Shown here: piece after piece, positions 1 to 64,000 of the stretch
Layout of the letters: every line of letters starts with the position of its first letter
Numbering within the stretch: position 1 is the first letter of the stretch
Made by a program: the position numbers and the translations under genes
The notes under the pieces: generated by a model
Databases searched by the model: none
Told to the model about the DNA's origin: nothing
What the model saw: only the letters and a program-made list of their open reading frames with translations
From: Obrimoposthia wandeli
Lineage: Eukaryota
Direction of reading: 5' to 3'
Length of the DNA: 64,000 nucleotides
Assembly: GCA_977020255.1 (NCBI GenBank)
Contig: CDROCS010001101.1
Coordinates: 620,001 to 684,000 of the forward strand

Positions 1-651
1 ATCGGCCTTGCAATGCACTTAGCGGCTGTAGGCTTAATTGGTTTATCAGTCATTATTCTTGCAACTGCATTTAACGGTATCACTGAAGAACACGCATTAG
101 GTAAAGCGTTTGAAGAGGCACTGCCTTTCACTGCTTTACTTGCGGTATTCTTTACCATTGTTGCGGTAATTATTGACCAACAGTTATTCATTCCGTTAAT
201 CACTGCTGTACTTGCCGCTGACCCACATCAACAACTACCTTTGTTCTATCTAGCCAATGGTATTTTGTCGATGGTAAGTGATAACGTATTCGTTGGTACG
301 GTTTACATTACTGAAGTAAAAGCAGCGCTGGTTAACGGTACAATTACGCGTGATCAGTTTGACTTACTGGCTGTAGCAATTAACACGGGTACTAACCTAC
401 CTTCAGTTGCAACACCAAACGGTCAAGCAGCATTCTTATTCTTATTAACGTCAGCCGTTGCACCATTACTACGTTTATCATATGGCCGTATGGTTATCAT
501 GGCATTACCGTATACTATCGTGATGACGCTAATTGGTCTGGGTTCACTCATGTACTTCTTAGAGCCTGCAACAGCGATGATGCTTGATATGGGTTGGATT
601 ACTGCCCATGTAGATAGTGCAGCAGACGTTGTAAAATCAGTCGGTCACTAA
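1..651 (+). CDS. nhaB: Na+/H+ antiporter NhaB, 3' part (5'-truncated by window edge)
   Basis: Frame open from base 1. Motifs [11 protein letters not shown] and [26 protein letters not shown] are NhaB hallmarks; followed by dsbB as in other gammaproteobacteria. Confidence 0.95.
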
Positions 652-682
652 CACTGAATACCGATAGTTAATCATTCGGTGC

Positions 683-712
683 AAAAAACGTCGCTATATG
701 CGGCGTTTTTTT
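683..712 (+). terminator. Intrinsic terminator after nhaB
   Basis: aaaaaacgtcgc-tatat-gcggcgtttttt hairpin with T-run. Confidence 0.75.
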
Positions 713-837
713 ATGCTTGATATCAATTAATACGGACATAATTTTTATTCTTACATAGTTTTACACTCTTGCGACAATATCAAAACTAACAATATGATAT
801 AACAGCAAGCAATCATTAAATTTACTTGAGATAATAT

Positions 838-1362
838 ATGTACCAGTTTATTTCTAACCTGCCGAAACAACGCCTGCCTTGGGTTTTACTTGCATTGACC
901 GGCATGGGATTAGAAGCATCAGCCCTTTTCTTCCAGTATGTAATGGAACTCAACCCCTGCGTATTATGCGTTTATGAACGTGTCACGATAATGGGGATTA
1001 TTTTAGCTGGTTTAGTGGGTGCAATCGCCCCAGCCAATCCGTTCATACGTTTTAGTGGTTTTGCATTATGGTTTATCAGTGCAATCTATAGTTTACGCAT
1101 TTCTATGGAACACGTGGATATTCAACTTAATCCATCACCGTTTTCGACATGTGACTTCTTCCCTAACTTCCCTAGTTGGGCGCCGATCCATGAGTGGGCA
1201 CCGTGGATGTTCAATCCAACGGGATTTTGTGATGAAATCAGCTGGCAGTTTTTATCGTATACAATGCCACAATGGTTAATTGTAACCTCTGTGATTTATT
1301 TAACGGTTGCAGTGATTGTCTTTAGTTGCCATATTATCGGCCTAATCAAGCCGACTAAATAA
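838..1362 (+). CDS. dsbB: Disulfide bond formation protein B
   Basis: 4 TM helices, PCVLCVYER CXXC motif, second Cys pair (FSTCDF ... PTGFCDE). Confidence 0.95.
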   Translation: MYQFISNLPKQRLPWVLLALTGMGLEASALFFQYVMELNPCVLCVYERVTIMGIILAGLVGAIAPANPFIRFSGFALWFISAIYSLRISMEHVDIQLNPSPFSTCDFFPNFPSWAPIHEWAPWMFNPTGFCDEISWQFLSYTMPQWLIVTSVIYLTVAVIVFSCHIIGLIKPTK

Positions 1363-1375
1363 CAAGGATAGAACA

Positions 1376-1684
1376 ATGAGTAAAGCAGAATTAACTCAAG
1401 CTCAGCAAGACCAATTGGACGCTAAAGTATTACAACGTTTATTAGCGCATTTGGATGATAACAAACAAGTTCAAAATATTGATTTAATGATCCTTGCTGA
1501 TTTTTGCCGTAATTGCCTAGGTAAATGGTATAAGTCTGCAGCAGATGAGTTGGAATTGGACGTGTCTGACGATCAAGCAAGAGAACGTATCTACGGTATG
1601 ACGTATGCAGAATGGAAAGCTAACCATCAACTGCCTGCAACTGAAGAACAACTTGCGGCGTTTAATGCTAAACCAAAAAAGTAA
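1376..1684 (+). CDS. DUF1244 family protein
   Basis: VQNIDLMILADFCRNCLGKWY and ARERIYGMTYAEWK motifs. Confidence 0.85.
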   Translation: MSKAELTQAQQDQLDAKVLQRLLAHLDDNKQVQNIDLMILADFCRNCLGKWYKSAADELELDVSDDQARERIYGMTYAEWKANHQLPATEEQLAAFNAKPKK

Positions 1685-1721
1685 CCTAGTAACGATGAAT
1701 TAATCGTTAACTGCAAAGACT

Positions 1722-1759
1722 AAAAAGGGCGAGTAAACTCCACGTTTGCTCGCCCTTTT
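1722..1759. terminator. Bidirectional intrinsic terminator
   Basis: aaaaagggcgagtaaac-tccac-gtttgctcgccctttt between convergent genes. Confidence 0.8.
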
Positions 1760-1785
1760 CTGTATGTTTTTATTAATCGTCGTGA

Positions 1786-2067
1786 TTAACCATATTGACA
1801 AAGATACGCAGTTTCTTGCACTACTTTAACTTGAAACTTACTGTCTGCCGGTACATTAAATTTCTCACCAGCATTAAATGTTTGCCATTCAACTTGTCCA
1901 GGGAGTAACACAGTTAACGCACCAGTGATAACAATCATCACTTCAGCTAATGCTGTACCAAATTCATACTCACCAACAGCCATCACGCCAACACTGGCTT
2001 CTTTGTCCGCCTCTTGAAATCCAATAGAAGCAACTTGACCATCAAAATACTGATTTATCTTAAACAT
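1786..2067 (-). CDS. ppnP: Pyrimidine/purine nucleoside phosphorylase (YaiE/DUF1255)
   Basis: [17 protein letters not shown]...[14 protein letters not shown]...AYLCQY, 93-aa cupin. Confidence 0.92.
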
Positions 2068-2188
2068 CTAAAATCCTTTTATACGATTAACTACAACTAA
2101 GTATTTAGAATAACCGAAAAAAAAACGGATGAACAGTACTCTAATTTAAATCTAACCGAACCCTAACGCATATATGAGTAATCTATGC

Positions 2189-3406
2189 TTAGAAATTATA
2201 ATAACCGGTAAGTTGGATCATATTGTCATCATTAAACGCTTTGTTGGCATAATCGTCATCGCTCACGTTAAACCACCAGCCTTCTACACCAACAGATAAC
2301 GCTTTAGTCACATTAACTTTTGCCTGAACTGAACCATGCTGAGAGCCAAAGTCGAAATCATAATTATGGCCGATCAGTATTTCACTATCATTTAAGCCAT
2401 TCAGGGTTACTCTTATTCCAGCAAAGATATCATTTTGAAAGCTATTATCAAATGCACTTTCACCATGTTCATCCCAACTGTACTCAGCTAATAAGTTAAC
2501 GCCAAAGTTTTGGTTTTGGTTTTGTATGAGCTTAAATTCCGAGCCGAATACCATAGCGCGTGTCGACTTATTTTCAACAACCTTATAAAGTACTTCCGCT
2601 TTTAATTCTATTCTGTTCAGATCTGCTTTAATATCCACGGATAATTGATCAATTAAGTTCACTTTCCAGACCGGATCGCCAACAGATTGAATCTCTAATT
2701 CAGGCGTCCTTGAATGACCGCCAAAATAGCCGACACCAACATCGATATTTTTGATTTTTTTACTATAACGTAGTGCAAGATCGGGGTGATATTCCTCTCC
2801 CCAACCTTCATACTCATAACGATAATCATCTTCAAAACTAAAACGAGCACCGGGTGTTGGCATGCTCGGCTCACGATAACCAATCAATATCATTGCTTCA
2901 AGCAAGGCATCTTTCATATTCACGCCTAACCTAAACATAGGCTGGCCTAACTTATCTTCCCCATTAGGTGATTCGTTATAGTCAGTTTGGTTAACGATAT
3001 CGACTAAATGGTGATTTTCCATCACTCCCCAATGGACTTGATCAAAACCGATAGATGCCTGCCATTTTTTAGTAATGACCGCTGCCTTAAGTTCTCTAAA
3101 ATCAATATGCGTACGTTCACTATCTCGCTCATCAAAACGTAAGAATGGATGTGCGGTATACACCATATTATTATGCTCTGATGACGCTTCCACGTGTGGC
3201 GATAATGCCACCGACACTTGATGATAAACCGGATAAGGATAACCATTACCGGCCGGTTGTGTTAGTGGGTCTGGTCGGTCTAAGAATATGCGTTGCTCCA
3301 AGCTTGCACTTCCCTTTACTTTTATTTCAGCGTTAACATCTGTAATAACGCTAGACGTCACAAAGCCTAAGGTAATTAACCCGCAGCATTTAATTAATGA
3401 TTTCAA
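2189..3406 (-). CDS. Predicted outer-membrane beta-barrel protein, uncharacterised
   Basis: Signal peptide, alternating beta-strand pattern, C-terminal aromatic beta-signal (GYYNF); internal motif HLVDIVNQTD...GEDKLGQPM. Confidence 0.65.
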   Translation of the reverse strand: MKSLIKCCGLITLGFVTSSVITDVNAEIKVKGSASLEQRIFLDRPDPLTQPAGNGYPYPVYHQVSVALSPHVEASSEHNNMVYTAHPFLRFDERDSERTHIDFRELKAAVITKKWQASIGFDQVHWGVMENHHLVDIVNQTDYNESPNGEDKLGQPMFRLGVNMKDALLEAMILIGYREPSMPTPGARFSFEDDYRYEYEGWGEEYHPDLALRYSKKIKNIDVGVGYFGGHSRTPELEIQSVGDPVWKVNLIDQLSVDIKADLNRIELKAEVLYKVVENKSTRAMVFGSEFKLIQNQNQNFGVNLLAEYSWDEHGESAFDNSFQNDIFAGIRVTLNGLNDSEILIGHNYDFDFGSQHGSVQAKVNVTKALSVGVEGWWFNVSDDDYANKAFNDDNMIQLTGYYNF

Positions 3407-3717
3407 TTTTATTCCCCATCAAAGAAACCAGTCACTAGGGCGAAGTAATAAACAACGATCCTTGTTGTCTCTTTATACTTAATAAATATACGTTGTTAAT
3501 AAGTATGTCTTTGTATGCTTGTACGAAGCAATTATTTTATAAAAAACCATACCTACAGAGTGGCTGCAACTGGTACTTAATAGTCAAAAAGCATGAGTGG
3601 ATATCAAAACCAGTATTAAATCACTTAGTAAGTCGAAATGTTGGTACAATTAATGCTTAGCGTTATTGATAGTACATTCTTAAAATAACGACGTAAAAAT
3701 GACACAAAGGAAACAAC

Positions 3718-4677
3718 ATGCGCTTTAAGTTATGCAGCATTATTTTATTGGCTTTCAGCCCACTTAGTCAGAGCTTTGCAAGCGGCTGGCTATTTGGTAT
3801 GCATAATGACGTGATCTCAAATGAAGATGGCAATTATACTAATGCCGTATTTATCAATTACACTTCAGAAGCACCCGCTTTAAATAACCAATTTTGGCAA
3901 GCTTTAACAGCATTTGACCCAAACGCCCTTAAATATGCTGTGAATTATCAGTTTGGTCAGCAAATGTGGACGCCTAGTGATATCTCAGAAACAACGCCTC
4001 AACCGAATGAACGTCCGTATGCGGGTTTGTTATTTGGCGAAGCAAGTGTCTTAGGTTACAGCACGGTGAGCTCTTATCGCCTGTCATTATTATTTGGTGG
4101 GGTTGGTGAACAATCAAGAGCTGGTGATACGCAGAAATACATTCATGAATTGATCGATGCTACGACACCGCAAGGCTGGGACAACCAAGTTGAAGATGAG
4201 CTTGTTTATCAAGTGACAGTCGAAGCAGATCAACTCATTGGCCGCCCTCTTATGCTCATTGGTGAATCAGACTTGTCCGTTTATCAGCGCCTTGCCGTCG
4301 GTAATTATCAAAGTGAAGCCGCGTTCGGTAGTACTGTACGCTGGGGTGTTGATTTAGGCGCCAATTATAACAATCTCAGCCTGCACCCTCAACGTTTGCA
4401 AGGTATGCTGTTAGCACCCAATAGTTCTGGCATCATGCTTTATGCAACCGCTGAAGTGCGTTACCGTTTTAATGATATAACGATCGAAGGTGATACGCCT
4501 GATGTTGTACCCGAAGTCACGTTAAATAACTTACAAGGTACACTTGCTGCAGGCTTACTCGCTTATTATCATAATGTCGGTATCAAATTCAGTGTTGTCG
4601 CAATGAGTCCTGACTTTGAAGAAGATGAACATGAGGAATATATCGTCGGTAGCCTAGGGCTATTTTGGCAGTTTTAG
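3718..4677 (+). CDS. lpxR: Lipid A 3-O-deacylase LpxR family (DUF2219) outer-membrane protein
   Basis: NDV...DGNYTNA, GQQMWTPSDI, ERPYAGLL, GWDNQV motifs; signal peptide; C-terminal WQF. Confidence 0.8.
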   Translation: MRFKLCSIILLAFSPLSQSFASGWLFGMHNDVISNEDGNYTNAVFINYTSEAPALNNQFWQALTAFDPNALKYAVNYQFGQQMWTPSDISETTPQPNERPYAGLLFGEASVLGYSTVSSYRLSLLFGGVGEQSRAGDTQKYIHELIDATTPQGWDNQVEDELVYQVTVEADQLIGRPLMLIGESDLSVYQRLAVGNYQSEAAFGSTVRWGVDLGANYNNLSLHPQRLQGMLLAPNSSGIMLYATAEVRYRFNDITIEGDTPDVVPEVTLNNLQGTLAAGLLAYYHNVGIKFSVVAMSPDFEEDEHEEYIVGSLGLFWQF

Positions 4678-4806
4678 CCAAACTTTATTCTATAATGTAT
4701 GAATTGTGCACATTTATAAAAATACTAGAAAGTAGATATATGTTACTAATTTCCCGTGTTAACATGCTTGCAAATTAGCCACTTTTCTGCCTTAAAGATA
4801 TATTAC

Positions 4807-5847
4807 ATGCATGATTCTTCATTAACATATACGCGCCGCCCTAAAGGCACCCTTGCAATGTGCACCTTGTATGCCTTTACTGGCGCAGCCATTGCGGCAT
4901 CAGTTATATTTTCGCTACTGCTATTTTTATCTATTCACGATAAATTACTGATGCAAGTTTTATTCGGTAGTTTAGCGGTCATCTTCGAATTAGGTAAATT
5001 CTTTGCTTGGTATGAATTTGGTGAGCGTATTGCCCGTAAAGCATTTCATGCTGCTTTGATAGCCCTTGGATTCTATTGCATCTTGGCCATTATTTCGATT
5101 GGCGGTAGTATCGGTGGTATTAACAGTGCAACAAACGTCGCACAGCAATATGTTGATAAGCGTGAGAGTAAAGTTAATGCTGTCAATCAGCAAATAGCCG
5201 CTATCGATGCTGAAATTGCACTAAATAATAAAGCTGCAGATAAATACCTCGAATTACAAATGATCTCGATTGGCGTTACGCGCATTCAGAATGAAAACCA
5301 AATACTGCGTGAACAACAAACAAAGCTTAGAATTGAGCGAGATAACGTGCCAGTTGCTGAAAATGGCTCAGTTATTAGTTTGATCGCAAGTCTTGCTAAA
5401 ATTCTTAATACCACAACTGAAAATGCGCAATCTTGGTTGGTGATTTTCTTATCCGTTTTACTGGATATTTTCGCTGCATTCTTTGTAGGCTTAATTGGTG
5501 AAGAACTCCGTTTCCGTCATTCAATCATCCGTAAAAAGAATCAAGAGAAAGTCAATAAAGCTGAGCGTTTACAACTGTTGGCCACGAAAAACTATATTGA
5601 AATTGAAGCGCCGGCGCAATTGGAACAGAAAGTATTGATTGAAAAACAGATGTCAGTCAGTTCTTCATATATTTTACAGGCTGCACAAGCGCAAGATTTG
5701 AAGTGTTCTAAAAAGCACATTGCTGAAACACTTAATTTAACGGCAGATGAAATAGACATCGCATTTGAAGAATTCTTATCGTTTGGTATCGTAGAAAGAA
5801 AACGTAACAATCATTTACGTTGGATAAGACAAGCAGAAGTCGCTTAA
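4807..5847 (+). CDS. Uncharacterised membrane protein (3 TM, coiled coil, TM, C-terminal wHTH-like segment)
   Basis: Hydrophobic N-terminal helices, heptad-like region AIDAEIALNNK...LRIERD, fourth TM, helical C-terminus. Start moved from the track's 4756 to ATG 4807. Confidence 0.65.
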   Translation: MHDSSLTYTRRPKGTLAMCTLYAFTGAAIAASVIFSLLLFLSIHDKLLMQVLFGSLAVIFELGKFFAWYEFGERIARKAFHAALIALGFYCILAIISIGGSIGGINSATNVAQQYVDKRESKVNAVNQQIAAIDAEIALNNKAADKYLELQMISIGVTRIQNENQILREQQTKLRIERDNVPVAENGSVISLIASLAKILNTTTENAQSWLVIFLSVLLDIFAAFFVGLIGEELRFRHSIIRKKNQEKVNKAERLQLLATKNYIEIEAPAQLEQKVLIEKQMSVSSSYILQAAQAQDLKCSKKHIAETLNLTADEIDIAFEEFLSFGIVERKRNNHLRWIRQAEVA

Positions 5848-5910
5848 CATGAGCCTGCGTACAATAAATAACTGATTACAAAAAGTCAGTTAAGTAATTT
5901 ATTACAATAA

Positions 5911-5947
5911 GCCAGTACAGCAATTTAATTCCCCCTGTTGTACTGGC
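5911..5947 (+). terminator. Stem-loop after 5847 ORF (possible terminator)
   Basis: gccagtacagca ... tgttgtactggc inverted repeat; lacks a clear T-run. Confidence 0.5.
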
Positions 5948-6094
5948 TAAACCCTTCGACTACACCTTACACTCTTGTTTTTAATACATTAAATCCAACG
6001 TTACATCACAATCTGTCATATAGGCCAATTCAAACATAAAGCGATATGTAATACTGGCGTTTTATTTAGCTTATAATTTGACAGGGAAATCCAA

Positions 6095-6760
6095 ATGAAA
6101 TATTACATATTATTACTGATGACCATATTACTCAGTACCACAAGCGTCTCCGCATCTGAGTGGGAATTAGAAAAATATGATGAAGACAATGATATTAAAG
6201 TATATACCCGCTTAAAACCAAACAGTGAAAGTGATTTTAAAGAATTCAAAGGTGTCACCCACATAAAGTCACGCATCACCCCCTTTGTCGCTTTACTCGA
6301 CAATGCAGAATTAGCATGTGACTGGATGTATAACTGTGTGAAGTTTGAATTCATCGCAGAAACATCTGTTACTCAAAAAACATCTTATAGCATTAACAAT
6401 GCACCTTGGCCTGTGACTGATCGCGATCTTGTTGTCGATAGTGCAACAAGCCAAAATAAAGATAACTACGCTGTGACGATCTCGCTATCATCAGCAGCCG
6501 ATAAAGTCGCTAAAGATGACGATTATATTCGCGTTAAAGAACTTGAAGGTAAATGGACATTTACACCGATGGACAATGGTGTAGTTGAAGTAAGCTATCA
6601 ATTATTCCTTGACCCAGCAGGTAGCCTCCCAAGTATGCTTGCGGCATCAACGGTTGTTGATACGCCATATTACACCCTGCTTAACCTGCGTGAGATTATT
6701 GCTAAACCTGAATTACAGTCACAGCAGTTAACGTATATTAGCGAACCCCCAGCTAACTAA
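6095..6760 (+). CDS. START/SRPBCC domain lipid-binding protein, secreted
   Basis: Signal peptide; WEL...IKVYTR, EFKGV, APWPVTDRDLV, DPAGSLP START motifs. Confidence 0.85.
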   Translation: MKYYILLLMTILLSTTSVSASEWELEKYDEDNDIKVYTRLKPNSESDFKEFKGVTHIKSRITPFVALLDNAELACDWMYNCVKFEFIAETSVTQKTSYSINNAPWPVTDRDLVVDSATSQNKDNYAVTISLSSAADKVAKDDDYIRVKELEGKWTFTPMDNGVVEVSYQLFLDPAGSLPSMLAASTVVDTPYYTLLNLREIIAKPELQSQQLTYISEPPAN

Positions 6761-6880
6761 TACAATTAACAAGGGTGAGAATATCGACAAGTTTTCTAAA
6801 AGCTGTATTAATATTTTCATCCTTGATAACATAGCACTGCATCCAAGCACCTCCTGTTATCGATTTATGAGTCAACCCGA

Positions 6881-7585
6881 ATGATTAAACAACAATTACA
6901 TATTGCCCTCGTTGAAGATGAAATCAATATCGCAGAAAACTATCGCGATGCATTACAACGGATCGGTTACCGGGTTTCAATTTTTCATAATCGCCAAGAT
7001 GCACTCGCCGCTTTTGCACTCGCATTACCAGATATGGCGATTATCGATGTCGGTTTACAAGATGAATATGAAGGTGGTTTTGAGCTATGTCGCACATTAC
7101 GCCAACTTTCAGATACCCTACCGATTATATTTTTAACCGCAAGAAACAGCGAACTTGATGAAATTTCGGCGTTACGCCTTGGCGCGGATGATTACCTAAC
7201 TAAAGACGTGAGTATTCATCAAGTTTTAGCCCGTGTATCTGCACTATTTCGTCGTATTCAAGCATTAAAAAAACCAGTCTCTAATGACGAACAAGTACTT
7301 AATCGTGGGCTATTACGAATCAATGTCGAGCGTATTGAAACATACTGGCAAGATCAACCGGTGATGCTGACGTTAACTGAATTTTGGATTGTGCATACGC
7401 TGGCTAAATACCCTGGTCAGGTTAAAAATAGAGACCAACTAATGGATGCGGCGCACGTGGTATTAGATAACAATACCATCACCACACACATCAAGCGCAT
7501 CCGCAAAAAATTCAGCTATATAGATGCAGAATTCAATGCCATCAAAACGGCTTATGGTATGGGTTATCGCTGGGTTATGGAGTGA
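6881..7585 (+). CDS. pdsR: OmpR-family response regulator, PdsR (proteobacterial dedicated sortase system) type
   Basis: IALVEDE, IIDVGL, GGFELCR, PIIFLTAR, GADDYLTKD; LTLTEFWIVHTLA...HIKRIRKKF...TAYGMGYRW. Confidence 0.8.
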   Translation: MIKQQLHIALVEDEINIAENYRDALQRIGYRVSIFHNRQDALAAFALALPDMAIIDVGLQDEYEGGFELCRTLRQLSDTLPIIFLTARNSELDEISALRLGADDYLTKDVSIHQVLARVSALFRRIQALKKPVSNDEQVLNRGLLRINVERIETYWQDQPVMLTLTEFWIVHTLAKYPGQVKNRDQLMDAAHVVLDNNTITTHIKRIRKKFSYIDAEFNAIKTAYGMGYRWVME

Positions 7586-9684
7586 CATTTCACTTTAATC
7601 TAAAAACACAGCTGCTATTCGTCGCCAGCTTAATGTTATTACTACCTTGGGCTGGTTGCCAAAGTGTCAGTATTTTAGAAACCAGCTTACGCCAAAGTCA
7701 TAGCCAATTACTCGATGCACAAATGACGGCAGCAGCCCAGCAGCTTGAGCGCAAACTAAATCAATCGCAATACACCCATTTAAATACCAACCAAGGTAAC
7801 TATTATGCCCCGCTCACCGACAGTAAAATGTTATTGGATGGGTTTGATGGTGAAGAAAGCGATTGGGATAATATTACCACCCCTTGGTTTCAGCTTAATA
7901 GCTATGACTACGTTGCAGAGCGTTACGAACCAGGGCTTCCCCTTACTGAAGAACCTACTATTTCAGCTAAATTTAAGCTCGCAGCAAATGATAAATTACT
8001 CTATATTTTTATTCAGACGAGCGCTCTTAGTCCACACTATTATAATCCAACTCAGCCACAGCGACCTGCAGACCAGCTTAACATCCGCAGTATCAATAAA
8101 ACTGGCCTTGTTTCGCGTTGGCAAATTAACCCACAAGGCTCTGGCCGTGTCGAGATGGAAAATACTAGCCAAGCAATGGTCACCAGCCGAGATGCTGGAT
8201 CATGGGTATGGCGCGATGGCCATTACACGATAGAAATTGCGATTCCAATTAGTTTAGCCAGTGATGCGATAGGTTTTGATCTTACGCTTAATGATCAGCA
8301 ATTAAATCAGCATTTCAAATCTAAACCGGGATCGACTTACGAACGCAGCCTAGTACGTGAAACATTGGATTTAAACCAGCAACTCGCTAGCTACCAACAA
8401 CCCGGCCTGAGTTTATATTTGCTCAATAGCCAATATTGGTTGGTTGGGCGACTTAATGCTGACACTGGAAGTGAAAGCCTAAGAGAAAGTGAAGTAAATG
8501 ACGATCAAGTCGATCCATCTTGGTTTAGCAACGCCATTTACAACAAATTATTCACCTCAGATTCACTGCCTTATTGGCGAGAACCCACAAGTTTAGGCCG
8601 TTGGTTATCACCACAGCAACTCGGACAAGCAACCTGGTATCAAGACTCTCCCATTAATAAACAACTGCACAGTAAAACCCTGTTTGTTAACGGCCTGCCA
8701 TATTATTTTGTCGCCGTACAAGATGCACGGCAAAGCTTACTATCAGCAAGTAAGGCGTTAAATCAGCTATTGATATTACTGTTTACGATCATCGCCATTA
8801 TCGTATCAGTATTATTTTCTTTTGCTTCGCTATTATCATGGCGTATTGTCAAAATGAAAAAAAATTACCGTAATGCTATTGATAGCGACGGTAAAATAAT
8901 GGCTGTTCCAGACGCCAGTAAATTACCCGACGAACTCGGGGATTTATCACGTGTAATGCAACAACTGACCATTAATCAAGGTAAATACACTGACTACTTA
9001 GCGTCACTGGCTGATAAATTATCTCATGAATTGAAGACCCCTGTGGCCGTTATACGTACATCACTGGAAAATTTGGAACTATCTAATTTAGATCCTGAGG
9101 CAAGCAAATACCTGACTCGTGCAATGCAAGGGACGAACCGTCTAAGCCAAACATTAAACGCCCTTAGTGAAGCCAATAAATTAGAGCAAAGTTTTGAATA
9201 TGCACAGTGGCAAGTTGTGCCGTTTGACGATATGTTAGAAGAGCTAACCGATGCTTACCGACAGATTTATAGTAGTCACCAATTTCAATTAACTTATGAT
9301 AAGAAAGAAGATTTTACGATTAATTTAGCACCAGAACTTATTGTACAATTACTCGATAAGCTCATCAGTAATGCTGTGGATTATGCGCCTGTCGATCAAC
9401 CGATATGCTTTACCCTTAATAAACTTGATGGCCAACTACAACTACAAATCGAAAATCAAGGGCCACACTTTAGCAGTGATAATATCCCGCAACTGTTTGA
9501 CTCTATGGTTTCCAATCGTCAGCAGTCTGCGATTCCCCATCTCGGCTTGGGGTTACATATTGTTAAGTTAATCAGTAATTTTCATCAGGCTAAAGTCAGT
9601 GCAGAAAATCTACCCGGTGAAAAAGGCGTTATATTTGAACTACTATTACCTATAGAATACATAAATAGACAGATAGATAAATAA
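7582..9684 (+). CDS. pdsS: Sensor histidine kinase, PdsS type
   Basis: GTG start overlapping pdsR stop; 2 TM with large periplasmic domain; HAMP-like linker; H-box LSHELKTPVAVIRTSLENL; N-box KLISNAVDY; G2 HLGLGLHIV. Confidence 0.75.
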   Translation: MTFHFNLKTQLLFVASLMLLLPWAGCQSVSILETSLRQSHSQLLDAQMTAAAQQLERKLNQSQYTHLNTNQGNYYAPLTDSKMLLDGFDGEESDWDNITTPWFQLNSYDYVAERYEPGLPLTEEPTISAKFKLAANDKLLYIFIQTSALSPHYYNPTQPQRPADQLNIRSINKTGLVSRWQINPQGSGRVEMENTSQAMVTSRDAGSWVWRDGHYTIEIAIPISLASDAIGFDLTLNDQQLNQHFKSKPGSTYERSLVRETLDLNQQLASYQQPGLSLYLLNSQYWLVGRLNADTGSESLRESEVNDDQVDPSWFSNAIYNKLFTSDSLPYWREPTSLGRWLSPQQLGQATWYQDSPINKQLHSKTLFVNGLPYYFVAVQDARQSLLSASKALNQLLILLFTIIAIIVSVLFSFASLLSWRIVKMKKNYRNAIDSDGKIMAVPDASKLPDELGDLSRVMQQLTINQGKYTDYLASLADKLSHELKTPVAVIRTSLENLELSNLDPEASKYLTRAMQGTNRLSQTLNALSEANKLEQSFEYAQWQVVPFDDMLEELTDAYRQIYSSHQFQLTYDKKEDFTINLAPELIVQLLDKLISNAVDYAPVDQPICFTLNKLDGQLQLQIENQGPHFSSDNIPQLFDSMVSNRQQSAIPHLGLGLHIVKLISNFHQAKVSAENLPGEKGVIFELLLPIEYINRQIDK

Positions 9685-9708
9685 ATAAACCGTCAATAAG
9701 GAGAAGTC

Positions 9709-10368
9709 ATGCTTATACGACCAATCGCAAAACGTAATGGTGTGACGTTTACTCTTGTCGCTGGTTTATTTATCTTTGCCAGTATTATTGCCCTGCTCTC
9801 AATCGCTAATAATAACAGTTTCTACTTTCCACTATTCGCTGGCTCGTTGATTATAGGTATCATCCTATTAATTATTGGGTTCGCCAAAATAAATGATGTC
9901 GATTATCGCTTTTCACTCACCAATGAAGGGATACATTATTTCACTGCGCGTGGCGGCTTCACTATTCTTTGGCAAGATATACAACGAATTGATATTCCTA
10001 AAATAAATGATGGTCTGGCACTAAAAGAACTACCTTACATAGGTATTCGCCTAACTCAACGAGAACACCTTATTAACAGCGCTTCATTACCCACCCTCTC
10101 GCACATGTTAGTAGAACAGCGTGCGCTTATCATGCTGACAAATCCCAATGGCACATTGTATGGCAATGCTGACAACATGCTTTACCCTAATATAAAAGTA
10201 ACCCATAAATATCAAGGGCTGCAGGCCATGTTCATCAATCGAATGCACTACCTTCACGACACGTTAGGTTATGATATTTACTTTCCGGAAGATGATCTTG
10301 ACCGCTCACCCGCGGAGTTTGTTACGCTATTACGTCAGTTTAAAGCAAATTGTCCTAGATCATCGTAA
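9709..10368 (+). CDS. DUF2982 family membrane protein
   Basis: RNGVTFTL, 2 TM, WQDIQRIDIP, LPYIGIRL, LGYDIYF...DLDR motifs. Confidence 0.75.
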   Translation: MLIRPIAKRNGVTFTLVAGLFIFASIIALLSIANNNSFYFPLFAGSLIIGIILLIIGFAKINDVDYRFSLTNEGIHYFTARGGFTILWQDIQRIDIPKINDGLALKELPYIGIRLTQREHLINSASLPTLSHMLVEQRALIMLTNPNGTLYGNADNMLYPNIKVTHKYQGLQAMFINRMHYLHDTLGYDIYFPEDDLDRSPAEFVTLLRQFKANCPRSS

Positions 10369-10435
10369 ACAATAATAATTATCAATTAGAGTTGCATTAA
10401 ACATTTTTATATGGATAATACGAACTATTCTCATT
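10368..10435 (+). promoter_or_regulatory. Two Fur-like boxes (10368-10386, 10417-10435) flanking or overlapping a sigma70-like promoter
   Basis: aacaataataattatcaat and aatacgaactattctcatt each match 13 of 16 defined positions of the Vibrio-type consensus AATGANAATNATTNTCATT; -35 ttgcat (10392) and -10 gataat (10414). Confidence 0.65.
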
Positions 10436-10482
10436 AAGGCTACAAAAATAATGTAGTCCATTAAAAATAAAAAGGATTTGTT

Positions 10483-12504
10483 GTGAAAAAATCTGCCCTT
10501 TGCTTTGCCATCTCTTCTGCGTTACTTACTGCTTCATTTGCATCACATGCTGCAAATGTAAAAGTACTTGATAAAACACTTTCTCCAGCAGCTAACTTTC
10601 TTGCTTATACCGAGTTCGAATTATCAGGTGAACCACTTGCTGAAGCGCTAGGTTTAGACCTTGATGTTTTAGACCCGAATCAAGTAGATCAACCAACTGC
10701 ATTCGATTATGCAGCGGGTATTGAAAGCTACGAATACTCAGAAGAAGCGATGTATGCGTTAAACTACCAGTCTACTATGGGTCCTCACCTAGTAAACGGT
10801 CCAGTTAACCAAGCACGCGGCGGTTCTCTTGCTGACTTAGGTAAACGTTTTATTTCTCTTGCGGGTGCAGTAGGCTTCCCAAGTGAAGAGATCCCATTAA
10901 ACATGTACCCTATCTCAGTACCTTACGTATCAGGTAACCCTGAATTCGTTGGTAAAGTAGATACAACCAAAGTGAATGGCGAAGAACTTGAAGTATTATC
11001 TGCTACAGGTAAAGCAGCAGTTCACAACACAGTGATCCCAGCTTATTTCCGTGACTACAAAACACTAGCATGGGACAGCGCAAGTTTCGATAAAGCCTTA
11101 AACCCAGGCGCAATCGGCAGTATCTTCCTTAAAGAAGTTATGTGGTCACAAGATTTCTTAGGTGGCATGCACGTTACGACGACAGACGAAGAAGTTGAAG
11201 CAACATCAAGCACAATGGATCAAGATGGTGTACACAGTCTTGGTGTATCCGCTGCCGATGGTTTCAACGGTATGATCTTAACTGAAATGTCGCTAGACAA
11301 GTTACTTATCCTGCAACAGCAACTTGGCTTTGACGGTAAGAACCTAGGCGTTAAATTTGGTCCTGATTATGATGCATCTAAAAACCCTATCTGGTTTGCA
11401 CATAAAGTAGCCGTTAAAGAAACACAGAAAAACAACGTAAATAACATCGGTAAACTGACAGTGACAGATGGTTCATCATCACTGCGTGATACGTGGATGC
11501 TATTATGGCCTGTCAGTGAATTCTATGCATTCACAGACCAACGTACTGCAAATACTGCACAAAACCCAGCGTTTAAAGCAGTATTTGATGGCAAACCATT
11601 TGCTGCAGCACCAAAACAAAACATTGATAACAAAACAAGCAATAATATCATTGCTGACGATGCGTTCTCAGTAGCAAGCAACGTGGCTAACCTATCGTTC
11701 CAAAACTTAGCAAACCTACATTTCAATGAGAAAGCAGGTACGTTTGTTACTAAGTACGACGGCAAGCAAAATGCACAAGTTGATACATTCGACGCGGCAT
11801 ACAGCATCGTAGCATTATCAATTTACCAACGTTCACAAGATGCATTACCTGTAGGTTATGCAGCAGCAGACGGCGGTGATGTAGATTTAGCAACACCTCA
11901 AGGTAAAAAAGCACTTGGTCTAATCAAAGCACAAGCAGATTACATCGTTAACACGTTAGTAGCGAAAAATGGTCTAGTATATGACGGCGCGACGATTGGC
12001 AAATCAGTAGATAAAAACCAATCACTTGACGCTCAATTCGCTTCAATCCGTGGTTTAGTTGCCGCTTACCTTGCTACACAAGACGACAGCTACAAGCAAG
12101 CAGCACGTTCAATCTTCCTTGCGGTAGAGAAAAACATGTTTGATGCTGAGCTAGGTACTTGGGCACAAACACCAGGTAAAGCAACAATCCACACACCATT
12201 AACTGCTGCAGCAATCTCTGGCGGTTTACGTGAAACAATACTTCACCTTGCTAACGAAGAAGGCGAACATGTTCCAGCTCTAGAACTACAACACTTAACT
12301 GAACGTTACACTGCTTGGTTCAAGAAAGTTGTTAACGGTGGCCAACAGTTATCAGAATGGGTTGGTGATTCAGGTGAAAACTTACTGAAAGACAGCAATA
12401 CTACTGATTCAGATAATGATGGTGTGAAACAAGTTACAGCTGCTGGCGGTAAATTTGGTACAGCACAAACGATGGCAGCAAAAGTATCGGTTAGTGCTAA
12501 ATAA
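10483..12504 (+). CDS. Uncharacterised secreted protein, 673 aa, C-terminal half possibly alpha/alpha-toroid; first gene of FTR1 cluster
   Basis: GTG start with AAGGA SD; signal peptide MKKSALCFAISSALLTASFASHA; helical repeat LDAQFASIRGLVAAYLATQDDSYKQAARSIF resembles six-hairpin glycosidase-like folds; strongly biased codon use. Confidence 0.7.
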   Translation: MKKSALCFAISSALLTASFASHAANVKVLDKTLSPAANFLAYTEFELSGEPLAEALGLDLDVLDPNQVDQPTAFDYAAGIESYEYSEEAMYALNYQSTMGPHLVNGPVNQARGGSLADLGKRFISLAGAVGFPSEEIPLNMYPISVPYVSGNPEFVGKVDTTKVNGEELEVLSATGKAAVHNTVIPAYFRDYKTLAWDSASFDKALNPGAIGSIFLKEVMWSQDFLGGMHVTTTDEEVEATSSTMDQDGVHSLGVSAADGFNGMILTEMSLDKLLILQQQLGFDGKNLGVKFGPDYDASKNPIWFAHKVAVKETQKNNVNNIGKLTVTDGSSSLRDTWMLLWPVSEFYAFTDQRTANTAQNPAFKAVFDGKPFAAAPKQNIDNKTSNNIIADDAFSVASNVANLSFQNLANLHFNEKAGTFVTKYDGKQNAQVDTFDAAYSIVALSIYQRSQDALPVGYAAADGGDVDLATPQGKKALGLIKAQADYIVNTLVAKNGLVYDGATIGKSVDKNQSLDAQFASIRGLVAAYLATQDDSYKQAARSIFLAVEKNMFDAELGTWAQTPGKATIHTPLTAAAISGGLRETILHLANEEGEHVPALELQHLTERYTAWFKKVVNGGQQLSEWVGDSGENLLKDSNTTDSDNDGVKQVTAAGGKFGTAQTMAAKVSVSAK

Positions 12505-12531
12505 CCGCCCTTTTGGCAACAAATAGCCATC

Positions 12532-12590
12532 TCGCAGCGCTAGCTTAACCTAAATTAGTTAGCCTAAATCAGTTAAGTTAAGCGTTGCGA
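12532..12590. repeat. Long imperfect inverted repeat in the intergenic region
   Basis: tcgcagcgct-agcttaac ... gttaagtt-a-agcgttgcga, with an internal near-duplicated 14-mer cctaaat(t/c)agtta. Confidence 0.7.
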
Positions 12591-12606
12591 AATTAAAATA
12601 AAAGTT

Positions 12607-12648
12607 GCAAAAAGGGATGAGATTTTACTCAGCCCTTTTTGCGTTTTC
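12607..12648 (+). terminator. Terminator-like hairpin inside the cluster
   Basis: gcaaaaagggatgag-atttta-ctcagccctttttgc followed by gtttt. Confidence 0.6.
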
Positions 12649-12676
12649 ATTACGTCGATATGAATAAGGTTTTATC

Positions 12677-13159
12677 ATGTCAGTTCAAGCAGCTACTCCA
12701 GCCGACGATAACGTCTGGTCACGTTTACAACAACATTTTAAACGTCTGGCCTTTCACCATAAAAAAGCGGAAGCAATATTATATTTAATGTTCTTATCGG
12801 GACTTTTATTGTGGCCGTTTATCACGATCCCATGGCAAGTAGAACGCACCGTATTACTCATGCACATGCTTGCTGGTATTAGTATATTTCCTGTTTTTGT
12901 TGGCAGCTTCTGGTTGTCGCACCGTAACTTGATCAAAAAAAGTAACAAGAAATTCTTGCGTCAAACAGGCACAATAATAGAATACTTACTTATTGCCTGT
13001 ACTCTTACCGGTATTTACCTGACGTTTTGGGGTAACACCGGCAATAATTTCAGTATCTTAATGCAAGATATCCATTTTTACAGCTCATGGTTACTCACCC
13101 CACTGGTTCTTCGTCACGCATGGCGCTGGACAGTCATTAAATTTTTTAGGAAGTCATAA
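12677..13159 (+). CDS. Putative di-heme cytochrome b-like 4-TM membrane protein
   Basis: Four TM helices; His pairs H63/H82 (TM2) and H133/H147 (TM4); SG and TG in TM1 and TM3, a typical cytochrome b heme-packing pattern. Confidence 0.65.
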   Translation: MSVQAATPADDNVWSRLQQHFKRLAFHHKKAEAILYLMFLSGLLLWPFITIPWQVERTVLLMHMLAGISIFPVFVGSFWLSHRNLIKKSNKKFLRQTGTIIEYLLIACTLTGIYLTFWGNTGNNFSILMQDIHFYSSWLLTPLVLRHAWRWTVIKFFRKS

Positions 13160-13160
13160 T

Positions 13161-13997
13161 ATGTTTGCCAGTTTTTTAATTACCTTCCGTGAAGGACTCG
13201 AAGCCTTCCTACTTGTTGGCATTATACTTTCTTACCTTGCAAAACTGGGCGAATCAAAGCACAACAAACTCATCTATATTGGTGTTGCACTCGGTTTGAT
13301 TGCGTCATTAATTGTTGCCTTCATTTTTCAGTTTGTAGTCGACCAGTTTGATTCCCATGAATACCGTAATTTATTAATGGCTGGTATTTTAAGCTTTGCG
13401 ACAGTCGTGCTTACCTACATGGCCATTTGGATGCAGCGCCAGGCTAAAAGCCAAGTCACGAACATGCAAAACAATATCCGCCAAATATTAACCACAGGTA
13501 ATGTTTTTGGGTTAATCTTTCTGGCCTTCCTTGCGGTGATGCGCGAAGGCTTTGAAACTGTGTTATTTTTCTCGGCATTGATGTATTCAGGCCAAGGCGA
13601 TTTTTCATTACAAGATGGATTAATTGGCGCTGGTGCAGGTCTTGTTGCATCACTGGTTCTCGTTATTGTACTAATGCGTGGCACCCGTAAAGTACCAATC
13701 CAAGCTTTCTTCAAATGGACCAGCTTGTTGATCATTATCATTGCCGCTGGTTTATTATCTTCAGCAACCAATATGCTACAGAGCGCCGACGTATTACCTG
13801 TATTCCAAACAGCGGTCTTTGATATTAGCCATATCCTTGATGACCAAGGTGTATTTGGTACTTTCTTACGGGCTTTATTTGGTTATAATTCATCACCTAA
13901 TCTATTACCTCTGATTGTTTGGGGCATTTATTTAGCGGTGTTCTCTGTGTTCTGGCAGCGTGGTTATCAAGTCCCGGCTAAAACAGCCGACGCTTAA
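13161..13997 (+). CDS. FTR1/EfeU family iron permease
   Basis: Two REXXE motifs (FREGLEA, MREGFET), about 7 TM, C-terminal LRALFGY. Confidence 0.92.
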   Translation: MFASFLITFREGLEAFLLVGIILSYLAKLGESKHNKLIYIGVALGLIASLIVAFIFQFVVDQFDSHEYRNLLMAGILSFATVVLTYMAIWMQRQAKSQVTNMQNNIRQILTTGNVFGLIFLAFLAVMREGFETVLFFSALMYSGQGDFSLQDGLIGAGAGLVASLVLVIVLMRGTRKVPIQAFFKWTSLLIIIIAAGLLSSATNMLQSADVLPVFQTAVFDISHILDDQGVFGTFLRALFGYNSSPNLLPLIVWGIYLAVFSVFWQRGYQVPAKTADA

Positions 13998-14064
13998 CTT
14001 AAAGAACAACAAAATAATAAAAGAGTGCTGGGTCTAAATAACATGAATCTACTTAGACCTTACA

Positions 14065-14083
14065 TATAAAAATAATAATCATT
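14065..14083 (+). promoter_or_regulatory. Possible Fur box upstream of the flavoprotein gene
   Basis: tataaaaataataatcatt matches 13/16 defined consensus positions, 9 bp before ATG 14093; AT-rich context lowers specificity. Confidence 0.4.
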
Positions 14084-14092
14084 GAGTACATA

Positions 14093-15562
14093 ATGTCGAA
14101 ACAAATTGTAATTTTAGGCGCAGGTCCAGCTGGACTAATGGCCGCATGGGAATTTAATCAAGCTGGCTATGAAGTCACTATTCTAGAGCGAGAAACATTT
14201 GTCGGTGGCATGTGCGCGACCCAAACATTCCAAGGCGAAAAAGGCGAATATCGTTTCGACTACGGTGGTCATCGCTTCATCACTAAAAACCCGAAATTAT
14301 TACAGTTTATCGATGACTTAATGACTGACGATCTACTTTATGCTGAGCGTACCAGCGTGATCCGTTTTAAAGGCCGTACTTACAACTACCCGCTCGCAAT
14401 TGGTAATTTACTGCGTAATGCGCCAATCAGTTTATTAGCAGGTGCTGCGGTAGATTTAGTATTTAAGCTACCATTCCAGAAGCGCCCTAGCGAACAAAGT
14501 ACCAGCAACTTTGCCGAGTGGATTGAAACGCGTTTTGGTACAACCTTATATAAAAACTTCTTCGAAGGTTACACAGGTAAACTTTGGGGTATCGACCCAC
14601 GTCAGCTCTCTGCAGACTGGGCGTCTCAACGCATTAGCTTGTTAGATTTAAAAGATGTAGCACGACGCTTAATACCCACTCGTGGCGCAACACCTCGTAC
14701 TTACGCTAAAAAATACCGTTATCCTAAACTCGGCTTTGGCCAAATGTATACCAAGCTTGCTGAAAAGTTACAGTTGCAAGGTGTAACGATAGTACAAGGC
14801 GCAAACATCACAGCGCTAAATCAAGGCCATGATCTACGTAATGAGCTTAATAAGAGCAATAGCATTGATGCCGTGACTTATGAGCTTAACGGTGAAACAC
14901 ATACGATTAATTGTGATCACGTGGTAGGCACAATCCCATTACCTGTAGTTTGTACATTAACAGGCTTTGATTCAGGTTTAACTTATCGTTCACTGCGCTT
15001 TTTTAACATGCCAATGGCGACAGAAAATGTGTCTCAGAATACCTGGCAGTATCTATCAGATCCTGAGTTACTGGGTACTCGCTTACAAGAACCTCGTCGT
15101 CGCTCACCCTTTATGGCACCCAAAGGTCAAACATCGGTTATGATCGAGATCCCTTGTGATAAAGGTGATGATGTTTGGAATATGGACAACGATAAACTAT
15201 TAAAACGAGTAAAAGAAGACCTGGATCATTTAGACGTACCAGATGTAAGTACAGGTGAATACTTTACTACTTATACTGAATACGCTTATCCAATGATGGA
15301 TGTAAGCTACAACGCCAAACGTGAACGTGCAATTACGCACCTTAACCAATTTGACAACTTGGTCATGACTGGTCGCCAAGGTACTTTCCGTTACATCTTC
15401 ACTGATACCGCTATGGAAATGGGCTTAATGGCCGCAGAAGGTATTATCAAAGGTGAAGATAACCGTCGCCAAATTTTTGATCACCGTAACGAAAAAACAG
15501 TGATTGAAGTGCAAAGTATAATGGATGATAAAAAAACACCGGAGGGTAAAAATGTCACTTAG
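14093..15562 (+). CDS. FAD-dependent oxidoreductase, UDP-galactopyranose mutase / protoporphyrinogen oxidase superfamily
   Basis: Rossmann GAGPAG, ERETFVGG (GG motif), FDYGGHRF, YTGKLWG, C-terminal GRQGTFRY..TDTAM. Confidence 0.8.
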   Translation: MSKQIVILGAGPAGLMAAWEFNQAGYEVTILERETFVGGMCATQTFQGEKGEYRFDYGGHRFITKNPKLLQFIDDLMTDDLLYAERTSVIRFKGRTYNYPLAIGNLLRNAPISLLAGAAVDLVFKLPFQKRPSEQSTSNFAEWIETRFGTTLYKNFFEGYTGKLWGIDPRQLSADWASQRISLLDLKDVARRLIPTRGATPRTYAKKYRYPKLGFGQMYTKLAEKLQLQGVTIVQGANITALNQGHDLRNELNKSNSIDAVTYELNGETHTINCDHVVGTIPLPVVCTLTGFDSGLTYRSLRFFNMPMATENVSQNTWQYLSDPELLGTRLQEPRRRSPFMAPKGQTSVMIEIPCDKGDDVWNMDNDKLLKRVKEDLDHLDVPDVSTGEYFTTYTEYAYPMMDVSYNAKRERAITHLNQFDNLVMTGRQGTFRYIFTDTAMEMGLMAAEGIIKGEDNRRQIFDHRNEKTVIEVQSIMDDKKTPEGKNVT

Positions 15563-16178
15563 TTCGATACAATCATTTAGTGTGATTAACGCAAAAACAG
15601 TAAAGTCGTTCTTTTTCAGTTTCTTCGTATTGCTATTTAGTACGCAAAGTTTTGCTTACTCTTATGCTGCAGCTGGTAAAGAACCTTTAATTGAAGGCCG
15701 TGAAACATTATTGAAAGCCTTATCAGCAAATGATTACACTGCAGTGCAAACGGCATATGACTCAATGCTGGCAGAGTTTGTTTACTTTAATGAGCATCAT
15801 GGTCTAAATGTTGATGAGCAAATGCAAACAGCGATCACAAACCAAGATCAACAAGGTGTGGCTACAGCCTTAACCACCACCATGAAGGCAGAAGTAATGC
15901 GCCGCCTTGAAGGTGCAGAGCAAAACATCAACGATTACCAAGTCGCTAAAGTCCTCGTGGTCAAAAGTAAGTTATTTATTGATTTACTGGCCGCTGATTT
16001 AACGGCTGATAATCGCCAGAAAGCAGATTTAGCGATCCGTGGGGCGCTTGCCTCTATCGGTAACCCTGGTGTATTTGGTGTTGGCCAAAAACCTGCGGAT
16101 GTAACGCGCTTCATTGCCTTCCGTACTGACTTACAAGCGGCACTGCAATTCACATTACCCGATGCTCCAACGAAGTAG
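15552..16178 (+). CDS. Uncharacterised secreted all-helical protein
   Basis: ATG 15552 with GGAGG SD, overlapping the upstream stop; signal peptide ending QSFA; mature YSYAAAGKEP...; amphipathic helices. Confidence 0.7.
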   Translation: MSLSSIQSFSVINAKTVKSFFFSFFVLLFSTQSFAYSYAAAGKEPLIEGRETLLKALSANDYTAVQTAYDSMLAEFVYFNEHHGLNVDEQMQTAITNQDQQGVATALTTTMKAEVMRRLEGAEQNINDYQVAKVLVVKSKLFIDLLAADLTADNRQKADLAIRGALASIGNPGVFGVGQKPADVTRFIAFRTDLQAALQFTLPDAPTK

Positions 16179-17577
16179 TAAGCCTTGCTACACTGATTTA
16201 ATTGTCGGTATTAGCGTAATAGCCTGCATTGCAGGCTATTTTGGCTTACTCAATTATTATAGTTTTGATATTAGTAGTGATGATGCACTGTATTTTCAGC
16301 GCGCATTAACTTATTTTTCGGTATTAGAATTCAGCCCACACTTTCCCGGTTATCCCGGCTTTGTTTGGTTTGAACGCTGTATCGCTGCAATCACTTCCCA
16401 TCCCAATAGTAATGTATTATTAAGTTTTCTTTCAGCTATCGCGTTAACGTTCAGCATCTTTGTCTATTGCTATCAACGTATGCAATCAAAGGGGTTTACT
16501 GTCCTTGCCGTTATGCTTTTTTTACTGCAAGGCAATATTGCTGAATTGGCCTTTAATGGCTTGTCTGATGCGACCGCACTGTGGTTCTTCAGCTTATATT
16601 TATTACAGGCTCACCTGTATACGCGGCCCACTACGAACATTGAAAAAAAAGATAAATACTCAGCACTAATCGGTGGACTGCTATTAGCGGCATGCCTCGC
16701 TACCCGTCCCTCTTATTTACCGCTAGTCGCGAGCGCACTGGTTTTAGAGTTTATCTATCACCCTCAGGGACGATTACGTTTTAAGTGGCTCGGTTGGCAA
16801 TTATTCAGTATCACAATCCTTGGGTTATTTTGCGCTGGTTATGTCTTTATGCAAGATGGCTGGGCATATATTGAAGAAGGCCAACGCTTTACCCAAGGTC
16901 ACTTTACTATTTGGGGCAATACCACCAGTACAACAGATTCTTTATTACAACAATGGCTAACAACCCTAACCAATACCTATTCAAGTTTAGGGCTTGCCTT
17001 ATTAACCACGAGCCTTACCATCGGCCTTTATATACCCAAGACACGTGGTCTTAGTATTCTCGCTTGTTGCTGGTTTGCATGGATAATTCGTGGACAAAAT
17101 CCAGAAAACATTCGCCATTTAGCTGTTTTTAGCTTGTTGTTACCCATCATAATCGCTCAATTAATGGCACATTTTTATCAGCAAAAAAACCTCCGGCCTA
17201 TCCTATACGTGTTTAGTATTATATTACTGGTAACACTGGGTTATCACAGTCTAAAACAGTTCTCAGAGCAGAAACATGCCCCGGCATTACAAGCAACTCA
17301 GTTTTTTGACGCAATGAATACGCAACAGATTATTATCAGTAATTATAATATCGATAATTTGCGTCACACTTTACCGCAACACGTCATTTTAGATCGCCAC
17401 TATCAAAACAGCAGTAATTACCAAGCTCAACAGCAAGGATACTGGCGACTGAGCAGTAATACACTTGGCACTAATAAACTGGGTAATGATGATTTGGTAG
17501 CACAATTTAAAGGTCGTTTTCTGGGGGAACGTAGTTTATACCTCTATTATTTTGATCCTAATCATTTTAGCCCGTAA
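16162..17577 (+). CDS. GT-C fold (PMT/ArnT-like) polytopic membrane protein, putative glycosyltransferase
   Basis: Likely ATG 16162 overlapping the upstream stop; about 10-11 TM; first external loop SDDALYF...SPHFPGYP; later LACLATRPSY motif. Confidence 0.6.
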   Translation: MLQRSSKPCYTDLIVGISVIACIAGYFGLLNYYSFDISSDDALYFQRALTYFSVLEFSPHFPGYPGFVWFERCIAAITSHPNSNVLLSFLSAIALTFSIFVYCYQRMQSKGFTVLAVMLFLLQGNIAELAFNGLSDATALWFFSLYLLQAHLYTRPTTNIEKKDKYSALIGGLLLAACLATRPSYLPLVASALVLEFIYHPQGRLRFKWLGWQLFSITILGLFCAGYVFMQDGWAYIEEGQRFTQGHFTIWGNTTSTTDSLLQQWLTTLTNTYSSLGLALLTTSLTIGLYIPKTRGLSILACCWFAWIIRGQNPENIRHLAVFSLLLPIIIAQLMAHFYQQKNLRPILYVFSIILLVTLGYHSLKQFSEQKHAPALQATQFFDAMNTQQIIISNYNIDNLRHTLPQHVILDRHYQNSSNYQAQQQGYWRLSSNTLGTNKLGNDDLVAQFKGRFLGERSLYLYYFDPNHFSP

Positions 17578-17592
17578 ACATAACTGCAATTA

Positions 17593-17636
17593 TTGCACTA
17601 TCGCGCCAAAACTATATAATGATAACCATTCTTAAT
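17593..17636 (+). promoter_or_regulatory. Internal sigma70 promoter overlapped by a Fur-like box
   Basis: -35 ttgcac (17593), perfect -10 tataat (17615, 16-bp spacer); aatgataaccattcttaat (17618-17636) matches 13/16 Fur consensus positions. Confidence 0.65.
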
Positions 17637-17672
17637 CGTAATACCCTTCACCTCTATCAAGATGCTGTATCT

Positions 17673-20600
17673 ATGAATATCAATATGAATATAAATACAT
17701 TGCCAAAATTAATGCTTACTTTGTTATTGCTAATAACTAGCTCACTTTACGCCAGTACTGCTTATGCAAGTACGACTGAAACTAAAAGTAACTATGCAAA
17801 TACCAAAAGTAACAGCTTATTACTATCAACTGATAAAACGCAGTTTATTAGTGCAAATATGGATGCAGGTAGCGTCAGTATTTTGAATGCAGAGACAGGT
17901 GAATTAATCGCAGAGCAAGCCTTAGGTAAAGACCTTCGTCGCCTCGCGCTCGACCCGGTTAACAACCAATTATTAGTCAGTGATTATCTTGCCAATCAGC
18001 TCTACCTTATTGATGCAAAGAGCCTAGCTTTAATCAAAACTATTAAAACCGGTGACCGCCCTTTCGGTATTGTCTACGACGAATATAATAAACAATATTA
18101 CGTCACTTTATTTGAAGCAAAGCAGCTATTAACCGTTTCAATTGATGGTGAAATAACCGCGACAACCAAAACAGCAGATACCCCGCGTGGCCTTGCTCTT
18201 GCAAATGACGGGCGTTTATTTGTCACCCACAGCATGACAGGTCAAGTATCTATTTATGATACGCGTTCTGCTACCTTGCAATCAAACACGTTGAAATCAA
18301 ACAAACTACAATTAAAAAAAGTTATTCAGCTTGTCGATACACCAGCACATGCATCACGCGCAGTACCACAGGGTAAACCTCGTGTACTCGATAATATTGC
18401 GATATCGCCCGATGGCACGCAAGCTTGGCTACCGCATGTATTATGGTCATTCGCGGATAATTTTCAATTTCAATCGACTGTCTTCCCCACTATTTCATTA
18501 CTTGACCTGACACCAGGCAAAGAAAAGGAAATGGTTGATAAACGTAAACAGTTATTCAAACAAATAAACATCATTGAAAATAACAACACCACGCGTATTG
18601 TATCGAACCCACACGATGCCGCATTCCGCGAAGACGGTAAAAAAGTATTCATTACCTTATCAGGTTCAGAAGATCTACTGGTGTTTGATCTGTCGCGCCA
18701 AGGAAAAATTGGTAAAAAATCGAAGCGTCATCGCCGAACTAAATTACAAGGCGGCGTAAAAGCGACGCAAATATACCGTCATATACCCGGAACTAACCCG
18801 CGTAGCCTAATTGAAAAAGACGGCACACTGTATGTTCAAAATGCCATGTCTCACGACTTAGTCAGTTTTGATGTCAGTGGTAAAGGTCCTTTTGCTAAAG
18901 TTAAATTAGCGAATGCGCAATTCGCTAAATTAATTAGTCACGATCCAATAGCACCAGAATTACGTTTAGGCAAAACCCTCTTCAATCTTGCAAACAGCGA
19001 TAAATTTGAAAACTCTGCCATGGCGGGTGATTTCTGGATGAGCTGTAACTCTTGTCATGTTGACGGTTTTAACTTTACCAACAAATACTTATTAGCGGAC
19101 GGTACTAAAGACGTTAAAGTAAATGCGATGACAGGCCACGTTGGGCTCGCCAGCATGATTGCCGGTGATCCGATTGAAGCTTACATTGATATGATCCAAA
19201 AGACGCAAGGTGGTATGGGTACTGATCCTAAAAAGCCAGAACTACCAAAAGTCGATCCTAAAGATCCTTCGGTAGAGATTGTACGTTTGATGTCAGCATT
19301 AAACATGTACGTCACCACTAAAGAGAATTTACCTTATTTATCAACTTGGTTACGTTTTGATGACGAACGCAAGTTCACCCATAAATCAGAATGGCTAAAT
19401 TCAGCAAGTTGCGAATCATGCCACAGCACCCTGTATAAACAGTGGTCAAATTCAAACCACGGCATGCACATGGATAGCCCTTATTATCGCTTCCAAGAAA
19501 ATCTCGCCGCAGAGTCAGAAGGTGAACCCTTTAGAAACTTATGTCGAGGCTGCCATGCACCGCAAACGATTCTAAATAACAATACAGCGCCACTGACTCA
19601 CCTCAACAGTATGTACGAGAAAGAAGGTCAATCACTACGTGATGCATTGAAAGAAGGTCTACCTGTCGATGAAACAGGAACCAGTTGTGTATTCTGTCAC
19701 CGTATAACCAAAGCTGAAGATGCTGGTGGTAATACCGATCTGACTGTTAACTTAAAAGATCGCGCTGAATACTTGTTTGAATTTTCGAGTAACCCAGCGT
19801 TAAAACTCATTGCCGAAGCACAAATAAATGCATCGCCACAGCAACACAAAGACAGCTATTCAAACCCTGAACTGTATAAAAGCTCATTATATTGTGCTAC
19901 TTGCCATAATGAGTTCACACCAGGTCAAGGTGCTAACGTGAATAATAACTATGGTGAATGGCAAGCCTCTAAATTTAACGCACCAGACAACCCAGAACAG
20001 AATAAAACCTGTATCGATTGTCACATGCGCTTAGACATGACTGACTTTGATAAGAAAGTACCAGGTCAAGCAACCGATAATGGCCCAATTAAGCCCAACT
20101 TAATTGCCCATAACTTTATTGGTGGTAACTACTACTTCTCTGATATGCGTTCGAAAGAACACGGTAAACTAAGCCGCGATATATTACGCAATGCACTGTT
20201 ACTTGATGTAGAAGCCAGCGAAGATGGCAGTAGCATCGACGTGAAGGTAACAAACCATAATACCGGTCATAAGATGCCAGGTGGCGCACGTCGTCAAGTA
20301 TGGGTTGATTTAGTTGTCACAGACAGCCAAGGCGTTGAACGCTTAGTCAGCGGCCAACTAAACGATGGTTATCTACCAAAAGACAGTCGTGTATTCGCCA
20401 AGAAAAGTGGTTATATGCACGGGGAACCGGTGGGACTTAAATTCTGGCGTGTAGAAAAAATTCTATCGGATACCCGTATATCACCCGATGAAACACGTAT
20501 TGAAACGTTTGAACTTCCTGAGGGGCTGAGTTATCCAATCACAGTAGTCGCTAAGATTAACTACCGCTCATTTTCGAAGCCGTTAACGAGTAAGGTACAA

Positions 20601-20681
20601 GCAGCGTTCCCTGAACAGGACATTCCTTTTGCTGATGTGATTGAATTAAATAAAGTAACCAAAGTGTTCCAGAAAAAGTAA
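17673..20681 (+). CDS. YVTN/YncE-type beta-propeller fused to hexaheme cytochrome c
   Basis: Signal peptide; propeller repeats (TGDRPFGIV, TADTPRGLAL, LDNIAISPDG, SNPHDAAF); six CXXCH: CNSCH, CESCH, CRGCH, CVFCH, CATCH, CIDCH. The track's ATG 17619 lies inside the Fur box, so 17673 is preferred. Confidence 0.85.
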   Translation: MNINMNINTLPKLMLTLLLLITSSLYASTAYASTTETKSNYANTKSNSLLLSTDKTQFISANMDAGSVSILNAETGELIAEQALGKDLRRLALDPVNNQLLVSDYLANQLYLIDAKSLALIKTIKTGDRPFGIVYDEYNKQYYVTLFEAKQLLTVSIDGEITATTKTADTPRGLALANDGRLFVTHSMTGQVSIYDTRSATLQSNTLKSNKLQLKKVIQLVDTPAHASRAVPQGKPRVLDNIAISPDGTQAWLPHVLWSFADNFQFQSTVFPTISLLDLTPGKEKEMVDKRKQLFKQINIIENNNTTRIVSNPHDAAFREDGKKVFITLSGSEDLLVFDLSRQGKIGKKSKRHRRTKLQGGVKATQIYRHIPGTNPRSLIEKDGTLYVQNAMSHDLVSFDVSGKGPFAKVKLANAQFAKLISHDPIAPELRLGKTLFNLANSDKFENSAMAGDFWMSCNSCHVDGFNFTNKYLLADGTKDVKVNAMTGHVGLASMIAGDPIEAYIDMIQKTQGGMGTDPKKPELPKVDPKDPSVEIVRLMSALNMYVTTKENLPYLSTWLRFDDERKFTHKSEWLNSASCESCHSTLYKQWSNSNHGMHMDSPYYRFQENLAAESEGEPFRNLCRGCHAPQTILNNNTAPLTHLNSMYEKEGQSLRDALKEGLPVDETGTSCVFCHRITKAEDAGGNTDLTVNLKDRAEYLFEFSSNPALKLIAEAQINASPQQHKDSYSNPELYKSSLYCATCHNEFTPGQGANVNNNYGEWQASKFNAPDNPEQNKTCIDCHMRLDMTDFDKKVPGQATDNGPIKPNLIAHNFIGGNYYFSDMRSKEHGKLSRDILRNALLLDVEASEDGSSIDVKVTNHNTGHKMPGGARRQVWVDLVVTDSQGVERLVSGQLNDGYLPKDSRVFAKKSGYMHGEPVGLKFWRVEKILSDTRISPDETRIETFELPEGLSYPITVVAKINYRSFSKPLTSKVQAAFPEQDIPFADVIELNKVTKVFQKK

Positions 20682-20694
20682 CCAACGCACTTCT

Positions 20695-20734
20695 CGGTCT
20701 AGCCATATTCTAAGCGTTAAATATGGTTAGACCG
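20695..20734. terminator. Stem-loop closing the cluster
   Basis: cggtctagccatatt ... aatatggttagaccg inverted repeat. Confidence 0.55.
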
Positions 20735-20822
20735 TGGCAAGTTACTTATATTCATTAAATAATTCGCCTTTTTGCTAATTCGGCATAAGCTTATAGATAA
20801 CTTTGTTAATAAAGCACTCTTT

Positions 20823-21458
20823 ATGCATTCATATATCGCTAAGCAGCCGATTTTAAACAGCGCCCGTCAAATTGTCGCTTATGAGCTTTTGTATCGTGAC
20901 AGTTTAGAAAATACCTTTCCAATGATTAATGCTGAGATCGCCACTGAGCGCTTAGTTGAAGAACATTTGTTAAACTCTAATATCAATAAACTCGTTGATA
21001 ATAAGCCCTACTTCATCAATTTTACCGAAAAATGCATACTCGCAGGCTTGCCAATAAAACTCATCAACAAGCCTATCATTATTGAAGTACTAGAAGATGT
21101 GCCGCCAACGAAAGCGATATTTAATGCGTTAACAAAATTGAAAAATATGGGATTTACCATCGCGCTGGATGATTTTATTTATTCTGAAGAATGGTTACCT
21201 TTTTTTAGCATTATCGATATTATCAAGTTTGATATTACCCTCACCTCTTTTAAAGAAATAAAAACGCTAAAGCCATTATTAGACCAACATCAAGTCAGTA
21301 TATTAGTTGAAAAAATAGAAACGGAATGGCAATTTAAGCAAGCTAAAAATCTGGAGGGTAAATATTTTCAAGGTTATTTATTCTCTGAACCAGAGATAGT
21401 ATTAAATGAGATTAATAGGCAGGATATAAAAGGAACACAGGTGATAAGCATCATTTAA
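20823..21458 (+). CDS. EAL-domain protein of YuxH/CdgJ type, lacking the usual C-terminal HDOD domain
   Basis: MHSYIAKQPIL...YELLYRD, FINFT, IIEVLEDV, IALDDF, EKIET, YFQGYLFSEP; ORF stops about 20 aa after the EAL domain. Confidence 0.75.
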   Translation: MHSYIAKQPILNSARQIVAYELLYRDSLENTFPMINAEIATERLVEEHLLNSNINKLVDNKPYFINFTEKCILAGLPIKLINKPIIIEVLEDVPPTKAIFNALTKLKNMGFTIALDDFIYSEEWLPFFSIIDIIKFDITLTSFKEIKTLKPLLDQHQVSILVEKIETEWQFKQAKNLEGKYFQGYLFSEPEIVLNEINRQDIKGTQVISII

Positions 21459-21487
21459 TACGCTTATCACCCACAAATGCCAGCTAA

Positions 21488-22069
21488 TTAAGCGCTGGCG
21501 TTACCGTTCATGAAATGCTTACGACACAAGGAAACATAAAGCTCATTGCCACCAATAGCAACCTGCTCACCTTCTCGTAATACCACGCCAGTGTCGCTCA
21601 CTCGCGCATTCATGTGGGCTTTATTGCCACACCAACAAATGGTCTTAAGTTCTTCAACTTTATCGGCAAGACACATTAAGTGGTAAGAACCTTCAAACAT
21701 TTCTAATTTGAAATCAGTCTTTAAACCATAAACAATAACCGGGATATTTAATTCATCCACGACTCTCGCTAATTGATAAACCTGATCACGAGACAAGAAT
21801 TGGCCTTCATCAATGATAAAGACATCAATTTTTTTACTCTCTGACCGGTCAGTAACAGTAATAAATAAATTGGTATCTTTTTCAAATACTTCGACTTCTA
21901 GCTTTAAGCCTACACGCGCACCAATAACACCCTTACCATAACGACTATCACACTCAGGAGTCATCGCCAGTGGATACATACCACGCTCGATATAATTAAA
22001 GTGAGCTTGGATTAATTGTGTTGATTTACCTGAATTCATAGCTGCAAACTTGAAATGCAAAGATGCCAT
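21488..22069 (-). CDS. tdk: Thymidine kinase
   Basis: AAMNSGKST, DSRYG, IDEGQFL, YGLKTDF, KTICWCG, YVSLCRKH. Confidence 0.97.
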   Translation of the reverse strand: MASLHFKFAAMNSGKSTQLIQAHFNYIERGMYPLAMTPECDSRYGKGVIGARVGLKLEVEVFEKDTNLFITVTDRSESKKIDVFIIDEGQFLSRDQVYQLARVVDELNIPVIVYGLKTDFKLEMFEGSYHLMCLADKVEELKTICWCGNKAHMNARVSDTGVVLREGEQVAIGGNELYVSLCRKHFMNGNASA

Positions 22070-22080
22070 TTTATACCCTC

Positions 22081-22108
22081 AAAAAAAACGCCTGTATCAA
22101 CAGGCGTG
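22081..22108 (-). terminator. Intrinsic terminator between lysW and tdk
   Basis: Minus strand acgcctgt-tgat-acaggcgt followed by a T-run of about 8. Confidence 0.7.
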
Positions 22109-22171
22109 TATTATTACTTAACCATTAAATTCAAGGCTGCTTGCTATAAACAGCCTGTTTTTAATGTCTTA

Positions 22172-23767
22172 TTATACTTTACGACTTAATCGAGCCATGA
22201 TACCAACCACAACAGTAAATGCAATTACTGACGCGATAAATCCAGATAGTACAGAACTTGTAATACCAAGCACCAAGTAACCAATAGCACTTACTAACGC
22301 AATTGATAACGCATAAGGTAACTGAGTCATTACGTGGTCCATATGGTGGCAGTTAGCACCCGTTGACGATAAGATCGTTGTATCAGAGATAGGTGAACAA
22401 TGATCACCAAATACCGAACCCGCTAACACAGATGCTAGCATAGGTAACATTAACGTCATGTCCGTACCCGCAGCCATGTCACCAGCGATTGGTAACATGA
22501 TACCGAATGTACCCCAGCTCGTGCCTGTCGCAAATGCCATAAAGCCTGCTAGAACAAACATAATAACCGGCAGTAAATAAGCTGGAATAGACCCGCCAAC
22601 TGTCGTAGCAAGGTATTTACCTGTTTCGATAGAACCAATTGTCGAACCAATCGCCCATGCGAAGAACAAGATATAAACCGCTGGTAGCATTGATTTCGCA
22701 CCGTGGAAACTTGCTTGTGCTAACAATGATACCGACACACCAGAAATAAGACTTAATACCAAGGCTACAGCAAGACCAGATAATGCACCGTATACCAATG
22801 AGCTACCTACATCTGTATTTTCAAATGCACCTAGAATGTCGAAGGCTTTACCATCTGCAGCAAGTGATGAAGCACCTGAGTTAATCATGAAGAAGATAGT
22901 TGCAAAGATAAGCACAAGGATCGGAAGGATAAGGCCTAAGATGTGACCACCTTCAGCTTCTTTTAATTCAACCGTAGCACCCGCTGGACGGCCTTTCTTA
23001 TCATCAAATAATTTGCCTTCTTTCGCTGCTTCTTCTTCTTTCGCCATTAAACCAAAATCAAGGTTTAACATCGCAACAGCAAATACCATTGCGATAGCAA
23101 AGATAGCGTAAAAGTTCATCGGGATCATTTCTACAAACGCAGCAAGTGGGCTGACATCTGTAATTGCATGACTTGCTAAAATACCACCGATAACGGCAAT
23201 AATATAAGCACCCCAGCTTGAAATCGGCATTAATACACACATAGGTGCAGCAGTCGAATCAAGTAAGTAAGCTAATTTAGCGCGTGATACTTTGTAGCGG
23301 TCTGTCAATGGACGACTCACACTACCTACCGCAAGGCTATTAAAGTAATCATCAACAAAAATGAAGATACCTAAAAATGCAGTCAATAATATACTGCCAC
23401 GACGTGTAGTAATGCGTTGTTTAGCCCAGTCAGCAAATGCACTTGTTGCGCCACTTACCATCATGATACTTGTTAGCATACCGAGTATGAACAAGAATAC
23501 GATGATGGATAGATTCCAAGTGTTGAATGAACCCACTTCCCAGAACGAGCCCTTGCTCGCATCACCTGATTCCCAAACTAAGCTTAGCGCTAAGTCTGAA
23601 ACGTGTTTAGCCGCGTTAACAACATTAAAATCTGTTAAAAATAGTGCGCCAAGTAAAATACCACAACCAAGTGATAACAATACTTTACGCGTTACAATTG
23701 CTAATGTAAGTGCAACTAATGGTACAACCAGCGATAATGCTGAGTCTGAGTAATTAATGAGTTCCAT
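22172..23767 (-). CDS. lysW: NhaC family transporter, probable lysine transporter (LysW type)
   Basis: IFVDDYFNSLAVG, VSRAKLAYLLDSTAAP, GTSWGTFGIM, FGDHCSPISDTT; directly downstream of a lysine riboswitch. Confidence 0.8.
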   Translation of the reverse strand: MELINYSDSALSLVVPLVALTLAIVTRKVLLSLGCGILLGALFLTDFNVVNAAKHVSDLALSLVWESGDASKGSFWEVGSFNTWNLSIIVFLFILGMLTSIMMVSGATSAFADWAKQRITTRRGSILLTAFLGIFIFVDDYFNSLAVGSVSRPLTDRYKVSRAKLAYLLDSTAAPMCVLMPISSWGAYIIAVIGGILASHAITDVSPLAAFVEMIPMNFYAIFAIAMVFAVAMLNLDFGLMAKEEEAAKEGKLFDDKKGRPAGATVELKEAEGGHILGLILPILVLIFATIFFMINSGASSLAADGKAFDILGAFENTDVGSSLVYGALSGLAVALVLSLISGVSVSLLAQASFHGAKSMLPAVYILFFAWAIGSTIGSIETGKYLATTVGGSIPAYLLPVIMFVLAGFMAFATGTSWGTFGIMLPIAGDMAAGTDMTLMLPMLASVLAGSVFGDHCSPISDTTILSSTGANCHHMDHVMTQLPYALSIALVSAIGYLVLGITSSVLSGFIASVIAFTVVVGIMARLSRKV

Positions 23768-23879
23768 GATCCCTTTGACCTAATAAGTTTTATAGGAAGC
23801 GACTGAACAAGACAGATGAGATATGGCATAAGGCTATTTACAAATGATGTATGTAAAGATAACACTTACAACTCTTCTA

Positions 23880-24060
23880 TTTCAGTAGCGCCCCATAGTT
23901 AATTTAAAATTGACTATGACAGTGATGTCTCTATTCGAACACATCCCCAGAATGAATATCTTTAGCTAAATATCCATTCTTCGGCGCAATCCCCTTTTGT
24001 ATCGTTATTATAGGAGCAACCTAAACAACACTACTAATGAATCGCGCACCTCTACTTAGG
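23880..24060 (-). ncRNA. Lysine riboswitch (L-box)
   Basis: Minus strand begins AGUAGAGGUGCGCG, contains AAAGGGG..GCGCCGAA and CUGUCAUAG...CUAUGGGGCGCUACU; about 180 nt; upstream of an NhaC gene. Confidence 0.92.
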
Positions 24061-24526
24061 AGGAAATAAGATGATAGCAGATAACTTCACCACTTCAAGA
24101 CAAAAGCAGCGATAACGTTCACAAAGTGCACAGCAAGCAACATTAAAGCCTAACAGCTAAACCCCCTATTAATTCAAATAAAGTAAGTCTGTTTAAAACA
24201 ATAAAGTCATTAAATATTTTAAAAATAGTACATAGCTATAACGTTAAATTTCATTAATAATTTTCATTTACTACGCTAATTTATTTATATTTGTACCTCT
24301 TAGTAAATAAATGTAAATACATTGCCGTTTTCAGCGAGATTAGTATATTAATTATATTAGAGTATTATTATATTTAAGCGTATATTAGTTGTATGCATGT
24401 ATTAGTTGTATAAAGTATTATTTGTATAAACAGCACCCTTTCTATAAATAGTGCTGTGATACTTGTATATAAGTACTAGGCTAATTAAGAGTTACTTATC
24501 CCTCTGTCTAAATTTAGGTATTAATT

Positions 24527-24934
24527 ATGAATGATTTTATTAAAGTATTTTTAAATGCTCGTAGCCTACGCGCTGCAACAAAAGAATTAAGCGTTGAACA
24601 ACTTGAAGATGTTTTAATTAAATTCACTGCAATTGTAAATGATCGCAAAGAAGCTGAAGCCGCTGACTTAGAAAAGCAGCAAGAAAAACAAGCGAAGATG
24701 AATGAAATCTTATTACAGCTTAAAGAAAATGGTATTAGCCCTGAAGAATTAATGGGATTAACGGATACAACATCTGAAAAAACAAAAACAAAAACTAAAC
24801 GTGGCCCTCGCCCTGCAAAATATGCTTACGACCTTAATGGCGATGCTAAAACGTGGACAGGCCAAGGCCGCATGCCTTTACCACTGCAAGAAGTAATGAA
24901 TGCAAAAGGTACTATTGAAGAATTCTTAATCTAG
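24527..24934 (+). CDS. hns: H-NS family nucleoid protein
   Basis: LNARSLRA N-terminus; RPAKYAY...TWTGQGRMP DNA-binding motif; very AT-rich upstream region. Confidence 0.93.
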   Translation: MNDFIKVFLNARSLRAATKELSVEQLEDVLIKFTAIVNDRKEAEAADLEKQQEKQAKMNEILLQLKENGISPEELMGLTDTTSEKTKTKTKRGPRPAKYAYDLNGDAKTWTGQGRMPLPLQEVMNAKGTIEEFLI

Positions 24935-24944
24935 AGGGATCTTT

Positions 24945-25376
24945 GTGACACAATTTATATTACATCCACAACTTGCTGCAGATACGATCCTGGTTGGAGA
25001 GTTTCCATTGTGCCAAGTTTTATTGGCTAAAGATGGTAACTTCCCGTGGTTAATCTTAGTCCCTAAAATTAATGAGATCAGCGAATTTCATGATTTGACT
25101 AACGAGCAACAAATTCAATTTTTATCTGAATCTAACGCTGTCAGTAAATTATTAAAAGACGGATTAAACGCTGAAAAAATCAATATTGCAGCCTTAGGTA
25201 ATATGGTGCCACAATTACATATCCATCATGTTGCGCGTTTTAAAGAGGATGCTTGCTGGCCGAAACCAATCTGGGGTCAATTACCAGCCATCGCTCGCAC
25301 TGAACAACAGACTCTATTATTAACAACCATGATATCGAATAAGTTAGGATCTGGCTTTATCGCAAAACAAGCATAA
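24945..25376 (+). CDS. HIT domain protein
   Basis: LHPQLAADT, FPWLILVP, NIAALGNMVPQLHIHHVAR HIT triad, WPKPIWG. Confidence 0.9.
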   Translation: MTQFILHPQLAADTILVGEFPLCQVLLAKDGNFPWLILVPKINEISEFHDLTNEQQIQFLSESNAVSKLLKDGLNAEKINIAALGNMVPQLHIHHVARFKEDACWPKPIWGQLPAIARTEQQTLLLTTMISNKLGSGFIAKQA

Positions 25377-25486
25377 TACGTTAATGCTTATGTCTGGATG
25401 TAAACAGTGTCAAGTATCGGATCTAGTCTGATACTTGACCTACTTACCTTAACGACCCAATCGATTTACCTTCACGCGCTTAAAAA

Positions 25487-25729
25487 CTACTTGCCTTCAC
25501 GGTCCAAAATTCGCGACTGCCTTTTTAGTAACGGCGTGAGCATTGATTCCAATCCATTTAGCTTAACTTCATATATCAACGCAAGTTGTTGCCCCAGTTT
25601 AGAATCTGGAAAGCCATTACTGTAAAACCACACTAAATAAGGTTCAGGTAATTCGAGCAATAATCGCCCTCGATACTTACCAAACGGCATCTCAGTATTA
25701 ATTGCTTCAATCATTGCTTGTTGTGACAT
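25487..25729 (-). CDS. DUF3820 family protein
   Basis: MPFGKYRGRLLLELPEPYLVWF...GFP..KLG. Confidence 0.85.
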   Translation of the reverse strand: MSQQAMIEAINTEMPFGKYRGRLLLELPEPYLVWFYSNGFPDSKLGQQLALIYEVKLNGLESMLTPLLKRQSRILDREGK

Positions 25730-25776
25730 ACTAAATCCAATGTTAATTAATGATGTGTTCGCGAGTTTTATGCTCG

Positions 25777-26418
25777 CTATCTATAATTCTTGTTAAATAA
25801 GCCAGCTGGCATTTGGGCTATTTGAAAATTAATCATATATTCAAATGCACTCATCAGCGGCTGATACTTTTCTGTATCTTGATCTAATGTTGAAAGTAAT
25901 AAGAACCCAGCTTCAACCGTCGATAAACCACCTTCAATAGATGTTTGCCTTATTGTATATTGGCTTGGTTGCTGCGCATTCAATCGAACTGCAGGTATTG
26001 ATTGTAAATTACTTGAAGATTGATACATCTTAAAGGCTTTACGCCATGTTCCATCAAGTAAAATAAAAGTGCGTTTAATATTCGCATCTAGACTTTCATT
26101 TTCAACACAGCAATTAACCTTGTTCGCTAAATCCTCAGCAGCAATACTATCGTCACTCGGATAAAGTAAAAAACACTGTCTCGTCGGATCATTGAACATG
26201 TCATTTAACTGTGTATTGTCGGTAAAATTCTCACCAACTATAAGTTGACATTGTGGCAATGAAAGATTGAGAATACGGGCAGTGCCGATCGCATTTTTAA
26301 CTTCACTAGGGTGCTGTAATATAATTAATTCAATAGCTGAATCAATAACTGTTATATGCTGACAGATACAAGCCGGTAATGCTTTATCACATACAGGACA
26401 CTTTTTTCTTTTACTCAC
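25777..26418 (-). CDS. DTW domain protein (tRNA-uridine aminocarboxypropyltransferase family)
   Basis: CxxC..CxC N-terminus, LQHPSE, LLYP, LLDGTWRKA, GGLSTVEA; start GTG 26418 or ATG 26433. Confidence 0.88.
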   Translation of the reverse strand: MSKRKKCPVCDKALPACICQHITVIDSAIELIILQHPSEVKNAIGTARILNLSLPQCQLIVGENFTDNTQLNDMFNDPTRQCFLLYPSDDSIAAEDLANKVNCCVENESLDANIKRTFILLDGTWRKAFKMYQSSSNLQSIPAVRLNAQQPSQYTIRQTSIEGGLSTVEAGFLLLSTLDQDTEKYQPLMSAFEYMINFQIAQMPAGLFNKNYR

Positions 26419-26449
26419 GACAAACCTAAACATTATGGATTAATAAAAT

Positions 26450-27028
26450 ATGCTAATTCAACATCGGTGGATAAACTGGCTGTTCTTAGGGCTATTATGC
26501 CTCATAATATTCGCGATTTCCGCCGATAATATAACTGTGTGGGATTATAACAGGGAATTGATTATCGAGGGTGAATACTGGCGCATCGTGAGTGGGAATT
26601 TTAATCACACCAATATATATCACTTGGTATTAAACTTAAGCGCGTTGGCAGTTATGGCTGGCTTGCATTATCGCTATTATAACAGCGTAACTTACGCTAG
26701 CTTGATCCTCTGCTTATCGATTGGTGTCGGTATTGGCATACTATGGTTTTCACCAAGTACGCATTTATATGTAGGATTATCAGGGGTTTTACATGGCATT
26801 ATTATTGTCGGCGCTATCATCGACGTGAGCAAGAAATACTATTCAGGTTATGTATTGATCATTGGTACTGTAGTTAAAGTAATTCATGAGCAGCTATTTG
26901 ATAGTTCAGTCGCAATGAGCCAGTTAATTGCAGCTAAAGTACTCACAGAAGCCCACCTATATGGGCTGGTGACAGGCTTTATCATTGCGCCACTCTTTGT
27001 ATACTTAAACAAAAAAAAGAGCGCCTGA
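26450..27028 (+). CDS. rrtA: Rhombosortase (rhomboid protease for GlyGly-CTERM proteins)
   Basis: GEYWRIVSGNFNHTNIYHLVLN, YVGLSGVLHG (catalytic Ser), EAHLYG (catalytic His); divergent from a DTW gene as in Vibrionales. Confidence 0.85.
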   Translation: MLIQHRWINWLFLGLLCLIIFAISADNITVWDYNRELIIEGEYWRIVSGNFNHTNIYHLVLNLSALAVMAGLHYRYYNSVTYASLILCLSIGVGIGILWFSPSTHLYVGLSGVLHGIIIVGAIIDVSKKYYSGYVLIIGTVVKVIHEQLFDSSVAMSQLIAAKVLTEAHLYGLVTGFIIAPLFVYLNKKKSA

Positions 27029-27064
27029 GCGCTCTTATCGATATAACGTTAAACCAAAGACAAT

Positions 27065-27766
27065 TTAGCTAGCTAAACTCTCATTGATCTCAGTTAATAC
27101 TTTCATTGGTGATTCAGCTTGGGTAATTGGTCGGCCAATCACTAAGTAATCAGAACCAGCAGCAACAGCTTCAACAGGTGTCATAATACGGCGTTGGTCG
27201 CCCGCTGCACTGCCTGCTGGGCGAATACCAGGTGTAATTAACAGGAATGACTCACCTAATGTTTCTTTCAGCATTGACGCTTCTTGCGAAGAACAAACTA
27301 CGCCGTCTAAACCACTTTCTTGCGTTAGCTTAGCTAAACGAATCACTTGCTCCGCAGGCGTGATGTTAACACCCATTTGCGCAAGATCTTCCTGTTCCAT
27401 ACTTGTCAGTACTGTCACAGCAATCAAAATTGGGGCTTTATCGCCATAAGGAACTAATGCTGCTTTTGCAGCTTCCATCATACGTTTACCACCACAAGCA
27501 TGTACGTTTACCATCCACACGCCTAGCTCAGCGGCTGCAGCAACAGCTTTAGCTACAGTATTTGGAATATCATGGAATTTAAGATCTAAGAACACATCAA
27601 AATCACGTGCAACTAATTTACGCACGAACTCAGGCCCAAATAAGGTAAACATTTCTTTGCCAACTTTTAAACGACATTGGCTAGGATTGATTTTATCAAC
27701 AAAATTCAATGCACTTGCTTCATCAGCATAATCCAGTGCGACAACTACTTTACTATCTTGCAACAT
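27065..27766 (-). CDS. pyrF: Orotidine-5'-phosphate decarboxylase
   Basis: [30 protein letters not shown]. Confidence 0.98.
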
Positions 27767-27844
27767 ATATCTTCCTAGGTCCGGTTAATCATTATCGTAT
27801 TCTTGTTATCATTAATAGCTATGATTTATCGTTATTACTTATCT

Positions 27845-29014
27845 TTATTCGCCATCTAAGCCACGAATTGGTTTAACACTGCCCCAACGTTTACACGACG
27901 GACAATGCCAATAAATACTTTTGGTACTAAACCCGCATTTACGACAGCGATAAATCGGTTTTAATTTCAGTTGCTCACCAACTAAGTTACGCAACATGGT
28001 TAAACTTTCTTTTGCTTTACCTTCTTCCGCAGCTTGTTCTTGATACTTCATCAAATGGTAAAAACCTTTCATCGTTGGCGTGCGAACAATTTGATTTAAG
28101 ATTAACTTTTCTGCGGGCTCTAAGCCGACGCTACTAACAGTAAAATCAGCTAACTCAATGGCAACACTAATACCGGCTTTATTATTTTGCGCGTCGTTAA
28201 GAAAGTAAATAAAACCGTCTTCATCGTCAATTTCAACATAGCAATTTTTGAGCTTCTGCAATATTTCTGTGACAAAATCAATATCTTGATTCATCACATG
28301 CTCAAGCCAGGCGATGGCTTTTTTATATTCACCTTGTTCAATATGTAAATCAGCCAGCATAATACTTGCTCTTACGCAGAGTTTGTCATGCTGTAAGGCT
28401 TTTTTAAGGCTTGTTAAACGTTTCTTTGGTTCATTAAGTAGCGCTGGAGATTTGGCTAACGCGCAATAGAAGTGGGCTATTTTACGATCAATTTTAACAT
28501 CACCCATTTTTTTGAGTTTGTTACCGACCGCAATCGCTTGTTCCCATTCTTTGGTTTGTTCATAAATAATGATGAGTTGCGATAATGCAATTTGACGATG
28601 ATCTGGTTCATCAATCAATTTTAAAAATAATTCTTCCGCGCGATCGACAAGTCCTGCCGCAAGGTAATCTCGCGCGAGTTGTAATAACGCTAAATTACGC
28701 TGTTCATGCGTCAATGACGGGCGAGCAATAAGGTTCTGGTGGATCTTAATTGCGCGTTGTACTTCACCTCGTTGGCGAAATAAATTACCGAGTGCCAAAT
28801 GCGTATCGATAGTTTCACTATCAACATCAAGTAAATCGATAAATAAATCAACCGCTTTATCAGGTTGGTCTGATAATAAAAAGTTAAGCCCAGTGACATA
28901 CTCTCTAGAGATTGTATGTTGCTTATCTTGTTGTAAATAGCGGCCATTTCTTCTACCCATATACCAGCCATACGCAGCGGCAACAGGAAGTAAAAGAAAT
29001 AAAAGTTCGAACAT
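27845..29014 (-). CDS. lapB: LPS assembly protein B (YciM)
   Basis: N-terminal TM LLLPVAAAYGWYMG, TPR repeats, C-terminal rubredoxin CRKCG...WHCPSC. Confidence 0.96.
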   Translation of the reverse strand: MFELLFLLLPVAAAYGWYMGRRNGRYLQQDKQHTISREYVTGLNFLLSDQPDKAVDLFIDLLDVDSETIDTHLALGNLFRQRGEVQRAIKIHQNLIARPSLTHEQRNLALLQLARDYLAAGLVDRAEELFLKLIDEPDHRQIALSQLIIIYEQTKEWEQAIAVGNKLKKMGDVKIDRKIAHFYCALAKSPALLNEPKKRLTSLKKALQHDKLCVRASIMLADLHIEQGEYKKAIAWLEHVMNQDIDFVTEILQKLKNCYVEIDDEDGFIYFLNDAQNNKAGISVAIELADFTVSSVGLEPAEKLILNQIVRTPTMKGFYHLMKYQEQAAEEGKAKESLTMLRNLVGEQLKLKPIYRCRKCGFSTKSIYWHCPSCKRWGSVKPIRGLDGE

Positions 29015-29022
29015 ACTGTAAT

Positions 29023-29310
29023 TTAACCTTTTATATCAGTAATACGTAATCGCTCAAGCTCAGTTACTTGACGCTTAGACTTACGTTTTAATTTCGATAT
29101 AGATAGCTTTAACTTCATCATCAACAAGCCCATACAAGTGCCAGCAATAACTAGTCCAGCGACAAATGCGCCGATAAGCAGAGAAGATAATTTAAATGCA
29201 TCGAGTGCGATTAGATAATTAAAATCCACTAACTGATCGTTACTCGCCGCAAATGCAGCCGCTAACGCCAGTATACAAGCGATAATAATAAAAAAGATAA
29301 ATGATTTCAT
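29023..29310 (-). CDS. lapA: LPS assembly protein A (YciS)
   Basis: 2 TM, NDQLVDFNYL, basic coiled tail; directly upstream of lapB. Confidence 0.88.
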   Translation of the reverse strand: MKSFIFFIIIACILALAAAFAASNDQLVDFNYLIALDAFKLSSLLIGAFVAGLVIAGTCMGLLMMKLKLSISKLKRKSKRQVTELERLRITDIKG

Positions 29311-29502
29311 CGACGTCCTCTGTGATATAAATTATATATACCATGGATTATCGCCAATAAATGGATCAAGTGCTAGTAATATATGGTGAAATCCAAAACA
29401 ACTGTACATAGCGAGTATAGAAACAGCACAGTAAACAGCGCTTCGCTATATAAATAAAAGCAAAAAATAAAATCGAAGTTAAAATCTAAGCTAAAAAAAG
29501 GT

Positions 29503-29536
29503 AAAAAAAAACGACACACCTAGGTATGTCGTTTTT
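29503..29536 (-). terminator. Terminator after ihfB
   Basis: aaaaacgaca-cacctaggta-tgtcgttttt; the T-run on the minus strand is longer. Confidence 0.7.
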
Positions 29537-29550
29537 GCAAGTATCAACTA

Positions 29551-29835
29551 CTATAGCGAAGCGTTAACACGATCTCGAAGTTCTTTACCAGGTTTAAAAT
29601 GAGGAACATATTTGCCCTCTAATTCAACCTTTTCACCTGATTTAGGATTGCGCCCAATTCGAGGTTCACGGTAATGTAGAGAAAAACTTCCAAAACCGCG
29701 AATTTCAATTCGATCACCAGTAGCCAAAGTATCTACCATCTGATCCAGTATAGCTTTCACAGATAATTCAACATCTTTAGTCGCCAGCTGCGAATTTGCA
29801 GTGCAAAGACGTTCGATTAGTTCTGATTTTGTCAT
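29551..29835 (-). CDS. ihfB: Integration host factor beta
   Basis: [31 protein letters not shown]. Confidence 0.98.
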
Positions 29836-29902
29836 ATAATCTCCATTAAGAATATTGTCGACATCGTGCTAATAAGGGGTGAATAAACACCCCTCAGGCT
29901 TA

Positions 29903-31570
29903 TTATTCGCCTTTAGCAGCTTTAAATGCTTCTGCCATAGCAGAAAGACCAGACTCTTGCGGTTGGCTGTTTACACTAGCCATTGCTTCTTTCTCGTCAG
30001 CTTCATCTTTAGCTTTAACTGAAAGACTAATTACGCGGTTTTTACGATCAACACCAACGTATTTAGCTTCAAGTGATTCGCCTACAGATAATACTAGGCT
30101 TGCATCTTCGATACGGTCGCGAGAGATATCGCCAACACGGATATAACCTTCAACGCCTTTAGCTAGTTCAATTGTTGCGCCTTTAGCGTCAACTGAAGTA
30201 ACTGTACCATTAACAATAGCATTCTTCTTGTTATTAGCTAGGTATTCGTTGAACGGGTCTTCATCAATTTGCTTGATGCCTAAAGAAATACGTTCACGCT
30301 CTGGGTCTACTTGTAGAACTACAGCAGTGATTTCGTCGCCTTTCTTATATTCACGAACGGCTTCTTCACCAGTAGCATCCCAAGAGATGTCTGAAAGATG
30401 AACTAGACCGTCAATGCCGCCGTCAAGACCGATGAAGATACCGAAATCTGTAATAGATTTGATCTTACCAGTAACTTGCTCGCCTTTAATGCGTGAAGTT
30501 GAGAAGTTTTCCCAAGGATTAGCAATACATTGCTTAAGACCTAGAGAGATACGACGACGTTCTTCGTCGATATCAAGAACCATAACTTCAACAGAATCGC
30601 CAACATTAACCACTTTAGAAGGGTGAATGTTTTTGTTAGTCCAATCCATTTCAGAAACGTGAACTAGACCTTCAACGCCTTCTTCAATTTCAACGAAACA
30701 ACCGTAGTCAGTTAGGTTCGTAACTTTACCAGTCAGCTTAGTGCTTTCTGGGTAACGTTTAGCGATAGCTACCCATGGATCTTCGCCTAATTGCTTAAGA
30801 CCTAGAGATACACGTGTACGTTCACGATCGAATTTAAGAACTTTAACGTTGATTTCATCGCCAACATTAACGATTTCACTTGGGTGCTTAACGCGTTTCC
30901 AAGCCATATCAGTAATGTGTAGAAGACCATCAACACCACCAAGATCAACGAATGCGCCATAGTCCGTAAGGTTCTTAACGATACCTTTAACTTCTTGACC
31001 TTCTTGAAGGTTAGCAAGAAGTTCTTCACGTTCTGCACTGTTTTCAGTTTCGATAACTGCGCGACGTGAAACAACTACGTTGTTACGTTTTTGGTCAAGT
31101 TTGATTACTTTGAACTCTAACTCTTTGCCTTCAAGGTGAGTAGTGTCACGTACAGGACGAACGTCTACTAAAGAACCTGGTAAGAATGCGCGAATTGTGT
31201 TCACTTCAACCGTGAAACCGCCTTTAACTTTACCGTTGATAACACCGATAACAGTTTCTTGGTCTTCGTATGCTTTTTCAAGCTGAATCCAAGACTCGTG
31301 ACGTTTAGCTTTTTCACGAGAAAGTTGAGTTTCACCGAAACCATCTTCAATTGATTCTAGTGCTACATCAACTTCTTGACCAACTTCAACTTCAAGTTCG
31401 CCAGCAGCGTTCTTGAATTCTTCAGCAGGAATAGAAGATTCTGATTTAAGACCAGCGTCAACTAAAACGTAACCGTTTTCGATTGCAACAACAGTTGCTT
31501 TGATGATGCTACCAGGAGCAGCAAGTTCTTGTAGTGACTCTTCAAAGAGTAAAGCGAAAGATTCATTCAT
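29903..31570 (-). CDS. rpsA: 30S ribosomal protein S1
   Basis: [13 protein letters not shown], six S1 repeats, [12 protein letters not shown] terminus. Confidence 0.99.
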
Positions 31571-31662
31571 AATGAGTTATATGTACTTATAAAACGTTCA
31601 CATAAGCAATCCGGCTAATGTGGGTTGTTAATCAAAAGTCATCATCATCCTTGATGCTTGAC
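31571..31662 (-). promoter_or_regulatory. rpsA autoregulatory 5' leader
   Basis: No SD before ATG; two hairpins with GGA near the loop (gtcaagcatcaaggatgatgatgac; cacattagccggattgcttatgtg), as described for gammaproteobacterial rpsA leaders. Confidence 0.6.
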
Positions 31663-31692
31663 TGCTAAATAATCGACAGAATATCGACTACC

Positions 31693-32367
31693 TTAAATTT
31701 TACCTTCTGCAAAAGCCAACACACTAGCAACTACATCTTCGATCGACATAGATGTCGAATCAATGACCAGTGCATCATCTGCTGGCTTTAATGGAGCGAC
31801 CGAACGATTGCGATCTTGATGATCACGCTTTTCGATCTCTTCCAGAAGGGCTGACATGCTAACATCGAACCCTTTGTCTTGCAACTGATTAAAGCGGCGA
31901 ACTGCCCTTTCTTCAGCAGAAGCATCTAAAAATATTTTTACTGGAGCATCAGTGAATACCACAGTGCCCATATCACGCCCGTCTGCAATCAGACCAGGTG
32001 CAGTGCGAAAGTCACGTTGGCGTTGCAACAATGCTGCGCGCACAGCAGGATAAACTGCAGCTCGAGAGGCAGCAAAGCCCGCTTCTTCAGTGCGGATTTC
32101 ACGTGACACATTTTCGCCTTCTAGGATAACTTGTAACCCGCTATCAGTTGGTTCGAAACGTACATCAAGGTTAGCGGCAAGTGCCGTTAAGCCTAATTCG
32201 TTGTCTAAATCAACATGACGATGCATCGCAGCTAATGCTAAAACACGATAAATGGCACCACTATCTAGTATATGCCAACCTAGCTTAGCCGCAAGTAATT
32301 GGCATAAAGTACCTTTACCTGAGCCACTTGGCCCATCGACTGTAATAATTGGTGCTACTGTGGTCAT
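31693..32367 (-). CDS. cmk: Cytidylate kinase
   Basis: [29 protein letters not shown]; ATG 32367 has a GGAG SD. Confidence 0.98.
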
Positions 32368-32475
32368 AAATTCTCCAAACTCAATATCTAACATGCAACT
32401 TTATACTGTCCGCATGGATCTGGTCGCGATTATAACGGATCTGTATGAAAAGTGTATGAATTAATAGCCACTAAT

Positions 32476-32517
32476 AAAAAAGCGAGGTATCACTTTAGCA
32501 GTAACACCTCGCTTTTT
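32476..32517 (-). terminator. Terminator after aroA
   Basis: aaaaaagcgaggt ... acctcgcttttt. Confidence 0.7.
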
Positions 32518-32568
32518 AAGCTTGACACTGGCGAACAGTATCCGTTATCAAGACCGTTTATAGATTGT

Positions 32569-33852
32569 TTATGCTTGCACTAAACTAGCAAAACGGTCGA
32601 AATAATCTGGGAATGTTTTTGATGTACAACCAGGATCATTAATCGTTACCGGTGTATCACTTAATGCCACCAGTGAGAAACACATCGCCATACGATGGTC
32701 GTCATAAGTATCAATCGCTGCATGAATTAACTCTGCAGGAGGGGTGATTTTAATGTAGTCATTACCCTCTTCTACTACTGCGCCAACTTTACGTAATTCA
32801 GTCGCCATCGCCGCTAAACGGTCAGTTTCTTTCACGCGCCAGTTGTATACATTACGGATAATTGTCGTACCTTTTGCAAACAATGCAGTTGTCGCAATGG
32901 TCATCGCCGCATCTGGAATATGGTTCATATCTAAATCAACAGCCGTTAATTCACCCACTTCTGCTTCAATATAGCTATCTGCCCAGGTAATCTTACCGCC
33001 CATCGCTTCAATCACATCAGCAAACTGGATATCACCTTGGATTGAGTTTTTACCAATACCTGTCACACGGATCTTACCGCCTTTAATTGCAGCGGCAGCA
33101 AGGAAGTAAGACGCAGAAGATGCATCGCCTTCAACTAAGAAGTCACCTGCAGCTTGATATGTTTGCTGACCTTTAATAGTAAAAGTCTGGTAATTATCAT
33201 GGCTTACCGTCACACCAAATTGCGCCATAATATGCAGGGTAATTTCGATATACGGTTTCGACACGAGTTCACCGACAATTTCAATTGTCGTGTCATTTTC
33301 AGCCAAAGGCGCTGCCATTAAAAATGCAGTTAAGAATTGGCTTGATACACTGCCATCAATCTTAATATTACCGCCTTTTAAGCCAGTACCTTTAATTAAT
33401 ACCGGTGGATAATCAACATTCTTTAAATAAGTAACGTCAGCACCCGCTTGGCGTAAGCTATCAACTAGGCTACCGATTGGGCGTTCTTCCATACGCGGTT
33501 CGCCAGTGAGTTCAAATTCACCTTCGCTCAAACATAATGCAGCGCATAAAGGACGCATAGCCGTACCGGCGTTACCTAAAAATAATTCCAATTTTTCAGT
33601 TGCAGAAAATGCACGCCCTAAACCCGTTACTGTACAAACTGTCTTACAAGCAGACAAATCATACTGTACACCCAGTTTTGTTAGTGCATTCAACATATGA
33701 CGAATATCATCACTGTCTAATAAATTAGTTAAACGTGTCGTGCCTTCAGCTAACGCCGCAAGTAATAACGCACGGTTTGAAACGCTTTTAGAGCCTGGTA
33801 AGTTAATAGTGCCTGATACTTTGCCAATTGGTTGTAATGTTAATTTTTCCAT
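32569..33852 (-). CDS. aroA: EPSP synthase
   Basis: [38 protein letters not shown]. Confidence 0.98.
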
Positions 33853-33991
33853 AAATTTATTCACTTAATTTTTAATATTTGATTCTCTACATTCTGCTGT
33901 TTATAAGGCCTATACATAAAGTCTTAATACTGACCTAAATATAAACCTTCATTAACAGAAAACAGAATAAGGACTACAATCTTAACTGGTA

Positions 33992-35107
33992 TTACAGCGC
34001 GTCTAACTCAGCTAACACAGTCAGTAAGGCTTGCATAAATGTTTCATTTTCCAGTTCAGTACCTATGCTCACACGTAGATGCTTAGTTAAACCATAACCA
34101 GCAACAGGACGTACAATAACGCCTTTATGCAACAATGCTTGATAAACGGCAGCAGGATCTTGAGTAAGTTCCATGGTAATGAAATTACCTTTCGATGGAA
34201 TATAGCCAATACCTTGGTCACTGAAAAATGTTTCAAGTACTGCGCGCTGCTGATTATTTAATGCCACACTAGCGGTTAAAAAATCATGATCAGACAATGC
34301 GGCTTGCGCGGCTGCTAATGCAAAACTATTGCAATTAAATGGCTGACGCACACGGTTTAAAATATCAGCGATGTCAGGGTGTGACATGCTATAACCTACA
34401 CGTAAACCTGCAAGACCATAGGCTTTAGAAAAAGTACGGGTGATGATTAAATTCGAAAATGCCGTTAACCAAGTAATCGACGGAGCTTGCAGTTCTTTAT
34501 CTACATACTCGAAATACGCTTCATCAAGAACCACGATCACATTTTTTGGCACTTGAGTTAAGAATTCATATAGCGCTTCTGCCGTTAAAAATGTACCCGT
34601 TGGATTGTTTGGGTTAGCAATAAAGATAAGACGTGTGCGCTCTGTAATTGCCGCTAACATTGCCGGAAGATCATGCCCCCAGTCTTTAGCCGGAACCGCA
34701 ACACCTGTTGCACCAATTGCTTGCGTCACTAATGGATACACAACAAAGGCATGCTGAGCAAAAATCACTTCGTGCTCAGGCGTCACAAAGCTGCGAGCGA
34801 TAAGTTCGAGTACATCGTTTGAACCATTACCTAAGGTAAACTGTGCAGGCGCAAGATCGTATTTATCTGCCAATGCTTGTTTTAGATAAAAGCCATTCGC
34901 GTCTGGATATCGCGTGATACCCGCTAACTGTTGCTCTAACGCCGCTTTAACTAACTCACCAACACCTAATGGATTCTCATTCGACGCTAATTTAACAATA
35001 TTAGTTAACCCTAATTCACGCTCTAATTCATCAGTCGGCTTTCCCGCTTGATAAGGGTGTAAACCTTGTACCCCTGTATTTGCTAAAGCAAAAAAATCAC
35101 AACTCAT
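33992..35107 (-). CDS. hisC: Histidinol-phosphate / aromatic aminotransferase
   Basis: KLASNENPLG, NPNNPTG, LDEAYFEY, RTFSKAYGLAGLRVGY PLP-lysine motif. Confidence 0.9.
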   Translation of the reverse strand: MSCDFFALANTGVQGLHPYQAGKPTDELERELGLTNIVKLASNENPLGVGELVKAALEQQLAGITRYPDANGFYLKQALADKYDLAPAQFTLGNGSNDVLELIARSFVTPEHEVIFAQHAFVVYPLVTQAIGATGVAVPAKDWGHDLPAMLAAITERTRLIFIANPNNPTGTFLTAEALYEFLTQVPKNVIVVLDEAYFEYVDKELQAPSITWLTAFSNLIITRTFSKAYGLAGLRVGYSMSHPDIADILNRVRQPFNCNSFALAAAQAALSDHDFLTASVALNNQQRAVLETFFSDQGIGYIPSKGNFITMELTQDPAAVYQALLHKGVIVRPVAGYGLTKHLRVSIGTELENETFMQALLTVLAELDAL

Positions 35108-35200
35108 ATTAAATCCTTGTCGTCGGCACTGCCGTGTTCAATCAATTTATCCATTGCCCTATAAGGCGACTATTTTGTTCTTATTTAGAACACGCTACGA

Positions 35201-36292
35201 TTAACGTTGTTGACGCTCAAAGTCTTCCATAAATTTAATTAACGCTTTCACACCTTCTATTGGCATGGCGTTATAAATACTTGCACGCATACCACCAACA
35301 ATACGATGACCTTTTAGCGCCATTAAATTCGCGTCTTGAGACTGCTGTAAAAACGCCGTATCCAAATCGCTTGACGCTAATGTAAACGGAATATTCATTT
35401 TAGAGCGATTTACACTTGCCACATTATTACTATAAAAATCACTGCTATCGACGTAGTCATAGAGTAGCTTGGCTTTTTCAGCGTTAATTTCTTCAATAGC
35501 AGACAGGCCACCTTGGGCTTTTAGCCACTTGAATACCAGTCCAGCTAAATACCAAGAATAAGTCGGAGGCGTATTAAACATTGAATCATTTTCTGCCATC
35601 AATTTATAATTAAAAATAGATGGCGTTTCTTGTTTGGCTTTGTCGAGTAAGTCATCACGTACGATCACGACACCAAGACCAGATGGGCCGATATTCTTTT
35701 GTGCACCAGCGTAGATAATACCAAACTTGCTAATATCTAATGGTTTAGACAGGATATTTGACGACATATCCGCCACTAATGGAATATCACCAGTGTCAGG
35801 AATATCATTAATTTCAATACCTTCAATGGTTTCATTCGGGCAATAGTGAACGTAAGCGGTGTCTTTACTTGAAACTTGCCATTGTGAAGCAGGTTTAACG
35901 GCAACAATACCATCCGTACTTGGCATTAGAATGTTTGATTCATTCACTTGGCAGTACTTTTTACCCTCAACAACTGCTGACTTAGACCATTGGCCTGTTA
36001 ATAAATAATCAGCTTGAGTTTTATCGCCAAGGATATTCAGTGGTACAGCAGCAAACTGACCGCGGCCACCACCTTGTGAAAAAATAACTTTGTAGTTATC
36101 TGGGATCGCTAATAAATCACGTAAATCTTGTTCGGCGGCAGCGGCAACAGCCATGTAGTCTTTACTACGGTGGCTCAACTCCATTACCGATACACCGGTA
36201 TTATTCCAATTAATAAATTCTTTTTGGGCTTGTTCCATCACTGCAGCTGGCAACATTGCGGGACCAGCGCAAAAGTTATACGTCCGACTCAT
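35201..36292 (-). CDS. serC: Phosphoserine aminotransferase
   Basis: [41 protein letters not shown]; ATG 36292 has an AAGGA SD. Confidence 0.98.
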
Positions 36293-36537
36293 ATCAATTT
36301 TCCTTGTTAACAATGCAGCTTAAACGTTTTAAACCTTTATTGGATGACCATCTAATGTAAGCGATTAACGTTGTTTTTAAAAGTCTTTATTTCACTGTAA
36401 ATAAATCGCTATTAATGAACTCATAGGGGGTATCAAAACGGGGATAATTGGCTACTGAGGAATTGCTTTAGAAGGACTAAGTTACGCTAATGTCATTAAC
36501 GTAACGCTATAGCTAACACTGTATACGTGTGGCTTTA

Positions 36538-36798
36538 TTATTTTGCCACTTTCTTAGGTAATGCTGATTTGGCGAAAAAGAGAATTAATGAGCCAGTTGC
36601 CATAGATAACATCGCCAAGCCAAACTTCGCATCACTGCCCATGCCGATGATGAGTAAAAATAGGCCGATAACAATAAGTGCTGAGCCCGTGAACATAGCG
36701 GCACGAGGATGAGTACTAACAAAGCTCGTTTGTTTAATACCATGTTGATGTTTATGTGCATGTTTTGCTGCTTTACGTTTATGCTTTCTGACTGACAT
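36538..36798 (-). CDS. Small 2-TM membrane protein with His/Lys-rich N-terminus
   Basis: GAGGGG SD; RKHKRKAAKHAHKHQH followed by two hydrophobic helices. Confidence 0.6.
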   Translation of the reverse strand: MSVRKHKRKAAKHAHKHQHGIKQTSFVSTHPRAAMFTGSALIVIGLFLLIIGMGSDAKFGLAMLSMATGSLILFFAKSALPKKVAK

Positions 36799-36913
36799 AA
36801 TTTCCCCTCGCCATTACTTAATATCTTCAATAATATCCTTTTATATCAATACTTCGAGGCCTATATCTCAAAGTATTGATGCATATCATATTATTATAGT
36901 TGATAACTGGAGC

Positions 36914-37810
36914 TTAGACTTTTAGTGCTCGACGATTAAAACTACCAAACACGTTAATTAACGCACCGATAATAATCAAAGCACCACCAGCCCAAGTCCA
37001 TATAGAGGGAATCTCACTAAACAATAACCAACCAAATATGATTGAGAACACCACTTGTATATAGGAATAGGCCGTCGCTTTGCTTGCTACTTCTGTTTGC
37101 ATCGCTTTCGTTAATCCGATCTGGCCAATTTGCGTGAAGATACCAATCAAGACAAGTAACACCAATGCTTCAGCGTCCGGCATAACAAAGTTATCCCCTA
37201 ACAAAAATACCGACAAGGGTAATGCCATCAATGGGAAATAAAATATGATCACCGAGCTATCTTCAGTACCACTAAGGCGCTTCACGATCACATAGGCAAT
37301 CGCGCTGCCTAAAGCCCCCATAAGTGCAACAGCCACACTAAATAAGGGTAATTCATCGCCCGCTGACAATGTTATTTCAGGACTCACAATAAGCACTAAA
37401 CCAAGAATACAAAACAAAATACACACAATCGTCGAACGTTGAATGCGTTCTTTAAGAAAGACTAAGGCAAGCAAGGCTGTAAAGACAGGATGTAGATACT
37501 GTAAAATAGTCGCTTCAGCTAAAGGCAACGTCGTCACGGCGTAATAAACACAGATGAGCGCTAAAGAACCAACGGCGCCGCGTGCTATCAATAGTTTTTT
37601 GTTATGACCCCATACAGATAAACGTTTTCGACGCACATCTACATAGCTAATAATTAATGACACGATCGCTCTTGCTGCGACAATTTCGAAAACGGGAATA
37701 CCATGAGTACTGACTAATTTAACGCAAGCCGTCATGATCGCAAAAGCCAATGCTGACATCAGCATGAACCTGACACCGACGGGAATATTGTGTATAAATT
37801 GCATAGACAT
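36914..37810 (-). CDS. DMT/EamA family transporter
   Basis: 10 TM in two EamA repeats; LPLAEATILQYLHPVFT, AYSYIQVVF. Confidence 0.9.
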   Translation of the reverse strand: MSMQFIHNIPVGVRFMLMSALAFAIMTACVKLVSTHGIPVFEIVAARAIVSLIISYVDVRRKRLSVWGHNKKLLIARGAVGSLALICVYYAVTTLPLAEATILQYLHPVFTALLALVFLKERIQRSTIVCILFCILGLVLIVSPEITLSAGDELPLFSVAVALMGALGSAIAYVIVKRLSGTEDSSVIIFYFPLMALPLSVFLLGDNFVMPDAEALVLLVLIGIFTQIGQIGLTKAMQTEVASKATAYSYIQVVFSIIFGWLLFSEIPSIWTWAGGALIIIGALINVFGSFNRRALKV

Positions 37811-37888
37811 AATGAACGGTTAACTTTAGATGATTAGAAGTAGTGATCCTATAAGACTAATCATCTAAATGATAGCAATTTTAAAGCG

Positions 37889-38263
37889 TTATATAGCCGT
37901 ATTAAGCACGTTGATGTAGTCACACCACAATGCTGAATTACGCGCTGGTACATTAGCGTCACCGCGAATGCCTAATTTAAATTCTATCACTGAACGCCAT
38001 TCCTGCGAGCCTAAATCAGGTCCATGCCCTTGCCCATCACCAGAGATTAACTGACTATCTATTTTAGCATACCAGTCATCCGTACAAGCTTGTGGCTTAA
38101 CGTCGTGAATAGCCACTGCGGCAACGACTGCCGTATCTACTGTAGTTTCTTCGGCCACTGTCACGCTCGCGGTTTCACTTTTACTGGTATCCGAACATCC
38201 GATAACAATAGTACTGAGTAATGTACTGAGTGATGCAATCAGCATTAATTTTATTACTTTCAT
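37889..38263 (-). CDS. Uncharacterised lipoprotein
   Basis: ATG 38263 with AAGGA SD; lipobox-like IVIG-C; C-terminal domain GDGQGHGPDLGSQEW with a Cys pair. Confidence 0.65.
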   Translation of the reverse strand: MKVIKLMLIASLSTLLSTIVIGCSDTSKSETASVTVAEETTVDTAVVAAVAIHDVKPQACTDDWYAKIDSQLISGDGQGHGPDLGSQEWRSVIEFKLGIRGDANVPARNSALWCDYINVLNTAI

Positions 38264-38417
38264 CGTAATAACTTCCTTATCAAAACTACATTTTAGGATC
38301 AACTATCTTGAAAACACCGTATACTGCAGCGATTAAACTAATACTCATGTTAGTTACTAGATTAATAACTAACGACATGAGTTACTACCGACATTAATAC
38401 AAAGATGGTGCAACAAA

Positions 38418-38909
38418 ATGATTATTTTTACCACAAACTTAGGTGACATTGAAATTGAACTCAATATGGAGAAAACGCCAGTCACGTCGAGAAACTTCAT
38501 CCGCTATTGCAAAGAAGGTTTTTATGAAGGCACTATTTTCCATCGTGTGATTAAAGACTTCATGATCCAAGGTGGTGGTTTTACTGAAAAGATGCAAGAG
38601 AAATCAACACGTCCAGCGATTGCTAACGAAGCTAATCGTGGTCTTAAAAATGTGATTGGTAGTATTGCGATGGCGCGTACTGACTCTCCACATTCAGCAA
38701 CAGCTCAATTCTTCATTAACTTAGATGATAATGACTTTTTGGATCACACAGCTACTACAAACGCAGGTTGGGGTTACACCGCATTTGGTACTGTGACCGC
38801 TGGTATGGACGTTGTTAACATGATCGCTTTTTCTAGAACAGCCACAGTGAAAGGCCATGAAGACGTACCGAGCGAAGCTATTGTTATTAAGAAAGTAACG
38901 ATTAAATAG
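38418..38909 (+). CDS. ppiB: Cyclophilin-type peptidyl-prolyl cis-trans isomerase (PpiB-like)
   Basis: FHRVIKDFMIQGGG, AMART..PHSATAQFFIN, WGYTAFG; may be a paralog. Confidence 0.85.
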   Translation: MIIFTTNLGDIEIELNMEKTPVTSRNFIRYCKEGFYEGTIFHRVIKDFMIQGGGFTEKMQEKSTRPAIANEANRGLKNVIGSIAMARTDSPHSATAQFFINLDDNDFLDHTATTNAGWGYTAFGTVTAGMDVVNMIAFSRTATVKGHEDVPSEAIVIKKVTIK

Positions 38910-38970
38910 TTGCTCTTGTAAATAGTCATAGTGGTGCCATTTATGATTAATGGCACCCTCTCAATTTCAT

Positions 38971-39450
38971 TTAAAGCTCACATAATTCACTGAGATGTAT
39001 AATTTGCTGATAATCACCGCTAACTTCTTCCAGTGATACATCAGGTGTATACCAAATTGCATTTAAACCCGCCTCAATAGCAGGTTCGATATCGCGATGT
39101 AATATATCACCGACCATAGTCACTTCATTTGCGTCAACACCAAGTACTTCTATTATCGCTTTATAATAAGCTGCCGTTCCCTTACCGATACCCAGATTCG
39201 ATTGGCAAAAAAATTCTAATATATATTCATCCAGACCGACACGCTTAAACGCCGCTTTAATATCCGCTTCACTTGAATCACCAGCACCGGTTGCGACGTA
39301 AAGTTTACAGCCCTGTTGTGACAATAATACTAATGTATCATGTGCACCTGTAATCGCTTCGACATGCTCCCATTCGCACATTTTACCTTTCATTTCAGGC
39401 GGATTAACCATCAAAGTTCCGCCCCAGTCAAACAGGAAAATCTTAGCCAT
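38971..39450 (-). CDS. HAD family hydrolase
   Basis: LFDWGGTLM motif I, MVGDILHRDI motif IV. Confidence 0.85.
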   Translation of the reverse strand: MAKIFLFDWGGTLMVNPPEMKGKMCEWEHVEAITGAHDTLVLLSQQGCKLYVATGAGDSSEADIKAAFKRVGLDEYILEFFCQSNLGIGKGTAAYYKAIIEVLGVDANEVTMVGDILHRDIEPAIEAGLNAIWYTPDVSLEEVSGDYQQIIHLSELCEL

Positions 39451-39988
39451 TATGCGTACCCGCTAGATTAAACTGAACCATGTTAAATCGCGCCATGTGA
39501 TAAACATTCACATACTGACCATCTCTGAACGCAAACGCCTTCGACTCACCTTCAATAACAAAACCAAATTTTTCATATAATGCAATTGCAGAATGATTAT
39601 CGGTATAAACTGTTAATTCAATACGCATGATGTTAAGCCAGTTATCCGCTAAATCAATAATATTACCCAGTAAGGCACTACCAACACCTTTGCCTTGGCA
39701 ATGATCTTTAACCCCCATACCAAATGAGCCAACGTGACGCCTGCGCATATTACTGCATACTTCAAAGCCAAGGTTACCGACAATTTCGCCATTGATCTCG
39801 GCGACAAAGGAATAGACGTTAGCAGGTACATTAGCCATACGTTCAGACCACGCCTTCCCCGATGGATTTGGAAGTTGCAACGTACCGCTGTAGGCATTTT
39901 TACAGGCGTAAATATCTCGAATAGCTAAGCCATCTTCAGGCTCTGAATGTCTTACTTTAATTTCTTCCATGTCATGGGACTCCGTCAC
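39443..39988 (-). CDS. GNAT acetyltransferase (YhhY/AaaT-like)
   Basis: GTLQLPNPS, RRRHVGSFGMGV, CQGKGVGSALL, ADNWLNIMRIELTV. Confidence 0.88.
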   Translation of the reverse strand: MTESHDMEEIKVRHSEPEDGLAIRDIYACKNAYSGTLQLPNPSGKAWSERMANVPANVYSFVAEINGEIVGNLGFEVCSNMRRRHVGSFGMGVKDHCQGKGVGSALLGNIIDLADNWLNIMRIELTVYTDNHSAIALYEKFGFVIEGESKAFAFRDGQYVNVYHMARFNMVQFNLAGTHNG

Positions 39989-40101
39989 AACTAAATTCTT
40001 ACTGGCATAATTAATTTTCTATCAATATTGACTCACTAAATCAGCCAGACAACATCTAATACCATAATATGAATCAATTTATAAGTACATGGTAAGCAAG
40101 G

Positions 40102-40746
40102 TTATTTTTGCGTCAAAATCAGAGAGCTGAAATATATCATCGCCGAGCCAGATAACCTTTGAACCCAATTACCAATTTTAGAGTCTTTGGCTGATGACTT
40201 TATTCTGTCTATTGCGAAAGTAACACCAATGAACCATACAAATATGATGCTTGCATGAATTGAAACTAAAGAAAATGCATTCAAATATGAGAAGTTATCA
40301 GGTGATATAAATTGAGGAAAGGCTGCTAAATAAAACATAGATACCTTTGGATTTAATATTTGCGTTATAAACCCTTCATTAAAATAACTAAGACCCTTTC
40401 TTTCAGTCTTCGTTATGCTTTTCGTTTCGTTGTTATTATTATTGGTGGTTTTATAAGAGCTAATAATTGCTTTAACACCAATATAGAACAAATACCCTGC
40501 CCCCAATATTTTCACGATGAAATATAGATCGGCAGATTGCATCAACAAGGCTGAAAAACCAAAAATGGAAAGTGCGCCGTGGAAAAACGTCGCCACAGTT
40601 AATCCCCAAATATTAAGGATTGAAGCCTGCTTTCCTTGTGCCGAAGCGGTTTTTAAAATCAATACCCCATTTGGCCCTGGTGATATCACAAGAAGTAGTG
40701 CGATTAAGCTAAACGCTAATATGTCATTCACAATTAAGTTCTCCAT
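40102..40746 (-). CDS. LysE/RhtB family translocator
   Basis: SPGPNGVL, LGAGYLFYIG, GFITQILNPK. Confidence 0.9.
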   Translation of the reverse strand: MENLIVNDILAFSLIALLLVISPGPNGVLILKTASAQGKQASILNIWGLTVATFFHGALSIFGFSALLMQSADLYFIVKILGAGYLFYIGVKAIISSYKTTNNNNNETKSITKTERKGLSYFNEGFITQILNPKVSMFYLAAFPQFISPDNFSYLNAFSLVSIHASIIFVWFIGVTFAIDRIKSSAKDSKIGNWVQRLSGSAMIYFSSLILTQK

Positions 40747-40768
40747 TAATAGCCATTCGGATCTTGTA

Positions 40769-41269
40769 CTAAAAACTCACGTTCAATACATCTATCTCGA
40801 ACACCATGCAAAGCTCACCGTCAGTTAAATCTGCTGCCGACTCCTGTATTTTAAAACCAGATTTATCATAAGATCTAATCGCACTTTGATTTTCTGGATA
40901 AACCGCGAGTTTAAGCGTTGTGACATTAAGCTCTGTTGAGGCATATTGCTTGGCTAGAGAAAGTAAATGAACACCAATACTTTGACCCCGATAACCAGAT
41001 TCAACATACATTTGGATAATTTCAGCTACGTCTCTCGACACCTCAGTAACACCGCACAAACCAACTAACTTATTACCATCAAATGCGCCAAGCATGACGT
41101 TATTTTCGTAACCATCTTGGATCAGTCTTTCAAAATACAGTGTTTGAATATTAATTTGCTCTAGGTATTTAGCACCAAAACATTCAGGATGTAACTTGAG
41201 GCTCTCTAAGCGTACCTGACGATACTGCAAGCTATCCTCGGGTTTTAAGGTTCTGTATTTAATATCCAT
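40769..41269 (-). CDS. GNAT acetyltransferase
   Basis: RLESLKLHPECFG, MYVESGYRGQSIG, NQSAIRSYDKSGF. Confidence 0.85.
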   Translation of the reverse strand: MDIKYRTLKPEDSLQYRQVRLESLKLHPECFGAKYLEQINIQTLYFERLIQDGYENNVMLGAFDGNKLVGLCGVTEVSRDVAEIIQMYVESGYRGQSIGVHLLSLAKQYASTELNVTTLKLAVYPENQSAIRSYDKSGFKIQESAADLTDGELCMVFEIDVLNVSF

Positions 41270-41278
41270 ATTAATCCT

Positions 41279-42091
41279 CTATTCGTTGGTTTTTCTAGCG
41301 AGTAATAGGCCATGATTACTTGACCCTAATAGAGATGGTTCATCACATGTTTTTAGGTGATAGTTCAACCATGTTTGATACTGTTCGGTCGTAAAGCCAT
41401 TAACCCCTGACGAAATATATCGACTAAAACCATCTGTCGCCACATGCCGTAATGTAGAAAACCCACCAGCAGTAATAAGCGTTTCAACTTCAGTTGGCGT
41501 TGCAAAGTAGCCCACATTAAAAAAACTATCAGCTAATGGCGTTGGTACCAAACCTGATTCTAAAACCGTGGATAGAATCTCAGGTGTTACCAATTCCGGA
41601 TATTGTTGAGCAAACATGCCGGCAACGAAATAGCGCGAAATATAAGCAATTGCTAGTACTCCATTCGGCTTAAGAATTCGATAAGCCTCTGCGATAGCTT
41701 GCTCACGCAGATCTTGAGTCTGTAAGTGATATAGAGGTCCGAGAATAACGCAAAGATCATGTGAGTTACTTTCAATAAAGGGCACAGAACAAGCATTACC
41801 TTCATGAATCGAAAGTGTTAACCCTTGATCTTTGGCTTTACGTCGCAGAATATTAACTTGATCAGGCACCAATTCAACAGCCGTTGTATCACAACCTATT
41901 TTGGCGAAATTAAGCGAATAACGTCCCGTAGCGGCACCAAGTTCAATGACTTTTACTTCAGGAACAAGATATGCTTTCAATACGTCCATTGTCGTATCAA
42001 ATTCCATTTGCGTAATGAACTGCCGAGTAAGGCGGCTATCTTCATTAGCATCGGTGTATTGTGCGATTAATCCTTGCAATAAAACCTCCAT
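41279..42091 (-). CDS. Class I SAM-dependent methyltransferase
   Basis: IELGAATGRY motif I, LGPLYHL, LKPNG. Confidence 0.85.
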   Translation of the reverse strand: MEVLLQGLIAQYTDANEDSRLTRQFITQMEFDTTMDVLKAYLVPEVKVIELGAATGRYSLNFAKIGCDTTAVELVPDQVNILRRKAKDQGLTLSIHEGNACSVPFIESNSHDLCVILGPLYHLQTQDLREQAIAEAYRILKPNGVLAIAYISRYFVAGMFAQQYPELVTPEILSTVLESGLVPTPLADSFFNVGYFATPTEVETLITAGGFSTLRHVATDGFSRYISSGVNGFTTEQYQTWLNYHLKTCDEPSLLGSSNHGLLLARKTNE

Positions 42092-42433
42092 TTTAAATAA
42101 TCAGTTACGTAAACCAGAATCTGCCTATCGGTGTCTACGCTGTCTAAGGTCCACCGATTAATCTACCTCTTTATTTATACATAAATAATAAAATAATTAC
42201 TACAGTATTTGATTTGATACTCGGTATTGAGCAAATAATCATTCATATACTGTATTACACATCGATGCATATAATTAAATAAATTATGATTTATAAAAGG
42301 ATAATAAACACAGTTTTAAACTCTAATTTAATGTCAATAAACACCTCATTCGTCCGTTTAAACGTTCACATCCACCATTTCTTTTTTAACGTATATGATA
42401 AGCTGAATTCAATATTGTTCATCGGCTTTCTCT

Positions 42434-43225
42434 ATGTTTTATAAAAAACCTCCTTTTATTATTTCGAGCATTATATTGCTGTGCTTATTGGCCATGATTA
42501 ATATCTACCAGCCATGTGGTTTTGGGTCGTTAGCCGATCTTTATTTTGAAAGCTGTACTTTTGTGGTGCTTATTTACATTTACTTAACTGCTTTCCAAGC
42601 AATCAAGTCTTACATTTTCTTAAGGCTTGGTGCCATATCACTGCTATTTAATAAAATTTATGATCTATTAACAGAGATCCCTTTTATTGAAAACCACTCT
42701 GACCATTTCGAAACACTTGATACCGTTTTTGATGATGGTTCACTGCTCGTTTCAGTTATATTTATCGCCATCGGTATTACGAGAATGACTAAGAATCTCG
42801 TCAAGCAGAGCAGCAAAGATGAGTTAACCGGATTATATAACCGCAAGAAATTTCCAGAGATTCGCTTAGACGTTTTTGAACTCATCTATTTCGATCTAAA
42901 TGGCTTGAAAACGGTCAATGATACAAAAGGTCATGCCGTTGGAGATCTCATGATCATTCGTTTCTCTCAAGTATTAAGACAAGCTTGTTTAGCAAATGAA
43001 ATGGCGTTTAGGGTAGGCGGAGATGAATTTGTCGTGACAGTACAGCCAGAACGAGCCAATGAGTACATCAATCAGCTTTATATGCTGCTAGAGAATGAAG
43101 CTATTTATTTTTCTTATGGGATTGAACGCGCCACAAAAACCACATTCAATGACGCGCTAGTACGATCTGATAAAGCGATGTATGTAATGAAAACACAGAG
43201 TAAAGCCAGTAACGTGACGATATAA
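42434..43225 (+). CDS. Membrane-anchored diguanylate cyclase (GGDEF)
   Basis: N-terminal TM helices; DELTGLYNR, FDLNGLKTVNDTKGHAVGD, RVGGDEF; no RxxD I-site. Confidence 0.88.
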   Translation: MFYKKPPFIISSIILLCLLAMINIYQPCGFGSLADLYFESCTFVVLIYIYLTAFQAIKSYIFLRLGAISLLFNKIYDLLTEIPFIENHSDHFETLDTVFDDGSLLVSVIFIAIGITRMTKNLVKQSSKDELTGLYNRKKFPEIRLDVFELIYFDLNGLKTVNDTKGHAVGDLMIIRFSQVLRQACLANEMAFRVGGDEFVVTVQPERANEYINQLYMLLENEAIYFSYGIERATKTTFNDALVRSDKAMYVMKTQSKASNVTI

Positions 43226-43286
43226 GGTTCATTATATAATATGAACCCCTTTGTATTCACCACGACACACTAGGGTTTTAGGACAG

Positions 43287-43763
43287 TTATATATTAATTC
43301 GTACTTTAATCTTCAAACGGTCAAGTAATTGATATCGATTTATCTTTAGGTCTAGCACACCCCTATACCTAGCCATTTCTTGAAAACCAAGTGAAAAGTA
43401 CTGTTCTTTAGCATCATTATTTTCGAATACACGGCATAACACTTGAGCGTTTTCATCACAATTGATTTGTTCTTTGGCTAGCGCTGCTTTTAACAAACGA
43501 AATCCACACAGACCGTTTTGGTATTCGCGGTGAATTTGAAGCGAATGAATTATTTGATTATTTCCTGATACATCATAAGCAATAAACCCAATAATATGCC
43601 CTCCAGATTCTCCGAGCAGCACCGACTTGGACATGTAATGCTTAATTATCGACTCTCGATTCCAATCTAGTCCTAACGCTTCTTGCATTGAAAACATGTT
43701 GTCTTCTATCAATTGGTAAATATGCTCCCAATCCAAATTAGAAGCTTGTCTTATCTTCATCAT
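43287..43763 (-). CDS. GNAT-like protein
   Basis: MKIRQAS..D, IHSLQIHREYQNG, YFSLGF. Confidence 0.6.
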   Translation of the reverse strand: MMKIRQASNLDWEHIYQLIEDNMFSMQEALGLDWNRESIIKHYMSKSVLLGESGGHIIGFIAYDVSGNNQIIHSLQIHREYQNGLCGFRLLKAALAKEQINCDENAQVLCRVFENNDAKEQYFSLGFQEMARYRGVLDLKINRYQLLDRLKIKVRINI

Positions 43764-43799
43764 TAGTTCCTTATTTTAATATTCAGCTTTATTAGGCCA

Positions 43800-44411
43800 T
43801 TATTTACTTGATGCTGCCAAGCCTACGCCGAAGCACATAAAAACACTGCCACTGACTTTATTAAGTACTTCCCTACCCTTTGGTTCTAGTAATTTATTTT
43901 TGGCAAAACGTGATAAAAAGGCATAGCCACTATGAATAATAATTACTAATAAACAAAATGTTAAAGATAATGTAATAAACTGAGCAACATAGCTCCCTTC
44001 AGAATTAATAAACTGTGGGAACAATGACATAAAGAAGAGTATTGGTTTAGGGTTTGAAGCGGTAAGAGAAAGGCCTTCCAGATAACATTTGATATTCGAT
44101 TTATCTTTCAATTCGACATGCGTATTTAAGGGCGCTTGGGCTCGCCACATTTTTATACCCAAATAAATTAAATAGGCTGCACCGATCAACTTAACAGCTG
44201 TAAATGCTACCGCTGACGTTGCTAAAATAACACCAATACTTGTTGCTGACAGTACAGATACGATGAACACACCTGTTGCAATACCAAATATGCCTGAAAA
44301 GGTATTGGCAGCCCCTCTTTGTATCGCATTATTAATCGTTAAGATAACACCTGGCCCAGGGCTCGCAATTGTCAGCGCTGCAACGAGCACATACATTAAA
44401 TAATTTTCCAT
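43800..44411 (-). CDS. LysE/RhtB family translocator
   Basis: SPGPGV, GAAYLIYLG, SNPKPILFF. Confidence 0.9.
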   Translation of the reverse strand: MENYLMYVLVAALTIASPGPGVILTINNAIQRGAANTFSGIFGIATGVFIVSVLSATSIGVILATSAVAFTAVKLIGAAYLIYLGIKMWRAQAPLNTHVELKDKSNIKCYLEGLSLTASNPKPILFFMSLFPQFINSEGSYVAQFITLSLTFCLLVIIIHSGYAFLSRFAKNKLLEPKGREVLNKVSGSVFMCFGVGLAASSK

Positions 44412-44447
44412 AAATTCCCTTACAGATATAACAGCCTCAAATGCGAA

Positions 44448-44915
44448 CTAGTTAATATACTTTTCCATGACAAAATTTATTAACTTTTGCCCTCTCACTT
44501 CGACTAATTGCTCTTTAGCTAACGTAAATCCGCAATGTTCATAGAACGGACGAGCGGTAATACTCACGTTTGAATAATATCTCATAACTCCCGCTTCCTG
44601 TCCTGCAGAAAAAACGTGATTCATTAATGCCTTGCCGACACCTTGGCCTTGATACTCGAAATGACAAAAGAAATGATCGATCAATCCGTCATCTTGTAAG
44701 TCTGTATACCCAACAATGACGCCATCAATTTCAGCAATAAATGGAGACAACCCTGTCACTTTATTTTTCCAAATTTCAAAATCAAATGACTCAGGAGCCC
44801 ATGCTTCAACCTGTACTTGAGAGTAGTCACGAGTATTGATATTACGAACAGTATTAAAAAATATATCCCATAACGCGTTAGCATCACTTTCAATGTAATT
44901 TCGAATGGTTATCAC
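44448..44915 (-). CDS. GNAT acetyltransferase (YafP-like)
   Basis: YSQVQVEAWAP, IDHFFCH..YQGQGVG, VSITARPFYE..GF. Confidence 0.88.
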   Translation of the reverse strand: MITIRNYIESDANALWDIFFNTVRNINTRDYSQVQVEAWAPESFDFEIWKNKVTGLSPFIAEIDGVIVGYTDLQDDGLIDHFFCHFEYQGQGVGKALMNHVFSAGQEAGVMRYYSNVSITARPFYEHCGFTLAKEQLVEVRGQKLINFVMEKYIN

Positions 44916-44933
44916 TATAACTTTGCCTTATGA

Positions 44934-45362
44934 TCAATTATTTACATATATACTTAAAATTGGAAATTTATGTTCTCCAAATGAGAGAGTAATAGACTGA
45001 GTTTCTCGTCCACTAAAACTTGATTCATAGGCCTGTGGGTTCGAGTTATCACCATCAGCAAACAGAGCCATTAACTGGCTACTATCAAATTTTCGATGCC
45101 CTGAAGATAAATTAGTCAGTGTGATAACCGCCCATCGCTCGCCTGAATCATTACTCATCAGCACATAACTATCCACTTTGAAGTCACTGCTTCTAGGGCT
45201 TACACCACTACTATTAGGAAAGGAAAAATCACTGTTTTGCGAGACCACTCGGTCAATATTCAAAGCTCCAGAATCTTCAGCTTGCACCGACAACGACAGC
45301 ATAATTAATACTGGAAATAAAAATTTAAACACACCAAACCCTCTACTATTAAAGTTAAACAA
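44934..45362 (-). CDS. Uncharacterised secreted protein
   Basis: Signal peptide ending VQA; beta-rich mature part (LMSNDSGERWAVITLTN). Confidence 0.65.
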   Translation of the reverse strand: MFNFNSRGFGVFKFLFPVLIMLSLSVQAEDSGALNIDRVVSQNSDFSFPNSSGVSPRSSDFKVDSYVLMSNDSGERWAVITLTNLSSGHRKFDSSQLMALFADGDNSNPQAYESSFSGRETQSITLSFGEHKFPILSIYVNN

Positions 45363-45486
45363 TACAATGTCTCTTAGTGAAATAAAACATATATAAACAA
45401 GAGATTACATAAAAACTTGTATAGTTCGTTGTAAAATAATAAATAAAGTTCAAATAAATATTTTATATTAATATAGCCTATTCGTC

Positions 45487-46020
45487 TTAATGACCACCCT
45501 TCTTGTCGTTCAAGTCCAAGAATTTTAACGCCAATGCCAAGAGCAAAATCGAAATCGGCAAAATCAACATTTCCCAGCTTAAGTTATTCAGGTTGATTAA
45601 GATCATTTCTAAAAACTTAACAAACAAAATAATCACAATCACTTCCCCCAAAATATTCTTGAGGTGGCCAATATCTGGTGTTTTAATCCAATTTAATACT
45701 GTCGGAATATTTTCCAACTTTCTATCAGTAATAAATAACGTAAATACACCATGGGCGAAGATGAATAAAACCAACGCAATCAAAAAGGTATCTAAGCCTT
45801 TAATCAAATAGGCGGTGGCAATATCAGCTGAGTCAAGATGCGCCAATGTTTCGTCAGGAATATAGCCAAACGCAACAGCAGTAAAGGCATAATACGTTTT
45901 GATTGCACCCACGACAAACAATAACAAAGAGCCTAATAATGAACAGATAATGGCTATCCAGCTTACAAATCTGAAAATAAAGAATACATCCTTCATTCTT
46001 TTAATACTGTGGTTTTTCAT
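45487..46020 (-). CDS. YqhA/UPF0114 family membrane protein
   Basis: 4 TM; IKGLDTFLIALVLFIFAHG, LKNILGEVI. Confidence 0.8.
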   Translation of the reverse strand: MKNHSIKRMKDVFFIFRFVSWIAIICSLLGSLLLFVVGAIKTYYAFTAVAFGYIPDETLAHLDSADIATAYLIKGLDTFLIALVLFIFAHGVFTLFITDRKLENIPTVLNWIKTPDIGHLKNILGEVIVIILFVKFLEMILINLNNLSWEMLILPISILLLALALKFLDLNDKKGGH

Positions 46021-46350
46021 TTTTACTCCAATTCTTTGTTATTACTATTTTATGTGCTCTAGGCAACGAATTATCACGTTTAATGGCGGGCAATATATAG
46101 CGTTTGTTGGTGTTGAACAAGATTAATTAACTTACTAAGACAATTAATTTAACCGACTAATATAATTCATAAAATATTTTAAAGCATCATCAAACAGCGA
46201 GTCTCGTTTCGTCAAGTATAGATGTCATTATCACTAATACTGTTACAGCTGAGTAATAGTAATTTACTATTTCCAGGGATTATCAATATTTAAGATATAG
46301 CTATAATACTGTCATCAAATTAAGTTATTCCAAATAGTAGAGCACATTTT

Positions 46351-47565
46351 ATGTTAAGAATTGTTGTTGTTGGTGGTGGCGCCGCTGGACTTGAATTAGT
46401 CACACGATTAGGCCGAAATAAACGTCACGAAGTGATGCTAATAGAGCCATCTTCACATCATTTCTGGAAACCGCGCTTGCATGAGATAGCCGCGGGTACA
46501 TTTGATGCTGAACTCGATTCTGTTAGCTACTTCCAACACGCGGAATGTAATGGTTATACCCATATCCAAGATGCGATGACAGGATTAAACCGAGACACAA
46601 AAACAATTAGCTTACGCGGGACGATGAATAACGAGACAACATTGCAATACGATCATTTAGTCATGGCGGTAGGGGCAGTAAGTAACGACTTTCAAACACC
46701 CGGTGTTAGTGAACATTGTTTATTTTTAGATTCATCAGGGCAAGCACAAAAAGTTTGGCAGCACGTTAAGCAGCAGCTTAAAGCGACTGGCACCCGACAT
46801 ATATCGATTGTCGGCGCTGGAGCCACTGGTGTTGAGCTCGCAGCAGAGCTAGCCAAAGTAAGTAATAAATTACAACGCTACAGACAAGCATCTGAATTTA
46901 AAATCACCTTAGTTGAAGCTGCTGAACGCGTATTACCAGGTAGTCCAGAGTGCATGTCTAACAAAGTTAAAACGGCACTTGAAAAACAGGGGGTTACCGT
47001 TCGAACGAACACCCGCGTACAACGAGCCGAAGCGGGTAAATTAGTGACATCCGAAAATGAGGTTATTCCTGCCGATTTACAAATATGGGCAGCGGGAATA
47101 AAGTGCGCGGAATGGTTAACTAAACTCGATGGCTTAGAAACGAATCGATTAAATCAATTAATAGTAAAACCGACGTTACAATCTAGCTTGGATGACAGTA
47201 TTTTTGTGATCGGCGATAACGCGCAATGCACGCAACCTGATGGTAGTTTTGTCCCACCCCGTGCACAAGCAGCAAACCAAGCGGCAACGCACCTAGCAAA
47301 ACAATTTAATCGATTGTTAAAAAATAAACCATTACAGCCATTTATTTACCACGATGGCGGTATGGTTGTGGCGGTTGGTCATAATAATGCAGTGGGTACA
47401 TTACTGAATAATAAACTGGTATTAAAAGGATCCTTAATTCGTAACCTATACGATACTATATTCCGTTTACACCAACGCGTACTCTTTAGTTGGGGACGTG
47501 TGACCGCACTTGTCGTGCTAAAACGCATTAAATGTATGCTTAATCCCTATTATAAAGGTTTCTAG
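46351..47565 (+). CDS. Type II NADH dehydrogenase-like FAD/NAD(P) oxidoreductase
   Basis: VVGGGAAGLEL, WKPRLHEIAAG, VGAGATGVELAAEL, WAAG, IGD, PPRAQAA. Confidence 0.85.
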   Translation: MLRIVVVGGGAAGLELVTRLGRNKRHEVMLIEPSSHHFWKPRLHEIAAGTFDAELDSVSYFQHAECNGYTHIQDAMTGLNRDTKTISLRGTMNNETTLQYDHLVMAVGAVSNDFQTPGVSEHCLFLDSSGQAQKVWQHVKQQLKATGTRHISIVGAGATGVELAAELAKVSNKLQRYRQASEFKITLVEAAERVLPGSPECMSNKVKTALEKQGVTVRTNTRVQRAEAGKLVTSENEVIPADLQIWAAGIKCAEWLTKLDGLETNRLNQLIVKPTLQSSLDDSIFVIGDNAQCTQPDGSFVPPRAQAANQAATHLAKQFNRLLKNKPLQPFIYHDGGMVVAVGHNNAVGTLLNNKLVLKGSLIRNLYDTIFRLHQRVLFSWGRVTALVVLKRIKCMLNPYYKGF

Positions 47566-47581
47566 TCATAATCCATTGCAA

Positions 47582-47618
47582 TAAAATGGCAGAGCGATCT
47601 TAAGTCTCTCTGCCATTC
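47582..47618. terminator. Bidirectional hairpin between convergent genes
   Basis: aaaatggcagag ... ctctgccattct. Confidence 0.65.
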
Positions 47619-47627
47619 TGTTTATAA

Positions 47628-48050
47628 CTAAGTCAGATCGGATGTACGTGGTTCAGGTAATACTGGTTCTGCACTGTCCATATACGTTAAGTAATGTGAC
47701 CACAATTCATGGGTTCGCTGTTGGGTAAGCTTAGTTCGACAACTTAACGTCATCACTACCCGCATGGTTCCGTCTCTGAACATAGTAAACACCGAATCAC
47801 ACTGTGATTTACTATAAGACTGCCACGCTGATTGGGCAATATTAATCGACTCGATAACACTCGTATCTGCAATGTATTGAGCAAGACTCTTATCGAGATA
47901 ACGTTGCATTTCAGCTTCCGCATTATCTAATTCAACCTTCGCACAGTAATTTATTTCTAATGTGTTAAACGCTTTATCGCAGTCTACTGAGGTCGCCATT
48001 ACCGTGAAACTACAGACACTCATGATTAAAAATGTAATTACCTTTAGCAT
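47628..48050 (-). CDS. Lysozyme inhibitor LprI (DUF1311) family protein
   Basis: Signal peptide; CDKAFNTLEINYCA, AQSAWQSYSKSQC, CRTKLTQQRTHEL. Confidence 0.85.
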   Translation of the reverse strand: MLKVITFLIMSVCSFTVMATSVDCDKAFNTLEINYCAKVELDNAEAEMQRYLDKSLAQYIADTSVIESINIAQSAWQSYSKSQCDSVFTMFRDGTMRVVMTLSCRTKLTQQRTHELWSHYLTYMDSAEPVLPEPRTSDLT

Positions 48051-48222
48051 TATAAAGTCAGCCTAGATGTGAATAAGCTGACAATATAACGATATATTTA
48101 AATTAATCCAATTATTCCAGCAACTGGTTTGATTAGTTTGGTGTTTCTGGCTAATTGTTATAATGACTAATAGTTAATGGTCATAATGACTAATTGCTAT
48201 AAACCGCGACAGTAATTAACCA

Positions 48223-49503
48223 TTATTCAGCTGGAATACGCACCCAACCTTCCATCAAAATTCGCGCACTGCGGCTCATACTCGCTTTCGTCACCGTCCA
48301 CTCTCCGTTAACTTGGCTAGCCTGAGCACCAACCCGTAATGTACCTGACGGGTGCCCGAAATTCACCGCATCACGCACGCCTCCGCCAGCAGCTAAATTC
48401 ACTAAGGTGCCAGGGATCGCAGCCGCAGCGCCAATAGCCACAGCAGCAGTGCCCATCATGGCATGATGCAATTTACCCATAGATAAAGCCCGCACCGATA
48501 AATCTATGTCATTGGCGAAAATAGTCTTATCACTTGATGATACATAATCCGCAGACTGCGCGACAAACGCGACCTTAGGTGTATGTTGACGTTGCACAGC
48601 CTCTGAAATATCAGTGATTAAGCCCATTTTAACCGCACCATATGCACGGATCGTTTCAAACATAGCTAATGCTTCAACATCGTTGTTAATCGTTTCTTGC
48701 AACTCAGTACCTGTGTAACCGACATCCTCGGCATTAATAAAAATAGTCGGTATACCGGCGTTAATCATCGTCGCTTTTAATTGTCCACCAGCGATAACTG
48801 ATTCAGGCACAACCAAGTCATCGATCAGATTGCCAGTCGGAAACAGATTATTAGTTGTGGACCTGTTATTAATTGTGGAACCGGTTCCTTTACTCTCTGC
48901 AGGATGCATAAACTCGACAACCACTTCTGCTGCAGGAAATGTCACACCATCTAACTCAAAGTCTCCAGTTTCTTGCACCAAGCCATTCGTCATCGGCACG
49001 TGGGCAATAATGGTTTTGCCGATATTAGCTTGCCAAATACGGACAGTAGCAATACCATTTTCTGGAATGCGGCTCACATCAACCAAACCACTGGTTATCG
49101 CAAAAGAACCCACCGCGGCAGATAAATTGCCACAGTTGCCACTCCAATCTACGAACGGTTTATCAATCGACACCTGACCAAACAGATAATCGACATCATG
49201 ATCGGGTTTATCCGTTGCCGACACGATCACGGTTTTACTGGTACTCGATGTTGCCCCGCCCATACCATCGGTTTGTTTACCATAAGGGTCAGGGCTGCCA
49301 ATAACACGCAGTAATAACGCATCCCGTGCAGGTCCGGCAAATTGCGCAGCCTCGGGTAAGTCCTGCAGGTTAAAGAACACGCCTTTACTGGTGCCCCCAC
49401 GCATATAAGTGGCGGGAATCCTCAGTTGTGGTAAAGGTTGTAATGGGTCGTGTGATAGATCTTGTAATAGATCGTGTGATAAATCGCGTTGTAAATTGTT
49501 CAT
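48223..49503 (-). CDS. prpF: 2-methylaconitate cis-trans isomerase
   Basis: PATYMRGGTSKG, GNCGNLSAAV, HHAMMGT, HPSG, SRSARILMEG; ATG 49503 (GAGGA SD) or 49515. Confidence 0.95.
   Translation of the reverse strand: MNNLQRDLSHDLLQDLSHDPLQPLPQLRIPATYMRGGTSKGVFFNLQDLPEAAQFAGPARDALLLRVIGSPDPYGKQTDGMGGATSSTSKTVIVSATDKPDHDVDYLFGQVSIDKPFVDWSGNCGNLSAAVGSFAITSGLVDVSRIPENGIATVRIWQANIGKTIIAHVPMTNGLVQETGDFELDGVTFPAAEVVVEFMHPAESKGTGSTINNRSTTNNLFPTGNLIDDLVVPESVIAGGQLKATMINAGIPTIFINAEDVGYTGTELQETINNDVEALAMFETIRAYGAVKMGLITDISEAVQRQHTPKVAFVAQSADYVSSSDKTIFANDIDLSVRALSMGKLHHAMMGTAAVAIGAAAAIPGTLVNLAAGGGVRDAVNFGHPSGTLRVGAQASQVNGEWTVTKASMSRSARILMEGWVRIPAE
49438..49492 (-). repeat. 12/24-bp tandem repeat in the prpF 5' end
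   Basis: ttgtaatgggtc-gtgtgatagatc-ttgtaatagatc-gtgtgataaatc, encoding DLSHDLLQDLSHDPLQ. Confidence 0.75.
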
Positions 49504-49511
49504 GCTATTCC

Positions 49512-52142
49512 TCATTCAGCTTCACTCGATTCAAGGAAGTCCTGTGCAAAGCGTTGCAATACACCACCAGCATCATAGATAGAGACTTCTTCGGCGGTAT
49601 CTAAACGACAAATAACAGGCACTTCGACACGCGTACCGTTTTTACTATTTATGATCAACGTTAGTGCGGAGCCAGGCGTTGGCTGACCAATCACATCAAA
49701 GGTTTCACTACCATCAATCGCATAGGTTTGACGGTTTTCACCCGCTTTAAATTCCAGCGGTAACACCCCCATACCAACCAAGTTAGTGCGGTGAATACGC
49801 TCAAACCCTTCAGCCACAATGGCTTCAACACCTGCTAGACGCACACCTTTTGCTGCCCAATCACGAGAAGATCCTTGACCATAATCCGCACCTGCGACAA
49901 TAATCAACGGCTGCTTACGTTCCATATAGGTTTCAATCGCCTCCCACATACGGGTAACAGTACCTTCCGGTTCTATTCGCGCTAATGAACCTTGTTTTAC
50001 TTGGCCGTTTTCTAACACCATTTCATTGTTTAATTTCGGATTAGCAAAAGTCGCACGCTGCGCCGTTAAGTGATCGCCGCGGTGAGTAGCATAGGAATTA
50101 AAATCGACTTCCGGTAAGCCCATCTTATCTAAATAAGCACCCGCCGCACTGTTAAGCATAATGGCATTAGACGGTGATAAATGGTCGGTAGTAATGTTAT
50201 CACCCAATACAGCAAGAGGACGCATGCCCTTAAGTGTACGTTCACCCGCTAAAGCGCCTTCCCAATAAGGAGGTCGGCGAATATAGGTACTCATTTCACG
50301 CCAATCATATAGCGGGTTATTTTTGTCGCCATAATCAACGCTACATTCTATTTCTTTGCCGGCATCAGAATCAACAGCAGAACCAAACATGGGGTTGTAA
50401 ACTTGACGGAATTGTTCAGGTTTAACGCTCGCTTTAAGTACCTCATCAATTTCTTCATCGCTAGGCCAAATGTCTTTCAGAGTAATGGCATCACCGGCTT
50501 GATCAAACCCAAGTGCATCACGTTCAATATCAAAACGAATAGTACCAGCAATAGCATAGGCAACCACTAGCGGCGGCGAGGCAATAAAGGCTTCATTAGC
50601 ATGGGGATGAATACGACCATCAAAGTTACGATTTCCCGACAACACTGCGGTGGCATATAAATCACGATCTAAGATCTCTTGTTGAATAACAGGATCAAGC
50701 GCGCCGCTCATGCCATTACACGAAGTACAGGCAAACGCCACAATACCAAAACCAAGTTGCTCGAGTTCAGGTAATAATGTCGCCTCTTCTAAATAGAGTT
50801 TCACCGCTTTTGAGCCTGGTGCCAGTGATGTTTTAACCCAAGGTTTACGAGTTAATCCTAACTTATTGGCATTACGGGCAATCAAACCTGCGGCGATCAT
50901 GTTGCGTGGATTACTGGTATTAGTACAACTGGTGATCGCAGCGATGATCACGGAACCATCTGGCATCTTACCAAGTTCATTTTCGACTTTACCACTGATA
51001 CCACGTTTGGCTAGTTCAGAGGTGGGCACACGATTATGCGGATTTGATGGGCCTGCGATATTACGGCACACAGTCGATAAATCGAATGTTAATACACGCT
51101 CATACTCAACGTTAGCTAAGTCGTCAGCCCATAAACCTGTTTCTTTGACATACGTTTCCACCAGCTTAACTTGCTCATCTTCGCGGCCAGTTAATTTAAG
51201 GTAATCGATAGTCTGTTCATCAATTGAAAACAATGCTGCTGTTGCGCCATATTCCGGCGTCATATTTGAAATAGTAGCGCGATCGCCTAAGGTCAGATGT
51301 GGCACACCTTCACCATAAAATTCGAGATAACTGGAAACAACTTTCTGTGCACGTAAGAATTCAGTCAATGCCAATACAGTATCTGTTGCCGTCATCCCTG
51401 CTGGTGGTTTACCCGTTAGTTCAACACCAATAATATCTGGTAAGCGCATGTATGACGCGCGTCCTAGCATCACACTTTCAGCTTCTAGACCACCAACACC
51501 AATAGCAATCACGCCCAAGGCATCGACCATCGGCGTATGGCTATCGGTACCGACTAACGTATCAGGAAACGCCACGCCATCCAGAGATTGGATCACCGGT
51601 GACATACGCTCTAAGTTGATTTGATGCAAAATACCGTTACCCGGTGGAATAACATCGATATTCTTAAAGGCTGTTTTAGTCCAATTAATAAAATGAAAAC
51701 GGTCATCGTTACGACGATCTTCAATTGCGCGGTTTTTTGCAAACGCATCAGGATCAAAACCCGCATGTTCAACAGCCAATGAATGATCGACAATCAATTG
51801 CGTTGGCACCACAGGATTGACCTTGGATGGATCTCCACCTTTCGCGGCAATCGCATCACGCAGGCCAGCTAAATCAACTAAGGCGGTTTGGCCTAAAATA
51901 TCATGACAAACTACACGCGCTGGAAACCACGGGAAATCAAGGTCGCGCTTACGTTCAATCAGCTGCTTTAAAGACGCAGTTAACGCGGCAGGTTCACAGC
52001 GGCGTACTAAGTTTTCAGCAAAGACTCTTGATGTATACGGCAAGGTTGCATACGCACCGGCTTGAATATCATCAACGGCTGCACGGGTATCAAAATAATC
52101 CAATTCACTGCCAGGCAGTGCTTTACGATAGTTAGTATTCAT
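49512..52142 (-). CDS. acnD: Fe/S-dependent 2-methylisocitrate dehydratase
   Basis: LPYTSRVFAENLVRRC, RVVCHDILGQTALVDLAG, AAITSCTNTSNPRN, ACTSCNGMSG. Confidence 0.97.
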   Translation of the reverse strand: MNTNYRKALPGSELDYFDTRAAVDDIQAGAYATLPYTSRVFAENLVRRCEPAALTASLKQLIERKRDLDFPWFPARVVCHDILGQTALVDLAGLRDAIAAKGGDPSKVNPVVPTQLIVDHSLAVEHAGFDPDAFAKNRAIEDRRNDDRFHFINWTKTAFKNIDVIPPGNGILHQINLERMSPVIQSLDGVAFPDTLVGTDSHTPMVDALGVIAIGVGGLEAESVMLGRASYMRLPDIIGVELTGKPPAGMTATDTVLALTEFLRAQKVVSSYLEFYGEGVPHLTLGDRATISNMTPEYGATAALFSIDEQTIDYLKLTGREDEQVKLVETYVKETGLWADDLANVEYERVLTFDLSTVCRNIAGPSNPHNRVPTSELAKRGISGKVENELGKMPDGSVIIAAITSCTNTSNPRNMIAAGLIARNANKLGLTRKPWVKTSLAPGSKAVKLYLEEATLLPELEQLGFGIVAFACTSCNGMSGALDPVIQQEILDRDLYATAVLSGNRNFDGRIHPHANEAFIASPPLVVAYAIAGTIRFDIERDALGFDQAGDAITLKDIWPSDEEIDEVLKASVKPEQFRQVYNPMFGSAVDSDAGKEIECSVDYGDKNNPLYDWREMSTYIRRPPYWEGALAGERTLKGMRPLAVLGDNITTDHLSPSNAIMLNSAAGAYLDKMGLPEVDFNSYATHRGDHLTAQRATFANPKLNNEMVLENGQVKQGSLARIEPEGTVTRMWEAIETYMERKQPLIIVAGADYGQGSSRDWAAKGVRLAGVEAIVAEGFERIHRTNLVGMGVLPLEFKAGENRQTYAIDGSETFDVIGQPTPGSALTLIINSKNGTRVEVPVICRLDTAEEVSIYDAGGVLQRFAQDFLESSEAE

Positions 52143-52148
52143 AATCCA

Positions 52149-53276
52149 TTATCTCTCTGAAATCGGTGTTACAACTCTTGGCTCTGCACCAATATAATCT
52201 GCACTCGGGCGAATAATACGGTTATTACTGCGCTGTTCCATCACATGCGCTGCCCAGCCCGTTAAACGAGAACAAACAAAAATAGGGGTAAATAGTTTCG
52301 TTGGAATACCCATGAAATGATAAGCAGAGGCATGAAAGAAATCGGCATTACAGAACAGTTTTTTGCTGTCCCACATAAACTCTTCACAAGCGACTGAAAT
52401 GTCGTATAACGCAGTATCACCATGTTCATGCGCTAGTTTTTCAGACCATTTTTTAATGATGACATTACGCGGGTCTGAAGTGCGATAAATAGCATGACCA
52501 AAGCCCATTATTTTTTCTTTACGCTCAAGCATGCCTGCCATTTGAGTTTTAGCATCCGCAGGTGAAGTAAACTGTTGGATCATATCCATCGCCGCTTCAT
52601 TAGCACCACCGTGTAAAGGTCCACGCAAAGTTCCGATAGCACCCGTAACACAAGAGAACATATCCGATAACGTCGACGCACAAACACGTGCACTAAAGGT
52701 AGATGCATTAAACTCATGCTCGGCATATAAGATCAACGATACATCCATCACGCGACGGTGTTGTGTTGACGGTGTCTCGCCACGCAGTAGCTTAAGGAAA
52801 TGGCCAGCCAATGAATCTTCATCTGTATTACAGTCAATTTCGATACCCTCATGAGAATACCGATACCAGTAACACATGATGGCAGGGAATGCGGCAAGTA
52901 GACGATTAGCCGCTTTATTTTGCTGTGAAAAATCAGCTTCAGGTTCAATGTTACCTAAGAATGAACAACCAGTGCGCATGACATCCATTGGATGTGCGTC
53001 TGCAGGAATGTGCTGTAATACTTCTTTTAACGATTGTGGTAAATCACGTAGGGTATGCAATTGCGCTTTGTAGGTTTCCAGCTGATCAAGTGTCGGCAAT
53101 TCGCCGTTAAATAATAAATACGCAACTTCTTCAAATGTGGCGTTTTCAGCAAGGTCTGCCACGTCATAGCCACAATACGTTAAGCCGCTACCTGACTTAC
53201 CCACTGTACAAAGTGCTGTTTCACCTGCGCTTTGACCACGTAAGCCTGCACCTGATAATTTTTGGTCTGTCATCAT
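52149..53276 (-). CDS. prpC: 2-methylcitrate synthase
   Basis: GAGLRGQSAG, YAEHEFNASTF, LHGGANE, GFGH, CNADF. Confidence 0.97.
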   Translation of the reverse strand: MMTDQKLSGAGLRGQSAGETALCTVGKSGSGLTYCGYDVADLAENATFEEVAYLLFNGELPTLDQLETYKAQLHTLRDLPQSLKEVLQHIPADAHPMDVMRTGCSFLGNIEPEADFSQQNKAANRLLAAFPAIMCYWYRYSHEGIEIDCNTDEDSLAGHFLKLLRGETPSTQHRRVMDVSLILYAEHEFNASTFSARVCASTLSDMFSCVTGAIGTLRGPLHGGANEAAMDMIQQFTSPADAKTQMAGMLERKEKIMGFGHAIYRTSDPRNVIIKKWSEKLAHEHGDTALYDISVACEEFMWDSKKLFCNADFFHASAYHFMGIPTKLFTPIFVCSRLTGWAAHVMEQRSNNRIIRPSADYIGAEPRVVTPISER

Positions 53277-53394
53277 TATTCCCTTAATTAATTTAAACTT
53301 TTAATTTCAAACGAATAGCAACTCTACATACGCCACTGCTTTTGACTGCAATTGGCTCACTCTGCAACATCCTGTTTGCTATGATCCGATTGAT

Positions 53395-53436
53395 GATTTC
53401 TATTTCAATTTCAATTTCAATTTCAATTTCAATTTC
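53395..53436. repeat. Hexanucleotide microsatellite, (AATTTC)x5 plus 2 imperfect units
   Basis: gatttc tatttc (aatttc)5 in the prpB-prpC spacer. Confidence 0.9.
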
Positions 53437-53480
53437 TTTAATAAAGTCTATTTATTCAATATCTGTGTGCGTTCGACTGT

Positions 53481-54401
53481 TTATTTATTCTTGCCTTCCG
53501 AGAACAGCGTATCTAGCTTTTGTTCGTAGTCGTGATAACCAAGATAATCATATAAATCCATACGAGTTTGCATGTTACCTACCACGGCTTTTTGGTCACC
53601 ATCACTGAGCAAGGTTTTATAAACTTGTTCCGCGGCTTTATTCATCGCGCGGAATGCCGACAATGGATAGAGCACCATGGCACAACCCCATTCACCCAGC
53701 TGTTCTTTATTCCATAACTCGGTTTGACCAAACTCAGTAATATTAGCGAGGATTGGCACATCCAATGCTGCAGAAAAGGCACGGTAATGGGCTTCAGTTT
53801 TCACCGCTTCAGCAAAAATACCGTCGGCGCCAGCTGCTACATACGCTTGTGCTCGGGCAATCGCAGATTCTAAACCTTCTTGTGCGAATGAATCAGTACG
53901 CGCCATGATGAAAAAGTCAGGATCCGTGCGCGCATCAACAGCGGCTTTAATGCGATCAACCATCTCTGCAGTCGATACAATTTCTTTATTTGGGCGATGA
54001 CCACAACGTTTCTGTGCCACTTGGTCTTCTAAATGCACAGCTGCAGCACCGGCTTTTTCCATATCGCGGATAGTTTTAGCAATGTTAAAAGCCCCGCCCC
54101 AACCAGTATCGATATCCACCAGCAAAGGTAAACTCGATGCGGCGGTAATGCGCTGTACATCGACAAGCACATCATTCAATGACGTCATGCCCAAGTCAGG
54201 TAAGCCATAAGAAGCATTCGCTACACCACCACCGGATAAATAAATAGCTTGATGACCTAACTGCTCCGCCATCATGGCGCAATACGCGTTGATAGTACCG
54301 ACAACTTGCAGCGGTTTATTATTCGCTAATGCTAAGCGAAATTTAGCGCCTGGCGATAAACGTGGTGAAGATTCGGTCTGAGACGACAATGGTGTAGACA
54401 T
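53481..54401 (-). CDS. prpB: Methylisocitrate lyase
   Basis: [39 protein letters not shown]. Confidence 0.98.
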
Positions 54402-54402
54402 A

Positions 54403-55122
54403 TTATTTCTCTCCTTGAACTGGGGTAGATTCTGCTTCTATTTCTAGTTGACGTGCAATTTTAGTTTCAATGTTTTTACGTGAAGCGGCGATATGACGGC
54501 GCATGAGCATTTCTGCTAATTCACCATCACGATCACTAATCGCTTCAATAATTTGGGCGTGTTCTGAAAAAGCGCGACTTGCCCTTGGGCTATGCATACC
54601 GAACTGGCAGCGGTACATGCGCACTAGGTGATACAGCTGGCCACATATCAACTCAATAAGTTGGCTATTATGGCTACCTAAAATGACTTTATAGTGAAAA
54701 TCTAAGTCGCCTTCTTCTTGATAGTAAGCAACCCCATCTTTAAGCGCTTGCGCCGATGCGTGTTGGCTAAGCATGGCTTTCATGTCGACAATTTCAGCAT
54801 CAGTCATTTTTTCTGCTGCTTGTCTGCATGCCATACCTTCTAACGCTTCTCTTACAAAGTATAGGTCAAGTAATCCTTGGGTTGTACATTGCACTACCCG
54901 TGAACCGACATTGGCTTTACGCTCAATTAAATGACATTTCTCTAGTCTATTTAACGCTTCACGTAATGTTGAACGACTAACTTGATAATGTTTTGCTAAC
55001 TCAGGTTCACTGATCTTACTGCCAGCGAGTATGTCACCATCAACAATGGCACGCTGCATTTGCTCAAAAACTTTATCAGCTGTAGTGACTGCTAGGATTT
55101 TAGTTGGATCATCTAAAGGCAT
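54403..55122 (-). CDS. prpR: GntR/FCD family regulator of the methylcitrate operon (PrpR type)
   Basis: wHTH SEPELA...[13 protein letters not shown] domain; first gene of the prp operon. Confidence 0.85.
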
Positions 55123-55125
55123 AGG

Positions 55126-55137
55126 ATTGTCGACAAT
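55126..55137. promoter_or_regulatory. Putative operator of the GntR-type PrpR
   Basis: Perfect palindrome ATTGTCGACAAT 3 bp upstream of the regulator ATG; fits the operator predicted for this regulator family in marine gammaproteobacteria (from memory). Confidence 0.7.
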
Positions 55138-55722
55138 GTTTGAATTTAACTCAATATCGCTTATTTTTTACATTTAGTCAACATACCCATAACTTAAACA
55201 TGTGGTTGATGGCGTGATTAATTGCATTATTAATGGCTTGATTGATGGTAATCATTCGATAATATCAACATCTATTTAACTCTTCATTTATCTATTAAGC
55301 CGCGTTGACCGCCGAAGGTAGAAAGTGGACAGGTATTTAAAGTGTTCTATACTCAGTAACGAAGAGCGTTTTCTACCAACAGACCTTAGAGGTGAAGTAG
55401 ATATAGCAACCGCGTCAGTTTCTGGGCTTGAAACGTGGCCAACGGGAAAGAAGCAGAACCCTGTAATAGCTAATTCTCGACGCGCTTTTCGCATTTAATT
55501 AATGCCTTTGTTATAGGTATTATTTTAATGGCATATTAATTTATTCATAATAATATACTGTAACCATCACTTAGCCCTCTTAATACAACCAATATCCACT
55601 TTTTATACATGGATAACCCCCTCTAAATAGATATTCTGCTGATATTTAGCGCTAAATTTGCTAAACTCACCAACTACAAATAATTATACAAAATAGAACG
55701 GGACTGTTCTAACTGAGGACGA

Positions 55723-57303
55723 ATGAGTATTAATAGGGATAAATACAGTATTGATAATACTGATTACACAGTTGGTCAAGATAACGTACAAAAATGGGGT
55801 TTTGATGTTCACAACCCGGTATTCGGTATCAGCGCATCGCTAATCGGCTTATTTTTGCTGGCAATTTTAGTCGTTGACCCAGAAACATCAAAATCATTTC
55901 TAGATGGTATCAAATGGCAAATCATCAGCACCTTCGATAGCCTCTTCATGTGGTCTGCAAACATCTTTGTTATTTTTTGCCTCGGCTTAATTGTTTCGCC
56001 ATACGGTAAAATCCGTTTAGGCGGCGATGACGCTAAAGCCGATTATAGCCGCATGTCTTGGATTGCAATGCTATTTGCAGCCGGCATGGGTATTGGTCTT
56101 ATGTTCTGGGGTGTTGCAGAACCTGTTGCTTACTTCACAGGTTGGTATGAAACACCGCTTAACGTAGCAGCAAACACACCTGAAGCAGCGCAACTGGCAT
56201 TAGGCGCGACTATGTTCCATTGGGGTTTACACCCATGGGCTATTTATGGTGTCGTTGCACTGTCACTGGCTTTCTTCTCTTATAACAAAGGCCTACCACT
56301 TTCAATGCGTTCTGTATTCTATCCGATATTAGGTGATAGAACGTGGGGTTGGGCTGGTCATATTGTTGATATCCTTGCTGTAATCGCAACTTTATTTGGT
56401 TTAGCAACATCACTTGGCTTAGGCGCACAACAAGCCGCAAGTGGTTTCCACCATGTATTGGGCATTGATAACGATCTATTCTTACAAATTTCGATCATCT
56501 TTATCGTAACGTTATTGGCTGTTGTGTCGGTAATTCGTGGTATTGACGGTGGCGTTAAAGTAATTAGTAACATCAACATGCTACTCGCGTTAGTGTTATT
56601 AGTATTCGTTGCGTTAGTAACGTTTGCTGTATCAATGGGCACAATTCCAACAACTATTATGGGTTATGTTAAAAATATCATCCCATTAAGTAATCCAATT
56701 GGTCGTGAAGACGAAGCTTGGATGCACGGTTGGACTGTATTCTATTGGGCATGGTGGATCTCATGGTCACCATTCGTAGGTATGTTCATCGCGCGTATTT
56801 CACGTGGTCGTACTATTCGTGAATTCATCACGGCGGTATTACTTGTTCCAACAGGTGTGACTGTATTGTGGATGTCTGTATTTGGTGGCGTAGCTATTGA
56901 TCAAGTAGTTAATAACGTCGGTACGTTAGGCACTCAAGGCTTGACTGAAGTACCTTTAGCTATGTTCCAAATGTTTGATGCTTTACCTATGGGTAACGTA
57001 TTATCAATGCTAGCTGTATTGTTAGTATTAGTATTCTTCATCACTTCTTCGGACTCAGGTTCGTTAGTTATCGACAGCATCACTGCTGGTGGTAAAGTTG
57101 ATGCGCCAGTACCACAACGTGTGTTCTGGGCATTCATCGAAGGTGCAATCGCTGCAGCACTTCTTTGGGTTGGCGGTACACAAGCAATTGAAGCCTTGCA
57201 AGCAGGTGCAATTTCAACTGCACTGCCATTCACTGTGATCTTATTGGTTATGTGTGTGAGCTTGATAATGGGTTTAAGAACAGAGCAACATAATCGTAAG
57301 TAA
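55723..57303 (+). CDS. BCCT family (betaine/carnitine/choline) transporter
   Basis: WIAMLFAAGMGIGLMFWGVAEP, HWGLHPWAIY, WTVFYWAWWISWSPFVGMFIARISRGRT, FFITSSDS. Confidence 0.95.
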   Translation: MSINRDKYSIDNTDYTVGQDNVQKWGFDVHNPVFGISASLIGLFLLAILVVDPETSKSFLDGIKWQIISTFDSLFMWSANIFVIFCLGLIVSPYGKIRLGGDDAKADYSRMSWIAMLFAAGMGIGLMFWGVAEPVAYFTGWYETPLNVAANTPEAAQLALGATMFHWGLHPWAIYGVVALSLAFFSYNKGLPLSMRSVFYPILGDRTWGWAGHIVDILAVIATLFGLATSLGLGAQQAASGFHHVLGIDNDLFLQISIIFIVTLLAVVSVIRGIDGGVKVISNINMLLALVLLVFVALVTFAVSMGTIPTTIMGYVKNIIPLSNPIGREDEAWMHGWTVFYWAWWISWSPFVGMFIARISRGRTIREFITAVLLVPTGVTVLWMSVFGGVAIDQVVNNVGTLGTQGLTEVPLAMFQMFDALPMGNVLSMLAVLLVLVFFITSSDSGSLVIDSITAGGKVDAPVPQRVFWAFIEGAIAAALLWVGGTQAIEALQAGAISTALPFTVILLVMCVSLIMGLRTEQHNRK

Positions 57304-57357
57304 TTAACGCATTCGATTTTCGACTGTGAAAATCTAATCGACGATATTGAAGCATGA

Positions 57358-57394
57358 AAAAGGCCACGCGTTACATTAACGCGTGGCCTTTTTA
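57358..57394 (+). terminator. Intrinsic terminator after the BCCT gene
   Basis: aaaaggccacgcgtta-cat-taacgcgtggccttttt. Confidence 0.85.
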
Positions 57395-57531
57395 TTAGTC
57401 TTGAAAAATAAATAACCGAATATATCGCTAATGAATAACGCATAAACCATGAATAAGTTATTGAATCAATTTTATAATCAAAGTAACTGGCTATTGCGCT
57501 TTCAAGAAAACTTGTTACTATTGCCGCCTAT

Positions 57532-57615
57532 ATAGTCGGGGGGCCTAAAGGCTGAGAGCGCAAATTGCGAGACCCGTTGAACCTGATTCAGTTAACACTG
57601 GCGTAGGGAACTATC
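57532..57615 (+). ncRNA. TPP riboswitch
   Basis: GGGG..CUGAGA, ACCCGUUGAACCUGAU, AAC.CUGGCGUAGGGA conserved blocks; P1 auagu/acuau; upstream of thiD. Confidence 0.95.
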
Positions 57616-57699
57616 AGTCTTGCTTCTCCTGATTTGACCTACTCCGTCTCTCAATCCTTAGCTAGATAAAGTTCCTATACGTCTGTACTAGGGATATTT

Positions 57700-58578
57700 A
57701 TGCTAAAGGCTACAACCAACACATCAACACCGCTTTCAGTAAAGCAAAAATCACTTGAAAATAGCCGACCAACACCAATAGTACTAACGATCGCAGGGTC
57801 TGATAGTGGTGGCGGCGCAGGTATTCAAGCTGATATCAAAGCAATCTCTGCAACAGGCAGTTATGCATGTTCTGCAATCACTGCGATAACCGCACAGAAT
57901 ACCCTAGGTGTATCGGCGATATTCCCTATCCCACTGGAACACATCAATAATCAACTCGATGCAGTCTTTAGCGACTTAAACGTCATCGCAGTAAAAGTAG
58001 GCATGCTGGCAGATAGCGATATCATCAAGGTTGTTGCAGCGAAAATTAAACAATATAAGCCGGCATTCTTAGTTGTCGATCCTGTCATGGTAGCCACCAG
58101 CGGCGATTTACTGTTAAAAGAATCAGCCATCAACACCCTCAAATCTGAATTATTACCACTTGCTGACTTGATCACCCCTAACTTACCGGAAGGCGCAGCT
58201 TTAACAGGTTCATCATTACCAACTTGTGAGGATGATATGGGCGCGATGATCAGCGCGTTACGCCAGCTTAACGTCAACGCAGTGCTGCTCAAGGGCGGTC
58301 ATTTAGAACAAGATGAAAACAGTAACGATTTGCTTATATTCCAAGATCATTTCGAGCTATTAACAGCGAAACGAGTTAATACCCACAATACCCACGGCAC
58401 TGGCTGTACATTATCTTCTGCCATCGCCTCTTATTTAGCGCAAGGTCACGACCTACTTCACGCGGTAAAATTGGGTAAACAATACATATCCAACGCGATT
58501 GCCCATGCTGATGAATTAGACATAGGCAGTGGTCATGGTCCTGTGAATCACTTCTTTGCTGGTCACGCTAATGTCTAG
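57700..58578 (+). CDS. thiD: Hydroxymethylpyrimidine/phosphomethylpyrimidine kinase
   Basis: LTIAGSDSGGGAGIQAD, VDPVM, TPNLPE, KGGH, THGTGCTLSSA, PVNH. Confidence 0.96.
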   Translation: MLKATTNTSTPLSVKQKSLENSRPTPIVLTIAGSDSGGGAGIQADIKAISATGSYACSAITAITAQNTLGVSAIFPIPLEHINNQLDAVFSDLNVIAVKVGMLADSDIIKVVAAKIKQYKPAFLVVDPVMVATSGDLLLKESAINTLKSELLPLADLITPNLPEGAALTGSSLPTCEDDMGAMISALRQLNVNAVLLKGGHLEQDENSNDLLIFQDHFELLTAKRVNTHNTHGTGCTLSSAIASYLAQGHDLLHAVKLGKQYISNAIAHADELDIGSGHGPVNHFFAGHANV

Positions 58579-59464
58579 CTCATCGAAAATCGTATCAACG
58601 CATAGCGATAGCCAAGACAGCTTGGTGCTCAATAACCTTGCGGTGAACATAACCATTACCAAAGGTTGTTTACGCTATCACGACAGTATCGAGCCTGTAT
58701 TAAATCAGTTTGATATGACGATACCCGCAAAACAGTGGACATGTATCTTAGGTCGCAGCGGCTGTGGAAAAACCTCGTTACTGCGTTATCTTGCTGGCTT
58801 ACTCGATCAGCAAGTAGTTTGGTCAGGTGCATGTGCAATTGATACGAATCAGCAACCACTAGCTGATTTAAGCAATCAAATTTCCTACATGGCGCAACAA
58901 GACTTACTGCTACCTTGGTTGTCCGTGCTCGATAATGTCACGTTAAGCAGTAAGTTTGGCGTCACAACATCGAGTGTCGATTCGAAAGTAATGTCGAAAG
59001 CAAGCACTGACAAAGCGCTGACTCTATTAGCTAAAGTCGGACTTGCTGACAACGCCAACCATTACCCCCAACAGCTGTCTGGCGGTATGCGCCAACGTGT
59101 AGCATTAGCAAGAACATTAATGCAGGACAAGCCAGTGGTATTAATGGATGAACCATTTTCGGCATTGGACGCTGTTACCCGTTATCGATTACAAGATCTT
59201 GCTGGCGAATTGCTAGCAGATAAAACAGTGGTATTAATCACCCACGACCCTCAAGAAGCCATTCGTCTTGCTGACCACATCTATATTATGCAAGGTACAC
59301 CTGCCAGTGCTGAGTATTTATCCGTGCCGAAGTCAGCAACGCCGCGTCAATTCGATGCCGAATGCGCGCAACTACAACAACAAATAATGTCTTGTTTGGC
59401 AAAAGAGTATCTGGATGAGAGTGATTGTGAGAGTAATGGTGAGAGTGGTGTCGGCTATGAGTGA
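58571..59464 (+). CDS. ABC transporter ATP-binding subunit (ThiZ-like)
   Basis: Walker A GRSGCGKTS, LSGGMRQR, MDEPFSALD, ITHD; ATG 58571 overlaps the thiD stop. Confidence 0.9.
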   Translation: MSSSSKIVSTHSDSQDSLVLNNLAVNITITKGCLRYHDSIEPVLNQFDMTIPAKQWTCILGRSGCGKTSLLRYLAGLLDQQVVWSGACAIDTNQQPLADLSNQISYMAQQDLLLPWLSVLDNVTLSSKFGVTTSSVDSKVMSKASTDKALTLLAKVGLADNANHYPQQLSGGMRQRVALARTLMQDKPVVLMDEPFSALDAVTRYRLQDLAGELLADKTVVLITHDPQEAIRLADHIYIMQGTPASAEYLSVPKSATPRQFDAECAQLQQQIMSCLAKEYLDESDCESNGESGVGYE

Positions 59465-60269
59465 GTTAATCAATAACCTTAGCGCAACGCAATCAAGCTC
59501 AGTCAAAAATACCGACAAGCAACAGCGCCACATGAGTCCCTGGCTACGCGCAATAATTAGTGCACTAGTGATCATTGGCATATGGCAAAGTATCGTGGTT
59601 ATTTTTGCCATGCCCTCTTTCATTCTACCCGCGCCATTAGCGGTATTTGAACGCTTAATCGAACGTCATGAAGTCTTGTTTAAACACACATTAGTCACCG
59701 CGCAAGAAATTGTCTTTGGTTTGTTGCTTGGTTTATTCATGGGATTATTTTTTGCTTTACAGATGTTGCTATTCAAACCCGTTAAGCATTGGTTATTACC
59801 AATTTTAATTGCCAGCCAAGCCATTCCGGTATTCGCGATTGCGCCAGTATTGATGCTTTGGTTAGGTTATGGCATGGCTTCAAAAATAGTGATGGCAGCA
59901 TTAATCATCTTTTTCCCAGTGACCACCTGCTGTTACGACGGTTTACGTAATACGCCCAAAGGTTATTTGGATTTAGCACAAACCATGGGGGCAACTAAAT
60001 GGCAGCTGCTACGTCATATTCAACTGCCCGCTTCATTGCCGACACTCGCATCCGGTATTCGCGTTGCAGTGGTTATCGCACCAATCGGAGCCGTTGCTGG
60101 TGAATGGGTTGGGTCCAGTGCTGGACTCGGTTACCTCATGCTACAAGCAAATGCCCGGATGATGATTGATGAAATGTTTGCCGCATTACTGATCTTGTCG
60201 GCTCTATCGATCTTACTTTATTTTGTCACTGACAAAGCATTGAAAAAACTCATTCCTTGGGAAGGATAA
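59457..60269 (+). CDS. ABC transporter permease (ThiX-like)
   Basis: 6 TM, EAA-like loop AQTMGATKWQLLRHIQLP, VAGEWVGSSAGLG. Confidence 0.9.
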   Translation: MSELINNLSATQSSSVKNTDKQQRHMSPWLRAIISALVIIGIWQSIVVIFAMPSFILPAPLAVFERLIERHEVLFKHTLVTAQEIVFGLLLGLFMGLFFALQMLLFKPVKHWLLPILIASQAIPVFAIAPVLMLWLGYGMASKIVMAALIIFFPVTTCCYDGLRNTPKGYLDLAQTMGATKWQLLRHIQLPASLPTLASGIRVAVVIAPIGAVAGEWVGSSAGLGYLMLQANARMMIDEMFAALLILSALSILLYFVTDKALKKLIPWEG

Positions 60270-60286
60270 TTCCCAATAGCCCCTAT

Positions 60287-60313
60287 CAACACATACAACA
60301 CATACAACACATA
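60287..60313. repeat. 9-bp tandem repeat (CAACACATA)x3
   Basis: Three exact copies in the spacer between the permease and the substrate-binding gene. Confidence 0.85.
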
Positions 60314-60335
60314 CCAAAATATAAAAAGGATATTT

Positions 60336-61283
60336 ATGAAAAACAACATGTTACTCAAAGCAGCTATATTGACAACGGTTATGCTATCGACAAGCGCACA
60401 AGCAGAAACTAAAACCTTAACGCTGATGTTAGATTGGTTTGTGAACCCTAATCATGGCCCTATCGTTATTGCTAAAGAGCGTGGTTACTTTGCCGAGCAA
60501 GGTATTAACGTTAAAATCCAAGAACCAGCTGACCCAAGCATGCCGCCAAAACTGGTTGCAGCCAATAAAATCGACCTTGCTATCACCTACCAGCCAAATC
60601 TAACGATTGATGTGGCCGCGGGTTTACCACTTATCCGCGCAGCAACCTTGATCGCAACGCCACTCAATACTTTGATGGTACTCGATAACGGCAAAATCAA
60701 TAATATGGCCGATTTAAAAGGTAAGAAAATTGGTATTGCTATAGCAGGTAACGAAGAAGCAACTATCGGTACTATGTTAAAAACGGGGAATGTGAACTAC
60801 GATGATGTCCAGATCATCAACGTTGGTTGGGCGCTATCATCATCACTAGCATCAGGTAAAGTCGATGCAATATGGGGTGGCTTGCGTAACTTTGAAACCA
60901 ATCAACTTGAACTTGAAGGCTTTAAATCAAAAGCATTCTTCCCTGAAGAACACGGCGTGCCTGCTTATGACGAGTTAGTGTTTGTAGCTAATGCTAATAC
61001 CTATGACAAAGCCGCTATCCAAGCATTCAACAAAGCCCTAGAGAAAGCCACGACTTACATTGTTAATCACCCACAAGCATCGTGGAAAGAATTTGTGGCA
61101 TATGCACCTGATACATTAAACAACGAATTAAACAAACGTGCTTGGAACGATACTCTTACTCGCTTCGCCCTACGCCCTGCAGCCGTCGATTTAAAACGTT
61201 ATGACGATTATGCCGAATTCATGTATTCGCAAAAGATCATCACCACATTACCGAAAGCGCAAGACTACGTACCGACGCTGTAA
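60336..61283 (+). CDS. ABC substrate-binding protein, ThiY/NMT1/THI5 family (HMP precursor uptake)
   Basis: Signal peptide; LMLDWFVNPNHGP, YQP, YDEL; located in a TPP-controlled operon. Confidence 0.9.
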   Translation: MKNNMLLKAAILTTVMLSTSAQAETKTLTLMLDWFVNPNHGPIVIAKERGYFAEQGINVKIQEPADPSMPPKLVAANKIDLAITYQPNLTIDVAAGLPLIRAATLIATPLNTLMVLDNGKINNMADLKGKKIGIAIAGNEEATIGTMLKTGNVNYDDVQIINVGWALSSSLASGKVDAIWGGLRNFETNQLELEGFKSKAFFPEEHGVPAYDELVFVANANTYDKAAIQAFNKALEKATTYIVNHPQASWKEFVAYAPDTLNNELNKRAWNDTLTRFALRPAAVDLKRYDDYAEFMYSQKIITTLPKAQDYVPTL

Positions 61284-61326
61284 CACTGTCTATTATCGTC
61301 ACAACAAACCGTAAACGAGAAATACA

Positions 61327-61995
61327 ATGAATCATCAAGACCTCATTAATGCCTGTCGCGAAGACTGGGATGCCTATACCAAACATGCTTTTGTACAACA
61401 ATTAGCGCAAGGCACATTAGCACAACCGAGTTACTTGCATTACCTTAAGCAAGACTTCTTGTTTTTAAAGCAATATGCTCGCGCCCATGCGTTAGCCATT
61501 TATAAAGCTCGTACGTTGGCTGATATGCGTAAAGCACTACCCAGCGTACATGCCTTATTGGATTCTGAAATTGGTCATCACGTAACTTATTGTGCCAATT
61601 GGAATTTAACCGAAGCTGATTTAGAAGCAGAACCTGAAGACTTCGGCACTGTCGCTTATACACGTTATGTACTCGATGCGGGTATGGCAGGTGATATTGT
61701 CGACCTTTATGCGGCGTTAGCACCCTGCTCCATTGGTTACGCTGAAATTGGCCGCAATCTTGCGACAGACAGCAACACCAAGTGGGACGGTAATCCTTTT
61801 TCAAGTTGGATCGCGCTTTATAGCAGTGATGAATTCCAACAAGGTGTGGCACAAGGTACTGCGCATATTGATGAACTGTTAGCTGAAATTGACGTCAACA
61901 GTCAACGCGGACAGAATCTGATCCATGTATTTAGTACTGCCACACGCATGGAGATTGCGTTTTGGCAGCAAGGCCTTGATGCTGATAGCAAGTAA
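61327..61995 (+). CDS. tenA: TenA aminopyrimidine aminohydrolase (thiaminase II)
   Basis: HAFVQQL..GTL, YLKQDFLFL, APCSIGYAEIG, WIALY, MEIAFW. Confidence 0.92.
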   Translation: MNHQDLINACREDWDAYTKHAFVQQLAQGTLAQPSYLHYLKQDFLFLKQYARAHALAIYKARTLADMRKALPSVHALLDSEIGHHVTYCANWNLTEADLEAEPEDFGTVAYTRYVLDAGMAGDIVDLYAALAPCSIGYAEIGRNLATDSNTKWDGNPFSSWIALYSSDEFQQGVAQGTAHIDELLAEIDVNSQRGQNLIHVFSTATRMEIAFWQQGLDADSK

Positions 61996-62001
61996 CTAAC
62001 G

Positions 62002-62877
62002 TTACCTAACGCCACCATAAACATCGATAGTCAGGTCGCGCTGCTTAACATAATTGTTCGGAGTAGCGCCGATTTGGCTTTTTAAATAACGGATCAAATG
62101 AGGTTGGTCACTAAAGCCAAATTTATAAGCTAAATCAACCCAATCAATATCTTGGCTATCTCGTTGATATAAATATTCTAACAAGCTTTCTAACTTTTGC
62201 ATTGACTGACACTGCTTGAGTGTTAGCCCGGTAACTTTGTTAAAGCTGCGTTCGATAGTGCGCTGCGAGCAGTATAGTTTTTCACTTAACTGTGCAATTG
62301 GAGTTGTCGCAAGCAGCGGCAAGACGTTACGTGTTAACTGACTGTGGCTATCTTCATGGTGATTGACCAACCAAGTAGATAAGTATTCATCTAGTCGGTC
62401 ACAGCATAGTTCAGGATCATCCTTAGCAATGGCTAATATATGCTGTTCAACAAATATCTCATCTTTAGATAATCTGCTATGCCCTAGAATATCCCGTGGA
62501 ATAAGTCCTGGAGTAAGCTCACTAAAATTGACCCCAAGCACATCACCAATACATGCTTTCGTTGGCGACATAGCTAACGAATACAACGCCCCAACACGAA
62601 ATTTAATACCGAGGTATAAGAAAGCGTGAGCATGATCTAACTGCAAAGTCTGTATCTGGGGAAATAACCAGTGACTCCCTTGTCCTTGCTTTACGCCTGA
62701 CTTTAAATCATAGCGATATTGCTGTGCCGATGGTGCTAATATCAAATGACTTTCTGGATGTGGATTTAACTTAGGCGATGGATTTGATTCATGATCCGAC
62801 TCCTTAATTAATAACCAGTAGCTTTCCACATACTTGGATATATCTGGCGATTTTGGTGTTCGGATCCAATTTATCAT
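62002..62877 (-). CDS. AraC family transcriptional regulator
   Basis: P...ISKYVESYW N-terminal domain; SQRTIERSF HTH; GFSDQPHLIR. Confidence 0.85.
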   Translation of the reverse strand: MINWIRTPKSPDISKYVESYWLLIKESDHESNPSPKLNPHPESHLILAPSAQQYRYDLKSGVKQGQGSHWLFPQIQTLQLDHAHAFLYLGIKFRVGALYSLAMSPTKACIGDVLGVNFSELTPGLIPRDILGHSRLSKDEIFVEQHILAIAKDDPELCCDRLDEYLSTWLVNHHEDSHSQLTRNVLPLLATTPIAQLSEKLYCSQRTIERSFNKVTGLTLKQCQSMQKLESLLEYLYQRDSQDIDWVDLAYKFGFSDQPHLIRYLKSQIGATPNNYVKQRDLTIDVYGGVR

Positions 62878-62914
62878 TTAATATCTACATCCATAGTTCT
62901 TATTTAACGCTTAT

Positions 62915-63742
62915 TTAAACACTAAATTGCACAATGCGGTGGCTCGAACGCAAACCAGCTTTAACAATCGCTTTTTGCGCACCAATATTCGTCATTTCTG
63001 TAGAGCACATCGCCGTTAAGTTTTTTGCTTCAGCGCGCGTGACCAAGCAATTCAAAACTTGGGTCGCGATGCCTTTACCACGTTCAGCTTCAGCGACTAT
63101 CATGCCTAAATCAGCATATTCGGTCTGGATATTATCGAAGAGGCGACACTCACCACTTGCGAGCAGTTTACCGTTTTCCCAATAACCCAGTAACTCCTGA
63201 CGGCTAATTAAGTTTTGATAGTAACCAGTAAGCCAGTCTTGTGGAGCGCCAATTGCGAGCATTGCAAATTGCACAAAATCGCTTAACTGAGCATCTGTCG
63301 CCAGCGTCATTACAATCGGTTCAGCATGAGTCAATTCAGACGTGATATGTCGTTTATACATCAATGAATTAGTTTGATGTTTACTGTAATTATCTAAGCA
63401 CAAAGATAGATACAAGGGCTCTGCAGTACTTACAAACGCACCGTTAACTTGGCCTATCACAGCACTATTATTTTCCACAATTAAAGTAAATAACTCACTC
63501 GCCTGTAATTGGCTCTGTGACACTAGATAAAATTGCAACAGGTAACCGTCGCCATTAATACAACAATAACCCACTAAGGTTTCATTTTCATAAAATCCAT
63601 AGTGTGTAGCCATCGGTAAGAAACCACACAACCACATGCCATCAAGCGCTGCCGTTGTGGTAGCAAGATACTGACATTTTAGTGCATCAAGCTGTGTGAG
63701 GTCTTTAATTTCTTTTATTGCTAACATCTGCTGTACCTTCAA
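62915..63742 (-). CDS. GNAT acetyltransferase with two-domain length
   Basis: TTG start; C-terminal ADLGMIVAEAERGKGIAT, NIGAQKAIVKAG. Confidence 0.8.
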   Translation of the reverse strand: MKVQQMLAIKEIKDLTQLDALKCQYLATTTAALDGMWLCGFLPMATHYGFYENETLVGYCCINGDGYLLQFYLVSQSQLQASELFTLIVENNSAVIGQVNGAFVSTAEPLYLSLCLDNYSKHQTNSLMYKRHITSELTHAEPIVMTLATDAQLSDFVQFAMLAIGAPQDWLTGYYQNLISRQELLGYWENGKLLASGECRLFDNIQTEYADLGMIVAEAERGKGIATQVLNCLVTRAEAKNLTAMCSTEMTNIGAQKAIVKAGLRSSHRIVQFSV

Positions 63743-63914
63743 CTATTGTATCTGCTTCTGCAGTACCTAGATTAATGATTTATAACTGGGGAGCACTTTC
63801 ATCACTACGATTCGTGATGAATGACATAACTCGTGATAGCTCGCCAATCGATAAGAGCAATATTAAGGCATGCACAAAAACAAAGATTGAATAAATACGA
63901 CAATATAAAAGTAT

Positions 63915-63959
63915 GGCGTATGAGAATACGTGATTGAATATCACACACTCTCATACGCC
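63915..63959. terminator. Stem-loop at the window end
   Basis: ggcgtatgaga ... tctcatacgcc with an inner gtgat/atcac stem. Confidence 0.5.
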
Positions 63960-64000
63960 GACAGTTAACAACTAGCAACGAACAACGAACAACGACGCTC

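Follow-up and report, generated by a model that had tools for sequence, protein, structure and literature searches.

Bacterial and fungal FTR1 permeases are found with several kinds of partner. In the FtrABCD system of Bordetella, Brucella, and Burkholderia, an FTR1-family permease (FtrC) is combined with a periplasmic metal carrier (FtrA/P19), a periplasmic one-electron oxidase (the cupredoxin FtrB), and a membrane electron-transfer protein (the polyferredoxin FtrD), and the system responds to iron. In EfeUOB/M of Escherichia coli, Bacillus subtilis, and Pseudomonas syringae [PMC9174327], an FTR1-type permease with two REXXE motifs is accompanied by EfeO or EfeM (Peptidase_M75), and in EfeUOB also by EfeB, a heme protein that is a Tat-exported DyP peroxidase. 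The reductive iron assimilation of yeast (Fre1 and Fet3-Ftr1) combines an FTR1 permease with a multicopper oxidase and a NOX-type reductase, that is, with a transmembrane diheme b electron carrier and a flavoprotein. Two other systems are also relevant here: the three-component extracytoplasmic glycosylation systems, which consist of a GT2, a flippase, and a GT-C protein (CsbB/GtcA/YfhO, ArnC/ArnT), and E. coli YncE, a periplasmic seven-bladed YVTN-type propeller of the Fur regulon that has no heme domain and lies beside a TonB-dependent receptor.

An earlier note on a 64,000-nucleotide stretch of DNA (the window; contig CDROCS010001101.1, positions 620,001 to 684,000, of the Obrimoposthia wandeli assembly GCA_977020255.1) proposed that it encodes a heme-based FTR1 iron-acquisition system of seven genes with Fur-like boxes at three positions. 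The window is Moritella DNA within this 1.35-Gb assembly. As shown below, what the note had observed is confirmed, while its interpretation is only partly supported.

The locus and its products

Seven ORFs, here called g1 to g7, lie on the + strand around the permease gene (Table 1). Their spacing is tight: one base separates the g2 stop codon from the g3 start codon, and g4/g5 and g5/g6 overlap by 38 and 65 nt, respectively, although the start codons of g5 and g6 are uncertain. Below, loci used for comparison carry L numbers and genomes G numbers.

Table 1. Features of the cluster, in positions of the window
Feature	Position	Strand	Description
g1 promoter region	10365..10432	+	Overlapping Fur-like boxes at 10365 (14/19), 10371 (13/19), and 10414 (13/19)
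g1	10483..12504	+	Secreted 673-aa protein with signal peptide; predicted (alpha/alpha)6-barrel fold; no Pfam family
Hairpin	12606..12650	+	Strong hairpin followed by a U-tract; probable terminator or attenuator
g2	12677..13159	+	160 aa, 4-TM, DUF4405-like candidate diheme cytochrome b
g3	13161..13997	+	FTR1/OFeT-family permease with two REXXE motifs
Fur-like box	14065..14086	+	Weak (14065/14068, 13/19), upstream of g4
g4	14093..15562	+	Cytoplasmic FAD protein, UGM-like, NCBIfam NF005547
g5	15525..16178	+	217-aa secreted protein, predicted helical bundle
g6	16114..17577	+	Polytopic GT-C-type membrane protein
Fur-like box	17615..17633	+	15/19, about 40 nt upstream of the probable g7 start
g7	17619..20681	+	Periplasmic beta-propeller plus hexaheme cytochrome c (from sequence); probable start at Met19 (17673)

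The permease g3 matches PF03239 at 159.7 bits against a cut-off of 25.3 (E 1e-46), and its two motifs in transmembrane helices, REGLE at residue 10 and REGFE at residue 128, are conserved in nine orthologues, Firmicutes included. However, it scores only 207 bits with the EfeU equivalog model NF041756, below the cut-off of 255.

Two of the proteins have the features of heme carriers. In g2, four His (63, 82, 133, and 147), arranged as H-x18-H on helix 2 and H-x13-H on helix 4, are invariant in ten sequences, and three to four hydrophobic segments are present. The protein gave no Pfam hit even at E 10; a feature search of the Atlas placed DUF4405 first at 0.91, followed by Ni_hydr_CYTB and Cytochrom_B561, while a PDB profile search returned only FdnI, at E 2.4. 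In g7, six CXXCH motifs, with no other Cys, and six further His are invariant in eight sequences. A YncE/YVTN-type propeller lies N-terminal (PDB 3vgz matches residues 71-165), whereas the heme region hits Cytochrome_C7, MtrC/MtrF domain II/IV, c554, and ExtKL only weakly. In all, 196 homologues of g7 were found.

The flavoprotein g4 gives hits to PF01593, PF13450, and GLF. NF005547 scores 582 bits against a cut-off of 380, GLF 37.1 bits against 26.3, and NAD_binding_8 has E 7e-16. A profile matches eukaryote-type UDP-galactopyranose mutases (UGMs), including AfUGM, at E 3e-27 with the GGH motif kept. However, the pyrophosphate-binding Arg of AfUGM (R182) aligns with Glu, the M-R-P-Y segment of AfUGM being aligned with F-E-G-Y of g4 at high posterior probability, and the UGM equivalog TIGR00031 scores 66 bits against a cut-off of 304. 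Thus, g4 is UGM-like but lacks the aligned UGM Arg, and any role given to it is conjectural.

The g6 protein of the window has no Pfam hit itself, but its Arcobacter orthologue hits PMT_2 at 31.9 bits against a cut-off of 26.1 (E 2e-7), other orthologues hit TMEM260-like, Mannosyl_trans4, and EpsG weakly, and the homologue in locus L060 is recorded as TMEM260_N. An Asp in the S-D-D-A region of the first loop, after TM1, is invariant across 11 sequences, Firmicutes included. A PHFPGYP motif is likewise invariant and shared with the Firmicute homologues, at least six hydrophobic segments are present, and an HMM of the family matches those homologues at E 1e-27 to 1e-40.

The remaining two proteins are predicted to be secreted. 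The AF2 model of g1 (pLDDT 88) resembles AGE-type epimerases and GH76 (PDB E 1e-6, TM at most 0.55), and the same whole fold occurs fused to c-type cytochrome domains in AFDB; 469 homologues of g1 were found. The mature N-terminus of g5 has an invariant Y-S-Y motif, and a GNPG-x-FGVG motif is also conserved, but the protein has no conserved His or Cys. Its AF2 model (pLDDT 94) gives only generic helical-bundle matches and no known metal-binding fold. The g5 family is small, with 162 clusters among 1.84 billion representatives. A complex prediction for FTR1 and g5 gave no verdict.

Conservation of the gene set

Conservation outside this strain had been named beforehand as a test of the proposal, and the cluster is in fact conserved; the arrangement is more than chance. 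All seven genes are syntenic in five Moritella loci and one Vibrio MAG; the flanking genes are not conserved in the MAG, which sets the borders at g1 and g7. The same set occurs in different gene orders in Flexibacterium and Amorphus (Alphaproteobacteria), Arcobacter (Campylobacterota), Aeromonas bivalvium, and one further contig; the complete set recurs in rearranged order in three phyla. In four lineages (L009, L058, L059, and L064), g2 is fused to g7, and in L009, L058, and L059 the g4 gene overlaps the FTR1 stop codon. Among 401 genomes of the order, g1 is present in 29 and g5 in 28, with an overlap of 28, even where the two are unlinked, as in Aeromonas; most lineages counted here, however, fall into two clades (Moritella and Aeromonas-like). 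In the one genome with only g1-g2-g7, g7 is split into two ORFs and g5 was not found.

A smaller core reaches further. FTR1, g5, and the GT-C-type protein also occur together in Paenibacillus, Exiguobacterium, and another Firmicute-type contig (L065), next to GT2, flippase-like (LPG_synthase_TM), and sulfatase-like genes, and without heme proteins. The g5 gene directly flanks FTR1 in the Firmicute loci L063 and L065, one gene intervenes in L062, and in Proteobacteria only g4 separates the two.

None of the seven proteins hits a cupredoxin, ferredoxin (Fer4), M75, P19, or DyP family. PF09375 (M75) was not found in the genomes of three carriers (G001, G465, and G571), while control genomes gave hits. 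PF10634 (P19) was not found in G001 or G571, and in G465 the only copy lies about 500 kb from the cluster. The genome of the Moritella relative has a single FTR1, and no M75/EfeO or P19 gene was found in it.

Evidence for regulation and transcription

Fur-like boxes were scored against the plain consensus GATAATGATAATCATTATC, and this is a consensus-match test only. Boxes of at least 14/19 lie upstream of the first gene, at the same relative position, in L001, L006, L040, L041, L057, and L058, that is, in six of eight non-alphaproteobacterial loci checked, and none is found in the alphaproteobacterial locus checked (L009). Of 107 intergenic segments, 11 score at least 14/19, and 8 of those are cluster promoters. 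A box identical to that before g7 is present in L001 and L002, whereas the boxes before g4 are not above background. In Aeromonas, g1 sits beside a catechol-siderophore NRPS operon with 16/19 Fur boxes. Iron-dependent transcription is thus inferred from sequence.

The hairpin between g1 and g2 has a dG of -20.8 kcal/mol (z -4.9). Contigs from marine RNA libraries cover g2-g3, g3 through g6, and the g6-g7 junction. They break at 12563-12663, which is suggestive only, and DNA carry-over into these libraries cannot be excluded.

A model for the system and its alternatives

Taken together, these results lead us to the hypothesis (probability roughly 0.55) that the cluster is an iron-starvation-induced, multi-component FTR1-type import system whose redox partner is a chain of b and c hemes. 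Sequence and comparison directly support the permease with both motifs, a dedicated extracytoplasmic candidate partner (g5), a GT-C-type protein and a UGM-like flavoprotein that always travel with the permease, a module of g2 and g7 that is one polypeptide in several lineages, and a periplasmic protein (g1) that co-occurs with the rest even when unlinked. The mechanism, by contrast, including iron transport, Fur binding, the direction of electron flow, the target of glycosylation, and all of the biochemistry, is inferred. In this model, the parts map one-to-one onto FtrABCD: g3 corresponds to FtrC, and g7, g2, and g5 (perhaps also g1) take the places of FtrB, FtrD, and FtrA/P19. Periplasmic Fe(II) would be oxidized at g7, and the electrons would pass along the six c hemes and two b hemes to the quinone pool or the cytoplasmic face. 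Fe(III) would be handed, possibly through the Tyr-rich N-terminus of g5, to the REXXE path of the permease, and g6, using a lipid-linked sugar, would glycosylate an extracytoplasmic component, with g5 the leading candidate. Oxidation is only marginally favored over reduction. It should also be noted that since the Firmicute versions have FTR1, g5, and GT-C but no heme proteins, a heme redox step is not intrinsic to this permease class.

The earlier note had likewise inferred that a quinone-linked cytochrome b and a periplasmic multiheme cytochrome supply the Fe(II)/Fe(III) step and that the secreted proteins bind iron or a chelate. That the seven genes form one conserved functional unit, that g2 and g7 look like a diheme cytochrome b and a hexaheme cytochrome c, that the known partners are missing from the cluster, and that Fur-like boxes upstream of the first gene are conserved across lineages are all supported, but roles for the hemes in the redox step and for the secreted proteins in iron binding remain conjecture. 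The note also regarded the flavoprotein and the GT-C protein as a pair that modifies a component. However, g5 and g6 are not an accessory modifying pair; together with FTR1 they form the most widely conserved core, and the heme module and g1 are the lineage-specific additions. The glycosylation part is therefore central.

Other explanations have been considered. In a reductive variant, which we regard as possible but less likely, electrons would pass outward from quinol or a cytoplasmic donor, possibly g4, through g2 to g7, to reduce periplasmic Fe(III) complexes perhaps held by g1, much like the yeast Fre1 step or bacterial FoxB-type diheme reductases, and the released iron would be taken up by g5 and FTR1. 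The two His pairs of g2 are placed to hold one heme near each membrane face, an arrangement typical of transmembrane electron carriers, and the Atlas neighbors point the same way. In addition, the hosts are mostly marine, where Fe(III) complexes are the scarce resource, and the system appears Fur-controlled; PepSY_TM genes lie near the cluster in L058 and L059; and g1-like folds occur fused to c-type cytochrome domains. However, characterized FTR1-family systems, as far as is known, couple uptake to oxidation rather than reduction, g4 always follows FTR1 and never g2, it is absent from the g1-g2-g7 remnant, and its closest relatives are non-redox mutases.

It is less likely still that the cluster is primarily an envelope glycosylation or other periplasmic redox system, in which the FTR1 homologue moves another cation (Pb, Mn, Cu) or has a non-transport role and the Fur-like boxes are incidental AT-rich sequence. 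Genes for the GT-C protein, the UGM-like enzyme, and, in Firmicutes, GT2, flippase-like, sulfatase-like, and epimerase proteins do dominate the conserved core, one g5 domain is fused to a sulfatase-GT2 protein in a locus with no FTR1 within 15 kb, and some FTR1-family members are reported to carry lead. Yet both REXXE motifs are conserved in every orthologue, Fur-like boxes are enriched specifically at cluster promoters in independent lineages, g1 lies beside a siderophore operon in Aeromonas, and this is the only FTR1 gene in the Moritella relative. Finally, the hairpin after g1, the internal Fur-like boxes, and the unlinked g1 of Aeromonas might suggest two or three unrelated operons that happen to lie together in Moritella, but this is very improbable and already contradicted by the recurrence of the complete set in rearranged order and by the co-occurrence of g1 and g5.

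Relationship to described systems

No published description of this combination was found in the searchable literature. Although the cluster resembles FtrABCD in its general plan and in its apparent response to iron, the inferred redox centers are two b hemes and six c hemes, and the GT-C protein, the UGM-like flavoprotein, and the (alpha/alpha)6-barrel protein have no counterpart there. Compared with EfeUOB/M, the heme partner is a c-type hexaheme on a propeller, apparently wired to a membrane cytochrome b, rather than a DyP peroxidase. Compared with yeast, there is no multicopper oxidase, the b-heme protein is a 160-aa DUF4405-like protein, and the flavoprotein is UGM-like and linked to the permease gene rather than to the b-heme gene. 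The g6 protein has the GT-C hallmarks, and the Firmicute clusters carry the GT2 and flippase-like genes beside it, but no such glycosylation system is known to us next to, and co-inherited with, a metal permease. YncE and g7 are both periplasmic seven-bladed YVTN-type propellers, but YncE lies beside a TonB-dependent receptor rather than an FTR1 permease.

What is new, then, is the co-occurrence of g1 with g5 and the core of FTR1, g5, and GT-C that extends into Firmicutes. A more far-reaching reading, which is tentative and on balance unlikely, is that there is a widespread but unrecognized class of FTR1 iron importers, from Firmicutes to Proteobacteria, in which the permease works only with a dedicated extracytoplasmic helical partner that is made functional by a co-inherited GT-C glycosyltransferase. 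Iron uptake would then depend on extracytoplasmic glycosylation, and in Gram-negative lineages a fused or split b/c-heme wire would act as the ferroxidase and feed the electrons of assimilated Fe(II) into the respiratory chain.

Organization and Genomic Setting of the Cluster

Analysis of the region revealed seven co-oriented ORFs, g1 to g7, whose positions are collected in the table below together with those of other features of interest. The third of these, g3, is an FTR1-family permease (PF03239, E 1e-46) with REGLE and REGFE motifs, although it scores below the cut-off of the EfeU equivalog model. The product of g4 is a cytoplasmic flavoprotein of NCBIfam NF005547, a family without an assigned function, and contains Amino_oxidase, NAD_binding_8, and GLF domains. 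The product of g7 combines a YVTN/YncE-type propeller with six CXXCH motifs; its real start is probably Met19, which leaves a good signal peptide. In contrast, searches of Pfam and NCBIfam revealed no family for g1, g2, g5, or g6.

The DNA itself is that of Moritella, since its proteins are 90-99% identical to those of neighbouring Moritella species. Nevertheless, it belongs to a 1.35-Gb assembly of 6912 contigs, and it is therefore a bacterial contig, from a contaminant or an associate, inside what is presumably the assembly of a eukaryote.

Positions of the cluster genes and of other features in this DNA and in related loci
Feature	Position	Strand	Description
Whole stretch	620001-684000 of contig C1101		Moritella DNA
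Unassigned ORF	2189-3406	-	405 aa, no Pfam family
Fur-consensus matches	2815 and 3232		15/19 and 16/19, inside the 405-aa ORF
Upstream genes	6881-10368	+	OmpR-type response regulator, 700-aa histidine kinase, and DUF2982 protein, directly upstream of the cluster
g1	10483-12504		predicted (alpha/alpha)6-barrel protein
Gap between RNA-library contigs	12563-12663		strong hairpin with a U-tract
g2	12677-13159		membrane protein with four invariant His
g3	13161-13997		FTR1-family permease
RNA-library contig match	13782-16445		end of g3 into g6
g4	14093-15562		NF005547 flavoprotein
g5	15525-16178		predicted helical-bundle protein
g6	16114-17577		GT-C-type membrane protein
g7	17619-20681		propeller with six CXXCH; probable start at 17673
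Downstream gene	20772-21458		228-aa protein with a partial EAL domain
Antiporter gene	22172-23767	-	Na+/H+ antiporter (NhaC-type) family
Lysine riboswitch	23878-24062	-	120.9 bits, upstream of the antiporter gene
GC-rich segment	48001-52000		GC content 0.45, against about 0.40 elsewhere
TPP riboswitch	57527-57626	+	83.6 bits
g1 homologue region, Aeromonas caviae (loci L007/L008)	9004-12001		unlinked g1 after a DUF1439 gene
Remnant locus (L041, genome G786)	10426-15989		g1-g2-g7 only
Fusion protein (locus L060)	1942-5244		1100 aa; sulfatase/phosphodiesterase-like, GT2, and g5 domains
Genes following g6, Aeromonas bivalvium (locus L057)	17554-19230		second GT-C-clan membrane protein and an MFS transporter

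The placement of the lysine riboswitch upstream of an antiporter gene is an ordinary, known arrangement.

Conservation of the Seven Genes as a Unit

Several findings indicate that the seven genes constitute one unit. All seven are syntenic in five Moritella loci and in a Vibrio MAG, in the latter at 33-68% protein identity, while the flanking kinase, DUF2982, and EAL genes are not conserved in that MAG; the regulator, kinase, and DUF2982 genes upstream are conserved only within Moritella. Furthermore, the same set occurs elsewhere in other orders: g1-[g2+g7]-FTR1-g4-g5(-g6) in Flexibacterium, Amorphus, and a further contig; FTR1-g4-g5-g6-g1-[g2+g7] in Arcobacter; and g2-g7-FTR1-g4-g5-g6 in Aeromonas bivalvium. 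In the last of these, g6 is followed by a second GT-C-clan membrane protein (PTPS_related, E 3.5e-4) and an MFS transporter. In four lineages g2 is fused to the N-terminus of g7, with an extra hydrophobic segment located where the g7 signal peptide would be.

Co-occurrence is also seen when the genes are not linked. In a sample of 401 genomes of the order, g1 is present in 29 and g5 in 28, and 28 have both, including Aeromonas-like genomes in which the two genes are 50-110 kb apart. The single exception (G786) has only g1-g2-g7, its g7 is split into two ORFs, and no g5 was found in that genome; this locus looks like decay after loss of the permease module. However, when a sample was drawn evenly at the class level around a Moritella genome (G001), g1 was found only in G001 itself (1 of 401), indicating that the system is rare at that scale.

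Evidence for a Link to Iron

Boxes that match the 19-bp Fur consensus at 14/19 or better lie upstream of the first gene in Moritella, the Vibrio MAG, two further gammaproteobacteria, Aeromonas bivalvium, and Arcobacter, where three promoters carry them. None was found in the one alphaproteobacterial locus checked (L009), whose class uses other iron regulators. Among 107 intergenic segments of nine loci, 11 reach 14/19, and 8 of these are cluster promoters. Within the 64 kb of the Moritella DNA, the box before g7 (15/19) is among the three best, the other two being those inside the 405-aa ORF, whereas the box before g4 (13/19) is at background level.

In most Aeromonas genomes, the g1 homologue is unlinked from the FTR1 module and sits after a DUF1439 gene, divergent from a catechol-siderophore NRPS operon (isochorismate synthase, isochorismatase, and 2,3-DHB-AMP ligase type genes) whose promoter carries two 16/19 Fur boxes. 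In addition, the Moritella relative was found to have one FTR1 gene and neither an M75/EfeO nor a P19 gene.

Features of the Individual Proteins

Four His of g2, arranged H-x18-H and H-x13-H on two helices, are invariant in ten sequences, and a feature search of the Atlas places the protein next to DUF4405, Ni_hydr_CYTB, and cytochrome b561 clusters. The g7 protein keeps its six CXXCH, no other Cys, and six further invariant His. The g1 protein is predicted with confidence (pLDDT 88) to fold into an (alpha/alpha)6 barrel with added sheets that is distantly like AGE epimerases and GH76. However, a fold search of the PDB returned only distant barrels of this type (TM at most 0.55, about 10% identity), and consequently g1 is not called an epimerase or a glycosidase. 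AFDB contains the same whole fold fused to c-type cytochrome domains.

The g5 protein is predicted (pLDDT 94) to be a helical bundle, but fold searches with this model returned only generic four-helix bundles (best Z 9.0; EfeM at Foldseek E 1.5), from which no functional conclusion is drawn. After the signal peptide, g5 starts with an invariant Y-S-Y motif, and it carries a GNPG-x-FGVG motif. A prediction of the complex of FTR1 with mature g5 returned no answer (score 0.00), which counts neither for nor against binding. The g6 protein has an invariant Asp in the first loop and a PHFPGYP motif, and its orthologues hit GT-C families. The nearest solved relatives of g4 are eukaryote-type UDP-galactopyranose mutases (E 3e-27). 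Although the GGH motif is kept, the Arg that binds the pyrophosphate aligns with Glu, and the idea that g4 is a bona fide UGM was therefore dropped.

A Heme-Free Core in Firmicutes

An exhaustive profile search with g5 has altered this picture. Only 162 clusters were found, some of which are in Firmicutes. In Paenibacillus, Exiguobacterium, and a third contig, g5 lies next to, or one gene from, an FTR1 gene with both REXXE motifs and close to a g6 homologue (HMM E 1e-27 to 1e-40), surrounded by GT2, LPG_synthase_TM (flippase-like), sulfatase-like, and epimerase genes. No cytochrome is present. The Firmicute g5 proteins keep the Y-S-Y start and the GNPG motif, and they carry a membrane anchor. 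In another locus (L060), a g5 domain is fused to sulfatase/phosphodiesterase-like and GT2 domains in one protein, which is followed by a Cu_amine_oxidN1 protein, a TMEM260_N-type GT-C, a UDP-glucose dehydrogenase, and an epimerase; a cupredoxin gene and an SBP_bac_1/11-type binding protein are nearby. Thus, FTR1, g5, and GT-C form the conserved core, which is embedded in what looks like a three-component extracytoplasmic glycosylation pathway, while g1 and the b/c-heme module are additions found so far in Proteobacteria and Campylobacterota.

Evidence on Transcription of the Cluster

Contigs from two marine metatranscriptome libraries match the cluster at 95-99%, spanning g2 into g3, the end of g3 into g6, and the g6-g7 junction. 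They leave a gap where the strong hairpin with a U-tract lies (dG -20.8 kcal/mol, z -4.9). A pattern scan for sigma-70 promoters and terminators was at background and missed this g1-g2 hairpin. The pattern of contigs and gap fits transcription of g2-g7 with g1 partly insulated, but it should be noted that contigs cannot prove this and that DNA carry-over is not excluded.

Proposed Mechanism and Relation to Known FTR1 Systems

The most economical reading maps the proteins onto FtrABCD. In this model, g3 is the permease, g7 would be the periplasmic one-electron oxidase in place of the cupredoxin, g2 would be the membrane electron sink in place of the polyferredoxin, and g5, and perhaps g1, would be the periplasmic iron carrier. 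Oxidation of Fe(II) is favored because all FTR1 systems studied are oxidase-dependent and because many of the hosts live at oxic-anoxic boundaries. However, the alternative, in which electrons flow outward to reduce Fe(III) complexes, is nearly as likely. The role of g6 and g4 is inferred only from family resemblance and from the Firmicute neighbourhoods, and the acceptor may be g5. While the gene set and its recurrence are seen directly in the sequences, the assignments of this model, including oxidation, iron carriage, and glycosylation, remain inferences without experimental support.

FTR1-type permeases are thought always to need a redox partner, and four partner types are recognized: multicopper oxidase, EfeO/EfeB, P19 (FetP), and cupredoxin with polyferredoxin (PMC9174327). 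That 2022 paper lists the recognized bacterial FTR1 systems as EfeUOB/M, FtrABCD, FetMP, P19-cFtr1, and FepABC. In the literature searched, no description was found of the present arrangement or of DUF4856, and one apparent hit (PMC9012536) concerned an unrelated "Ftr" enzyme. The cluster is regarded as an FTR1 system, itself a familiar type, with a partner set that has not been described.

Taken together, these findings suggest that the cluster would add a fifth partner type, built on heme, in ecologically and veterinarily relevant bacteria such as Moritella, Aeromonas, Vibrionaceae, and Arcobacter. They also expose an unexpected and deeply conserved link between an iron permease and a GT-C-type glycosylation pathway, and they give a functional context to five protein families that currently have no annotation, namely g1, g2, g5, g6, and the NF005547 flavoproteins.

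Follow-up and report, generated by a model that had tools for sequence, protein, structure and literature searches.

Propeller-hexaheme cytochrome G as the probable electron wire of a so far undescribed iron-uptake system in bacteria

A propeller-hexaheme cytochrome (G) most likely serves as the electron wire of a bacterial system for iron uptake that has yet to be described. Its partners are a secreted barrel protein (A) and a small membrane protein (B). The gene cluster encoding them was analyzed in a 64,000-nucleotide stretch of DNA from Obrimoposthia wandeli (GCA_977020255.1 CDROCS010001101.1:620001-684000), hereafter called the window, in which all the genes described below lie on the plus strand. 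Gene G (nt 17673–20681) translates into a secreted protein of 1002 aa. G is a real, widely conserved periplasmic protein that combines a beta-propeller with six c-type hemes. Its homologs are present in at least 154 species-representative genomes, and the carriers include Aeromonas, Photobacterium, Vibrio, Aliivibrio, Moritella, Arcobacter/Poseidonibacter, and Magnetospirillum. We propose, with a probability of roughly 0.4, that G is, within an iron-acquisition module, the subunit that transfers electrons in the periplasm; the module would be induced by iron starvation and conduct electrons from quinol to Fe(III).

A literature search returned no description of a propeller-hexaheme or A-B-G system. 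To our knowledge, multiheme cytochromes serve in respiration on metals, sulfur, and nitrogen compounds, and not in iron nutrition; if the proposal is true, G would be the first multiheme cytochrome for iron nutrition rather than respiration. The known partners of bacterial FTR1 permeases are copper, cupredoxin, and DyP proteins. If G reduces or oxidizes iron, it would amount to a new way for marine and fish-associated bacteria to acquire iron, assign a role to A and B, two large protein families now called "hypothetical", and show a peroxidase-type scaffold rewired through module swapping.

Domain organization of the cytochrome

G is composed, from the N- to the C-terminus, of a signal peptide, a seven-bladed YVTN propeller, a heme-1 domain, a pentaheme module, and an immunoglobulin-like (Ig-like) beta-sandwich. 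Its AlphaFold model has a pLDDT of 80 and a pTM of 0.77. The signal peptide (nt 17673–17771; helix of residues 10–32 in the model) is of the Sec type, with a lysine-rich n-region, a leucine-rich core, and the sequence AYA/ST. In proteins in which B and G are fused, the signal peptide of G is retained as a fifth transmembrane helix. The propeller (nt 17805–18932) passes the cut-off of the YVTN repeat model TIGR02276 (46.5 bits versus 27.85), and the approximately 28 strands predicted for residues 45–420 would form seven blades. The Foldseek matches of the propeller include 5c2v_B (4.8e-16, the top match) and 1l0q (1e-15). These results bear out the signal peptide and YVTN-type propeller of a preliminary description of G, which had been made from the DNA sequence. 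A conserved polybasic loop of the propeller (nt 18699–18752), with the consensus KKRxKRRRxKK, is missing in the related proteins of Bacillota.

All twelve cysteines of G are located in its six CXXCH motifs, which start at residues 458, 580, 624, 672, 741, and 780 (nt 19044, 19410, 19542, 19686, 19893, and 20010), exactly where they had been placed previously. Because precisely six motifs are present in each of the 120 G homologs listed, they are not a chance occurrence.

The sequence alignments indicate that the heme-1 domain (nt 18945–19367, with CXXCH at 19044–19058), aligned with di-heme relatives from Bacillota, goes back to the first domain in di-heme proteins of the CCP/MauG type. Residues 10–584 of G are 33% identical to Bacillota proteins made of a propeller and a di-heme CCP_MauG part (E 3e-99), and the "peroxidase-like context" reported for the first CXXCH is true as homology through these relatives. 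The CCP_MauG model PF03150 covers only residues 445–486, with 16.9 bits (cut-off 25.6; E 0.01). The motifs RNxP, FWDGR, and Q..EM after heme 1, which we take to be hallmarks of the CCP family, are replaced in six aligned sequences of the G family (that from the window and five homologs) by K/D-x-x-x-N-A-x-T-G-H, M-I-A-G-D, and T-Q-G-G-M-G, and the invariant His489 has been gained. G is not a di-heme CCP/MauG protein, given the PF03150 score below cut-off, the replaced second domain, and the replaced hallmark motifs. A heme-1 profile retrieved nothing significant among PDB sequences; the best relevant match was TsdBA (5LO9, E 0.4).

The pentaheme module (nt 19368–20192) contains the remaining five CXXCH motifs and matches PF13435 (26.4 versus 20.8 bits), PF14522, and PF22113 above or at their cut-offs. 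The C-terminal half of G resembles the pentaheme cytochrome c552 of Thermochromatium tepidum (5ZE8) in fold (Foldseek E 5.9e-13, TM 0.68 by target) and in profile (E 4.5e-13, residues 40–113 and 279–419 of 5ZE8). The assignment of this region as c554/c-552-like is therefore confirmed by PF13435 and by both comparisons with 5ZE8. An identity with the c554 of Nitrosomonas was rejected: its tetraheme model NF043010 reaches 9.4 bits against a cut-off of 400, and only the broad PF13435 is passed. The Ig-like beta-sandwich (nt 20193–20678) aligns to residues 279–419 of 5ZE8 and carries the invariant motif G-H866-x-x-P-G-G. The G-H866-K-M-P-G-G of G is aligned with P-H-A-M-P-T-G of 5ZE8, and H866, P869, and G871 are invariant across 40 sequences. 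The ExtKL model NF040886 matches residues 728–949 partially (44.9 bits, cut-off 250). The C-terminus previously noted as beta-rich (residues 842–1000) is the Ig-like domain of the c552/MccSep family.

The six invariant histidines outside the CXXCH motifs are His489 in the heme-1 domain, His570, His596, His725, and His813 in the pentaheme module, and His866 in the beta-sandwich. All six hemes of G are probably six-coordinate, as judged from this conservation pattern. The six histidines and the lack of spare cysteines point to outer-sphere electron transfer rather than to small-molecule catalysis at a heme.

Partner proteins of the cytochrome

Protein B, and not FTR1, is the constant partner of G. 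Gene B (nt 12677–13159) encodes a DUF4405-like membrane protein of 160 residues with four helices, a putative di-heme cytochrome b. Four histidines (63, 82, 133, and 147) are invariant in 80 distinct sequences and form pairs at both ends of TM2 and TM4. Gene B adjoins G in 82 of the 85 loci and is fused to it in 19; in many alphaproteobacteria B is an N-terminal extension of G. The obligate association with a four-histidine, cytochrome-b-like membrane protein strengthens the earlier idea of G as an electron wire. The nearest Atlas cluster of B is DUF4405 (score 0.91). Below the Pfam threshold, six of 25 members have weak matches to PF14358 (best E 0.002) and two to Ni_hydr_CYTB; the window copies of B and of the E and F proteins described below have no significant match in Pfam or NCBIfam. 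A DUF4405 protein has been shown to bind heme b and is a relative of the PepSY-type ferric reductases (bioRxiv 10.1101/2024.03.13.584918).

The second core partner of G is protein A; as far afield as Bacillota, it occurs together with propeller-diheme relatives. Gene A (nt 10483–12504) encodes a secreted (alpha/alpha)6-barrel protein of 673 residues (AF2 pLDDT 90). It belongs to no Pfam or NCBIfam family, and a family scan of 21 homologs gave epimerase hints at chance level only. The model, with a fold of the carbohydrate-enzyme type, is similar to GH105, YteR, and sugar epimerases (VIA Z 18–20.6). Gene A is present in 64 of the 85 loci and absent in some genomes with B-G. It is 42% identical to the gene located upstream of the propeller-diheme relative in Bacillus, and its invariant motif IESYEYSEE is kept in the Bacillus homolog.

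Gene C (nt 13161–13997) encodes an FTR1/EfeU-type iron permease (PF03239, E 1.3e-46) with two REXXE motifs, REGLE and REGFE. It scores 207 bits with the EfeU model NF041756, under the cut-off of 255, and the NCBIfam name of its family is "ferrous iron transporter subunit". FTR1 belongs to the cluster in 46 of the 69 loci with full flanks (67%). The FTR1 neighborhood noted in the preliminary description is therefore usual. However, it is not defining: FTR1 is missing from a third of the loci and was not found genome-wide in at least five carriers of G, in a search that detected the positive controls. FTR1 was accordingly rejected as the defining partner.

The remaining genes of the cluster lie between C and G. 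Gene D (nt 14093–15562) encodes a cytoplasmic FAD oxidoreductase similar to amine oxidases and UDP-galactopyranose mutase (NF005547, 581.7 bits versus a cut-off of 380; also PF01593, PF13450, and PF03275). Gene E (nt 15525–16178, start codon uncertain) encodes a secreted protein of about 200 residues for which no family was found, and occurs together with D and F in 62 loci. Gene F (nt 16114–17577, start codon uncertain) encodes a polytopic, weakly GT-C-like membrane protein, the homologs of which have weak matches to PMT_2 (7.8e-5), EpsG (3.6e-5), and a TMEM260-like family (0.0025). No gene of the cluster matched a cupredoxin, multicopper oxidase, P19, M75/EfeO, DyP, or polyferredoxin family in scans with Pfam and NCBIfam.

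Regulation by iron

Fur-box-like sites precede gene A, the first of the cluster (nt 10365–10432, with 13–14 of 19 consensus matches at 10365, 10371, and 10414), and another lies directly upstream of G (nt 17615–17633, 15 of 19 matches). Four Moritella loci have a site of equal score (15/19) upstream of G. Among 62 loci, 60% have Fur-like sites before the first cluster gene, compared with 3.3% of 451 promoter regions used as controls (Fisher 8e-28). A caveat of this comparison is the AT-richness of the Fur consensus, given a GC content of 36% in the upstream regions and 44% in the controls. The sites are also present in genomes with only A-B-G, and the Bacillus pair of A and the propeller-diheme protein is preceded by near-perfect Fur boxes with 18/19 and 14/14 matches.

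Four contiguous genes of Aeromonas hydrophila ATCC 7966, YP_857055-58, appear to be orthologs of the cluster; YP_857055 was assigned to G from gene order and the GO terms of its neighbors rather than from its sequence. Under dipyridyl, their mRNA levels changed by +3.3, +2.4, +1.7, and +1.8 and their protein levels by +1.0, +1.6, +1.4, and +1.3 on a log2 scale (PMC5987420, supplement 1). The predicted boxes, together with the induction of the putative A. hydrophila orthologs by iron limitation, make the cluster a probable member of the Fur regulon. Two iron-induced "cytochrome c" proteins in a published proteome of A. salmonicida are NrfA and a solute-binding protein, and neither is G. The link between G and iron, previously drawn from the neighboring FTR1 gene, is supported by FTR1 in 46 of the 69 complete loci, by the Fur-like boxes of the cluster and of the Bacillota relatives, and by the induction of the putative A. 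hydrophila orthologs.

Proposed mechanism and alternatives

That G has a role in iron redox chemistry is fairly probable. In the proposed mechanism, protein B would hold two b hemes and take electrons from the quinol pool across the inner membrane. The electrons would run along the five-heme, c552-type module and on through heme 1, a path spanning about 1000 residues, to a site made by the propeller and/or protein A, where bound Fe(III) would be reduced to Fe(II). The Fe(II) would enter the cell via FTR1/EfeU where it is encoded, and in its absence via other transporters for ferrous iron.

The reductive direction, towards Fe(III) reduction, is favored tentatively. Where a genome carries A-B-G without FTR1, Fe(II) could use generic ferrous transporters, which counts for reduction. 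So does the kinship of the pentaheme module to MccSep, which is a reductase (10.1101/2025.11.18.688581), as well as the title of Chen et al. 2019, in which c552 is called low-potential. The NCBIfam name of the permease family, with its reference to ferrous iron, also counts for this direction. The opposite, oxidative direction is favored by FTR1 itself, since FTR1 permeases classically work with an oxidase, and the presumed peroxidase hallmark motifs kept by the Bacillota relatives hint at oxidative chemistry in the ancestor. A-B-G could possibly constitute a previously unrecognized, phylum-spanning assimilatory iron redox machine that reduces (or oxidizes) iron for uptake. A minimal di-heme cytochrome b would plug its multiheme c wire into the respiratory quinone pool, and the machine may have originated from a Fur-regulated pair of a propeller/di-heme peroxidase and A, such as persists in Bacillota.

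If electrons flowed in the opposite direction, which we regard as unlikely, Fe(II) would be oxidized at a site of the propeller, heme 1, and A, and the electron would travel via the hemes and B into the quinone pool. The Fe(III) would be passed to FTR1, perhaps by the acidic, ExxE-rich protein A, similar to Fet3-Ftr1, EfeUOB, and FtrABCD. Characterized FTR1 systems use an oxidizing partner, fusions of cytochrome c with FTR1 exist (one such annotation was seen), and di-heme b proteins are able to deliver electrons to quinone. Ferroxidase activity would also agree with the linkage of FTR1 in 67% of the complete loci, with the CCP-type motifs suited to oxidant chemistry that the Bacillota relatives retain, and with the invariant ExxE-type acidic/Tyr motif of protein A. 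However, A-B-G and its Fur boxes are also present in genomes in which FTR1 was not found, and the cluster would offer periplasmic Fe(III) no dedicated importer there. The six hemes, probably all bis-His and with low-potential relatives, are less suited as acceptors of electrons from Fe(II), and the peroxidase-type motifs have been lost in G.

Those lost motifs, of CCP/MauG type, also speak against a role of G in the maturation of A, modeled on MauG/preMADH or MbnH/MbnP, in which G would oxidize residues of A, or a ligand in the A barrel, and so create or release a metal-binding species. A and a propeller-heme protein are an ancient pair conserved from Bacillota to Pseudomonadota, the N-terminal half of G descends from CCP/MauG-type di-heme proteins, G has a weak match to the MbnH family, and A-like domains are fused to cytochrome c in one Atlas cluster, all of which would fit such maturation. 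Nevertheless, it is improbable: A is missing from some genomes with B-G, and the gain of five hemes and a membrane cytochrome b by G fits sustained turnover rather than a one-off reaction. There is a slight chance that G is a respiratory or detoxifying oxidoreductase for polysulfide, peroxide, nitrogen oxides, or another non-iron substrate, regulated by iron by coincidence. The homology of the pentaheme module to the polysulfide reductase MccSep, the similarity of the propeller to hydrazine synthase beta and NirN/NirF, and weak cd1 and NrfH-type matches in G are in its favor. However, G has no spare cysteine or selenocysteine for an active site of the MccSep type, and iron is indicated alike by the Fur boxes, the linkage to FTR1, and the induction when iron is limiting. 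A nitrogen- or sulfur-cycle context, named beforehand as evidence against the iron reading, was seen in none of the 85 loci, which lack conserved genes of these cycles.

Comparison with known systems

A seven-bladed, YVTN-like propeller beside a CCP-like heme domain is shared by G with hydrazine synthase beta(-gamma), cd1, NirN, and NirF. The preliminary description compared G with cd1 nitrite reductase and hydrazine synthase; these analogies hold at the level of the fold only, and an identity of G with either enzyme was rejected on scores below the cut-offs and on gene context. The hydrazine synthase models NF052340 and NF052342 score 31 bits (cut-off 560) and 20 bits (cut-off 1250), and the loci contain no anammox genes. 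The cd1 model PF02239 reaches 22.4 bits against a cut-off of 25.5, over residues 66–199 only, with no d1 heme context and no denitrification genes. Whereas cd1 has an eight-bladed d1 propeller after the heme c domain, the model of G has the propeller first, with seven predicted blades.

The C-terminal 440 residues of G are homologous to the c552 5ZE8/PHC family, which includes MccSep/ExtKL of Geobacter, sPHC of cable bacteria, and PtdA. Both have five CXXCH motifs in equal order, the opening C-x-x-C-H-x-x-[IL]-[YF]-x-Q-W...H, and an Ig-like beta-sandwich with H-x-x-P-[TG]-G. The PHC proteins stand alone and have approximately 430–450 residues, whereas G carries a propeller and a sixth heme in addition and has a putative cytochrome b as its membrane partner. 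The active site of MccSep, which acts on polysulfide, is formed by the Cys-ligated heme 2 and Sec325 (10.1101/2025.11.18.688581). MccSep has an extra cysteine and a selenocysteine, whereas G has neither: its twelve cysteines are all in CXXCH motifs and there is no in-frame TGA, so an MccSep-like sulfur active site cannot exist.

The propeller and first heme domain of G are 33–39% identical to Bacillota lipoproteins of about 652 residues, annotated as [quoted passage not shown], which contain a propeller and two hemes. Like G, they have an upstream homolog of A (42% identity) and upstream Fur boxes. They keep RNxPSN, FMWDGSR, and QGEMGG (eight sequences), which G replaces, and their second heme domain is swapped in G for the pentaheme-Ig module.

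The combination of an FTR1/EfeU permease with two REXXE motifs, extracytoplasmic redox proteins, and control by iron is common to the cluster and to FTR1 systems (Fet3-Ftr1, EfeUOB, FtrABCD, P19-cFtr1/FetMP, and cytochrome c-FTR1 fusions), and EfeB is a precedent for a heme enzyme serving an FTR1-type permease. The cluster differs from them in that its redox partner, a c-type protein with six hemes, has a putative di-heme b anchor, and in that FTR1 is dispensable in a third of the G loci. Protein B shares four conserved histidines, a small helical membrane fold, a periplasmic redox partner, and an iron context with PepSY/FoxB, MsrQ, and DUF4405 proteins. Unlike these carriers, the partners of which are flavinylated or molybdenum proteins, B has 160 residues and four helices and is paired with a multiheme cytochrome.

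Domain organization and origin of the cytochrome

The propeller-hexaheme cytochrome G is encoded by an uninterrupted open reading frame (17619/17673-20681, forward strand). Translation from the methionine codon at 17673 gives a product of 1002 residues with a Sec-type signal peptide at its N-terminus. All 12 cysteines of G belong to six CXXCH motifs, at residues 458, 580, 624, 672, 741, and 780. The preliminary description had located six such motifs at the same nucleotide positions; the signal peptide and YVTN-type propeller that it recognized are borne out by the translation and by a passing match to the YVTN repeat model. When 5.8 billion proteins were searched by word index, more than 345 full-length relatives of G were retrieved, and each of the 120 listed contains exactly six CXXCH motifs. 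The relatives from Moritella are 93-95% identical to G, those from Photobacterium, Vibrio, Aliivibrio, Endozoicomonas, Pseudoalteromonas, and Colwellia 56-60%, and those from Poseidonibacter/Arcobacter, Aeromonas, and many alphaproteobacteria 44-49%. Their database names are only "multiheme c-type cytochrome", "cytochrome D1 domain-containing protein", or "YncE family protein".

In an AlphaFold2 model based on 40 homologs (pLDDT 80, pTM 0.77), G is composed of a signal or anchor helix (residues 10-32), a seven-bladed propeller (approximately 45-420), a helical heme domain (428-560), a helical multiheme region (575-840), and a beta-sandwich (842-1000). The folds nearest to the propeller are those of hydrazine synthase beta (5c2v_B, E 4.8e-16) and an archaeal YVTN propeller (1l0q). 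Six histidines outside the motifs are invariant in the heme and Ig-like domains (489, 570, 596, 725, 813, and 866). Their number, one per heme, suggests that the hemes are six-coordinate and electron-transferring.

The C-terminal half of G belongs to the c552/MccSep pentaheme fold family (PHC). It matches pentaheme cytochrome c552 of Thermochromatium tepidum (5ZE8) both by fold (Foldseek E 5.9e-13, TM 0.68 by target) and by profile (E 4.5e-13), which supports the c552-like region and beta-rich C-terminus proposed previously. The match spans the first heme motifs and the Ig-like domain, in which G-H866-K-M-P-G-G is aligned to P-H-A-M-P-T-G. Geobacter ExtKL/MccSep are also members of the PHC family, which is discussed in PMC11976967. 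A recent study established that MccSep reduces polysulfide and contains a catalytic selenocysteine and a heme 2 with a cysteine ligand (10.1101/2025.11.18.688581). In G, every cysteine lies within a CXXCH motif, so that an active site of the MccSep type is impossible. Membership tests of G as MccSep, CCP/MauG, cd1 nitrite reductase, hydrazine synthase, or c554 failed for each.

The N-terminal half of G is descended from propeller/di-heme CCP-type proteins. When residues 40-565 alone were used as the query, proteins of about 652 residues from Bacillus, Geobacillus, Paenibacillus, and their kin were matched at 33-39% identity over 91-99% of its length. These Bacillota relatives have two CXXCH motifs and belong to the Pfam families CCP_MauG and RoxA-like_Cyt-c. 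In pairwise comparison, the alignment extends from the signal peptide to the second CXXCH of G, which falls at the position of their second heme motif; what had been described as a peroxidase-like context is thus true homology. In the course of evolution, a pentaheme-Ig module took the place of the second heme domain in a propeller/di-heme protein. Motifs of the RNxPSN, FMWDGSR, and QGEMGG type after heme 1 are hallmarks of di-heme peroxidases. They are retained in the Bacillota relatives, whereas the G family has x-N-A-x-T-G-H489, M-I-A-G-D, and T-Q-G-G-M-G in their place, and by those features G is not a peroxidase. A polybasic loop, KIGKKSKRHRRTKLQGG (window 18699-18752, approximately residues 343-360; consensus KKRxKRRRxKK), is inserted in a late propeller blade, in a low-confidence part of the model. 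The loop, conserved in the G family, has no counterpart in the Bacillota relatives; possible docking sites for it are the membrane and the acidic N-terminal part of protein A.

Partners and genomic neighbours

G is the seventh gene of a cluster in the window and lies downstream of genes A to F (10483-17577, forward strand). A encodes a secreted protein of 673 residues and B a membrane protein of 160 residues, and no family was found for either. C is FTR1/EfeU, with two REXXE motifs; D is a cytoplasmic FAD oxidoreductase (NF005547), E a secreted protein of about 200 residues, and F a polytopic membrane protein. The window genes are 90-98% identical to proteins of Moritella, in an assembly of 1.35 Gb and 6912 contigs. 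Moritella-like genes in an assembly of eukaryotic size identify the contig (at least 684 kb) as bacterial DNA, from a symbiont or a contaminant, which has no effect on the analysis of G.

The seven proteins were placed by tblastn on 85 fetched loci of G relatives, a non-exhaustive set from pattern- and word-based searches. The constant partner of G is B, present nearby in 82 loci; two of the three loci without it are cut at the gene. A was found near G in 64 loci, D in 63, E and F in 62 each, and FTR1 in 53. Sequence extends for at least 7.5 kb to either side in 69 loci. FTR1 is present in 46 of these (67%), eight have A-B-G-D-E-F without FTR1, and 15 have A-B-G or B-G only. Whole-genome searches, in which positive controls were detected, found no FTR1 in two A-B-G-only genomes, Amphritea, and two Terasakiella. 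The FTR1 and D proteins of the window had no match in five more A-B-G-only genomes, searched without a positive control. D-E-F is the set that accompanies FTR1, yet it also occurs without it, as in the Terasakiella sp. LRMN1 chromosome, where two A-BG-D-E-F clusters lie about 500 kb apart (L061 and L084). D resembles UDP-galactopyranose mutase and amine oxidases, and F homologs weakly resemble GT-C transferases. The set could serve cytoplasmic reduction or the modification of a periplasmic component.

None of the 85 loci is a nitrogen- or sulfur-cycle locus, the setting that would have spoken against a role in iron metabolism. The sole nitrogen-cycle neighbour seen, narGHJI, is not conserved and lies about 6 kb downstream, past a transposase, in an alphaproteobacterial locus (L005 19149-23522). 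No FTR1 was found in Cognaticolwellia mytili, in which DUF4920 and PepSY_TM_like_2 proteins are encoded right after G (L028 13048-14090); the latter family is related to ferric reductases. In the window, a histidine kinase (7582-9684) matches the full length of TIGR03785, the "proteobacterial dedicated sortase system" kinase model, with 430 bits, below the cut-off of 612. Directly downstream of G, a short protein with the C-terminal part of an EAL domain only (20772-21458) is unconserved elsewhere.

B corresponds to the extra N-terminal 160 residues of alphaproteobacterial G versions of 1125-1175 residues (35-39% identity, E 3e-33 and 3e-24), and a B-G fusion was found in 19 loci. The C-terminus of B is predicted to be cytoplasmic by the positive-inside rule, which agrees with the signal helix of G forming the fifth transmembrane segment of the fused proteins. 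Four histidines are invariant across 80 distinct B sequences, 63 and 82 in TM2 and 133 and 147 in TM4, a pattern that marks B as a putative di-heme b protein whose hemes would lie close to opposite faces of the membrane. The Atlas cluster closest to B is DUF4405 (score 0.91), and among 25 members weak matches were obtained to PF14358 in six and to prokaryotic cytochrome b561 in two. Binding of heme b has been demonstrated for a DUF4405 protein, a relative of MsrQ and of PepSY-type ferric reductases (10.1101/2024.03.13.584918).

A is highly conserved (mean column identity 63%) and is modelled as an (alpha/alpha)6 barrel (pLDDT 90). Comparison by VIA gave Z 18-20.6 over 300-340 residues with GH105, YteR, mannose isomerase, and cellobiose 2-epimerase, at about 10% sequence identity and with low Foldseek TM-scores. 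A gene for an A homolog (42% identity, E 9e-164) immediately precedes the propeller/di-heme gene in Bacillus, Geobacillus, and Paenibacillus, indicating that A and the propeller-heme protein are an ancient pair. In Aeromonas, A is encoded elsewhere in the genome. The invariant acidic and tyrosine stretch IESYEYSEE, with two ExxE spacings, is kept even in the Bacillus homolog; that it binds iron is only our suggestion. A-like folds are fused to cytochrome c domains in one Atlas cluster (950 residues, mostly labelled viral), and occur in Bacteroidota with a T9SS Por_Secre_tail in an ESM Atlas cluster.

Control by iron

Fur-like sites, defined as matches of at least 14/19 to the Fur consensus within 250 nt upstream of A, are present in 60% of 62 loci, including A-B-G-only genomes, and in 3.3% of 451 control promoter-like regions from the same loci. 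The enrichment (Fisher 8e-28, Mann-Whitney 2e-26) is to be read with the consensus being AT-rich and the target regions AT-richer than the controls. In the window, sites of 13-14/19 lie at 10365-10432; a further site, at 17615 and immediately ahead of G, scores 15/19 and is conserved in Moritella. Near-perfect boxes precede the Bacillus, Paenibacillus, and Geobacillus pairs (L089 5653-5771; L091 5948-5962; L090 5782-5800): an 18/19 site and a perfect 7-1-7 Fur box in Bacillus, and a 13/14 box in Paenibacillus. The A homolog and the propeller/di-heme CCP-like lipoprotein thus look like an uncharacterised Fur-regulated two-gene unit of Bacillota.

Changes in mRNA and protein were reported for four contiguous genes of A. 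hydrophila cultured in 200 uM dipyridyl (PMC5987420, supplement 1). Since the Aeromonas gene order is B-G-FTR1-D-E-F, and GO terms identify YP_857056 as an iron permease and YP_857057 as protoporphyrinogen-oxidase-like, we infer that YP_857055 is G. Its log2 changes were +3.28 for mRNA and +0.98 for protein. The corresponding values were +2.39 and +1.65 for YP_857056 (presumed FTR1), +1.69 and +1.36 for YP_857057 (presumed D), and +1.81 and +1.30 for YP_857058 (presumed E).

Proposed function

For a system with this established architecture, partnerships, iron control, and frequent FTR1 linkage, we propose that B, with its two putative b hemes, would link the quinone pool to G. Iron would be reduced or oxidized at a site located at the propeller and/or A, with the six hemes of G carrying the electrons in or out. 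Reduction of Fe(III) is tentatively favoured, with a probability of about 0.4. The module with its Fur boxes occurs where no FTR1 was found, and Fe(II) could use generic ferrous transporters. In addition, the pentaheme module has as its characterized or described relatives MccSep, which is a reductase, and c552, a cytochrome of low potential, and the DUF4405/PepSY-type relatives of B act reductively.

The opposite, ferroxidase direction would fit classical FTR1 logic and the peroxidase ancestry of G, and is less probable than Fe(III) reduction. A MauG/MbnH-like action on protein A and a substrate other than iron are less likely possibilities still.

No description of the G system was found in a literature search, and there is a fair chance that it represents a class of assimilatory iron redox machines not described before. 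As a putative redox partner of an FTR1-type uptake system, G would resemble the known systems of this type. However, these employ copper proteins or a DyP peroxidase, whereas in the G system their place would be taken by a heme wire together with a membrane cytochrome b.
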